The notes beneath the pieces were generated by a model. The model did no database searches, was not told the origin of the DNA, and saw nothing but the letters and a program-made list of their open reading frames with translations. The position numbers and the translations under genes were made by a program. A stretch of DNA of 64,000 bases from Bispira polyomma (taxonomy: Eukaryota). Position 1 is the stretch's first letter. The number at the start of each line of letters is the position of its first letter. Shown here piece after piece: positions 1 through 64,000 of this stretch. The DNA lies in contig OZ287748.1 in the NCBI GenBank assembly GCA_965649765.1, forward strand, positions 34,906,001-34,970,000, in the 5' to 3' direction.

Positions 1-727
1 GGTGAACCGAGAGGGGTAGAACTACATGCACGCGACTCGACCCTGTCGAGACGTCTGGTAATATCTGAATTAGCCGTTTCTAACCTCTGAAGCACAGCCA
101 TCACATCCCCGAGATTGGCTTGATTACTGCCGGCCGGATTAGGTTGGGGGGGCCGTTGTATCTGTTAGTAGACCCTCTAAATTCATGGCTAACAGATCCG
201 AAGCATGAGCAGAAGTACCTGTCTTTGTTGTCACCTTCTTACTAGGAGCACGTTTTTTATCCTTAAGTGGCACACTCAAAGGGGTTTTCCTTGTCCTCCC
301 CATAGTTCCAACAATATAAACTTTTGTAATTGTAATTAGACTTTTATTGCGCTTAATCTCCCCTTAACAAAGGGGACTCTAAGGCGTACCAGCACAAAAG
401 ACAGTTATCCAATTGCCAAAATCAAGGGACAGAAAAAAGGGTAAAACAGGTTATAAAATATGTAAAAGCACTTAAAAGTAAAAATAAGAGTTTATTTCCA
501 AGTATTTCCAAATTTAAAATTTCTTGATGTTTACTGTTGAATCACTTAATTCAATATGGTGGAAAGGGGGATAAATAAGTCAAAGCAGAGAGGGCCCCTA
601 ATTGGGTGCCACAAAGGGATAGAGAGAAGAGAGGAGAGGATACCTAAACTAATTAAGGTAGTGTTAAATAAGAAGGGGGGTTTTAGGAACTGAACTATCA
701 GACCCCTGTTGGGTCATGATGTGCAAA
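1..727 (-). mobile_element. 5' part of a YR (DIRS/Ngaro-like) retrotransposon, same family as the 6884-12192 element; continues off the left edge of the window
   Basis: Colinear similarity to about 11589-12192. Gag start ATG at 303 (MGRTRKTPLSVPLKDKKRAP vs MGRTKKTPLSVPLKDKKRAP). Shared terminal motif ggaactgaactatcagacccc..gggtc.tgatgtgcaaa at 686-727. Confidence 0.9.
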
Positions 728-3337
728 CCCTTGTTTTGTATGCCATGCTGAGTCCAATACTGGGAGCAAAGTGGGATCATAATTGGGTGGAGCTGTGGCA
801 ATGTTCAAGTGCTGTATATATTTCTTTTCACAAAAAAGGCAATTCGATTAAATAACTTTCTTCATACGGACATGCAAGCAACCTATTTCATTTGGTTTCA
901 TAACTTGGTGGATTTCATACGCTCTGGAATACATCAAATACCACTTGGTAACTACTCAGACGTTCAGAACTGCTTGGTATCTGACAGAAACTACTCCTAA
1001 TTCTCGTATGTCTTTCCTCAGATAAAATGGAATCATTTAAAGACTACCTGCCAACACTTTAGTCGTAGAAAGAATGAATTGTAAACCTCACATCCTGGCC
1101 ATAATCAAATGGTCATATGTCGTACAATAGACCACCCACCACATTAACATTAAATACCCTTGCACGAGTTTTTCAAGACTATTAAGGATTATAACAGACC
1201 TCTGAAATACTATCATGATTTCTAGTTTTTAGACGGTCTTTAGCAGCTCATAACCACAGTGTGATTGGGGCTTTAAAGCTGGAGACAAAAAATATACAAG
1301 ATGTCTCAGAAAAAAAGTCAATTAGAACTTTCTCTATCAAGACAGGCAACCAACGTATTCAATTTTATTTGGTTCCATAACTTGATTGATTTCAAACCAT
1401 CCTAAATACACCAAATACTAATGTCATTACGTAAAAAAAATATCTGGTCATACCTCTGATTAAGTTGTTTCGAGCATCATATATTAATCTGCAGACAAAA
1501 ATATCTACAAGGTGTGGCACCTCCACATATCTTCCAGAGAGCAGAAATTATGGTATATAAATAGCTTTTTGAGATTACAGTAACATAATTCATCATATAC
1601 AGGAAAATTCTTAATATATTTTGTCACTTGTGGTCACATAATTGTCCTAAATGTAGTACACAAGATTTATCAAACTCCTATTACAAGAATTCGCAAGTTC
1701 AATCTCATTCTGTAGATGTCATTTTACCAGGTCAGCAAAAGGATATTTAGTACTTAAGCCTTAATTATGTCACATAAATGACAGCTTTACCCACAAGCCT
1801 CAGCATTGGATCAATGGTAAAGCAATCCCAAGTATTTGCATTGTGTTTGGTTACTTATCATCTGCTATCAGTACTGAAGAAACGATCTATACTACCTACC
1901 AGTTGTCTAAAATATTAGTTATGGTCTATATACATGTGCTTCAGTGAGAATATAAAGGCATGATAGAGTATACTTCACATTGCAATGACAAAAAAGGAAA
2001 CAAAATGTAAAATATACTGAAGTTAAATTCACTTTCAAATAGTTGTCCATTTTAAAGCAAGTTATATACACCATCTTAAGGACTTTAAGGAGTAAATGAA
2101 AGTTAAGAAATTTTCAAAGATAAGTGTTGACCATTGTCGACATTTTTGAAACAATTTGTGTAATACTATTCAATTTTACTTGGTCTTAATTGGTTAGTTA
2201 GTACTTTATCATTTTGTATGTGTCTTTTTAAAATTCTAAGTTATGACTATGCACTATTTAATACTGCAACCTAACAATTTCAAAGACTTAATATTTACAA
2301 CAATTGTAAATAAAGAGGGTTGGTGTTTCTGTTTATTTATCACGGCTGAAAGAAACCCAAAACTATAAATAAAGCTTAGTTTTTAGTTATTCTCAAAAGC
2401 AAAAACAGACTCAAACTCATAATATAACCATTTATCTATTTGTATGAAGAAAAAACCTCGACACTAAAAATAAACAGCTAATCAATTACACAGTACAAAA
2501 ATACAAATTGCTTAACTTATTTATACAGTTTTTTAATTTGGAAGAGCTTGTTTGGCTGTTATATCTGTGTTTTATCGGCAGAACTATTTTCATATCAGAT
2601 GAATACTTGATCCATTTAGTTCTCCACATTAATGCAGCAAGAAAGATGATTTACAAATTACTACATATAAATATTTGCTTGCTTTAGTTATTCATATACT
2701 CCAGTAATCCATTAAATCTGTTTAAATTTAAAGAGAGATATCAAACACAACAAAAATATTTAAAAAATAATGCCAGGGGTTATCAGTACTTTGTTCGATT
2801 ATGTTTGTCTGCTTATGAATTCAAAATATTTGGAGGAAAACTATAATGTGTGTTAGTATGTAACCAATCCGGATGTTAAGAACATTTGGATGAACCTGCT
2901 CAGTAAATGATAAATAAATAACTAGTCTAATCATATTTTTATATTAGGGCTTGGGGAAAGGGTTTTAGGGGAAAATAAAAGGACAAATGGTTAATATGAC
3001 CTTTAAACTGTATTTCAGACATTATTCAACAGATATTTACCTCAATTATACCTTCGATTATAACTTTGATTATCAGTTTCTGTCAATTTTTCCTCGTGCC
3101 CACATTTTCATATGCAACTTTACAATTCTATATTTTATGCGGGCATAAAACATAGTCTCCAAGTTGTCTACCGTATCCTTGAGTAAACCAGTTTAAAGAT
3201 GGGTTTGTAATTAAAAGGGACTTTTACAACACGTTTAAAGTTGTTATGTTGCTCAAGTTACTTCTCCATATAACAAACGTAAGATATTTTTGAATATAAC
3301 AACTCTTATAACATGTTTTGTTTTGTAAATTTCAGGA

Positions 3338-3604
3338 GGGGGCTGCGGTGGCCTAGTGGTAAGCAAGCATTGCGCTTCACAATCACTGGTCTCTCACCTC
3401 TGGGATCGGCTGGAGTGGGTTCGACTCCCGTCAATGCCTATGTGGGAAAGGTGGTAGTTCCTTACTGTGGGCTGCTGGTTTCAGTGCAGAATCTTGATCA
3501 ACTGTATGCAGTGTTTCCTCCACCGTTTCCAACTACCCGTCCCAATATAACCTAAACAGGTACTAGAGTGGACGTTCAATATCCCAATTAAAAAAAAAAA
3601 ATTA
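3338..3604 (+). mobile_element. tRNA-derived SINE with 12-bp target-site duplication
   Basis: Pol III A box TGGCCTAGTGG, B box GGTTCGACTCC and an A-rich tail at about 3590-3600. TSD taaatttcagga at 3326-3337 and 3605-3616. Confidence 0.9.
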
Positions 3605-4262
3605 TAAATTTCAGGACTTTTAGGGTATTATTGTTAAATGCAAAGGTTTAACAGAGAAATAATATTTTTTTAAGAGTACAGAATGCATAGCGCCTTTAAT
3701 GTGACCACATCTTTTACCAAGTAGAACTGGCAGAATAATACATATATGGCAAGGTGATTTATTCTTTTGGTGTTTCATGGTTAAAGTATTGCTTTATGAA
3801 AGCTGACACTATCACGATATTGCTAGGCCCAGACTAATAAATTATGAGCTTCTGCAATTTCAATATGAATAGCTTTGGCGATGGTCCACTAAAATTGTTC
3901 AAGTGAAAACAAATATTGCAAACAAATGATTAAAAAGAAAAGTAATGTGTTATTTTCCAGTGGTTAATGTGCTAAAACTAATAACATTTAACCCATTTTA
4001 AGAGAGAGGTTCCTTTATTGAACATAAGAGTAAGTTTTATTCCAACCATAATGATGAAAAAGAAACCTTATTAAAAATAAAATGCAAAACATAATATTCT
4101 TTAATCTTTATACATTTTTATAATTATAATGTTGTTGTTCTTTTGAAGAGAGTGGGGGATTTTTTACTTTCCTTTTGCCATTTGGTGCTATCTGGCTATA
4201 GCAAATGAACCCTGGTACCACATTATGTAAACACTCTACAAGTTCATTTATGCCATACTCCT

Positions 4263-4351
4263 GGGCCCGTATTCATAAGTCTTTGGTTTAAATCTAGCAC
4301 AAAAGTATACTGATTTAAGACTTGGCTAAGTCTGTTAGTGAATACGGGCCC
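4263..4351. mobile_element. Tiny MITE / internally deleted DNA transposon
   Basis: 13-bp perfect terminal inverted repeats gggcccgtattca ... tgaatacgggccc. Confidence 0.6.
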
Positions 4352-7082
4352 TTGGAGTTCCTGTCTCACTGTTAAAGAATGGCCATCACATTGCTTTTTA
4401 TCTCAGAGGGCGGAGCCGCTAGTAGTTTGTTTGGTCATTTCGAGAGCTGTAAGAAACAGTTTAAATCAGGATTTAAAGCAAAATTATGGGAAAATGAATT
4501 ATTTCAGATTTTTTTAGTTGTAATTTATACATTGACAGATAGACAGATAATGTTGGTTTACTCTTAGGTAGACAGCTTCAGAAATAGATATATGTCTCCG
4601 AGATTTCTGGCTGTAAGGTAATGTCCTTTGTTGCTGTATTAGTCATCCTGTTAACACAATTTAAATACCAAAATCTAGATTTTGTTAAATGAGTTGTAGG
4701 GGCGTATCAATTGTATAAATTGTAACAAGACGAAAAATGTTTGTATCACTATTTGTAACAAGCATTAAAAAACGAATGCAGTATTATCGTCATAAAAGGA
4801 TTTGCTTTGCAATTTTTTTTCTGATCTCTGAAGAGATCTGGTCAAATCCGACTGTTTCGTTCATGTCACAAGTTATTGTCATAAGTGAGGGGTTTACTGT
4901 ATATATCTATATATGATTTTTGAACACTGATCATTTTTCTTATGGCAACCATATAACACCATAAAAAACATTCTTTTTGGCCACCTTTTACATGTATATT
5001 GTGTCAAATCATAGTCTTCCTTTTCATTATAACCAAGTGTTTATATGTTTTTGGATTTGTTTCGGAGACTGCCAACAGAATCTGTGTGGTAACCTCAGAA
5101 TGACATGTGTTTACAAAAACACCAGACTGATTATTGGGCAGATTAAAAGACTAGTTTAAGTAAGCAGATATCCATCAATTCTCCAGTGTGGTGCTGCAGT
5201 AGATAAGGCCCACTGACAGTTGAGGTCTACCGTGTGTTTGAATGAGAATAAAGTTTCAAAAATTGTTTTTCAATACGTCTTCAAAACATTGCTTCATTAT
5301 CTGTGTCATGATATTTTCAGTATCACAATATTCATGATAAAATATTAAATTAAATGCTTTTCAGAGATATTTACTATATGCAATTATAGGCGGGCCTTAA
5401 CTGTACAGGATCTTTATTTCATGTAGCACCCTTAGAGGAAGAGGCGCAAAACATGCATTACAACGGCCTGCTAGTCTCTAGAGTTGTTGACACTAAACAC
5501 AGGCTGTCAAGGTCAGCCCCTACAGTAAACTTTTGGGCACAGAGGTATCTATATCTAAGGTTTTATTAGAAAAGACTGGTTCCTTGTAGCATGGGGGTGC
5601 TTTGTTTTATTAACACAGAGGCCCAAAAAGAGCACTTTGACGTGGATTAGATTACTTTACTATTCCTTTTATAGTTTTATTGGGTGAATGTCACATGGAA
5701 TAATGCTAGAGACCAGAAGGACTTGAAAGAAAACTTCTGAAACTTACTTATTGCACTAATTATCATTCACTAATAAAAATTTGGAAGAAAATCGAAAAAC
5801 AGTTTTGAAGCATTATTGGAGCAATTGCAAGAAAACTTATGTGTCAATTTGCCTTATTGTTTCTTTGTTGTTTGCCTTATAACTACAAAAAGGGTTTGGG
5901 TTGAAAATCCTGAGTGTGTTAGCATGTAACCGATCCTGGGGACTTAGATTAACCTTCTCAGTATTCTAAAATAGATGATAATCCAGTGGACTGACAAATG
6001 CTTGTATGTGTGTAAACATATAAAATTGGTTAAGTGTAATATTATTACATTTGGCCTAGCGAAAACCTTTAAAATAAACAAATGGAGGTTAAATGGCCTT
6101 TTAATTGAGCAAAACAAACGATCTTATTAGTCCGACAACACAAATATATGTAACAGAAACATCCATACTATAGAACTTCGTGGGTTGTGTTACATATACA
6201 TAGTCGTATCCCAGTTTATGGTGCATATGTACCATTCTTGAAAGTTAAACTTTAGAGATAATAGATTCATGAGATATTTTAGTGTCACATGCAAGCTTAA
6301 CACAAAAACTGAGTTAAATGCAATGGTACAGCTGCACGGGGCTAAATGAACCCACATAATTTTCCTCTAGAGATATGCTATTTCTATTTAAAAGAAGCAG
6401 CAAACCATACATCACAGCAATATGTTGTTGTCGAGGGTATTTTGCTTTGTCTGAGTCAGGCTTAGGGGGTCAACAAGGGGGGGTACTCAGGAAATATATA
6501 TCCCATAGTTATATGACGTATAAGCTTCCTTCTGTCCTATAAATAAGATCCTGGAATTGTTGCTTATAATCAAGGCCCAAATATATAAGTGACTATTCTG
6601 TTTATGACCAGTATCACCACATATAGATTCCAATGTGATGGTGGGCTTATGCAATACGGGTAAAATACACCAGGAAAGCCAATTAATATCAAGGTTTATG
6701 TTGCTTATAATTTTAGTTGCCTTTTTGTTAAAGCTTACCTCGATAGAAATGAAGTCAAATAGCCACCACCAGTAACTAACGTTACCAATGTTATCACATT
6801 TTCATTAAAAAGCATCTCAAATCAGAATATTTTGATAACCATATGCCATAGCCACAGTGAGATCAAAACAAACAATCTGGTATCAGTTCCCAATGGAGTG
6901 TGAAGTGACCTTAAGGTAAGTAAAAGGTCAAGTATGATTACTAAGGTAGGTGAGAAGTTAAGTATGAATACCATTCATGTTTGGAGAAATTTATTCTGTA
7001 CAAGTTAGTTCTATATACAGGTAGGTAAAAAGTAGTTTAAAATTTAACTTGGGTAAAATTTTAAAATAAACCCAAACCCAAA

Positions 7083-8033
7083 CTAAAGGGAAGAGGGATT
7101 GATGGACGCAAAAGTGCTTGGGAGGAAGAGTGCTGGAGGTAGGCCCAGATGGCTGGGCTGCGCCAAAGCCCATGGGACATTATGTGTTGCAAGGACACAT
7201 TGTTATTAAACGACAAAGATGCCCCCGACCTACGAAATGTATGAAACCCGTGGTAACTGTGGTCTACCCCTAGATGCTGTAACACACTCTTGAGTGCTGA
7301 TCTAATGTGTGAATCCACTATTATTGAGTGAGGAGGGGAAGAGGATGCAAAAAGGGGGGCAGAGGGTGAAATGTCCCTAGATTGAAGGGGTTTGGTGAGA
7401 GCAGAAATGGGGCACAGTAATTTATTTTGTAGCACAGGCAGTTGGACTACATGAGTGTCAGTCCTATTCTGCATGTTTTTAGCCCACTTGAGGATAAGAT
7501 GTGCTCCCAGTGGGCCAAAGATTACATCTTGTCTCAGGAAGTGTCTGGTAGGATCAAACCTACTCCTGGAATGGGGGGCAATATTTGACATCCTAAAGGA
7601 ACCAAAGAAAGCGACTAAAAAGATGGCCTATATAAGACAGGGTCATTTAAAATGGAACATGTTCTAGAGATGTTTTGAAGCATTAGGATGTCATAAATGC
7701 CTTTCTTTTGGGGCTTAAAGCTAGAGGAGAGTGCCAAGCTCCTCAGAAACATGGACACAGAGTTGTGACTTAAAACCTGTGTGTTAAGATTGTAGTTAGA
7801 GAACATGAACTTAAGAGCAGTGACATAGTTGTTCATTACTCCAGGAGAGATATTGTTCTGAGTGAGGTACTCCAGAAATGCCAGAATAGAATGTACTGAG
7901 ACCTGTTGTAGGCCTGAATAATGAAGACATGCTAAGAAAGTCTTGAATTATGAGTTATAGGAACTGGTTGTAGAAGCAGAATCTAGTCGCTGTACTGCTG
8001 CCAGAACCAGAGGTAATGTTGATGGGGCTGCAC
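7083..8033 (-). pseudogene. Tyrosine recombinase (YR) of the retroelement; one nonsense codon and frameshifts near 7615 and 7120
   Basis: Catalytic motifs FRMSNIAP (R), HTFRRSGA (HxxR) and HGLWRSPAIWAY (W..Y). ORF-track pieces 7615-7836 and 7061-7591. The frame extends up to a splice-acceptor-like site at 8034/8033. The homologous copy at 27599-28549 defines the true C-terminus (STFAS...PSSL*). Confidence 0.92.
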
Positions 8034-8039
8034 CTGTAA

Positions 8040-10427
8040 TCATATAATATAATTTAAGTTAAAAAAATCCACAGGTATTTGCCTCCAGTGATAAGTGCCT
8101 AGCTCTTCAATTATGGGTCCCTTAGGAGGATTAGCAGAATGGATGCGAGATAATGCATCCGCCTTAATGTTTTTCTTACCCCTAATGTGTTTAATATTTA
8201 AAGTTATGTCAAAAGTAGAAGTTAAAAGCCATATATTTCTAATGCAAGTTGCAAGGAAAGAATCCTTAGTTTTACTAGTGTCAACAACTAACACCACAGC
8301 CAGATTATCACACCATACCGTGACTCTCTGGTGAGCCCAGTCTTTACCCCATAACTTTAAGGCTATGATAATATTCAACATTTCTAATTGTGTAATGGCC
8401 AATATTCTGTTATAAATGTTATATATAGGAGTGGCATAAATTTCTTTGTTCCAAATACCGCCGAAACCCGTCAGGCAAGCATCTAAATGGAATTCTTGCA
8501 TATGTTCAATATCCTTGGGTGTAATATATGTGATGCCGTTATATGCAGGAAGAAAAGATAAGAACCAATCAATATCTTGTCTCATGTTGTGTGTAACCTT
8601 AAATCTTTTGGCATGGGGGTTATTTCTGAAAACAGCTAAAAGTCTATTGATAAAAATTTTAGCAGGGCGAACACACTTATGCACATAAAGGAGTTTCCCT
8701 AGCAAAGATTGAAATTTTGTTCCAGACAACCAATATTTCTGAATAACAACTTGAAGTTCCTGATAGATTGAATTAATCTTGTCTTGGTTAATACTAGTTG
8801 TGCCCTTCTTTATGTCTATGTCTATTCCTAAAAAGGTAGTAAAAGTGCTGGGAACGACTGATTTTTCTTGGTTAATGGAGAGACCAAGCTTCAGAAGAAT
8901 GTCATGAAGAAGGTCATAACTTATGCTAGCCCTATCTTTGGTGCAAATGCAGGCATAATCATCAATGTAACAGAACAAAGTGAAGCCCTGAGCCCTCATA
9001 TAGTCGGCCACAATGTCCGAACATCTCTGAAACGCCGCGCTGCCGTGCGCCCAGCCGAACACAACGGCAGCGTCGACATAAGAGCAATTGTCCCAATTTA
9101 TGCCAAATTTGATGGCATCAACGGGATCAACCCGTAGATTCCTGAATGCCCTAGAAACGTCCGTTTTAAACATGACTGGGTCATTGGTGTTTCTAATTGT
9201 TTCAGTAATGTTGTCTAATGTAGGAAATCTGAGAGCAAACTTAGTTCCGTCAAAAGTGTCCCTGGGGACCTGACTATTTACTGAGAGGTCATAAGGAAAA
9301 GACAAATTAAGAATGATTCTACGCTTGTCCGTGTCTTTTGGTCTGGTTAGCAGGGGTGAATCGTGATAATGTTTGTCCATTACCCGTGTAACTGGGCCCA
9401 GAATGGCACCCTTAGACTTTTCCTTTTCTAGATATTTTAGCTCCTCCTGAGGGTATTGCATAGCAGAGTGGTGATTGCTTAAGTTATTGTTATGTAATAG
9501 TTGAGGATTTTCAAGAGACAGAGGGAATCCGAACTTAAGGTACTGGAGCAAGATTTTGTCATGATGTCCTGTAAGTATATCTTCCCACGCCTTAATGTTG
9601 AGGCCATAATTTAAGGGAATTCTAGCAGCCCTATAATTAGGAACACCTGTGTCTCTAATAATTTGAGCTATTCCTAGCATTTGATCTACAGTGGTAATAG
9701 CAAGAGGTTTCCTATCTGGGCCAATAAATTCGAAATCCTTATTTGAGAGCTTAATGAAGCCAATGGCCTTTGAGTTGTGGTGAATATCAGTGACCTTATG
9801 TTTAGTTGAAGAACCGTGTCTTTTGTTGTGTTCAATCAAGGTAGCAATATATTCGCTGTCGTGGTCGACCGACCAGCCAGCTTGTTTGGAAGAAGAACGG
9901 ACGGACGTGATACTAGCATTGTCTGTTTCACCATCAATGTCCAACATGGGTGCATTATTATTATCCCCAGTGGACTCATCTTTGTCAATAATTTCATCAA
10001 TTAGATTTTCAATATACTGTGTATAATCACAGCCATAATTATTTTGACATTCCAGGTCTCTGTTATAGTAGTAGGGAACATTGCTGGCCTGTTGCCTTTG
10101 CTCTAGAGTATACTGATTCTGAACCCAAAGAGTAGGGTCAATATAAACTATAAGTTCTACAGTTGATTTGATTTCCAAGTAAGCCTCAGGGATGTGCCTA
10201 CAGGGACTAAAATGGTAATAACCATTCATATCAGAATTTATATAACAGAAACCGGAAGCCACAGGCAAGTCATGCACATTTAAATACACAACGTTACTTG
10301 GATTGTAAATGCCTTCACTCGGCCAGTTACATGTATGTACAGTAGTCGAGTAACTAAAGCCATCATGGCCCATATCATTGTCATCATATCTACAGTCTCT
10401 AAATTCTGTGTTATTTACATCAGTCAT
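8040..10427 (-). CDS. Reverse transcriptase-RNase H (pol) of YR retrotransposon, 795 aa from first ATG; frame extends upstream to the gag stop at 10749
   Basis: RT motifs KRRIILNLS, FKTDVSRAFRNL, FGWAHGSAAFQR, YIDD and FLGIDID. RNase H motifs HLDACLTGFGG, ITQLEMLNIIIAL, WCDN and HIRGKKNIKADALSR. Confidence 0.95.
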   Translation of the reverse strand: MTDVNNTEFRDCRYDDNDMGHDGFSYSTTVHTCNWPSEGIYNPSNVVYLNVHDLPVASGFCYINSDMNGYYHFSPCRHIPEAYLEIKSTVELIVYIDPTLWVQNQYTLEQRQQASNVPYYYNRDLECQNNYGCDYTQYIENLIDEIIDKDESTGDNNNAPMLDIDGETDNASITSVRSSSKQAGWSVDHDSEYIATLIEHNKRHGSSTKHKVTDIHHNSKAIGFIKLSNKDFEFIGPDRKPLAITTVDQMLGIAQIIRDTGVPNYRAARIPLNYGLNIKAWEDILTGHHDKILLQYLKFGFPLSLENPQLLHNNNLSNHHSAMQYPQEELKYLEKEKSKGAILGPVTRVMDKHYHDSPLLTRPKDTDKRRIILNLSFPYDLSVNSQVPRDTFDGTKFALRFPTLDNITETIRNTNDPVMFKTDVSRAFRNLRVDPVDAIKFGINWDNCSYVDAAVVFGWAHGSAAFQRCSDIVADYMRAQGFTLFCYIDDYACICTKDRASISYDLLHDILLKLGLSINQEKSVVPSTFTTFLGIDIDIKKGTTSINQDKINSIYQELQVVIQKYWLSGTKFQSLLGKLLYVHKCVRPAKIFINRLLAVFRNNPHAKRFKVTHNMRQDIDWFLSFLPAYNGITYITPKDIEHMQEFHLDACLTGFGGIWNKEIYATPIYNIYNRILAITQLEMLNIIIALKLWGKDWAHQRVTVWCDNLAVVLVVDTSKTKDSFLATCIRNIWLLTSTFDITLNIKHIRGKKNIKADALSRIHSANPPKGPIIEELGTYHWRQIPVDFFNLNYII

Positions 10428-10748
10428 TACTGCAGAATTAGTAGCTTTTGAAGAACAATTTACCGTGCAATTACTACTACAACTCTACCAAAAATTGTCA
10501 TTATGTTCTCCATAATTATAGTCAATAATGCCCTCATTCAATGCAGGCTGTAAAACACTGTCTGTTTGACATTTCCCTAAAATATTACCACTATCAAGCC
10601 AACCTTTATCACTATTATCCAACAAAGTTATGTCAGTCTCTTGCTGATTAAGTTTTACACTACTACAAACACAAGACATATCATTTACCCTGCTACTAAA
10701 ACACCTACACTTTCTAATTGTTCTTTCAGTTAGTTGTTGACTGTACCC

Positions 10749-11890
10749 CTAAGCTTTATTTCCTTGATTTTGGTTGCTTTTGTTGTTATTCTTCTCACAT
10801 TTAGCCGCCGGGTGGGAAACATCTGTGTTGAGAACTCTGTAGCAGTAAGAACAAATATGTCTGTACTGCCCGTGGTCCCCTTCTTGATTGCATTTACTGA
10901 GGTTATAAAATTTGCATAATAGCTTGCCTTTCTGAATAGCCGTTCCTATGCTTGGCTGCTGACTGTTCAAAACTGTCAGCTGAGAAACACTCATACGGGT
11001 CAACGCCCACTGAGTAGCATCCCTCCAGTGGAGGCGCCCCTCCTCCACCTCTTGCATATTGGCAGCCCATGCTGCCCTGACTGCTGGCCATGGGAGAGAG
11101 GAAGCGTCCTTCAACGAATTTATCACCTGGTCAAGCCTTTGCCTCAATAAAGTTGGGTCTTGTACTTGAGATACATTAACAGTTGGCCGGCCGCCCATTG
11201 AGGAAGTGTGAGGTCGTTAAATGCGGGTCTCTTTTTGCTAGATACCCCAGTACAACCCTCATTCAGCCACCTGAGTTGTGGATCCGCATTGGCGATGTCG
11301 GTAGTATTATAGCGTCCTGACTTTTGACGCAGTAGTGGCTTACCTTGGGTAAGTTCTGTGCACAGCTGGGCGTCGTATGAAGCGAGACGATGATTCACGG
11401 CTGCAGTCACCTCTGGGAGTGATCTCAGCACATCAACTTTTGGAATAATGCCGTCTCTCTGGTAGTCGTTGTGTGATACCTTTGGCTGTTGATAAATCGG
11501 GCCCCGAACGTGATCCCTGGGAGGTAGCAGGAGAGCGAACTCGTCCGTCTGTCGCTGTTCCAAAATCGTCCCGTTTCTGGAGGCTGAAGGTGAGCCTACA
11601 GGGGTAGAACTGCATGAACACGACTCGACCCTGTCGAGACGTCTGTTGATGTCTGAGTTAGCCATTTCCAACCTCTGAAGCACGGCCATAACGTCCCCGA
11701 GATTAGCTTGGCTATTACCGGTCAGATTGTATTGTGAAGCTGTTGTATCGGTCAACAAGCCCTCTAAATTCATTGCTATGGGATCCCTAACACGAGAAGA
11801 AGTACCTGCCTTTGTTGTTAGTTTCTTGGTAGGCGCCCGTTTCTTATCCTTGAGTGGCACACTTAAAGGAGTTTTCTTTGTCCTCCCCAT
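10749..11890 (-). pseudogene. gag-like ORF1 with C-terminal Cys/His zinc-finger; split by a 1-nt deletion near 11180
   Basis: ORF-track pieces 11144-11908 and 10749-11198. C-terminus CKFYNLSKCNQEGDHGQYRHICSYC..HPAAKC. The homolog at about 58870-58980 reads QWVAGKVSNALQVAD..LKDAASFPWP in one frame, showing that the shift is a mutation. Confidence 0.85.
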
Positions 11891-12556
11891 ATTCACAATA
11901 CTATGCACTTGTTATAAAATATAAAACACTTCCAGATAAAAACTAAAACGTATTTCCAAGTATTTCTAAATTTAAAATTTTCTTGATGTTCACTGTTGAA
12001 TGACTTAATTCAATATGGTGGAGTCACCCGGGGAGAAATAAGTAAAAGCAAGGGGGGGGGCCCTAATTGGTTGCCACAAAAGGATAGAGAGAAGAAAGGA
12101 GAGGATACCTAAGTGAGTTAAGGTAGAGTTAAATAAGGAAGGGGGTTTTGGGAACTGAACTATCAGACCCCTATTGGGTCGTGATGTGCAAATGTATGCC
12201 TACTGACATTTATAGACCACAAGTGTCTAAAAACATTTACTGCAAGAAAAATGTTTCTTTCAAATCAATTACTTAGATTTTTATAAATGCCGCAAAATAA
12301 TATTTAGAAAACTGTGAAAAATAATATAATGTTACATCCTACTAATTAAATTATATTAATCATTTAGGTGGCCGCAATAAATTAACTATACATATAAACT
12401 CTAAATCCTAAATTTATATTAGGAAAGGGCATTTTAACCTTTAATCAGCAATATTTAAACTGTAAAAGGGACCCTCTCAATGATATCTACTATTTTTCCA
12501 AGTGTCGTTGAATCCATTGATACCACGCATATTATACATTTAGTCAAAAAATGGTT

Positions 12557-13488
12557 TCAAAGTTTATACCCATATGACATGTTTTTCAAGTAACGGTAAA
12601 TACTCACAGAGATAATCCAATTCCCATCTACCAGGGCAAGCATGACGATTAAGTGGTACCCCTTGTAGTTGAAGTACTCACTCACACCTTTCCTCGGGCA
12701 ACACAGAGCAATGTGCTTACCGTCTATGGCCCCCAGGGCATTGGGAGTGTTCCACGTGTTCCGGAGCATGGACTCAACCTTGTTCTAGTCGTCGGGGCTG
12801 GTGGGGCATGTGAGGAATTCTTCCTGGTACTGGTCAATGATGGCCTGGAAAACTACTGGCACAAACTTGATTATGGTTGACCTGCCCACTACAAACGAGT
12901 ACTGCAGCAAGGTGTAGAACTCCCCAGTGGCCAAATGCTTCAAAGTGAGGTTGAGGCTGTACATACAGTGCTTCCCTTGGCCTTCTTTATCATTTTATCC
13001 TGCCTTTAATGTCCATAATAACCATCATTTGTGCTTGCATGTAGGCAATTACAGCCCTAAGTCCATTTGCTAAAATTATCATTCTTTGTGGAATCATGTT
13101 GATCACTTAACTTCTAATTTAAAACTGTCAAGTTTGAACCCTCGTTTATATAGCATTTGATGAAAACGTTATCGTAACTGGACTGAATCATAACACCCTT
13201 ACGATCTATCTTTTAGATCGGAAGCAATTCCAACAACTTATCTTTACCAACAACTTATCTTTACCAATCGAGGAGGTCGGGAGCAAAAAAATGTGATTGT
13301 GAAGACTAATCCGGCTGATGGTAATGCTAACGACTTATCGGGGCGGTTGTACGACGTATCTTACAGGTCGTGGTGACACATTTTTTCCGCCTTTTTTTTT
13401 CAAAGCAACGTGGGGAAATGCCAATGATTGCTTACGATCGCATAATCAGGGCCTCTCCCCGACTATTTGTGATAGTGAAACAGCACCA
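12557..13488 (-). mobile_element. PIF/Harbinger DNA transposon relic (transposase fragment at about 12600-12960 plus probable 5' terminus)
   Basis: LTLKHLATG...WNTPNALGAIDGKHI..P..G.SEYFNYKGYH.IVMLALVD is characteristic of Harbinger (DDE_Tnp_4) transposases. Subterminal ttacgatc/atcgtaa repeats at 13170-13480. Confidence 0.85.
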
Positions 13489-15518
13489 AAATGTTTGTCA
13501 TAGCTGTACAACCTCAGCATAGATATTACTCGAATCACAATGTCTTGCTAAGCGGCTAGAACCAGCTGTACTTACACTTGAAAAACCATCAGCACCACAT
13601 CATATAACATTACAACCGTAAGCAGCACGTACGAACACAAACATGCAGACGAGGCCCCATGAGTCATAACGTCATAGCTGTGCCACCTCAGCCTAGATGT
13701 AATAACAATCCCCAAAATTTTGCAAACCGACCAGATTCGTCTGTGGTGTGAGCATAATTTTGAGCACTCTGTAGGAGATTTTTCCAAGCAAGAGTTCGTT
13801 AAGAAGTGCATTTGTGCTGATATATTTTTGGGAACACGAACCTCATTCATTACATTCTGAAAATACACTACAATTATTTACTGAATTACTTGCACCAATA
13901 TTATTACACTACATGACATGGGAAGGCAAGATAATAAGGGTGGGAGACAAATTATTGTGATGTTCCTCCTTCAGTTTAAATTACTGCTTTAGCTGGCATA
14001 TGAAAACCAATCAAATTTGGGAACATATTTTTAATGATGGAAGGACAAAGGTCAATACAAGAATAGCCGATTTGTGAGCGGTATAGAAAGATAAATCTAT
14101 TTATATTACACTGGCGTTGTTTTAGACATAATATGCAATAATATACAAATACATATATGAAACATCCAGGCTTAGAAGTCACACTTGTTGCAAGCTAACA
14201 CAAAGAATATAAGCACACTGTTTGATTGTCATTCAGTACACTGCAGAAATATAACCATAAAAATCATACTACGTTAAACAAACATAGGTCATTGAGGAGA
14301 CGCCAGCACGCAGGAGACCTCAGCTTACGAGAGTTCATTAAATTTTTAATTTCAACTGCTTTTGTGCAGTGTTTTATATGCTTTTTTACTTCAAAAATTT
14401 TGCATTATCTGAAAATAGGGAACTTTCCCGCTGGTGGCAAAAAATTCCCATTTTATCATGCATACTAGTGTGCAAGAGGTGAATAACAATAGGTGAATAT
14501 CAAAAACTAGTTAATCAACTCTTAAAGGTATTGATCTTTTGTAAAGTAATTTTAATAACAATGAGCTCCCAATATTTGAAACTATTATCATATTAAGTGT
14601 CACTTAATATATATTCAATGTAACAAAATGCATATAATCTATAGTAATACAATAACCTTTTTTCTGGAACTTAATCTCATTACTGACACATTCTAGGGCA
14701 CAACAATCAAAGCATGTATAGAGGTATTGTATGTATTGATGTGATAGGCAATCTTTCCTTTTACCATATGTAATATAGTAGAAACTTTAAATTTTAGTAA
14801 CAAACTGTCTCAGGCTAAACTGGCAGATAAACTGTGTCCAAATGAGTTAGCAGAGCATGAGAAACAGCTTTGGTGGATTTGTTCAAGGATAGATAACATC
14901 TTACACTTCCCGTAGTCTTTTAGGGGGTCAAAACAGTACCTGAACTTTGTTTAGTAAAGGAAGAGTTCAGTTAAATAAGGCATTCATCTGTGATCAGGTG
15001 AGGGAACACTAGTTGCAGCACATTGACGGCTTCGTTTACGGCTGTTTAAAGCACCGTTATGTCAATGCTTTTGAAGCTAAAACATACCAATGGCAAGAAA
15101 TTAATCTGCCAGTTTGAAAGTAATATGTATGGTTTGTACCAGGTTTGTCCTGGTGCCATAGTGCAATTGTTATTGGGTTCTAGGAATTTTAATTTTCATA
15201 AAACATGCTACAAAAGATATCTGAAGCAAGTAATACCACATAACAATAGAATGGAATATTGAAATAAAAAAAATATATAACAATGTCGTGCAGGATTAAA
15301 CCTTTATTCTGTATCTGTATATGTTTTTATTAAAGTGTAGTCGTGTTGAAGATTTGTTTAGAACTGGGATATATCAGTAGTATAAAATATCTGAATTGGT
15401 ATTACTTAGTTGTATTAGTATATCGGGAAGCCTAGATTAATGGCTACATTTGTCTACTTATTATATATTTCATTCAGACAAAGGAGTGCAATTTTGTGAT
15501 ATCCAAAAATGTAAAAAT

Positions 15519-16094
15519 GTGGTCACACTGAGCTTATGCTTCGCTTAAGCATGAAAAATGGCTAACATAAGGTAAAACATAGTGAACGGAAGTAAAACGG
15601 AGTAAACGGAAGTAACAGAAGTAAACATAAAGAAAAGGTGGTACCTCAAGTTTTGTTATCTCCTGCTTTTAAAAAAATTTTCGGACTGCTCAAAATCTTT
15701 TACGTTTTTAGCCGTTTGCTGCAAAAAATTCTGAAAATGGGTGGTGCGTTCGCGGCAAACGTATGAAACGTATTCAATGCGTATTTGACATGAAGAGCGG
15801 TAGTAAAACGAACTATACCTACACATAATATTAGGGCACGGAGAACGAAAATGAAACAGGTTTACAAACGTTAAAAACGAGAACGAGACTGAAACGGGTT
15901 TAGAAGCGTGACTGACGTAGTTTTAAAACGTGGCTAACAAGGCCAAAACTGTAGCCAAAGAGGCTCATATATTATTAAAACGTGGCTAACGAGGTAAACA
16001 TAATTGAAAAAGCTAATAAAACGTATTAAATGTGTGTACAAACGTGTACAGTTTCGTACTGAACGTGTACAAAACAGCCCAGTGTGACCACGGC
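15519..16094. mobile_element. Non-autonomous DNA transposon (MITE, probably Harbinger-type)
   Basis: TIRs gtggtcacactg(a)gc at 15519 and gc(c)cagtgtgaccac ending at 16091. Interior rich in aaacgt/aaacgg repeats. Confidence 0.7.
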
Positions 16095-18645
16095 ATAGCT
16101 AGTAGTCGGGTTTATGGAAGGGAAGGTTAAACCATAGGGGTCTCTAAATAAGAGTCTGCAGATACGGTTGTATTAAAAGCTTGACTTTGAGGCAAACTCA
16201 AATCAATTGTAACATGCCTAAATTTCACCTGTTCCCTAGTCATTAAGGTATACACTCCTTTTAGTGATTTCACAAAGGTTTATGTTTTTCTAAGTATACT
16301 TCCATATGGGTAGGATAATTAATTGCAGATTATGATTTTGTTGATCAGATTTTAACAAGGCCGTATTATTAACATCTAAGGGAAGCCATGGTAATTAAGC
16401 TCAATCAGTTGGGGATTCCAATAGGTTTTCAAACGCCTTTCATAAGCATTAATGTTTAACTGGTTATGGATAGGAATTCTGCATTGTAGGAAGTTGAAAT
16501 TACTACGTCAACAGTTTCAGTTTTAAAACAGGTTTTTCTGCAAGGTAACCAAACTCCACACTGATCATGCCAGATGGAGTTTTGTACAGAAAGACTGACC
16601 ACCCTCTCTCAGCCAATCACCGGCTACCACATGTTAACATCCCACATCACCCCGCTTTCTAGCCCTATCACAAACTGCCACATGCTTGCATCAGCAAACC
16701 ATGTTAACCATATTAAATACTTTTCAATATCAACTAAAAGGCCAAACCAATCCAGTGTACAAATAATGACATACACCTTTAATCCCTGGTATCAACTGAC
16801 CCGTGGTTAAGACCACAATCAATAAGGAGATTCAAATGGGTTTTCCCATCAGGCCTTGCAGGAATCAGCACAGTACATTCCCTTTAACCTTTGGATCTAG
16901 CTGGTGAAATGTATATGTGTGCCCATACCAAGAACTTGTCACAAGTGTTCTCAAAATAAAACTGATATTAAATATATGATGAGTTAAACATTGTAAATAA
17001 TAGTACAAGTTAAAATGTTATTCAAGTGAATAAAAAAGAAGGTTGAGAGGGAGGACAAAAAGTGCTCTTATTTGTCGGCTAACTAAAACACTGCACTACC
17101 CTAAATGCAAGATTTATCAAAAAAAATCATTTACAGGCCCACACTACACAGGTCATGTTAGTTTTAACAAAATCTCACACAAGATTACCCCACTGAAAAC
17201 TCAGGGTTTGAACATATGTCAATAAGTCCCTGTATATGTAAGCAGAGTTAAGTTAAATGAAATATGGCTGCTTCTTCTAATTCAGAGCTGAAAATGTTTA
17301 TTCCATACACACATACTACCATCTAGCCTTCATTTGAGTTGAGTCTGAGCTTGAGTTTCTTTGGAGAATACCGGTCCAGATTGTATACCAATAACACTAA
17401 AATATTAACTACTTCCCTTTAATGAGACTCACTGTCTGTTAAACATTAAACAAAGTATGGTCCTCCCCACGTGGAGGGATTACTCTAGTCACTAGAAGGC
17501 CTTAACCTCCATTGTACCAAGGTTTCTCAGAGACTCTCTGCTGAGGGCAGATGCAACCATGTGGATTCCCTTGTGTAGTCAGATACAAGTGATATGCCGG
17601 CTTATTTGATAATATCATCAGGATGTCTGTTGATTACTGTACACAGAGTACCAAGGTGATTGATACACTTGTGTTAGAGGATCGACACTTATTTGCAGTT
17701 GAAGTGTATAACCTAATCTCAATTTAAGATCAATTTTAAATTAGTCTAGAGTCGTTTGTGCTTTGTTTGTTAATATTTTGTGCTTTATGTGTTAATATTA
17801 AGGCTATTATTCCTGTCATCTGAAAATATTTAATCACTGTTACGTGTATTATATAAAACTTATATAATGTAATTTCTGATTTAGTTTTTCTTTCAGATAC
17901 ATGCATTTATGTGTATTGTCCATGGCTAACGACTAAATATTTACTGTATAAATGCATAACACCTATTTATTTTTATATCGCATGATTTATAGTCGAATTA
18001 AGTATAGTCAAAAATATTTGTCACAGATAAAAGGACATTTACAAAGTCATCTGCCTCCGTTTCCTTGTCATCACTTTATTACAAGTCCATATGCTAATAT
18101 AAAAATAGCAAAGCTAAATTCAAGATGGCTGACAGTTTATTACATAAAACAGAAATCTTAAAAGCTTTGTCTCGTAAATAAATTTGAAAATTAATCTCTG
18201 ATTTGCTATGTCGAATACAGTTAAATTTTACTGTGACTTTTTTAAACAGTTAATCTAATATAATTTAAATCATATTTTTTTGTTAAATGAGTTGATTATA
18301 TAGAAATAAATAAATAAAGGTAATGCAACTTACGAATGTATAAGTTTCACCAAAATGAACTTACACTTGTAAGTTTGCAAGAGTAGTTAAATTAAGTGAA
18401 GCCAAAGGCTTACTTTGCTATTTGAGGGGAAGATTATCCAATTTGTTTCTGTGTAATAAGATATTTGGTTATGTCAATAGTAGCTTTTATCTGGCAAGAA
18501 AGGCTGTAATGAATATCTGGTTGGTATATATTTGACAATATAGAGACAATAATTGAGATGACAATTTAATTTTTTGAGAAATATTAAATATATTTAGTTC
18601 TTATATGAATAATATGTGGAAACGTTGCTTTTGCAGTCCACAAAT

Positions 18646-18777
18646 CATGACCAACTGCCTTGATTTACATGACCAACTGCTTTCATTTACATGATCAACT
18701 GCCTTGATTTACATGACCAACTGCTTTCATTTACATGACCAACTGCCTTGATTTACATGACCAACTGCTTTGATTTA
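18646..18777. repeat. 22-bp minisatellite, about 6 copies
   Basis: catgaccaactgc(c/t)tt(g/c)attta repeated with alternating variants. Confidence 0.9.
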
Positions 18778-18946
18778 CAAAAAAAACTGCCTGCCGTGAT
18801 GTAATAATATATATATACTAAAATTGATGTTAAACCTGAACTAAATATATATTTCATGTTATTATTATGAATTTGTTTTATTGTTCATCATTGACAACAA
18901 TTATCCAATATAAAAGTTCTTGCTAAAAGTTCTAACAATAGACATC

Positions 18947-19860
18947 AGGGGCTGGTTTCTTAATTAAGTATGAAAGGTAGTCCAGTCTTTAAAGGGTAGT
19001 TCCACAATCAGGATTTGGTTCCCGACCTTCCCGACTTTGTGATCAATAACAGAAAAAGCAGCGAAACCTATTGGTTGGGGGTGAAAACGGGGGTGGTCGG
19101 GAAGGTCGTGAAGAATATCAAACATGTTTGATATTTTGTAAAAGGTCCCCGACTTCAGTCCTGGACCTTCAAAAACGTATAGGTAGGCTTTGGCGAATAA
19201 GTTTGATCCTATTAGCAATGCGTTCTGTCGGATATGTCTTAATATCACTCCAGGCCTGTCCTAACACTGGCCCGTCGAAATGTATAGGTCGAGGGGCGAA
19301 AACGGGGTGATCTGGAAGGTCAGGAAGAATATATGTATGAAGACACATATTTAAGCCTATTTATTTTGTCAGTCCTGATAACGGAAATCAGTTTAATAGT
19401 TGTTTACCTTTGCAACATCAAACAACTTCTGGTGCAGTATATGAACGATAATTATTTGCTGTTATTTATAAGAAACTTTCATTTCATCGAAAATGAGGTC
19501 TAAACAGGTATTATTTCTTCTATTTTAGTTGCAATAAGGCCATTTTGTCAGTCATTTTTACCATAATCGTCCTGACTTTGACTTTTTATACGTTCGATCT
19601 TGATGGTCTGGGTGGTGAATCTGTCATATCCTATTGGCGAAACGTTCGATCCTAGGGCGATACATCAGATCCTATCACCAGTAAGTTCAATCCTAACCTG
19701 GTTCAAGTAACATTGGGGTCAGCGTCCCGTTCGATTGGGAAGGTCGCCCCACATTTTAATTTTCCCGCCCAAAAAGGATCCCCGACCTTCCCGACTTTAA
19801 AATTGGGCCCATTTTGCCAATTGAACTTGAATGTGGGATTACCACTTCAGAAAGGTGACT
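18947..19860. mobile_element. Probable non-autonomous DNA element with internal direct/inverted motifs
   Basis: CpG-rich island in AT-rich DNA. cccgaccttcccgacttt at 19021 and 19781. aaacgggg..tc(g/t)ggaaggtc..gaagaatat at about 19085 and 19300. Confidence 0.4.
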
Positions 19861-20694
19861 TAGCAAAGTTAGACAAAGTTAAGAGAAAAGTGTTAATTGA
19901 AGTTATTAAACTTTTAAAATGTCATCATTTGGTTTTTTTCATACTATGAGCTCTGTATTATGCTTAGGATTTCCAGCATTTCAATGTCAATATAAAAATT
20001 TAAATTTCATTAAAACAAAGTAAGATACAAATCTATGTTAAAATGATCATTATTTAAACAAAATATTTTTTTTTGCAATTTTTCAAGTAAAATATATTTG
20101 AACACACTAGAGAAAATATTATATAAAAAAGATATCTGTTTTTTCAATTTTACCACTTAGAATATTATGCAGGGTATTACTGAAAGAAAGTGAATGAGCA
20201 CTAACAAAGCTTCACATCAGCACCATTTCCCCATTACATCATTGTCAACTTTCTGTGCCATTAACCTAATTAGTTCGCCTCAACATTTTACAAAAGCCCC
20301 CTTTTTATGTTTGCCCTTAGTACTTAAAAGCCACCACAGAGAAAAACACACACTGTAATTCCTCATTTATATGAGCTTTCAGACTTTTTATATCTTCATA
20401 GCTGTAAGCTACAGCATGATCTTAGGTGCTTAGTTTATACACATAGTTGATAATTACCCGCATTTGCTAGACTTCAAATCACATCCCACCTCCAGAGTTA
20501 AGATTTGTTCTTGTTGTTTATAAGAAGTATAAGAATATAAGAAGTAGATATATAAAAGAAGCATATAGACTCACAGAAGTAAAAAGTCAGTAAAGAGTTG
20601 CGGGGTATACAAAATAGACTAGCTTGTATAGTGATTAGTGCTTCCAGATTCTCACATATCTCTTCTAGTCCCGCTATTGTCAACTGTAGCTAGA

Positions 20695-21080
20695 ACCAGA
20701 CAAACGGCAGCATCAGTGGTGCCTCATACCTTTGCCTCAGCCATTCCTTTAGTTGGGCTTGGGGCTTAAAATTTCTGAATTTTAACCATTTTACACTTGT
20801 TTCTCTGTACATACACCATTAACATGTATATAAATACAAGCTCTAACGGAACCGTTTTACTGACTTACTCAAACATCACACTTGATCTAATACCTTGATT
20901 ACTTATCATTTAAACTGGAACTTATACCTTATAACTTAAGTGGACTGTGCACAGCAGGCCCCTTTAGGGGACTGATAGTTCAGTCCACTCACAAACCCCT
21001 TATTCCACTTCACAACCTTAATTTCGGTTATACCAACAATATATGTAAGAATTTACTGGGCTACTAGCCAATCACAGCCC
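20695..21080 (+). mobile_element. 3' fragment of another YR retrotransposon (YR C-terminal tail, 3' UTR, end/start junction hairpin)
   Basis: AASVVPHTFASAIP + tttagttgggcttggggc matches the YR tails at about 7070-7110, 27585-27640 and 58680-58740. 20939-20989 resembles the terminal motif at 12150-12192. Confidence 0.75.
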
Positions 21081-22588
21081 ACACTGTCACAAGGTATTTG
21101 ACGTCTAAGAGTATCCTTGGAGGGTTCAATTGTGTTAATGCTGTGTAAAGGATTACTTTATGTACACATACAGAAAGGCGAAGGTAGACTCTGGGGCTCT
21201 ATGATTACTACTGAGAGTTTAAGGAGATCTATCTACACAGAACGGATTGATTCACTGCAATTGGCCAGAGAAAGGTTTTTACCACCAGTATCATCATTTT
21301 TGGATTTTTGTCGCTGTCTAATTTAACATGTTAGAATTTCCCATGTTCCCATTCATGTAGGAATTTTAATCTTTAGCAGTGTTGTATAATTAATTTTATA
21401 TAATTGATGAATTATTTAGAAGCAAACATTCTATTTACATATAAATTATTTCTACCATTATTCTTGGGGTAAGTACATTTTGACTGGTTTAAGAACCATT
21501 TAATAGCAAGCTAATTCTGGGCTTTTTCCTAATTTAAAATCTGGGCTGCTATTTGCACAGATTCTAATTATTAATGTTTGTCTCAAAGCAAATTAAATGG
21601 CTAAAAAGATATGTCAAACAATTTAATTTTCTGAGACTTAGAAATTTCAAAGATTACCAATTTTAGTTTACTTGTGGATAAAGCTCCTGGTCTTTAAAAT
21701 AGAGCTTGAACGTTTAAATGTGTCAGTAAAAGTGATTTATCCAAAGGCTACACAACCAAGTTAAGATATACTCTTTAGACCACCACCAAGTCAAGGTCTC
21801 TGGAAAATTGTCTCAATACACACAGAATGTCAAGGAACTTTGTCTGGAACAATTGCCCAATTAGGGAGTGGCAAAGTGACAGTTTAACACTGATAAAGAT
21901 AGCAAAATGGTCCCTGTCACTGGGAGATGCAATTAATCAAAAGCGACAAGCAGATTTTATAAAAAAAAGATTATTTTTCAAACAAAGGGTTAGATTGGTC
22001 TCTTAAAAATTGTCCGTCAGGGAGATAATAGATGCTAAAAAATTTATCAATAAAGTAAATGTCAGGACGCATTTGATTTAATGGATGCATGCGAGACATT
22101 ATTACTAAGACAGTATTCCAGTATGATAAGCGTATATTATAGTTTTGCTTACAAGTGTTACTCCTGCTCTCAATTCTGCTCTCAATTCTCTTAGGCCAAT
22201 TTCCACATTAATCTGTCTTAACTAGGTTTAAATTGTTTGTTGGGATGTTTCTTTTGATCTTTTGCTTCTCCTTCCTTTTTTTAATGTGGCAGCTGTTTTA
22301 AGCTGTGATGTTTCCATTTTCAGTTTTCTTTTGTTTTACTTAAGTAGCAGCATAATGAAAACATCAAACCAAAATGTATAAATATAATAGATAAACAAAG
22401 CTGATGGTCTGGCACAAAATATAGTAATTTTACTAGTTTTATTACGAAGCCCATCTGTGGTCAAGTTGATATGACTTATACAATGATTACTTCAGTGATA
22501 AAAGATAACATTCTTTCGGTGTGAGTGCAGTGCTTGCTGTATGTGTCTAATCTCTAGTACAGTGGGGTAGGATAGTTATGATGATTAA

Positions 22589-23466
22589 GGCTTTAGTGAC
22601 GTAAACACAAAAAACGATCGCCGATAACCACGTTATGTGTGCTTGGGCTTCTCAGAAACTGCACAACTTTTTCTTTGTGGCCTCAAACTCGATTTATGGA
22701 TAACATAATTACATTTTCATGAGTGGAAATGATAAAGAATGACATATATTTAAATTATATACTAATTCATATATTTAACATATCATTTTAATGGGTATCT
22801 TAAGACATACAATACATGTAGTAGTGTGTAAAATTTTAACTAAAATGGGTAATATTTTTAAAGTACATGGTTCACAATCGTGACACAATTCATTTACCAA
22901 AAAGGGATCAATACTGAAGTATTGTATATGACTAGAAAAAGAAAAACAACAGCAATATTTTAAATGAATTAGTTTTTTAATAAAAGCAAAAAAATGGGAA
23001 TAATTTTAGAAAAAAATTTAAGTTACACTCTCCCAAATAGAAAGATACTTTGTATACTTTGTTTATATAACACAAGGAGACATATTTAAAAATGTAATTC
23101 ATTCAAAACAATATACACGTTTTTTAAAGTTGTGTAGCCTATATAATATCTTCATATATGCTGGATCAATACTTGTATTGTGTCACAATAGAAGGGGTTG
23201 TCTGCGAGAATTGTTTACAAATATGACGTTCGACCATAGAGTTTAAATTGTGTGACGTCACAATACAATAATTGTTATATGTGTGTTTTAACCACTTTTC
23301 AACAAAATAGTGAACTTTTAAATGGTATTAGTATGTAAAACTGCTTAAAACTGTCACTAAAGACCTATTTTAAGGCTGCCATAGTGGGTACTTATGGTTA
23401 AAATATTTTCGTAAGTGCAGTATATATATACAGGCTGCGCATTTGTGTGTTTACGTTACTAAAGCC
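22589..23466. mobile_element. Non-autonomous TTAA-specific DNA transposon (Kolobok-like)
   Basis: 21-bp TIR ggctttagt(g/a)acgtaaacaca. TTAA TSD at 22585-22588 and 23467-23470. The empty site gatgattaacattat is in the paralog at about 37796-37810. Purine (GG) terminus fits Kolobok rather than piggyBac. Confidence 0.85.
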
Positions 23467-24834
23467 TTAACATTATAAAAACATTAGTGTCATATTTTAC
23501 AACAATATAAAGATATATTGTGTGTGTTTTTATGGCAGAGCATATACACCATTGCCATTGGGCTCACAGGTATTACCTGTCCGGAAAAGCTTCTTAGGTG
23601 ATAGATTATTAAAGACAACAATTGATGGAACTTTGCACATATTGTTTTGCCTTTTAAGCCTTAAAAATATTTTTTAATGTCCTACGTAAAAGTCATATGA
23701 TAACATAGCAATCTCTTTTTGGTATATTAGACAAAACTATTTTGCGCTAGAACATGATATTCACATTAAAAAGCATATTATGGCGATTTTTAAGAAGATT
23801 TTTTTACTTCTGTGTGTCAGTTGCCTTTAATTACCCTTTCAAACCACAATCCAAACCATAAATTAATTATGAAAAGAGACACTTGATCGATAGACAAAAA
23901 GATGAAACAGGTTAATTGTACTCGGATGGAACAGGTTGCAGTGACTTAAAATGAGGATTGTACTGCTGTGATTTTATTTACTTGTCATTTTAATATACAA
24001 ATTTAGCATCACTAATAAAAGAACAGATTAAGAAACATCATTAAATAAATCATTTTGCAACATCTAGTGAAGCTAGCTATGTATGTCTAACTTGTTTTAA
24101 AACCATTAAAACTTTTGCTGAAGATCAGAGAGTATGGTGTATCAAATTAAGTCAGATCTGGAATCTAGGAAGTTATCTTAAGCTTCTGATTGTCACATAC
24201 CAAAAACACAATACACCCATTAGGTGCTTTTATACTCCACTCTTTTTTTTGTCAGTTTTGCCCGATTTTATCCTTGAAATACCCCAGACCTGTAAAGACC
24301 TATTTTAACATCTGATTAGCAGACAAAATACTGAATGACAGCTGATTCAAATCACTTAAACTTTAGAGTACTACACTTCCATAACTAGCTTTGTTAACAT
24401 TTGCATTCTGTTAAACATTGATTCATTGCAATGAATTTTGGGGCACTAAAAACTCTGAGCTTTTGATACAACTACAGCGATAATATGACTTTCATACTTT
24501 AAAAATAAGCTTTGGTACTAAATGAGAACATTCCCTCATAACAACTTATGAAACACATCATTAACTTGCAAAGCTTCCTGGATGAGCTTCCTGTCACTTC
24601 TAAGGAATAAACACATTAAGCCATTCTTATGTGCCAGTGGCATGTCCTTATTTTGTCACTTAAATAACAGGGTCTATAATATTCCACATGTCTGAGACAA
24701 TTATCTTTATAAAGTGACTGATTATGTAGGATATACACATTAATATCTTGTATTCAATCTTTTTTTTTTTTACTTTTAATGTATTGTTTTCATATTACTG
24801 TAAAATACCACAAGAGGACCTAACTCATGGTTTT

Positions 24835-24953
24835 AAAAAAACACTTTGCAATTTCCACGGACTTAATGATTGCACTAATGATTCTGCTGTTGCGCTTTAG
24901 AAGATGCCTAGCATCAATAAAGCGCGTTAAAAATCCATAATAATAATAATAAT
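24835..24953 (+). mobile_element. 5'-truncated 3' tail of an L2-type LINE
   Basis: Reverse-complement homology to 42523-42630. Ends in (taa)n. Absent from the paralog at about 39030. Confidence 0.7.
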
Positions 24954-25034
24954 TGCGCTAAATTGGTGACAATTTCTCTTTTAAAGGCTTTTATTCACAA
25001 TAAAATATCATGAATCTAACAAACCATTAAGGTC

Positions 25035-25270
25035 GGCGCCTTGGTGGTGTGGATAACACTTTCAACTTCTACCTTTGTGTTTGTGGGTTTAAATCACGAC
25101 CCTGGTATGTGTTTGGGAAAAGATTCTAGTGGACTTACTAAAGGCAGTTGCTTAATGGTTTACAGTTCAAAAAACATGACCAAGTATCCCATTCTGAGAC
25201 ACTCCACAAATATGCCTATGAAGACACAATTACAGCTGATGAAGCGATGCCAAATCAAGATCAAATGAAC
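25035..25270 (+). mobile_element. Decayed SINE-like insertion shared by paralogous blocks (also about 39050-39230 and 43260-43450)
   Basis: Degenerate A box (tggtggtgtgg) and B box (gggtttaaatc). Same position in three paralogs. Confidence 0.5.
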
Positions 25271-27419
25271 ATAAAGCTTTTACAAAAAAGGCTTTGGTGA
25301 ATATGACATTACCTATTTATCTCTTAGTTATATTAGAAAACTAGTACCTAGTTTAGACTCAAAAGTGCTCTGCATTCTAAAATGTCTGTGTTACCTTAAT
25401 AGCCATGATAACAGATTCTGAATCAGTGCTTTCATGTTACAAATCATGGACCTGTAGTAAATCCAAAATTCATTACTGAAACAGCATGTGTTTGCTCAGT
25501 GACTGAACAGATAACCTAATAATTCTCATAGGTCACAAAGTTATTAAATGTAACTACTGGCAAACAATGCTATATTTGTGTAACAATGAAATAATTACCA
25601 CTAAATGTCTTAAAATGACATTAAATGTTTATTGATGAAGGAAACATTGGTGGATATTGTTGACGTCCCAGTGCCAATTAATGTTAGCCCAGTAGTACGA
25701 TTTTAACCTATATTAACTATTAACCTTATAGAAACTGCTTAGTATTAGCATAAGACCATGTGACCTGATTAAGGCAGACCACTTCCAAAAGTCCCACTAA
25801 ATAGACTATAAAAGTATCTCTTGAGTGTAGATATTGTGACCGTTAGACACTGCTGCAAATTAATTGATACAATTAAATGTTAAGGTTTACCAGGTTTGCT
25901 AAGGCTTGCAGCTGACTGTAAACTAATTGGTCTCCTTTGTACACCTACATATTTTATCTCAGATAAAGATGTCCAGTGAGTCAGTCTACAAGTCTTAACA
26001 CACCCACAGGGGTCAGGCTGACATGGAAAATAAACATTTTTGTAAACCCCATAGAAACAAAAAGTTTCAGACCAGCCACCAAGAACCAATTTGTCGTCAA
26101 TGAATGGCATTAATTGTTCCCACTTCTGTGAGACCTTATTTACACAACGGTATACTGTACAGGCCAAATGAAGGTCTGAATTGCTAGATTTATTACTTCT
26201 GAAATCTATGTAAGTATTTTGTGTGGGTAGATTTAGTCAGAAGATGTTTTTAGAGTACAATATAGGGATGATTAAAAAAAAACAGTATATGGATTATATT
26301 CAGTCCATAGTCTATACAATGATGCATTCACTATGCACAGCATATATATTTGTTTTGTTTTATTTTCTCTTTTTGTTGTTTACATTTTTGTTAAGATTTT
26401 AGTTAAGTATGAGTTTAACAGTTTAGATTGGAGAGTAACTGATTATTTTTGCATACTCCCTACAATAGATTTTTAAGGTTTCCATGAAATCCTAAGTGTT
26501 TTTTGAACCAAACAGTTTTTAATAGAATTTGATTCAAATAAGAAATGTTTTTGTAAAATGCAGAGGATGAAACATTTTGTTTAGTACAATTCCATGGCAA
26601 AAGATAGTCTTCTACACAACCCTGTTTTGCCCGTAAAACGTTTCTTTGCAGAAAATGGATGGAAATACAAAACTGCTGACACATCAGTCAGTCCTCATTT
26701 TTCCTGGTATGCTGCTGAACTTTTTGTACTGTTGATGTAATAATTTTCCTCTGAAAGACTGTTTTAGTTTTATACTTTATTTTTTTCTGGTTGAATCATG
26801 AAGATGGTGTAAAACATACACCATGTTTTAATAGAACATGATCGAAGTTTTAATAAAGTTGCTTCAGTATATCTTGTTAACGATTGCCTAAAGGAGAGCG
26901 GATGTTTATGTTAAGTATACTAACTTTTATTTAAACACAAAGCAGTATCACCAAGGTTACTATGTCGAAATACCACATTGACTACCTTGAGATGCACAGT
27001 CGTTATGGTTATTCATAAAAGTGTCATAAAAGTGTCATAACATAAAAACCACAAATTCACAAAATTAGATCACACATTCTTTCAACACAATGAAAAACAC
27101 TGACATGAGCAAAAGATGCCATTTTGAATAAAATGACACTCAGGACTTCGAGTACAACTGCTTGCATTGATATAATGATGAACATTAGCTAATAACGATT
27201 AGGGTGGAACTGGGTTAGAAGCTTCAATCAAGTTTTATGGACAAAAGGCACCCCTTAAGTCCAAAAAAAAATGCCATGCAGCTCAGCCGTTTTGCTAGTT
27301 TACCATCTCACAGTTTGCCCAATTTCCAAGAATTTGTTTCTTTTGAAGTCAGTTAAATAATCTTATACCTATTTTGCTGCTACTGCTATGTCAGTTGCTT
27401 GGGAACTGAATGTATGTGC

Positions 27420-29648
27420 CAGTTCCCTATGTTAGTGGGAGGAAGAAAAATGCTAAATCCTTATGTGAGGTAAATGAACAAGAATGAATAAAGTTCTATT
27501 TGCGTTTTATTTTCTATACATGTTAGTTGGTATGTACAGGTTATAAGGATATTTAAAATATTATAAAATGATATTTTAAAATTGAGCCCAAACCCCAACT
27601 ACAAGGAGGAAGGGACAATGGTGGCAAAAGTGGAAGGAACTATAGCAGCAGTTTGGATGTGGATTGCAAATATGTCCACACTGCGGAACTACGCCAAAGG
27701 TCGTGTAACATAATGTTTTGGAGTGATACATTGTTATTAAAAGCTGCTGTGGCGCCCAATCTGCGAAAGGTATGGAAACCATGGAATGAAGGATCAATTC
27801 CAAGGTGCTGGAGAATTTGTCTGAGTGCAGATCGGACATGAGAATCCACATTGGGTGATGTGGTAGTGTAGCAGAAGTGAATAGAGGGGCAAAGGGGGAA
27901 GAATGTCTAGCCTTCATAAGTGTGCGTAGAGCCTTGACGGGACACATGTGAATAATATGTGATGTACTTCTGTCTTGGAGGTTTTTGGCCCATTTGATGA
28001 TGATATGAGCACCTGGGGAACCAAAAATCACATCTTGTTGTAACAAGTGCCAGGTTGGATCAAATTTGGACCTAGAGTGAGGTGCAATATTGGACATTCT
28101 TAGGAAGCCATAGAATGCGACCAAGAAGATAGATCTATATTAAACAGGATCTGGTAATATTTCACATGCTTGTGATATGAGAGAAATGTGTTTGATGGTA
28201 AAAACCCCTTTTGGTGAAGGTCAAAACTGCGAATTATGTGTGAGGCTTCTAATAAACAGTGAAATAGCATTGTGATGTAATATGTCAGGGAGTATGTTGT
28301 ATTTCTGAGTCATGAACTTTAGGGCTGCCAAAAAATTCTTTACTACTTTTGATGACAAATTGTTCTGTACTAGATATTCCATAAATGCCAGAATGGAATG
28401 AATGGATATTTCTTGAATCTTGACATATTGCAGAAACACAAGAAATGTTCTAAACTGTGAAGTATAGGCTGAGATTGTTGAAGGCCTGAGTGCCGACTGT
28501 AGTCTCTGAATGGCAGCGTTCCCCAGAGAAGAAGATGCTACTGTAGAACCTGAAATTTTTTGAGAATCTAAATTATAATATTGAATGGGAACGTGTCTAC
28601 GTGTGTATTTGTAGAGTGATTGTAATACGTCCTGACTAGGTGGATGGTCAGAATATATACGTCATAAAGCATCAGCCTGTACGTTAGCCTTACCCCTTAT
28701 GTGTTGTATATTTATAGTTATGTCATGTGTGGCACTAATTAGCCAGATGTTTCTAATGCAGGCAGCTAAGAAAGGATCTTTGGTCTTTCTGGTTTGCACG
28801 ACCAGTACAACTGCCATATTATCACAGTTAATGGTAACTTGGTGTTGCTCCCAGTCCTTACCCCAGACCCTTAAGGCTATGACTATGTTAAGCATTTCTA
28901 ACTGAGTGATAGCTAATTTCTGGTTGTAGATGTCCAAGACTGGAGTAAATAAACTTCTTGTTCCCATATAGCACCCATGCCTGTGAGGCATGCATCCAAA
29001 TGAAATTCATCATTTGCCCTTATATTCTGTGGGTTATAGTATGTAATACCATTGTAAGTGGGTAAGAACTGTATAAACCAGTCGAGGTCTCTCTTTATGT
29101 TATCTGTAACCTTAAAACGTTTTGCATTGGGAGCAGCCCTAAATACTGACAGTAGTCTATTCATGAAACACCTTGCAGGCTTCACACATTTGTGAACATA
29201 AAGGAGCTTACCTAAGACTGACTGGAGTCATGTACGTGAGAGCCAGCTTTTAGTACGTGCTTCAATGCATTCTGCATATATCTGTTCTATTTTTTCTTTA
29301 GTAATACTTATTGTATTTGTCTCAATGCTAATGTCTATGCCTAGATATGTAACCTCTGTTGCAAGTGGAGAAATTTTACTTGGATTCATAGGAAGACCTA
29401 AGTCATTCAAAAGGGCACACAATTTTTGGAAACCTTCATCTGCTTTGTCTCTAGGACAAGCGCATAGGTAGTCATCTATATAACAATGTAGAGTGTAGCC
29501 TAATGTTTTCATGTGGTCAGCTATGATGTCAGAGCAGCGCTGGAAAGCCGCACTTCCGTGAGCCCAGCCAAACGCTACCGCACCGTCCAAGTAATATTTG
29601 TCTTTCCACTTAATGCCAAATTTTAGTGCGTCCACAGGGTCGACGCGT
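27420..29648 (-). mobile_element. 5'-truncated, decayed YR retrotransposon (second family): RT C-half/RNase H at 28552-29648 and YR at 27599-28549
   Basis: YIDD, HLDACLTG, ITQLEMLNIVIAL, HIRGKANVQADAL; YR motifs FLRMSNIAP, HTFRRLGA and LWRSSAVWTY. Multiple frameshifts. Abuts an L2 fragment at about 29650. Confidence 0.93.
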
Positions 29649-29649
29649 A

Positions 29650-30560
29650 TTGATTAGAGCTTCCAGCTTTTAATACTATTGACCATGGTTTGCTATTTGA
29701 CACCCTAAAACAGTACTTTGGACTAAATGACAGCTTCCTTGATTGGATTACATCCTATCTCAAATTCAAAGTGGATGATCACTTCTAATCCTCTTTCAAC
29801 CTACAATACGGAGTGCCTCAGGGATAGATCCTAGGACCTCTACTTTTAACCCTCTACACACATCCCCCCAGTATAGATCAATAATCACAATGTTAAACAC
29901 CATATTAGCATTCAAATCTATGTTGTTCTCAATCCCCAAATTGCCAACAAAAATCTTGGTATACTTGCTGACTGTCTTTCCAGGCTTAAATGAATTACTC
30001 CAAACTGATATTAAATCCTGACAAAACTGAATACATTCTCAGTGGTAGCAAAAATCCCAGAGCATTATTCCCCATTACAATACTGGGCAATGATATACAT
30101 CATTCTGTTGATATTGATACGCACATTATCAACAATTGTCACTTCTGTTTCTTAAACGTTCATTATATCAAAAGAATAACTTGTTCTGGATACTGCCTAT
30201 ACTGTGGCTAACTCTCTGGTGAGAAGTCATCTCGACTACTGCAATTTCCTTCTGTTTGGGGTAAAAAAGTCTCATTTATGCTAGTTACAGTCTATTCAAA
30301 ACTATTTATATAGAGCCATTGGTTAATTGCGTATTCGTACTGATGTCTCTCCATACCTCAGACGCTACAATGGCCTCCTATTTACTATCAGATTTTGTTT
30401 GAATTCTATGTAACCACTTTCAAAGCTCCCAACAGCCCTCCTACCTCACTACTCATCTTCCCTTCAGAAACTTTAAGAGGGGCAAGTGATTTTTTGTTTT
30501 CTAAGAAAACCCGGTTATTTGGCTTCCATATGTTATGGAACAGTCTTCCAGTTTAAATCA
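29650..30560 (+). mobile_element. Decayed L2/CR1-group LINE RT fragment
   Basis: FNTIDH..L..L..YFG, YGVPQG.ILGPLL, LILNPDKTEYIL and SHLDYCNFLLFG motifs with many indels. Confidence 0.85.
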
Positions 30561-31577
30561 CTAGGAACCCCTTCTGGTTTTAGATGGTTGACATATTACA
30601 TTTGATTTAGTAATAAATTGTAGAAGTAATAAATCAACAAACTAAATACTTTCAACAATATAACCTGTCTCCAGCACAAATAAAAATATGTATTACTAAG
30701 CGGAATAATTTAATAAGAATGTGTTTGTTAACAGTTATGGCTCGTATATCCTTGTATACCTACTACATTGCTTCATTAGGTGAAAATGAGGCCAACATTT
30801 TGATGTTAAGTTTACTTTAAATTTCTCTTTAAGTTTAGACTTAGAATTCAAAATTCAAAATGCTAACCTTAAACTAAAAATTTTCTTTATATTTAGACTT
30901 AATTTCAGAATTAGGTATACTTACTTAACTTAGTATTAAAGCCTTACTTTATGTAAGGTGACCTTTTGCCCTTTGTATTGCATATCTTAACTGTGTATCG
31001 ATTTTTAATTTATTAATAAACATATTTTACCTGCAAACTCTTGCTATTGTATTTATAACTTTAACTTCAAAATTTACTTAATCTGACTCACGTATAACTG
31101 GTTTGTGGACATAACTGAACATTGAATTACAAAAAGTTAAATGTTTAGACATGAACTGGTTCGTGTGATTATAACAAATGTTAATGTACAAGAAGCTTCT
31201 AAGTGAGTTATCTCTATATGCAACATATGCTTCCTATTATAACATTATCATGTCAATTCCATTGAAAGCAGGCCCTGGTAGGACTGAATAATATTTTGAT
31301 GAAGTTCTATTTTAGGACAACCTAATGGTTATTTGGGGATTCATAACAGTCATGTTTCACTCTTTTTAATAAATAAACAAGAAAGTTCATACCTAATGCA
31401 AAGCTCAAGGGATATAAACGCTTATGGATGCACCATATATATGTCCTGTAATGGTCTGCTGGGATGACATTAAGAAGCTAGCTGAAACAGAGATTATTGT
31501 GACATCACATACTGTTACTGTTGTGTAATCAGTGAGACTGAAGTTAACCACTAGCTTTATTTGGGCAAAAATCTAAA

Positions 31578-32187
31578 TTTGATGTGACTATGTATTTATT
31601 TCAGATACTTAATCACAGACCTAAACTTAGGTCACCGTATGTACATGCAATAAGGATAGATTAAGGTGACACTACATGCTTTAACAACCACAATTACATG
31701 CATAATTTATGCTTACATTAACTAAAGCGTGACACCCTGATTGACTATCTATTAAACTTATCTGCTGAACTAATGATAAGATATGTGACTTGATGTGACT
31801 ATGTATTTATTTCAGATACTTAATCATGAGCCTAATCTTAGGTCACCATATGTACATGCAATAAGGATAGATTAAGGTGACACTACATGCTTTAACAACA
31901 ACAATTATATGCATAATTTATGCTTACATTAACTAAAGCGTGACACCCTGATTGACTATCTATTAAACTTATCTGCATGCTTTAACAACCACAATTATAT
32001 GTATAATCTATGCTTACATTAACTAAAACATGACACCCTGATTGACTATCTATTAAAATTTATCTGCTGAACTAATGATAAGATATGTGATTTGATGTGA
32101 CTATATATTTATTTCAGATACTTAATCAGAGCCCAAACTTAGGTCACCATATGTACATGAATGCTGAACTAATGATAAGATATGTGA
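31578..32187. repeat. Tandem repeat, about 212-bp unit, about 2.5 copies with an internal sub-duplication
   Basis: ttgatgtgactat(g/a)tatttatttcagatacttaatca recurs at about 31580, 31791 and 32092. Confidence 0.85.
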
Positions 32188-34087
32188 GTCTTTGACTAAA
32201 TGTACCTGTTACTATCGGTCACTACTGACCACTAGCCTTATTTGTGCAAAAATGGAAATATGATGTCACAGTGACTGTATTAATATCACTGTATAAAGGA
32301 ATATAGATCACAAGTAATCAGATGTTTAATATAAAATAATAAATTTACTCAGTAATGGTACTTGTATATTTGAATAAAACATTAACATTAACTTATATGC
32401 AGTCTACAACCTAAACTAGTGGTGTTCTTTCTTTAAGACCAAACTAAATATTCCCATTCAAAATATATTCAACTGTTGATAAATCAAATGAAACCATTCC
32501 ATGAGATCTAAACCTTTTCATTTTTATTTAAAATGTACTGCTATAATTTGTCTTTATATGCTATCATATAAATATGTTATACACAAAGATACACCATGGT
32601 CTACTGATTCCCTTTGTCAAATGCAAAGGGCATATGCAGAAACTTGTTTTCAACAAAAGCTAGAGCTTTAACCTTCATTGACATGCTCTCATTTTACATA
32701 ATACACAAAAGATCTAGCCTACTAGTGTACTTTGTCACGTAGTTGTCCTTTGAGATCTTTTGTATATTTCCTTCTCAGAAACACTTTTACTGCAACCTAT
32801 TACTCCACCAAGGAGGTTTAGTTTTCTCCCATATCCGTAAGATTGTTTGTCACCAGGTATGGACTAAAAGTTTAAAATATTTTGGACTTCTCAATCTCAG
32901 AAACACATGTAATGCAACTTTTCTACCAAGCCTGTAAGTTTGCTTGTCTGTAGGATTACACAAAAAAAAAAATTACTGAATCATTTTATATGAAATTGGT
33001 GTGAGATAGGGCATAGACAATATAACAATCTAATATCTATATTTGGGGTCGGATCAGTGTGGGTTTTTCAATTGTTAGTATTGTGGTGCCTTGCCAAAGG
33101 TATACACTCTTCAATGTATCATTCTAGTTTATTACTGCAACAGACTAAACTCTACACAGAACAAATATGTCTTTTAATGGTAAAGAGATTTATGGATGGC
33201 TCATTTTGGACAATCAACACCTTAGACTTTATCAAATCGGTGCTTTATACATCATTCTATTATATTAATAATTTATGATTGTAAATTACTTACACTTATC
33301 AGGCCTAAATAATCAGAAATAACTTTGGAATTGAATTCATTACTTAAAGTCTAGGTCCCACTTTGGGTATCTCCGTATGACGATGAAGCTATGCGAGTTG
33401 AACGGGTTGAAAACACCTAGGTAGTGTCTGGCAGCTTTCAGGGACCACCAATTGAGTCTCTGCTGTGTGGCTGTGGCAGACCGAAGCAACCAGGTGAAAT
33501 TTTAATTTGAAGTAAACTTTCGTGACAGGTCGCTCAGAGCATGGAAGGTCATGGTAGAATTGCCAGGCCAGGGTTAAGTTGACCACACATTGCCATCAAA
33601 AATTACTTAAGCAAAGATAGCCCACATTGTGTCAGCCACTTTTTTTGGCCGCTGCCTGATTAGACCACCTATTATTGCAGAAAGAATAGCTGAATTAGAG
33701 GCGAGTTTAGAGTGTAACTTGCACTCAAGGTGATCACTAAAGTTGTCTTTAAATGGAGTACAACAAGTGTGCGACCATTACTAATGGTAGGTTGCTGTAG
33801 ATTGTCTAGGTCTCAGATGTTATTGGTCAAGGCCGTAAAAGGTTACCAAAAAAATGGTAATTTGCTTGTTGAACAATACACCTTCTTAAGTCTACTAGGA
33901 ACTGTTAATCTTCCGAACATGACTGAAGAGTTTTATAGCTACCCTGCGCCAGAGTGTTAACAACAAAAGGAAATAACTGCGATGGATTGAAATGGCCAGT
34001 TTATTAAACTGACAGACATTATCACTGGTTGTTTATAGTATTTAAATACATAATAAATATATACACACAATATATACATTGGTTTAC

Positions 34088-34905
34088 TGTTACGGTCACG
34101 GGAGCAAGCGTGGTAGGAATTACCGGTTGTTTTTAAGTTGTAACAGGAAAAGACAAAAAGTTTCACTTAACAAATTTATTTAACAATTAAAATAACAATT
34201 ACACAATTACAGATTTACAGTCAACTGAGATACTCTTAATAGTTCATACAATAATACAATAACGAAACCAATCTGACCTGACCACAGTTGTGTCCACGTA
34301 AATAACAATTAGACAAGTTTGTCCACTGTATCCAGCAATCTGTCTTGAGATCTGCTCGGTGCTCACTAACACACAATGCTTGTATCCTGTTATCCGTTCG
34401 GTGTCCACGAACACTAAATGTATACATCCAGAGAATCTTTACAACTAAGCTATCCAGTCCTGGATGCAAACAATGTCCAATATGCAGCAAATCCAATCTC
34501 TGGTAGATCCACAACATTATATGCAGTTCACTTCAATGAGTTCACCACAAAACGTATATAATAATCAGTTTATATCCACAGGAAAAGAAATACAGTGTTT
34601 TACAGTATAGCAGTTCATATAGCACGCCAACTCAATAAACTCCAGTCTGTGGTCAGGCTTTCAACCCTTATATATACTACAGCTAGAGTATGTAAACAAC
34701 AATTGCTAGAAGGTTCCAGAATAAAATGTAAACAGATTAACACAACTCCAATAAAAACAGAAACAAAATAGAACCAGCTTCTAGAAGCTTAGGGGTTTCC
34801 CCAAATCTATAAATAGATCTAGCAAACTCTCGCAGAGTGTAAGAAACATCGGTACTAACTAGACCAGTTCTCCACTAACATACAACAATGTCCTTATATG
34901 AAACA
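34088..34905 (-). mobile_element. Solo LTR (Gypsy-like), copy 1
   Basis: Termini TGTT...AACA. 4-bp TSD ttac at 34084-34087 and 34906-34909. Minus-strand TATATAA at about 34670 and AATAAA at about 34178. Empty site ggtttacactaatgag at about 35901-35916. Confidence 0.8.
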
Positions 34906-34979
34906 TTACACTAATGAGCCTTGTTTATAGTATTTAAATACATAAAAAATATATACACACAATATATACATTGGTTTAC

Positions 34980-35835
34980 TGTTACGGTCACGGGAGCAAG
35001 CGTGGTAGGAATTACCGGTTGCTTTCAAGTTGTAACAGGAAAAGACAAAAAAGTTTCACTTAACAAATTTATTTAACAATTATAATAACAATTACACAAT
35101 TACAGATTTACAGTCAACTGAGATACTTTTAATAGTACATACAATAATACAATAATACAATTACAAAACCAATCTGACCTAACCACAGTCGTGTCCACGT
35201 AAATAACAATTAAACAAGTTTGTCCAATGTATCCAGCAATCTGTCTTGAGATCTGCTCGGTGCTCACTAACACACAATGCTTGTATCCTATTATCCGCTT
35301 GGTGTCCACGAACACTTAATGTATGCATCCAGAGAATCTGCACAACTAAGCTATCCAGTCCAGGATGCAAACAATGTCCAATATGAAGCAAATCCAATCT
35401 CTGGTAGATCCACAACATTATATGCGGTTCACTCCAATGAGTTCACCACAAAACGTATATAATAATCAGTTTATATCCACAGGAAAAGAAATACAGTGTT
35501 TTACAGTATAGCAGTTCATATAGCACGCCAACTCAATAAACTCCAGTCTGTGGTCAGGCTTTCAACCCTTATATATACTACAGCTAGAGTATGTAAACAA
35601 CAATTGCTAGAAGGTTCCAGAATAAAATGTAAACAGATTAACACAACTCCAATAAAAACAGAAACAAAATAGAACCAGCTTCTAGAAGCTTAGGGGTTTC
35701 CCCAAATCTATAAATAGATCTAGCAAACTCTCGCAGAGTGTAAGAAACATCGGTACTAACTAGACCAGTTCTCCACTAACATACAACAATGTCCTATGAC
35801 CAGTTCTCCACTAACATACAACAATGTCCTTATAT
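34980..35835 (-). mobile_element. Solo LTR copy 2 (tandem duplication including flank; end slightly rearranged)
   Basis: Colinear with 34088-34905. Extra short duplication at about 35762-35830. Confidence 0.8.
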
Positions 35836-38800
35836 TACACTAATGAGCCTTGTTTATAGTATTTAAATACATGAAAATATATACACACAATATGTACATT
35901 GGTTTACACTAATGAGTGTATACATTATTGGATATTATTTACATACCTTTATATATAATCTTCCAAACTGCGGTGGTTTATTGAATTTACAAACCTCTGA
36001 CATTATCTGCAATATTCTGCTGGGTACTGGTGTCTCCATATCATCCCAATTGTTTATAACTTGAGTTGAAATATATACTCTGTCATCTTTTAAATACGGC
36101 CATGTTATTGGAATTACACAGGTAAAATGGCCAGTTGGTTCAGTTTAAATATTGCAGCATCATTTGTTGGATGTTTTAATTAAGGTCTTTAATTTTAAGT
36201 TTATCTTGCATTGGATTAATTTTGTGTGAGTTTCAACTCCATTAAAAACATCATAGCCAAAATGCACCAGTTAAAGGGAAGACTGGAGCTATCGATCTTT
36301 GACATAAGTAGGACTGGACTGGCGTTGGTTAAACATAATGTTGACATCTTTATTTGGAAATGTTAACAACAGACATGTTCATATTTAAATATTTACACTT
36401 ATTAAGATTCATGTCAGATTATTATGTCAGATTACATGTGAGTATCTAACCACTGTTGAATCCATGCTCAAATGCTTTACCACTAAAACAACAGAAAACA
36501 AGTATCTTTAATGAGACATATGCTACACTGACACTCATTTGAGATCAAGGCCTACTGCTTGTGGGAATGGAAGCATTCAATTCCCTCTTGAGATTTGATT
36601 TCCGACGTTGTTCTGGTGAAGGTCAACACTGTCACAAGATATTTGACGTTTTAGGGTCTCCTTAGAGGGCTCCATTGTAGTTGATACGGTGTAAAGGATG
36701 ACTTTATGTACACATACACAAAGGTGAGGGTATACTCTGGGGCTACTTGATTACTACTGAGACTTCAAGGATATCTATCTACTCAGAGCGGATTGATTCT
36801 CTGTAATTGGCCAGAGATGGGATTTTACCACCAATACCATTATGTTTGTCAATGTCTAATTTAACATGTTAGATATTCCTTGGGTTTCTATTCATGTAGA
36901 ATTTTTTATCTTTATATTGTATAATGAATTTTGTATAATTGATGAATGATTTAGAAGTAAACAGTCTATATAAATACATATATATACATATTCAAAAACT
37001 GTTTATTCTAAATATACATAGTTCCAACGATCACAGTGTGTGAGATAGATGTGCGTGGAATTATTTAGAATATTTGACCACTGATAAAGTAGTATAAGTA
37101 TATAATAAGAAAACAAGGAATCACCTGCTTAAAACACTGCCACATTTAAAAAATGAAAAAGAAGAGAAAAACTAAAAACATAGCAAGAAACAATGGAAAC
37201 CCAGTTAAGACAGATTAATATGGAAAGAGGCCTAAGAGATCATACATTGAGAGCAGCGGTAACACTCATACTGAAATATTTACATTATCGCCCATCCCGT
37301 ATAGATATACACAATCACTGATTTCATAGTGTAACAACACTTCTAAGAATAACTTTTTTCACTTCTAAATTAAAAAAAGTAATTCTCCACTGCGCTTATG
37401 GTATTTTCTAAAGATGTACAAACAGCCCAAAATTATCTGTTACAATAATTTGTAACTGGGAAATAATTTACTGGGAAGTCTAAGGATTTTTTACTTTTGG
37501 CAACTGTGATGCCTTGACAGAGATATGCACTCTATTGAGTGCATTTTTTAACGTAATTAGCAGTATAATGGAAATATCAAACCAAAATGTATAAATATCA
37601 TCGATAAAACAAAGCTGATGGTCTGGAACAAAATATAGTAATATTACTAGTTTTATTACCAAGCCCATCTGTGGTCGAGTTGATATGACCCATACAATTT
37701 ATTAGTTCAGTGATAAAAGATAAGATTCTTCCGGTGTGAGTGCAGTGCTTGCTGTATGTGTCCAATCTCCAGTACAAGGGAGTAAGGATAGTTATGATGA
37801 TTAACATTATAAAAATATTAAAGTCATATTTTACAACAATGTAAAGATATATTGTGTGTGTTTTTATGGCAGAGCATATACACCATTGGGCTTACAGATA
37901 ATACCTGTCCGGAAAACATTCTTCGGTGATAGATTATTAAAGGCAACAATTGATGCAACTCTGCACATAAAGTTTTGACTTTAAAGTCTTAAGAATCTCT
38001 TTTAATGTCCTGCAAAAACGTTGCTGTCGTATGATAAGTAGTGTAACATAGCAATCTCTTTTTGGGAAATGAGACAAAACTATTTGGCACTACGACATTA
38101 GATTAACATTAAAAAAAACCATATTATGGCGATTTTGAAGAAGATTTTTTTACTTTCCTAAAATAGCTTAATTGTACTCGGATGGAAAATGTTACAGTGA
38201 CTAAAAATAAGGAATGTACTGCTGCGATTTTATTTACTTGGCATTTTTATATACGAATATAGCATCAGTAATATAAGAACAGATTGAAAAACCGCATCAA
38301 CTAGATCATTTTGCAACATCTAGTGAAGCTAGCTATGTATGTCAAACTTGTTTTAGAACCATTAAAAATCTCAGCTTTCTACACTTTTGCTGCATATCAG
38401 AGAGTATAATGTATAGAATTGAATTAGATCTAGAACCTAGGAAGCTATCTTTTGCAATTTTATCCTTGAAATACCCCAAGACCTGCAAAGACATATCTAA
38501 ACATCTAATTAGCAGACAAAACACTAATTGACAGTTAATAGAAATTACCTAATCATTACAGTACTACACTTCCATTACTAGCTTTGTTAACATATCAAAA
38601 TCTGCAAACGGATCCTGTTAAACATTGATTCATTAAAATGAATTATGGGGCACTAAAAACTCTTGATACAACTACAGCAATAATGTGATTTTCACACTTT
38701 AAATATAGACTTTGGTACTAAACGAGAACATTTCCTCATAACAACTTATAAAACACATCATTAACTTGCAAAGCTTCCTTGATGAACTTCCTGTCCCTTC

Positions 38801-41800
38801 TTGGGAATAAACACATTAAGCCATTATTATGTGCCAGCGGCATATCATTATTTTTTCACTAAAAGGACAAGGTCTATAATGTGCCACATGTCTGAGACAA
38901 TTATCTTTATAAAGTGACTGATTATGTATGACATACACATATTAATATTTTGTGTTCAATCTTATTTTACCTTTGATGTGTTGTGGTCATATTACTGTAA
39001 AATAACACTAGATGACCTAACTCATGGCTTCAAGAATTGGTGGTGTGGATTGTGCATTGGTGGTGTGGATAACACCTTTGTACTTGTGGGTTTGAATCTC
39101 GATCCTGGTATGTGTGTGGGGAAAGATTCCAGTTGACTTATTGGTTAACAGTTCATAAAACACAAATAAAATGTCCATCAAGATATCATGGTAAGTGTTG
39201 AAGCGATGCCAAATCAAGATCGAATGAACAAAAATCTTTTACAAAAAAAGGCTTAGCTGACTATGAAATTATCTTTTTATCCCTTAGTTATAAGAGAAAA
39301 TATTGTTTTTCTAATAGTGTTACATCCTAGTTATAACTGTTGATGCAATAGTAATTGACCTGAACAATTATCAATATCCCAACTATGAAAGTATCTCTTG
39401 AGTGTATACACTGTGACTCTTAGACACTGCTGCAAATTAAAAAATACAATTAAATGTTAAGGCCTGCAGCTGACTGTAAACTAATTGGTCTCCTTTATAC
39501 ACCTACATATTTTACCTGAGATAAAGATGTCCTGTGAGTCAGTCTACAAGTCTTAACACAACCACAGGGGTCAGGCTGACATGGAAAATATACATTTTTA
39601 AAAAACCCCATAGAAACAAAAAGGTTTCAGACCAGCCACCAAGTACCAATTTGTCGTCAATAAATGACATCAATTATTCCCACTTCTTTGAGACCTTATT
39701 TATACAAGGATATTCTTTACAGGCCAAGTGAAGGTCTGTATTGCTAGATTCATTACTTCTGAAATCTATGTAAGAATTTTGTGTGGCTGGATATTGTCAG
39801 AAGATATTTTAGAGTACAATATAGGGATGATATAAAATACACAGCATATGGATTATACTTGGTCCACAGTCCAAATAATTATGCATTCATAATGAACAGC
39901 ATATATATTTGGTGTGTTTTAATTGTCTCTTTTTGTTGTTTACATTTTTGTTAAGATTAAGAGGTCACAGATTTTAAGTATGAGTTTAACAGTTTAGCTT
40001 GAAGAGTAACTGATTATTTTTGCATACTCTCTGCAATTGAGCAATAGAGTTTTGAGGTTACCATAGAATCCTAAGTGCTATTTGAATCAAACAGTTTTTG
40101 ATATAATTTGATTCAAATAAGAAATGTTTTTTGTAAAATGCGAAACATTTTGTTCAGTACAATTCCATGTCAAAAAATAGTCTTCTACACAACCCGTTGT
40201 GGCAAGAAAACATTTCTTTGCAGAAAATGGATGACAATACCAAACTGCTGATACATCAGTCAGTCCTCATTTTTCCTAGTATGCTGCTGAACTTTTTGTA
40301 CTGTTGATCCGATCATTTTCCTCTTAAATCCTACCAAAACCTCTTTAGATGGCTCATCTAAGTATCCACACATAGCCATTAAGAGATAATGACTTAATAT
40401 AAAATGGGCCAGTATATCTTGTTATAGAGTGCCTTAAGAAGAATGGATGTTCTTTTTTCTTTGTTAAGTATACCAACTTTTTTTCAAACACAAAGCAGTA
40501 TCACCAAGGTAACTATGTTGAAATACCACATTGACAACCTTGATATGCACAGTCGTTATAAGTGTCATAAAAGTGTCATAACATGAAAACCACAAATTCA
40601 TAAGATTAGATGACACATTTATTTTTAACAGAATGAAAAACAGTGACATGGGCAAAAAATGTCATTTTGGACATTTATTATTTTTACCATTTATTAACAG
40701 TTACAGATAGAATGACACTGAGTTAGCTTGCTAGAACAATATTGTTAATTATGGACCTATTATTGTTGTTGGCATGGTGGTATAAGTCCATGACTTAGAG
40801 TGCAACTATTTGCATTGATATAATGATGAACATTAGCTAATAACGATTAGGGTGGAATCAGGTGTGAAGCTTTAATCAAGTTTTATAGACAAAAAGTGCC
40901 CATTAAGTCAAATAAAAATGCCATACGGCTCAGCCGTTATGCTAGTTTACCACCACGCAGTTTGCCCAATTTCCAAGAATTTGTTTCTTGTGAAGTCAGT
41001 TAAATAATCTTGAACCTATTTTTCAGCTACTACTTTTTAATATTTGACCTATGTCAGTTGCTTGGGAACTGAATGTATGTGCTATTACAATTCCATGCAC
41101 ATCAAATATTAAGAATAAGCAACTTCTGTAATTGCAATTAGAATGAACTGCAGTTGTTAGACTAGAAATCCTTATGTACCGTTATGTTACTTTAAAAGGA
41201 GGTATTTGATTGGCAGGTGATTGTTTAACATGTATGTTTCTCATAATAGATTGTATAGTCATATCAAAGGAGCATTATTGTCAATATACATGGGACACAA
41301 CAATTGCTAAACTACCCATTGGATCACATTATTAGGTACATGTACCATTAATTGTTTAAGTCAAACTCATTCTTGTTCCTTTGCTATTAAAGTTTTCTGC
41401 AATACTGCTACCCATGATTATGATTTATATCTGCAAAGATACTGTATTTTACCATGTTCGATGTCAATTTTTCAACCTCAATATATATGCAAAAGACGGG
41501 CAACCATGATAACTTTAATGTTAGAAAGCCCTGAATCAAAAGCTGATGAAAAATGTCAATCATATTGTACTGCTATAGCAACTACTAAAACACTTAACAC
41601 TCATTATAACTTATGGATAGAACTGCGACTTTCAGATGATATTCAACCTGGCAGTTTAAAACTGGACTCAGTTAACTGTAAAAATTACAATCTAGTGATC
41701 AAGTTGTTTCTTGGGGCTGAAGTTACTTGAAACTTGTTTCAAAGTTATATTTTAGTGATCTCAACCATATTTCACATATTCACTTTTAATTATTAGTATG

Positions 41801-42522
41801 CATGTTAAGATTTTAGGTTTAGTTGAGGTCACATTATTTTTATGAATATACATACATCATTACATGTAAAATAAACCACTGTAAACATTTAGTGAATAAA
41901 CTAAATATAGTATACCTTAATCTAGTGTTTTTTGGATACATTTCCCTTCAGGTTTTGGCACTTGCTGCCAAGCAACAGTATATCATGTTACATACAGCAA
42001 ATGAGAAACCTTACACTTTGTAAAAAATACGAAAATCAATGACACCATTTCCTGTTTAGTAACCATTTTTCATTTTCATGAAATAAAACGAATTTACAGT
42101 AGCTAACAACAATTGCTGTTTTACTGCCCCATTTTGAGAATTCACACGCAATCAACATAGTATATTGCCTTACAAGCTGACTGAGGTGTCCCTACCTTAT
42201 GTTCTAGTTGCACATATCCCATTATTTGTCTCATTGTCACCTTGACCCTCTGGGCTTTTGTGGTGTTTGTGGATGTTTTTGGCACCACACAAATATAGCA
42301 AACAGTTCACTCATGTATGAAACACATTTTTACATTTCTAACATATGAGCATTATTATGAGACAATTTAAATCTAAATTAATTAACCTTATGTCAAGGAA
42401 TGTCCACATTTTAAGGAATTATTTTCTCAAAATCCTTTTAATTTTGTAATTATTATCATTATTGTTAAAGTGGCTTCACACACTATTGGATACCTATTAA
42501 ATTGGAAACATATCAAATTTGC

Positions 42523-43265
42523 TTATTATTATTATTATGAATTTTTAACGCGCTTTATTGATGCTAGTCATCTTCTAAAGCACAACAGCAGAATCATTGG
42601 TCCAATCATTAAGTCAATGGACATTGCAAAGTCGTAAGGCAGGAAGTGGGAGCGTGCACGAGAGAAGCTAAGGTGGGTAGGCAAGGTTAAAAAGATAGGT
42701 TTTAAGCTTTTTCCTAAAACCAATAAGTGTGTCAACTGATCTGAAGTCGACTGGGAGACTGTTCCATATCTGTGGAGCTGCAGTGGAGAACGCTCTGGAT
42801 ACCGCCTTCCTGATTGGTCTGACTGAAGAGACAGAGAGTCTGTTGCATCTCTTGTGATTACTGAAGGAGAGAAGGGAGGCAAGGTAGGGGGCTTGTTCAG
42901 TGACTACAGGCCTAAAAGTAGTAACGGGAATCTTGAAGAAAATGCGAGAATGAATGGGCAGCCAGTGGAATTTTTTGAGGTAAGGAGTGATGTCTGTGCG
43001 ACAACCTCAACTGTGAGCCTCACATTGACGGATCTGTCATCTTTATATTGTTGTCTCATGTTTTTGAATTTTGGAAACTGAATATTTCTTCTCTCATGGA
43101 TCTGTGCTGGCAGTTGCTCAGTAATAATTTTTAAATTTCTTGCATGGTTAAAAACAATATCCTTTCCATGTTGTAGGACAAGTTTCAATACAATCAGTCT
43201 TGGTTTTCGCCCTTGCTTGCCAATACGATGGGCAATGTCAACTTGGACTGGGGATGCAGGGTTTA
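42523..43265 (-). mobile_element. Internally deleted L2-type LINE (ORF1 fragment joined to ORF2 C-terminus and 3' UTR)
   Basis: ORF1-like HRIGKQGRKPRLIVLKL..GKDIVFNHARNLK..ITEQLPAQIHERR. ORF2 end RAFSTAAPQIWNSLP..R....GFRKKLKTYLF. (taa)n tail. Confidence 0.85.
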
Positions 43266-43269
43266 AATA

Positions 43270-46200
43270 TAAACCCTGGTATGTGTGTGGGGAAAGATTC
43301 CAGTGACCTTACTTAAGGCAGTTGCTTACTGGTTTACAGTTCTGAAAACATGACCAATTATTCTATTCTGAGATATTCCACAAATAAAATGTTCATCAAG
43401 ATATAATTGCAGTTGTTGAAGGCACGCCAAATCAAGATCAAATGAACAAAAAGCTTTTACAAAAAAGGCTTTGATGACTATGAAATTATCTATTTATCCC
43501 TTGGTTATAAGAGAAAGCTATGTTTTTATTTGTCTAATAATGTTAAATCCCAGTTATAACTGTTGATGCAATAATAATTGACCTGAACAATTATCAATAT
43601 CCCAATGTGATTTAGCCCGCCACAGGCATATAACCCAGTGACAAAGTGGTCAGCTAGGTGGCTGTATCTACCTAGTTTAGCCTCAAAGTGCTCTGCATTC
43701 TTAAATGTGTGTGTTACCTAAATGGTCATGATAACATATCCTGAATCAGTACTTTCATTTTAAAAATCATTGGCCTGTACAAAGTCCAAAATTCATGACT
43801 GAAACACCATGTGTTTGCTCAGTGACTGAACAAATAACCTGATAACCACTGGCAAACAACGCTATATTCGTGTAACAATGAAACAATTACTACTAAATGT
43901 TATCAAAATGACATTAAATGTTTTTTGACGAAGGAAACATTGGTGGACACTGTTGACATCCCAGTGCGAATTAATGTTAGCCCAGTAGTACAACTTTAAC
44001 TTTTCCATTATTAAAACTGCTTAGTATTAGCCTAAGATTGAGGCAGACCACTTTTATAAGTCTCACTAATTAGACTATGAAAGTATTACCTAGGTGTAGA
44101 TACTGTGACTGTTGGAAACTGCTGCAAATTAATTGATACAATGTCATTTAAATGTTAAGGCTTAAAAGTTTTGCTAAAGTTTGCAACTGACTGTAAAACT
44201 AATTGGTCCCCTTTGTACACCTACATATTTTACTTTAGACAAAGATGTTTTGTGAGTCCACAAGTCTTAATGCACCCACAGAGTTCAGGCTGACATGAAA
44301 AATATATATTTTTAAAGCCCCATCAAAACAATAAGGTTCGAGAGCAGCCAAGTACCAATTTGGCGTCAATAAATGGCATCAATTTTTCTCACTTCTTTGA
44401 GACCTTATGTACACAAGGGTATACTTTACAGGCCAAGGGTATGTATTGCGAGATTCATTACTTCTGAAATTTCAGTAAGAATATGTGTGACCAGATATTC
44501 TAAGAAGATGTTTTTAGAGTCCAATAAAGGAATGATTTAAAATAAACAGCATATGGATTATATTCAGTACACAGTCTAAACAATTATGCATTTACAATGC
44601 ACAATATATATATTTTTTTTTTCTTTGTTGTCTCTTTTTGTTGTTTACATTTATGTTGAGATAAAGAAGCCAAAGATTTTAGTTAAGTATGAGTTTAATA
44701 GTTTAGCTTGGGGAGTATTTTTGCATTCTCCCTGCAATCAAGTTTTGAGGTTACCATGGAATCCTAACTAATATTTAAATGAAACAGTTTCTGATATAAT
44801 TTGATTCAAACAAGAAATGTAGAATGCAGAGGATGAAACTTTTTGTTGAGTACAATACCATGTCAAATTAATAATCTTTTACACAACCCTGTTGTGGCAG
44901 GAAAACGTTTCTTTGCAGAAAATGGATGAAAATAAAAAAACGCAGATACATCAGTCAGTCCTTATTTTTCCTAGTATGCCTCTGAACTTTTTGTACTGTT
45001 GATGTAATTATTTTTATCTTAAATCCTGCCAAGATTTCTTTAGAATGCTCATCTGGGTATCCACCTATAGCCATCAAGAGATAATAACTTGCCTCCGCAA
45101 TTACCTTTGCAGGTATTGCAAGTGCAAGTCTAGTACCTGTTTTAGTTTTAGACTTTAATTTTACTTGGATGAATTATGAAGATGCTTTAAAATATACACA
45201 ATGTTTTAATGGAGAATGGTCGAAGTTTTATTAAAATTGCTCCAGTATACCTTGTTATAGATTGCCTTAAATAGAGTGGACGTTTTTGTAAAGTATACAA
45301 ACTTTTATTTAAACACAAAGCAGTATCCCCAAGGTAACTTTGTCTAAATACCACATTGACTACCTTGAGATGCACAGTCCTTATGGTTCTTCATATAAGT
45401 GTCACAAAAGTGTCATAACATAAAAACCACAAATTCACAAAATTAGATGACCCATCCTTTTAACACAATGCAAAACAGTGACATGGGGAAAATATGTAAT
45501 TGTGAACATTTATTATCAATATTAACAGTTACAGATAGAATGACAACCAGTTAGCTTGCTAGAACAATATTGTTAATTATTGACTTGTAACCCTACTTAT
45601 TGGCGTTACGCATGGTAGTATAAGTCCAGGACTTCGAGTACAACTACTTGCATCGATATAATGAACATTAGCTTGTAACGATTAGGGTGGAACTAGGTGA
45701 AAAGCTTCAATCAAATTTTTTAGACAAAAAGCACCCCTTGAGGAAAATAAAAATAACAGATGGCTCAGCCATTTTGCTACTTTATTACTAGGCAATTGCA
45801 TTTAAAGAATATTAACATTAGGTACATAACTTGAAATGACTAAAAGCAATGACTTGTAATGTCAAGTGGCACTGTACATAATTCAATAGAATACCAACAA
45901 CAATAAGGGTGGAATGGCTGTGAAGTTTTAATCAAATTTTATAGACAAAAAGCCCACTTTAGGGCAAATAAAAATGTCATGCGGCTTAGCTGTTATGCTA
46001 GTTTACTACTACATAGTTAACCCAATTTCTAAGAATTTGTTCCTTGTGAAGTTAAATTATCTTTAACCTCTTTGCTGCTACTATTATTTTTAAATTTACC
46101 CATGTCAGTTGAATGGGAACTTAACATATGTGCAACTACAATTCTACACACATCCAATATTAAGAATAAGCAACTAATATAATTGCTAACAGAACGAAGT

Positions 46201-47510
46201 GCCGTTGTTAGACTAGAAATCCTTATGTACATTCTGTTATTTTAAAAGGAGGTATTTGGTTGGCAGGTGGTTGTTTAACATGTACATTTCTCATACATAA
46301 TAGATTATATAGTCATATTAAAGCAGCCTTTTTGTCAACATCCATGGGACACAACAATTGCTAAACTGGCAGTTGGACCACGTTATTAGGTACATGTACC
46401 ATTAATTGTTTAAGCCTAATTAATTCTTGTTCCATTACTATTAAAGTTTCAGCAATACTGCTACCCATGATTTCTATCTGCAAAGGTACAGTATTTTACA
46501 AAGCAGCACCGTGTTAGATGTCAATTTTTCAACCCCAATATCTTTGCAGGAAAAAAAGACAACCATGCTGACTTAATGTTAACTGAAGAGAGTCCCGAAT
46601 CAAAAGCCGATGAAATGTGTCAGTCTTATTTTAATTGTATAGCAATTACTAAAACACTTAACACAAATAATAACTGCAATAGAACTGCAACTTTCAGGTA
46701 ATAATAAACCTGGCAGTTTAAAACTGGACTCGGTAGAAATTACAACTTCAGTGATCAAGTAATTAAGTGTTTCTCGAGGCCGAGGCTACTTAAAACTCTT
46801 TTAAAAATTATATTTTAGTGATCTTAACTATATCTTAGAGATTTATTTCTATTGTGTACATACAAAATGACATATAAAATAAACTACAGTAAACATTCAC
46901 TGAATAAACTAAACATAGTATACCTTAATCTATTGTTTTTTGATGAATTTCCCTTTAGGTTTTGGTATTTGCTGCCAGTTTATTATTTTACAGCAGCCCA
47001 CCCTTTTAGTGCCCCTTTCTAAGAATACACATGTAATCACTAGAGAATATTGCCATACACCCTGATCAAGGTATCCACACCTTATTTTCTGGTTGCACAT
47101 ATTCTTTTGTTTGTCTCACTCTCACTTGGCCTTCTGGTGTTCGTAGATGTTTGGGGCATCACACAAAAATGGCAACTAATTCACTCATTAAGTCAATTAA
47201 AACTGAATTTGTTTATAGCTCCTGTTAGGATTATTTGTGTACTTTATTACCTGGCAATAGCTGTTGATTACAGCTGATGTCATAATTAAACCAATTAACC
47301 TAGTACTTTAACAATTTTTAAATGGAGTTGGAGGCCTGACCCCTGTGATACCATAACACCACAAGTGAATGTCAAGGAATGTTCACATTTTAATGATTTT
47401 TTTTTCTCAATATCCTTTAAATTGTGTAATTATTTACATTATTGTTAAAATAGCTTTACATACTATTGGATATATACTAAATGGGAACATACATAATTTG
47501 TTTACAACAA
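43270..47510. repeat. Paralogous block U3 of the segmental duplication
   Basis: Colinear with about 25095-27419 and 39100-42520. Confidence 0.85.
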
Positions 47511-47659
47511 TCCGGACGTTGCCCAACTTTATGTGAAATCAATGAAACCATTTCTTGAACATCCCACAAACTGATGAACTGCTTAAACAGAACACCAATT
47601 AAGACATATCAGAGGCTAATATAATGCATCATTAATCTTATATAGATAATTATATTTAA

Positions 47660-49660
47660 TTAAGTGCATCGTTTGATACAGTAGATCTTGACCTTTTGCC
47701 GAAAGTACTGAAGAACCGATTTGAAATACAAAATGCTGCTATATACTGGATAGAAAGCTACCTAAGACCACATGGCATGAAAGTGAAAATAGGTGATCAA
47801 TACTCAACAGTTAGAAATACCCCATTGCCAGCTCCTATAAAACGTACTGCCTACTGATATAAGGGTATTATCATGATTAGCAGATGACCATTGCCTACGA
47901 AAATCATTTAGTGTAAACAATGTAAATGAAGAAGTCTGTGTTATTTGAAGCACCAGAATCCACTCTGTACTGTAAAGGGCTGGGTGGATTTAAATAAACT
48001 TTAAATGAATTCTTCAAAAACAGAGCTAATCCTTTTTGGATACAACAAACACTTGAGCAAATGTTCTACATCCCATATTGCTTTGAACGGAAAAAGGGTT
48101 GTAAGATCATCAACAATAAAGTATTTCGGAGTTAATCTGGATGAAACATTTGTCCCTGCAACAGCATATTAGTCTAAAGTGTCAAAAAAACAGCCTACAA
48201 CCTTCACAACATCAGGCTAATTCGAGCATCTTTAACAACTGAAGCATGCAAACAAGTAGTGTATCGCCTTGTTATATCCCATCTGGACTACTACAATGAT
48301 ATCTTCATGGCCTTGCCTGAGAAAGAGATAAAAATTGCAAAAAGCAGCGGCAAAGCTTGTGCTAAACTTAGACAAGTACAGCAGTATTTCGCAAGCACTA
48401 ATGACACACTACTGGCTTCCAATTCGCTACAGAATATTGTTTAAAATTTTGACAGTAGTCCATAAATGTATTCACCAGAAAGCCCCAAGATATTTACAGA
48501 ATCTAATTCAAGAAAAAAGAGACTGCTGCTATCCTGTTCGATCAAAGTAAAAGTACTATAAATAAACAAATACATAAATATACCCAATCAATGTTTAAAT
48601 GATTTTAGTAAGATTAAATATTCACAAGTTTATACATCTTTTATTGTCACAAATTATTCAGTTCCAACAAGTCAAAAAGGTAGATAGAACACTATCCCTT
48701 TTTAGAGGTTATGGACTGGAAACATATTTATCTCTTGCCTTTTAGGGTTGTTTTAGACACATATTTGATCACACTTCAATACAAAATTTTGCACAGAGTT
48801 TTGGCATGTAATTATAAGCTATTTGTTTGGAAGATTAAAGAATCTCCTGAATGTATTATTTGTATGCAAATTGAAAATTTAGAGCATTTTTTCTATTACT
48901 GCACAGATACAAAATCTTTTTGGAACCAAGTCCGTTCATGGCTGTTGAATTGTATTCCTTGCAAATTAGACTTTACTGTTTTGCAAGTACTGTTTGGCAT
49001 TATAAATTTTTACCCTAAAAATTATTTCATCGTTAATTATGTATTACTTATTGGAAAAAATATTGTATATATAACTAAAAAAAGAATAATGAAAATCTAG
49101 TTTTTCTACACTTTTTAAGACTTTTAATGTAGAAACTCAAATTGGAAGAAAAAGTATATAATAATCAAGGTAGATCTATTATATTTAAAGAAAGATTTGG
49201 GTTATTGTGTCCATCATTGTAAAGTTATTTCAACTGTTAGAGCTTCTCTATAGTTATAATTTAAATTACTCTTAATTTTCTCTACATTGTGAAGCATTCA
49301 GTAAATTACTTGTGTGTGATGTGAGATGTTAGTACACTTGTAACTTTATTATTGTAATGTGCTATTGTACCTTCGTTTTTTGGGTTATAAATAAAATATA
49401 AAAAAAGTAAAAGTACTATCTATTTGATGTTCCAAAAACAAGAGCAAGGACATTTGCCAACCGTAGTTTGAGTGTATATGGGCCAAAGTCCTGGAACTCT
49501 CTTCAAGACTATCTCAGAAAAACGGACAGCCACAAACAATTCAGAAAACAGCTAAAAACTCATTTCAGAAGGCATTTTTGTAAAGCACTTCAGAATACAG
49601 AATTATTTTTATGTATCAGTTGAGCACTATACAATATATTTATTATTATTATTTTTATTA
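47660..49660 (+). mobile_element. Decayed L2-type LINE ORF2 fragment, interrupted by a nested LINE
   Basis: FDTVD, MNSSKTELILFG, ISHLDYYN and HYWLPIRYRILFKIL motifs. Resumes after 49419 with GPKSWNSL and ends in (tat)n. Confidence 0.85.
48560..49403 (+). mobile_element. 5'-truncated L1/Tx1-clade LINE (zf-RVT C-terminus) nested in L2
   Basis: LQYKILHRVL..N..LF.WKIKESPECIIC...ENLEHFFYYC..TKSFW. 16-bp TSD aaagtaaaagtactat at 48544-48559 and 49404-49419. A-rich tail. Confidence 0.88.
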
Positions 49661-50644
49661 TTTAAACAAAATACTGTTTGTTTGTTTAATTGAAATATAC
49701 TTAAACACTCTAGAGCACACGCTATAGAAATTGGACATGTGTTTATCACTAATTTGAATATTATGCAGTCTGTTACAAAGAGAAAGTGGATGAGTACAAC
49801 ACTAACAAACCTTCACACCAGCCCTTTTCCCTGTTACATCATTGTCAACTTTTTGTGACATTAGCTTAATCAGTGCGCCTCAGCATCTGACAAAAGTCCC
49901 CTTTTGATGTTTTCCCGAGTACCCACTTAGAGCCATCACAGAACAATGGATAAAGCATGTTAATTCAGAAAAACACACTCTGTGATACCTCCTTTATATG
50001 GGCTTTCATACTTTGGACCTAAATTATCTTTATAGCTGTAAGCTACAGCATGATCTTATGTAGCATTATCTTAGTTTATAAGCCTGTTTTATAATGACCT
50101 GCTAGACTTCATATCACATCTCACATAGAGTTAAGACAACTTGTCCTTGTTGTATACAGAATTTAAGCAATAGATGGATAGAAGAAGCATACAAAATCAG
50201 TAAAAATGTGCAGAGTATACATTAATGTATAAAAGTACAAAAAGTCAAATACAGTTTACCAAAATACTTTTGTCGACAATGTTTAAAGTTACCTGCAACC
50301 TTATGTTAAGGTTGGGTTTGTATAGTTATGAGATAAAGGTGACCTTAACTAACATAACCCCTGTAATAACAAACACTGAGAATATAAAATATTACTGCAT
50401 TTAAGCAAAAGCACCAAGGTACAATTAGGGCAATATATTTCATATATTGAAAGTGCCCTCCTTGCCATCAGTAATGACATAAACGTTACCTTGGATCATG
50501 GTGAAACTGTAGTCCTCAGTTTTTGGGGATGGATGGCCAAGTGATTTGATATAAGCAATAGGGGGAAGATACATTATTTCTAGTTCAGCAGACATAAAAA
50601 GACTGAGGGAAAATATTTTATTAATACTGAGTTAAGAGCTACTG

Positions 50645-52130
50645 GTACTATGTGGCATAAGGTCCCCTTAAAGTAAGGTGTAGGATCACCTTAAAGTGAG
50701 GTATAGGCCCAGTAGGCACCTGATGTCTTTTTGATATCAAATATTAGTCTAAAAATGGACATAACGTCATTTTGCCGTCATTTTGACATCACAATGTAGT
50801 GATCATATATTTAGACGTCATTAAGACATCATTATGATGTACATTATCTGACATATATTTAGATGTCATTATGATGTCATTATAATGTACACTATCTGAC
50901 ATATATTTAGATGTCATTATGATGTTATTATGACATTTCTGATATAAATTCCTGTAGAAAAGAATTGTGGGAATGGTCATTATTGTAATTGCCCAGCAGG
51001 CACACAGTCCAGCAAATATGATCATGTGGGTCCTAAATGGGCCGCATATATACATATATGAGTCTCACATATATGGGAATTCCATATCGATCTGGTACAC
51101 CTGTATGTAGGTCCCATTTTATAAAAAGCAAATAGGCGGCCATCTTTTTTTGGATAAGCCCAAATACAATCCCAACCAAGCTATTGACATGATACATCTC
51201 CACAACAAATTTGGTGATGATAACTGCAATACTTTTCTTTAAATGTCCAGAAACTTTTCAAGAAGGTGGCCATGGCGGCCATCTTGTTTTTTGGAAGGGG
51301 TCCAAATACAATCCCAACCAAGCTATTGATATGATACACCTCTACAACAAATTTGGTGATGATAGCAGCAATATTTTTCCTCAACTTGTCCGGAAACCAA
51401 AATGTTGTCAGACGGATAGACAGACGGAAACCAAAATGTTGACCAACGGACGGATGTGGGACACATCAATCTAATAGGCAAGTTGGTTACAAGCAACCGG
51501 CCCAAAATTATCTAAAGCACAAAACAGCTAAATTATTTAGACATTGACAACCATAAGTTAACTACTGTGGTATATTACTTAAACATTTTGTCCACCTTCA
51601 ATGTATACACAACTTTGGTAAAGGTGGAATGGTTATGGCAGTTACTGAAATATACTGTTTCATCCCATCACTCTCTTGCCCCTCTCTCCTCTCTTTACAC
51701 CCTTCTCTCTCACCCTTACCATTCTCTCAACACCCCCCCCCCCCTTTCCCTCATGTACTCATCAGTTATTGGTTGGATATAAAAGTTGGAATAATGTTGT
51801 ATATCTGATATCTAAATGACATTATATTTCTGATGTAATTTAGACGCCAGAAACATGATGTCATTCCAACTTTCAAATCCAACCAAAAAAAGATGTTAGT
51901 TAGACATTGGGGTGGTACGTCATTTTGACGTTAAATAAACATCATTTTGCCTGCCCAGAGGTGACATAAACAAAGGGTGTAAGTTCACCATAGCATCAGG
52001 TGTGACGTCACCTTTACATAAGTAATTTGGTTAACTGAAATTTTGAAATTCAGAATTTAAGTATTAATGAAAGAAAATAGTACATTATGTACCACCTAAA
52101 GGAAAGGGGACCTTATGCCCAAAGGCAGTA
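50645..52130. mobile_element. Nested cluster of non-autonomous DNA elements
   Basis: Inverted gcataaggtcccct / aggggaccttatgc at about 50654 and 52105. cccag(t/c)aggcac starts at about 50708 and 50992. 39-bp gacgtcat-type repeats at 50800-50945. Approximately 142-bp tandem unit with a gacggatagacagacgg tract at 51130-51500, reminiscent of invertebrate Helitron-associated repeats. Confidence 0.5.
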
Positions 52131-52619
52131 CAAGTTACCACATGCACCATTGCAGATCTTGCAGATTACAATCATTGGATTTAACTGACTGATATGGTAT
52201 GGACCAATGTATGAAGTGGAAGAATATCATTTGGTTTCCCTGCTCTAGTCACTAATGTAAACATGTTTGTGTGCATATAACTGAACTTAATTTGCAGCTA
52301 GTTTAATTTTTAAACATGACCTTGTTTGTGTCATAATACCTGATATTTAAAATACAGGAAGCTCCTGCTGGACCTACTTTCTGGTAAGTTATTATGCAAC
52401 CTATGCTTCCTATTAAAACACTGTTACGTAATTTCCCATAACTTGTGAAAACTAAAGTTCTATTATAGGACAACCAAATGGTTACTTGGGGATTCATATC
52501 TGATTCACCCTTTTGAATAAATAAACAAGAAAGGTGATAGCTAGTGCAAAGCTGAAGGGATATAGTGCACCATATATATCTGTCTGTAATGGCCTGCTAG
52601 GATGACAACAGAGATTAGT

Positions 52620-53062
52620 TTGACATCACCAACTGTTTCTGTCATGTGATCAGTGAGACTGAAGTTCACTACTTGCTTTATTTGTGCAAAATGCAAATTT
52701 GATATTACAATGTATGTATATCAAATGCATAGATCGCTTACATTTAAACATCAGTATATATTTACAATTACTTTTAAGGTCACCTTAATAGCAGGCTCTA
52801 CATACTCTATAACATCCAAAACTACAAGCATATACACAGTGTAGTTTGACATCCCCAAATGTTACTGCTATATGATCAGTAAGACTGAAGTTCACTACTT
52901 GCTTTATTTGTGCAATTTGATATTACAAGGTATGTATATCAAATGCATAGATCGCTTACATTTAAACATAAGTACATATTTACAATTACCTTTAAGGTCA
53001 CCATAATAGCAGGCTCTACGTACTCTATAACATCTAAAACTACAAGCATATACACAGTGTAT
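52620..53062. repeat. Tandem duplication of a unit of about 225 bp
   Basis: tgatcagt.agactgaagttcactacttgctttatttgtgcaa...ctacaagcatatacacagtgta occurs twice. Confidence 0.85.
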
Positions 53063-56000
53063 GTCGATCTTAACTAAAGGGTGAACGATTACACATTAAT
53101 TTTGAATAGATTGTTGAACTAATGATAAGATATGTGATTTTTAAGTGACTTTCATTGAATATACCTGTTAATATCTGTTGCTACCTGGCGACTAGCTTTA
53201 TCTGTTCAAAACTAGAAATATGATATCACAGTGAAGGTATCATTATCATTGTATGACCGAATCAAGATGAAATAAATTTATAATATATAATATTATATTT
53301 ATGGGTTAGTGCATGGACAATGTAAGCTATTAGATTGAGAATCAGATCAAGGTGGATTTTTGTTGGCAAAGTGATATACTCTACTAAGTGCTCTTCTAGT
53401 TTTATTATTGCACTGAACCATAATCCATAAGGATTGCACATTTTGGACAATCAGAAGATTACATCATAACTACATTGATTTTCAATTAAGATCTCAGTAT
53501 GATGCTAAAGCAATGTAGATTGACAAGTTTTGACCTAGTTGAAAACACCTAGGTCTCCAGTGGCTGTCAAGTATCACTTATTGTGCCTCTGCTGAGTGAG
53601 ACTGAGGCAAACGGGGTGACAATTTACATTTAAACTAAATTTCCGTATTTGGTTGCTCACAGCAGGGGCAAGATCACCGCCATTGTGGTGGCCGCCTGTG
53701 ATTGCCTAATTAGAACACACATTGTTTCCATAGATAATGTATTGCAATGGCCAGTTAGTTCAGTACAAATATTAAATATTGCAGCATTCTTTGTCTTAAG
53801 TTATAACTTAAGCCTTCAACTTTAATTTCATTTTGCATTGGGTTATTTTGTGTAAGCTTCAACTCAATTAGATTTAGAAAAATCATACTTAAAATTAGCC
53901 AAATTGCATAGGCTAAACAGATGACCAGAGGTATTAAGAGTTGACACGAATTTGACAGGAGTCCCGCCGAGCTGTCTGGAGTTAGTTCTAGCTAAGCATG
54001 TTTGTGTCCTGTATAAGAGATCCCCTTTTAGGTCATTCACAACTCCTTGAGTTAACATAGAGTTACAGCTCAGACATAGATGGTTTAACTGGGAAAAACT
54101 TGGTTAAAGTTGTGAGAGTAACTTTAAGCAGATATGTCACTCAATCACAAACATATAAACTAAATACACATATGATTTAACTTTACTTGCATAAACATAA
54201 TACTGACAATTGTATTTGCAAAGTTAAAAAATATACATTTCCTGCTTAAATGTTTCCACATATTAAGCTTCATGACAAATTATTATGCCGGATTACATGT
54301 AAGTATCTAACCACCGTTGAATCCAGGCCTAAATTCTATATCACTAAAACAACAGACAATAAGTATCTTTAATGAGACATCTTTAATACGTTGTTCTTGT
54401 GAGAGTCGACACTGTCACAAAGTATGTGACCTATCAGTGTCTCCTTAGAGGGTTAGATGACCTTATGTACACATACAGAAAGGCGAGGGTAGACTCTGGG
54501 GTTCCTTGATCACTACTTCAGACTTCAAGGAGATCTATCTACTCAGATTGAAATGACTCTCTGTAATTGGCCAGAGACAGTTTTTAGCATCATTTAGGAC
54601 TTTCTGTGAATTCTGTCTAATTTAACATGTTAGATATTCCTAAAAAAACTACCATTCCTGTAGGAATTTTAATCTTTATCATTGTTGTATAATAGATACC
54701 GACCTTTCTCTCACTTTTGGGAACTGTCATCTTATATGTTGATGAATGCTTTAGAAATAAGCATTCTAAAACATACAGACCATTATTTCTAATTCTTTGT
54801 TGGGGGTAAGTACACATTGACTAGTATAATAGCCATTAGATAGCCAGCTAATTCTGGGTTTTCTTTTTTATTAAAAACTAGGCTGCTATTTACACGGATT
54901 CTAATTCTTAATGTTTGTCTCCAAGCAAATTGAATGGCTGAATGATATGTCAAACAATTTGATTTGCTGAGACTTAAAAAAATCAAAGATTACTATTCTT
55001 AGTTTGCTTGTGGTTAATTGTCCTGATCTTTAAAATAGAACTGGAACATTTAAATGTGTCAGTAAAAGTGATTTATCCAAAGGCTACACAACCACAATAA
55101 GAAATACTTTTTAGACCACCACCAAATCAAGGTCTAATTGGTCAGAAAACCGTCTGTTTGGAAAACTATCTCAATATACACAGAATGTCAAGGAAATTTG
55201 TCTGGAATAGGAGATGTTGCTTTAATTGTGCAATTAGGTAGTGGAAAGTGGGAGTTTCACACTGACAAAGAAAGCAAAATGGTCCCTGTTACTGGGAGAT
55301 GTTATTGATCAAAACAGCAAACAGATTTTATAAAAAAAGGTTTTTTTCAAACAAAGGGTTCAATCGGTTTTTAAGAAATAGTCCACCAGGGGGGAAATTA
55401 TATGCTAAAAAATTCACTAATAAAGTAAATGTCAGGATGCATTTGATTTAATAGATGATGCAGTATCACTGATACTGCTATTAAATAATTTACTGCCCAT
55501 CTAGTTGTTTGTGTTTTGTTTAATTAGCATTGCTAACCAAAAAACACCAAGGAAAGAAATTCTCCATTGGGCTTATGGTATATTTTAAAGATGTATTTTT
55601 ACTTAATTAGCAGTGTATTTAAAATATAAGACCGAAATGTATAAATATGATAGTGTAAACAAGGCTGATGGTCTGGTACAAAATATAGTAATTTTACCAG
55701 TTTTTATTACCAAGCCCATCTGTGTTGGAGTTATTATGACCTATACAATTTCTTCCGCGATAGAAGATAACATCCTTCCGGTGTGAGTGCAGTGCAGTGT
55801 GTGACCAATCTTTAGTGTAAAGGGGGTAAGGATAGTTATGATGATTCACATTATAAAAATATTAGTGCCATATTATTACCAGATATGTAAATATATATTA
55901 TATGTGTTTTTTTATGGCAGTGACAATGTACCATTGGGCTTACAGATAATACCTCTCGAGAAAAGCTTCTTATGTGGTGGTTGATAGATCATTAGAGACA

Positions 56001-58273
56001 ACTATTAATGCAATTCTGCTTATAATGTTGTGTCTTTTAAACATTAGAAAATCCCTTTTGATGTCCTGTGTAAAAAGTTGCTGTCATATGATAAATCTTC
56101 ACAGTAGTGTCGGATAACAATCTCTTACTGGGAAATGAGACAATACAAGGTGGAACACCAGGACATGATATTCACATTAAACAAATCATATTCTGCCACA
56201 AAGAAGATTTTTTTACTCCCCTTGTGTGTCAATGGCCTCTAATTACCTTTTCAAATCACTTTTTTTTCAAATCAATTCCCAAACAAGACACTAGATTGAT
56301 AGATAAAAAAGCTAAAATAGGTTTATTGGACTCGGATGGAACAGGTTGCAATGAATTAAAATGATGAATGTAATATGGCACTGCCATGATTTTACTTGTA
56401 ATTTTAATATACGAATATAGCATCAGTAATAAAATAACAGATTCAAAAACTGTATTACTAAATCATTTTGCAACATCCAATAAAACTAGCTATGTATATC
56501 TAACTTGTTTCAGGGACATTAAAACTTTGCTTTCTAAAAGATCAATCAGCTTTTACTGGAGATCGAAAAGTTTTCCAAAAGCTTTCTAAAAGATCAATCA
56601 ACTTTTACTGGAGATTGAATCAGATCTGGAATCTAAGAACTTATCTTTCGCTTCTGATTGCCACATACCATATACACAATACATCCATTGGGTGATTTTA
56701 TATTGTTTTTGTCAGTTTTGCCTAATTTTAGCCTCGATATATGTAAAGACCTATTTAAACATCTAATTTGCAGACAAATTACTGAATGGCAGCTGATTTA
56801 AATCACTTAAGCTTCACAGTACTACACTTTGGTAACATATCTATATCTACAAAAGGATCCTGTTAAACATTGTTACCTTCCCAAAAATGTTGGGGCACTG
56901 AAAACTATTAGCTTTGATACAACCACAGCGATACACTTTCACACTTTAAAAATAGGTGTTGGTACTAAATGAGAACATTCCCTAAAAACAACTTACGAAA
57001 CATATCATTAATGTGCAAAGCTTCCTGGATGAGCTTCCTGTCCGTTCTAAGGAATAAAAACACATTAAGCCATTGTTATGTGCCAGCAGCATGTCATTAT
57101 GTTATGTTTGTCACTTAAAGAACAATGCCAATAATGACACATCAGTCAGTCCTTATTTTGCCTAGTATGCTGCTGAACTTTTTGTACTGTTGATGTAATC
57201 AGTTTCATCTTAAATCCTGCAAAAACCTATTTAGATGGCTCATCTGAGTATCCACTTATAGCCCTCAAGATATTATGACTTTATATAAAAATGTGCCGCT
57301 CCAATTACCTGTGTAGGTATTTCAAGTGAAAGTGTAGCACCTGTTTTAGTTTAGTTTTAGATTTTAGTTTTATATGGATGATTTATAAAGATGATTTAAA
57401 ACATATACCATGTTTTAATGGAAAATGGTCGAAGTTTAAATAAAATTGCTCTGATAACTCTTGTTTTGATTGTTTTAAAGAGTGAGGATGTTTTTGCTAA
57501 GTATATTTACTTTTAGTTAAGTCTAAATGGAAGTTAAATTCTCAGCATGAAGCAGTATCTCCAAGGTTATTATGTCTAAATACTCATACTTCAAGTGTAT
57601 CAACTCTACACAACATTATTTCTTCTTTACATCATTGGGGTTACAAGTCCCGACTTTACTTATACTTCAATATACACCATAATTGAGCCAGAAACTGTCA
57701 ACGCCTTTGACTGGTACTATCACCAATGTAGGCTTAAACTGCCCATAAACCTGAAGTTACCAAAGAACCCCACTTTGTAACACACGGAAAGAAGAACCTC
57801 AGTTTAACTGATTTTCTAATAAACAAAAGAAGTAAAATTCTTATTCTGTCTTTAAGTTTGGGGAGCCAGACACCTAGGGCACCGAATCGCCCAGCAGAGG
57901 ATTCTGTCTACCAGGGCTCCTATTCAACAAGCGTGAACTCAGAGGGGGTTTAGTAAACAGTATCCTCCACGCAGAGTCTGGGCTACAATTCCCCCAAACA
58001 GCCTATTTCTCAATTATCCTTTGTCAGTAGGACTAACTTCAAGCCATATATTCGTAAATAAATTCCTTAATCATAAAATAGTCTTGGTTTCGTCCAACAG
58101 GCATAATGCAACGCAAAAACCTTACAAAATTATAAAATTGCCTTATATCTTATGACTAAAAGTTGTCTAATTTTTGTTGGTCTTAATCTAACGAGTCTAA
58201 TGCACGTGAGAAACCATAGTAAAGTAAAATAATCTTAAATCTACCTATTTGCTAAAGCTGTGGCAAGGGGAGC

Positions 58274-60022
58274 TACTTGTTGCTTCAACTTAAGAATGCA
58301 ATATGGATGTTAAAACATACATTGACTTCAAAAAAGGGGAAGGTTCTGGCCCTCTGATTAGCTGGTGAGAGGAATAGACAGATGGTGGTGAGAGCATAGG
58401 TGCTCTGATATTAAAATCTTAGGGTAGAGCCAAACTAATGGTGTTGTGGACTGAAGAAGCAGGCCCCTAAATTAGCCTTGCTTACCACAGTCCTCATGTT
58501 GAGACTGAGAAAGGTCAAGTTAAGATTCAAAGCCAATTATGATAATGTTTTTATAGGTATTTTGTGTAAAGACAGGTAATAAAAGATTTTATTTGAGCAT
58601 TTTTTACATGGTAGTTCCTATGTACATGTGACATCTATTTTAAAATAGTAAAAGCTAAAAATTACACCAAATTTTAAAGCCCCAAGCCAAACTAAAGGGA
58701 AGAGAGAATGGAAGAAGCAAAGGTAAGTGGCACCAATGAGGCAGCGTGTGAGGTGTTTTGAAGATATGCCTAGACTGCTAAGGATCTCCAAAGGCCTCTA
58801 TTGGGTGCTCTCCTGCCAAGACAGCCTACCTCTTCAATCTCTTGCATGTTAAGGGCCCGACAGGCCACGGAAAGGATGCTGCGTCCTTCAAAGCATATAA
58901 CAGTTGATGTAACATGTCCCGAAGTACAGCGATGTCGGCGACTTGCAGTGCGTTCGATACCTTCCCTGCTACCCACTGTGGTAACATGAGATCATCATAT
59001 GTGGGGCCTTTCCATGCCGAGCCGCCTGCCCACCCCTAATTGGGCCACCTGAAACAAGCATCAACCGTGGTAAGGTCGATTTAATTTGTGAAGTCAGCTT
59101 ACCTTGTAGCAACTGTCTCTGGGCTAGTAACTCGTACTCTGCTAGTTGTTGCAAGACAGCCAACTGGACAGTAGACAATGCCCTCAGCACATCTCCGTTG
59201 GGGGCAATTCCGTCTTGTGAGTAGCCTGACTGCGTCTGCATTGTGGGCACATTTGTAGCCTCTAACCCGTAGTGACTTGGCAGATGTGTGAGAACCGTCT
59301 CTTGCCTTATGAGTGGTAACTGTGATAGAACACTAGTTGGAGGTACCCCAAGTGGTACGGCAGGGGTAGTCCTAGCTTCTACTCCTTTGATCCATTCGGA
59401 TAACGAGATGTTTGATGGTTCCAGATGTCTTAGGATAGCAAGCATCTCACTCATCTGCCCCACCCAAGTTGGTTACTGGTTATGAGAACCATGACTCATG
59501 GACACAAAGGGGGCTGGATTGTTGACATTCGCCGCCAGTATACTAGTGACAGGGGTCGAGTTGTGTAAAACCGAGGTCGCCACTTGGCTTTCCAGTTTAG
59601 TGAATAACGCACCTAATACCTGTTGCGTACTTGCAGCTTTCATCGTCATGGGTTTTTTTGTCTTGTGTGTAGGAGTTTTCTGAACTTTTCACATTTCCCA
59701 GTTGATCACTTTTTATGTTGAAACGTATATATTATGATGAATCAATGTAAAATAAAACTAACACGTTTTATAACACATGTACAATTGTTCATAAAAAAAA
59801 CGAAAATAAAAATACTTGTTGCTTCAATTTCAGAATGTAATATGGATGTCTGAACATACTGGAACTTTAAAAGGGGGAAAGTTCTGGCCCTCTGATTGGC
59901 TGATGACAGGGACGGACAGATGGTGGTGAGAGCATGGGTGCTCTGATATTAAAATATTAACTTAGAGACAAACTAATGGTGTTGTCGACTGAAGTAGCTG
60001 GCCCCTAAGGTGCCTTGCTTAC
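58274..60022 (-). mobile_element. Internally deleted YR retrotransposon (third family) with about 210-bp direct repeats at 59813-60022 and 58274-58485
   Basis: Gag homology (DGIAPNGDVLRAL, QGK, PQWVAG, LKDAASFPWP, NMQEIEE) fused at about 58800 to the YR tail (GLWRSLAV*AYLQNTS..TFASSI). RT is absent. Confidence 0.88.
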
Positions 60023-60669
60023 GAAACTTCACATTTGTACATACACAGTCAGTACATGGCATATTGGCGTCATTCATGCTGTTACAAGTCTAAGACTCGA
60101 AGTGCAACCACTTGCATTGATATAATCATTAACATTAGCTACATAGCCTAAAATAACTAAAAACAATGACTTGTAATGTCAAGTGGCACTGTACATAATT
60201 CAATAGAATATTAATAACAATAAGGGTGGAATGTCTGTGAAGCTTTAATCAAATTTTATGGACAAAAGCTCACTTTAAGGCAAATAAAAATGTCATTCGG
60301 CTTGGCTGATATGTTTTTCAAGAATTGTTTATTGTGAACTTATTTAAATAATCTTTAACCCACTAATTTTTAATATTTTACTTAAGTCTGTTGCCTGATA
60401 ACTGTAAATGTGTGCAACAACAATTCCACACACATCCAACATTAACAGTAGCAACTAATATAATTGAATAAACTGCAGTTTTTTTAATAGAAATCATTAT
60501 ATACAGTTATGTTATACCATAAACGAACATCTTAAACATGAGATGTCAATTTTTCAACCCAATATCTTTGCAACAGACATTTTTACATTTCTAACATGTG
60601 AGCATTATTATATATGACACAATTCAAATCTAAATTATTACACAGAGCACAACTAACACATATCACATT

Positions 60670-62030
60670 TTGATGCATTTCAATAATGCACCATTAAGCT
60701 GAATTAAATTTCATAATGCAATATGCAATATGCTTTATTCTGGGTTCCTATAATTATTTATTACATCTTGGCTAAATTGTAATTGTTTTAATCCGTCGAC
60801 TATTTGTCATACTAAAATGAATTAAGCTTATTTTTCATATGCAATTCAGTGTAATGAACTATACTTGAATATGAACTGAGACAATAGAAGTCAATAATTT
60901 TCAAAGTTAAAACTTGCTTTAATTTTACCTTTTGAGGAAGGATTATCCAGTCCTCTATGGTATAAGTACTCTTCTATTCTTTCCACATTGGTTTGAAGAG
61001 AATATAATTTACATAGGGGATGTATAGTGGACCTAGAGTCAAGAATGGTACTCAATTTTAAAGACATAAAATCCAAATTTGGCTTAATGAAAACGAAATA
61101 CCTGGATTATTATAGAATTAAATCTTTAGTAAGTAAGTATTTAACTACATTGAAAAAGAATGACTCTTTCTAATGCCAGTTCATCAGTCCTATATAACAA
61201 TTTTTTCAAAAAATAGTAATGTTTAGTAGAGTTCCATAAAAAGTTTTTAATTGTTAAAAAATAGGTTTTGTAATGACACATGAAATACAGAGGTTAATAT
61301 TGATACAGATAGTTGGAAGTTTGCATACAGAACTTGTTTTAGAGCTGTGACAGATAATCGTTTAATTAGAACTGTGACAAATAATCGTTTAATTTGGCTG
61401 TAATACCATATCCTAACACGTCGTCTAGCAGTTGACATTTTAAGAAACAAATGAATATCTTGGCAAGTGCAAAGTGTAGACTATGTAACTTACAAGAGGA
61501 TCAATTATCCATTTGTTTATGAGATGTAATGTGTCAAATGGAATATGAAAACAGATAACAAGCTGGATCTAAAATGTTTTGAATATAATAACTACTTTTA
61601 CTGCCTACTATATTATAATAGGCTATCCTTTTTTCGATTAAAACTTTACACCAAGTAACACAGTAAAATTAGTGACAAAATATTACCTTTTCTAATTTGC
61701 TCAATAGGATAAAAAATGCATTTGCATGTTATAAAAAGAATAATTAAACAAATACACAACCAGCAGGAAATGCTTGGCAAGATACAATCATTTTTTTATA
61801 ATTTCAGTAAAATATGGAATTGATGTAAAATGTTAATGGAACAATAATACAATTGTCAGTTTAAAGGTATTTTTGGCTCTAGGAGTATCAATAAATATGT
61901 TTATAATGGTAAACTACAAGTTATGTCAATTGTAACAGGTCAGTGTAGCCTTTAATCCCCTTTCCCACACTGTTCCAGCATAATTATTGTTAAAAGGGAA
62001 TCAAAAAAGAAATAAAAATATTTAAAAAAA
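60670..62030 (+). mobile_element. Highly decayed L1/Tx1-like LINE 3' region
   Basis: KCRLCNLQED..IIHLFMRCNVS at about 61470-61545 (zf-RVT-like). A-rich end at about 62003-62030. Confidence 0.5.
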
Positions 62031-62577
62031 ACTATGCAAGATGTTGAAAATGACGTAAGTTGATATATGGTAAACTTGATATTTCTCTTAATAAGAGACT
62101 ATAATTTTACAAGATGAGATAAGATGGGTGAAGAAGATGTTACTTAAGTTATACTTCTTATGTTTAAAAAACATTTAAACAGCTATAGAATTCCGTAGTG
62201 TGGGATATAAGCATGAAATCATATACACACGATTATTGATATTGCAAAACGTATATTAGCACTCAACACTTAGCGTATCCACATGTTCAAAAGATTTAAT
62301 TAAAGTATTTTTTTTTCTTTTGTTTGGACAATCAGTTTGCTGGACAAGTTTTATGAGCTTTTAATTATGGAAATATTGTATGCACGGAAACACCATTCGT
62401 GTTACAGAAAAGCAAAACCCAGATGAGTACTGGGTATACCACAGTGTCATATACAATTGTTTAGTTGTTGCTCATTGCAAAATGTTACTTTGTGGTATGA
62501 ACGTGATATATATATATATATATAATAAGTCATTCTTTGTACTTTTTCATATTTAGACAGACATCCTTAATGGGTCA

Positions 62578-63245
62578 CATAATAATAATAATAATAATTA
62601 GTTCTTGTAGAGCGCAATTCTAGTAACTATGTGAAAAATCAATGTGCTAACTCCAATGTAAAAGCACTTTTACTCAGGTAAGTTTTAAGTTTTTTCTTGA
62701 AGTCATTGAAATTCAGTTTGATGTTGCGCATATCATCAGGTAAGCTATTCCAGTAGCGGGGTGCGGCAACTAGAAGAGAACGGTATCCCTTGCTTTTCAG
62801 TTTCCATTTATGTTCTTTCAGCTTGTTGGCTTTGTCACCAGATCGCAGGGGTCTTGCAGGTTGGTAAACAGAGAGCAGGGACTGAATGTAGTCTGGAGCA
62901 TCATTGTTCAATGCTTTAAAAACAATTAAGTTCCCCTTTGTAGATGATCCGCTGCCAAACAGGTAACCAATGCAGTTTCATAAGAGCAGGCGTTATTGAG
63001 TCAAACTTTCTCAGATATAAAATTATCCTAGCAGCTGTATTTTGAACACGTTGCAGTTTTGCAATAAGAAACTCTGGAATGTCAATGTAGAGGGAGTTAC
63101 AGTAGTCTAGTTTCAGCATGAACTATTGCTTTAGCTGATTGAACAGTCAGATAGGGTCGAATAATACAAATGTTCCTGAGATAGCAGTAGCAAGACCTAC
63201 ATATGTAAGTGATATGATCATTAAATGAAAAATCTTCATCATGTC
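62578..63245 (-). mobile_element. 5'-truncated L2-type LINE
   Basis: KLDYCNSLY..IP...IAKLQRVQNTAARII, LHWLPV, AAPRYWNSLP and FKKKLKTYL motifs. (att)n tail at about 62580-62598. Confidence 0.92.
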
Positions 63246-64000
63246 TATTGTTTGTTAAACAAAAAGTTTATTGTAACATAAGCTACTAACTCATAATGAA
63301 ACTTTCCAGCATCTGGTGTTTTTGTAATTAATTATCCATCAATTCTGAAGTAGGCCAGTCATTCATCTTCACTAGGTTTTTTTGTTTTGACATTTTCTGA
63401 AAGCAATAAATTATAGAAGACAGAGAGTTTATGTCAAATTAAAACAAAAAGAAAGAAATACTGTCTTACATTTGTAGTTTTTCTATTTGGCAAACAATGA
63501 TGTATGAGATAAACTAGGTAGGGAACATATGCACAACTAAGAATGCTTCCTCTACCAAATCAGAGATATGTTTAAAGTAACCTGGGATTACTTCAGTCAA
63601 TAAATTAGTAACACTTTGGTTATGTTTTGGTTGGTAACCTACAACACACTAAGTTGTTTATTGTCTACATGCTTAGATACTTCGTGTTTTGGCCACAACA
63701 CCTGGTGCTCTGTGACTATGCATTTACATTTTGACTCAGTATGGGACACTTAAATACAAATGCACTTGTGAAAATAAACCATTTTAATTTACAGCCACCA
63801 AACAAAGAGACTCTGTGTGAGTGTCTTTGAAATTGGGTTTATGGAATATATATTGTTGGCACAAGCAGATATAATAGAGAGTGTGTCTTGACCTTGTGAG
63901 GCAACATTTGACCTTGATGGAGAAACATAAGGAGTTTAGTATATTAATTTAGTCTACCAGAATGGACAGACTAACAGATTTACGTTTAACATAAAATGAA

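Follow-up and report, generated by a model that had tools for sequence, protein, structure and literature searches.

A conserved hairpin, predicted from sequence and borne out by covariation, lies at the integration seam of Ngaro-type retrotransposons. We regard it as an even call that this hairpin, which spans the junction between the end of repeat B and the start of repeat A, is a folded DNA site that the tyrosine recombinase (YR) cuts on one strand for insertion. A folded recombination site of Ngaro, cut at its stem edge, appears to be so far undescribed: in the available portions of the papers covered by our literature search, including PMC3266345, PMC13465315, PMC4157794 and PMC6681497, no hairpin is described at a Ngaro junction, and founding papers or reviews may mention one. 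The hairpin was noticed in a stretch of 64,000 nucleotides, called the window here (positions 34906001-34970000 of OZ287748.1; 35% GC), from the 1.04 Gb genome assembly of Bispira polyomma (GCA_965649765.1).

Decayed Ngaro elements and their internal junctions

The elements in the window are decayed Ngaro-type YR retrotransposons with the layout A1-gag-RT/RH-YR-B1-A2-spacer-B2. Ngaro elements are defined, in the sections available of PMC8547959, PMC9210276 and PMC3783388, by split direct repeats in the order A1-ORFs-B1-A2-B2, and the element that we call E1 is an ordinary Ngaro of a known family. Remnants related to E1 lie at 1-725, 20706-21084, 27420-29653 and 57872-60024. The features are as follows, in window coordinates.

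12190-6884, minus strand: E1, whole element, with gag-like frames, an RT-RNase H frame and the C-terminal part of the YR
12148..12190, minus strand: E1 5' terminus, comprising a 7-nt centre TGCACAT, an inner stem with one bulged base, a loop and the right outer arm CAGTTCCC
11969..12190, minus strand: A1 repeat of E1, ~222 nt, recurring as A2 after B1 in genome copies L008 and L012
10749..11911, minus strand: gag-like region of two overlapping open frames (11144-11911 and 10749-11216), a probable gag from its position and a Cys/His motif
8040..10484, minus strand: RT-RNase H frame (RVT_1, E=6e-11; RVT_3 at aa 698-780 of 814)
7061..7627, minus strand: C-terminal part of the YR, a broken copy; relatives have an open frame of ~330 aa
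6884..7061, minus strand: B repeat of E1, terminating in GGGAACTG (left outer arm); the end of E1, which has the A1-ORFs-B form
450..725, minus strand: 5' end (A1) of another E1-group element, which runs out of the window; 84% identity to 11911-12192
20939..20989, plus strand: complete B1-A2 junction hairpin of a truncated element, seam between 20947 and 20948; 69 bits under a covariance model trained with this copy included
58448..58493, minus strand: complete B1-A2 junction hairpin of an internally deleted element, seam between 58488 and 58487
59813..60024, minus strand: A1 repeat of the element with the 58488 junction; 85% identity to 58274-58485
58958-59472: gag remnant of the element with the 58488 junction
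27420..29653, minus strand: RT/YR remnant and B end of another element, terminating in GGGAACTG at 27420

Gag (placed by position only), RT/RNase H and YR share one orientation, and no Pfam family reaches the cut-off in the gag-like frames. A methyltransferase domain is absent from E1; there is no Pfam match, and the RT frame stops 34 aa past RNase H, which leaves no room for one. Of the PAT-like pattern, the elements have the split direct repeats and lack the methyltransferase. A DIRS1-type ITR/ICR arrangement was ruled out because the repeats are direct and the ends do not overlap.

At 20939-20989 and 58448-58493 an element end adjoins an element start, and an earlier note on the window had taken these places for the junctions of circles. 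Both joins are present, both fold, and the element boundaries fall exactly inside them. They are nonetheless internal B1-A2 junctions, not circles, because split direct repeats define the same junction in 50 loci, and the reading as circles or tandem dimers is ruled out. These loci derive from 80 YR-anchored elements taken, blind to their junctions, from the 150 listed matches of a YR search. Both repeats were present in 51 of them, one was dropped for a discordant B1 end and A2 start, and the B1 end and A2 start are adjacent in the 50 analysed. In the window, the element with the 58488 junction carries an A1 of its own (60024-59813), and for the 20947 junction the match is to the full element L206, in its YR-end/B1/A2 part.

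Close copies of E1 include complete ones, as A1-ORFs-B1-A2-spacer-B2 (L008, L012), and solo A-spacer-B ones (L007, L011), with an A2-B2 spacer of ~283 nt in the E1 family and longer spacers elsewhere. E1 itself lacks A2 and B2. The B end is followed by unrelated flank in 20 of the 80 loci (a count made by eye; L160 has a partial second B). Copies of this A1-ORFs-B form whose ends are exact occur often, in 20 of 80 clade-1 loci and in most of 40 clade-2 loci; they may stem from a short one-junction circle that integrated, and not from B1 x B2 recombination at a later time.

Several other arrangements were observed. Junction-bearing units form tandem arrays behind one element at C2:3427893-3437871 (period 1656 nt), C1:63320925-63323786 and C1:19800694-19801927. 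Two loci hold a second copy of ~1 kb of their upstream flank, placed inside A2 or after it (L214:695-1683 and 6815-7802; L153:781-1905 and 7021-8147), which suggests one-ended or repair-completed insertions. The A2 of one clade-2 element has taken in a telomere-like (TAACCC)n run as well as a fragment of a LINE-type RT (L094:2060-2100). Within the window, the remnant 3' end at 27420 (minus strand) lies inside a host repeat, of which an empty copy at 41071-41100 has the look of a left arm and an inverted arm CAGTTCCC with 16 nt between them; a small junction-like hairpin arose through the insertion at 27420, possibly by chance. A large unclassified repeat is present as several decayed copies without long open frames at ~21080-27420, 36100-42500, 43250-47500 and 53700-57500.

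A covarying hairpin at the B1-A2 seam

The 5'-terminal stem-loop that the earlier note described in E1 is borne out: the minus strand from 12190 to 12148 reads TGCAC-ATCA-C-GACCC-AATAG-GGGTC-TGAT-AGT-TCAGTTCCCAA, with the inner stem where it was claimed, except that AGT intervenes between TGAT and TCAGTTCCCAA, which had been given as directly adjacent. The feature had been drawn at 12148..12192; it extends to 12190, the start of E1, and 12191-12192 are host flank. Complementarity of the 3' end to the 5' motif holds for TTGGGAACTG at 6893-6884, and the final A of the claimed match (6883) is again host flank. With E1 bounded by 12190 and 6884, its two ends match over 10 nt; the position corresponding to 6883 is a T.T mismatch in true junctions. 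The left outer arm is missing at the E1 5' terminus because E1 starts at the cut.

The complete B1-A2 junction is predicted to fold as a two-stem hairpin. Pairing at at least five of six outer and at least three of four inner positions was found in 46 of the 50 repeat-defined junctions, compared with 3 of 1540 nearby control positions. Across the genome, the pattern GRACTGTG-N26-40-TTCAGTYC gives 389 matches versus 11 for the reversed control; this pattern fixes the outer arms only, and genome counts rest on patterns, while the covariance model was scored on the window. RNAalifold, unaided, found 6-bp outer and 4-bp inner stems. A search of five loci against Rfam gave 0 matches at the gathering score.

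We grouped 112 distinct junction regions into 54 clusters and kept 43 as clade-1 families; the 11 dropped were seven pattern matches lacking a YR or the inner fold, two duplicates and two members of a distant clade. Part of this family set comes from the pattern search, in which the ACTG/CAGT core is fixed and the inner stem is free. The proposal that sequences differ while pairing is kept is supported, in that compensatory changes occur across families and pairs covary across the 43. Among 40 aligned junctions, 86.5% of cells pair and two-sided changes occur in 11 of 16 pairs. The covariation score is 0.288, compared to 0.115 +/- 0.011 for shuffled and 0.05-0.09 for slid alignments, with the caveat that the shuffles ignore relatedness; the count of further pair types in these 40 junctions is not significant (34/500).

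A tree-aware test used a YR tree of 33 families and a null that keeps the tree and the substitution counts, and its three best column pairs were all predicted pairs. The pair -5/R+4 was matched in 0 of 200 nulls, yet it represents about one change on the tree. The pair -8/R+7 (E 0.005) shows four double changes, all four Watson-Crick, and +7/R-6 (E 0.07) shows five double changes, all Watson-Crick, along with five single changes. The last of these pairs falls within the "spacers" under any duplex reading. The base at -5 follows its partner R+4 in 42 of 43 families, and not the equivalent inner-arm base. Compensatory changes are found at +6, +7, +8, +9, +12, -5, -6 and -8, spacer positions included. 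Four of the six core outer pairs are invariant and so carry no information on pairing, and -7/R+6 is unpaired in 23 of 43 families.

The character of the helix is also informative. G.U/G.T pairs make up only 8 of ~553 paired cells, versus 85 two-sided changes, and such scarcity is more in keeping with a DNA helix bound by protein than with a typical RNA helix. Allowing one bulged base at +10, which can be C, G, A or T, improves the fit in 36 of 43 clade-1 families, this being the best of two registers scored with no separate control. The sense strand is the more stable in 33 of 43 families, a weak asymmetry (mean -10.7 vs -10.0 kcal/mol). Folded as RNA, the junction has a median z of -3.7, and the antisense strand a median z of -2.5.

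Two distant clades retain the cut and the fold with different letters. In clade 2 (40 loci; YR ~40% identical), the cut between ACTG and T, written ACTG-T below, is kept, the outer arms are GAACTG/CAGTTC or GCACTG/CAGTGC, and the inner arms are, for example, GGCAG or GGTAG with their partners; a script found an A/B pair in 5 of the 40, and the majority of copies stop after B. Clade 3 comprises 20 pattern matches, 18 of the GCACTG type and 13 with an upstream YR that is 36-40% identical. Its pair +8/R-8 is T-A in 18 of 18, and +9/R-9 is A-T in 16 and G-C in 2. All three clades share a cut at the outer stem's 3' edge and an inner arm starting at +8, 7 nt past the cut. On its right strand the centre measures 6 nt in clade 1 but 7 nt in clades 2 and 3; only clade 1 has the +10 bulge. 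Metagenome and viral scans returned 5 loci and 1 locus, respectively, none bearing element ends.

Insertion ends, targets and the recombinase

Element ends in other copies turned out to be tied to the motif. The seam reads ACTG-TG in 44 of the 50 repeat-defined junctions, and the remaining six carry point changes or deletions. A1 identity begins at the seam in 28 of the 44, 1-3 nt before it in 10, because of a chance TG in the flank, and elsewhere in 6 (mutations or indels); B2 identity stops at 0, +1 or +2 in 38 and earlier in 6. Elements therefore end in ACTG and start with T, without target duplication, and the cut is the 3' edge of the outer stem. Comparison with empty sites showed five insertions into satellites or other repeats to be exact, with nothing gained or lost (L151, L168, L178, L201, L215), the empty sites of L181 and L189 being too diverged for reading. 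In L168, a clade-1 element sits precisely within the RT gene of a clade-2 element.

The two ends differ in what they keep of the centre. At 111 distinct right ends (115 minus 4 degenerate junctions), the number of centre bases kept is 0 (68 ends), 1 (31), 2 (10), 3 (1) or 5 (1), and none of the 111 keeps at least 6 of the next 7 nt, so that there is one product class. We would expect a two-strand exchange over a 7-nt stagger without homology to leave about half of the right ends with 7. Of the first 7 nt, 6 or more agree in 88 of 98 left-end rows; among the others, nine are indel register shifts and one is degenerate.

Target left flanks resemble the outer arm, with T at -2 in 75 of 96 (p 9e-20), A at -4 in 53 and G at -7 in 33, and clade-2 targets have A/T at -2 in 29 of 30. 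Right flanks show weak A-richness only, at +5, +7 and +8. Microhomology 3' of the cut was not found (T at +1 in 43 of 111, p=0.11), and 39 reconstructed target sites fold no better than shuffles (median z 0.02).

The recombinase conserves R149, H266-x-x-R269 and Y300, which we take to be its catalytic YR residues. A structure model built from 135 sequences reaches a pLDDT of 89 and supersedes an earlier one whose catalytic domain had a pLDDT of 64. As modelled, the fold is Cre-like: the closest structures are Cre and Tre (Z 19.9, rmsd 4.0, 269 aligned), followed by the integron integrase (Z 17.1; IntI aligned over 246 of 313 residues). The spacing from Arg149 to His266 is 117 aa; it is 116 in Cre and 131 in IntI1. 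At this level of comparison there is no indication of an I2 insertion of the IntI type. A sequence search of solved structures with the YR returned only XerH, at E=0.47, and a deeper profile gave no match. The ~12 residues directly after the catalytic Arg resemble an insert that is presumably family-specific, by comparison with other YRs, and one might speculate that it contacts the unpaired centre. The YR frame has no start codon and begins past a pyrimidine-rich stretch ending in AG (20 of 20 alignment rows).

Models for the junction and comparison with known systems

We propose that the outer stem (GG[A/G/C]ACTG and its complement) and the inner stem would act as two head-to-head recombinase arms around a largely unpaired centre of 6-7 nt, an arrangement that resembles the attC R box, central spacer and L box. 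In clade 1 the fold offers two such arms because the arm motif, GGGGWCTG, recurs on the right strand of the inner stem. A single monomer would cut at ACTG-T on the sense strand, and standard YR geometry, in its arm-to-spacer polarity, assigns this cut to the sense strand. The cut strand would then be transferred to duplex DNA of the chromosome, at a site with a loose likeness to the outer arm (G-7, A-4, T-2). Replication or repair, without a second exchange, would resolve the resulting branched molecule, and on this proposal that is why one product class is seen; the missing homology and the missing second product class fit a single exchange. The cut geometry, the bias of the targets and the one-strand product lend the proposed folded substrate indirect backing. 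Either single-stranded sense cDNA or a cruciform on a circular intermediate could provide the fold.

Several observations count against a folded sense site. The duplex holds two inverted-repeat cores with 7- and 6-bp spacers, which makes a duplex site possible. In addition, DIRS-1's extrachromosomal cDNA is described as antisense and the published model has a double-stranded circle (PMC7192593, in the part available), the antisense polarity arguing against a sense-strand cut. Also on this side are the weak strand asymmetry, the bulge on the cut arm, the Cre-like YR model, the missing microhomology past the cut and the reservations on individual pairs given above.

The main rival, which we think somewhat unlikely, is that the YR uses the double-stranded circle junction, consisting of arm 1, a 7-bp spacer and a degenerate inverted arm at +8 with the other arms accessory, and that the hairpin serves template switching, circle closure or RNA packaging during reverse transcription. 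The inverted arms around 7 bp and 6 bp, the Cre-like YR and the position of the junction within the transcribed 3' repeats, where it folds well as RNA, all speak for it, as do the double-stranded circle of the DIRS model and the 3' hairpin proposed as the DIRS-1 RT primer (same paper, available part). However, the better duplex core, GGGGWCTG-6-CAGTYC, is not the one used, and the neighbouring arm is variable where arm 1 has an invariant C. The single product class and the few G.U pairs also speak against this rival, which moreover requires a coincidence: in three clades the cut would happen to fall on the edge of the stem and 7 nt away from the inner arm. A duplex reading does not account for the covariation of spacer positions unless reverse transcription gives the hairpin an additional role.

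A further alternative is that the folded substrate is the antisense first-strand cDNA, with the same bond cut by a non-standard monomer arrangement. Sequence alone does not tell which strand is cut, the antisense strand folds nearly as well, and the conserved target T at -2 could act as microhomology; antisense single-stranded cDNA is also the intermediate reported for DIRS-1 in the available text of PMC7192593. We nevertheless consider this reading quite improbable. The G.T pairs of the sense fold (+2/R-2 in 31 of 43 families; +6/R-6 in 13 of 18 of clade 3) would become A.C mismatches. The cut would also fall where the strand passes from the centre into the outer stem, opposite to the arm-to-spacer polarity of characterised YRs. 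Least probable, and very much so, is that the symmetry merely reflects inverted protein-binding sites in unfolded duplex DNA: the four core outer pairs that never vary would allow this, but the compensatory changes, which include spacer positions, and a bulge of free identity argue against it.

Taken together, we favor, at a level just short of even, a model in which Ngaro inserts via the folded junction by a single strand exchange, as a eukaryotic counterpart of integron and CTX-phage recombination. An element-encoded, Cre-like YR would recognize the hairpin in reverse-transcribed DNA and, with neither homology nor target duplication, join it to chromosomal sites of almost any kind. The YR specificity of DIRS-order elements had not been experimentally investigated as of 2020 (PMC7192593, available part), and in 2016 IntI and XerC/D were the only YRs named as recombining single-stranded substrates (PMC5027507, available part). 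Our analysis supplies the exact bond, ACTG-T, a candidate substrate of 45-60 nt, a target bias and natural compensatory variants, and this makes the integration question testable with one protein and oligonucleotides. If the fold is the substrate, it would be a third, eukaryotic instance of single-strand site-specific recombination, and genome engineers would have an interest in a recombinase able to insert DNA with neither double-strand breaks nor homology to the target.

Compared with Ngaro elements as portrayed in the available published accounts, those studied here agree in gag, RT/RNase H, YR, the lack of a methyltransferase, the A1-ORFs-B1-A2-B2 order, solo AB copies and the absence of target duplication. 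They differ in having an A2-B2 spacer, no SGNH hydrolase that we could see and many A1-ORFs-B copies with exact ends, and those accounts, as far as available, give no hairpin at the B-A junction. DIRS1-like elements likewise have the end-to-start junction copied internally, and this copy is the template for the circle junction; unlike the direct, non-overlapping repeats here, they have inverted terminal repeats, a methyltransferase and a 3-nt motif common to both ends (PMC3266345, available part).

In the attC hairpin, an R box and an L box with extrahelical bases are separated by a spacer that is unpaired, with 5-6 bases on each arm, and the tip is variable; the hairpin is cut in the R box and resolved by replication (PMC5027507, PMC4792948 and PMC2727003, from the sections available). 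The Ngaro junction shares with it an outer stem, a centre that is unpaired, an inner stem carrying an extrahelical base, and a variable loop (here predicted and covarying), the crossover at the outer stem, a structure that is kept while sequence varies, and an apparent one-strand product. In contrast, it has no AAC/GTT triplet, and its cores are nnACTG-T and CAGTnn rather than RYYYAAC/GTTRRRY. The bulge lies on the cut arm, in clade 1 only, whereas the extrahelical bases of attC lie on the opposite arm (PMC2727003, available part). The partner here is a loosely specified chromosomal site and not attI, and the microhomology after the cut in attC x attI is absent from the Ngaro junction. The YR is Cre-like, unlike IntI, and the setting is a eukaryotic retrotransposon, not a cassette array.

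In the CTXphi attP/XerCD system, as given in the available part of PMC4792948, a folded strand provides both arms, as proposed for the Ngaro junction, and undergoes one exchange with a duplex, through a recombinase that has no I2-type domain. That system employs the host XerCD, a single site, dif, and a stem without an extrahelical base, whereas the Ngaro junction would be served by an element-encoded YR acting at many sites.
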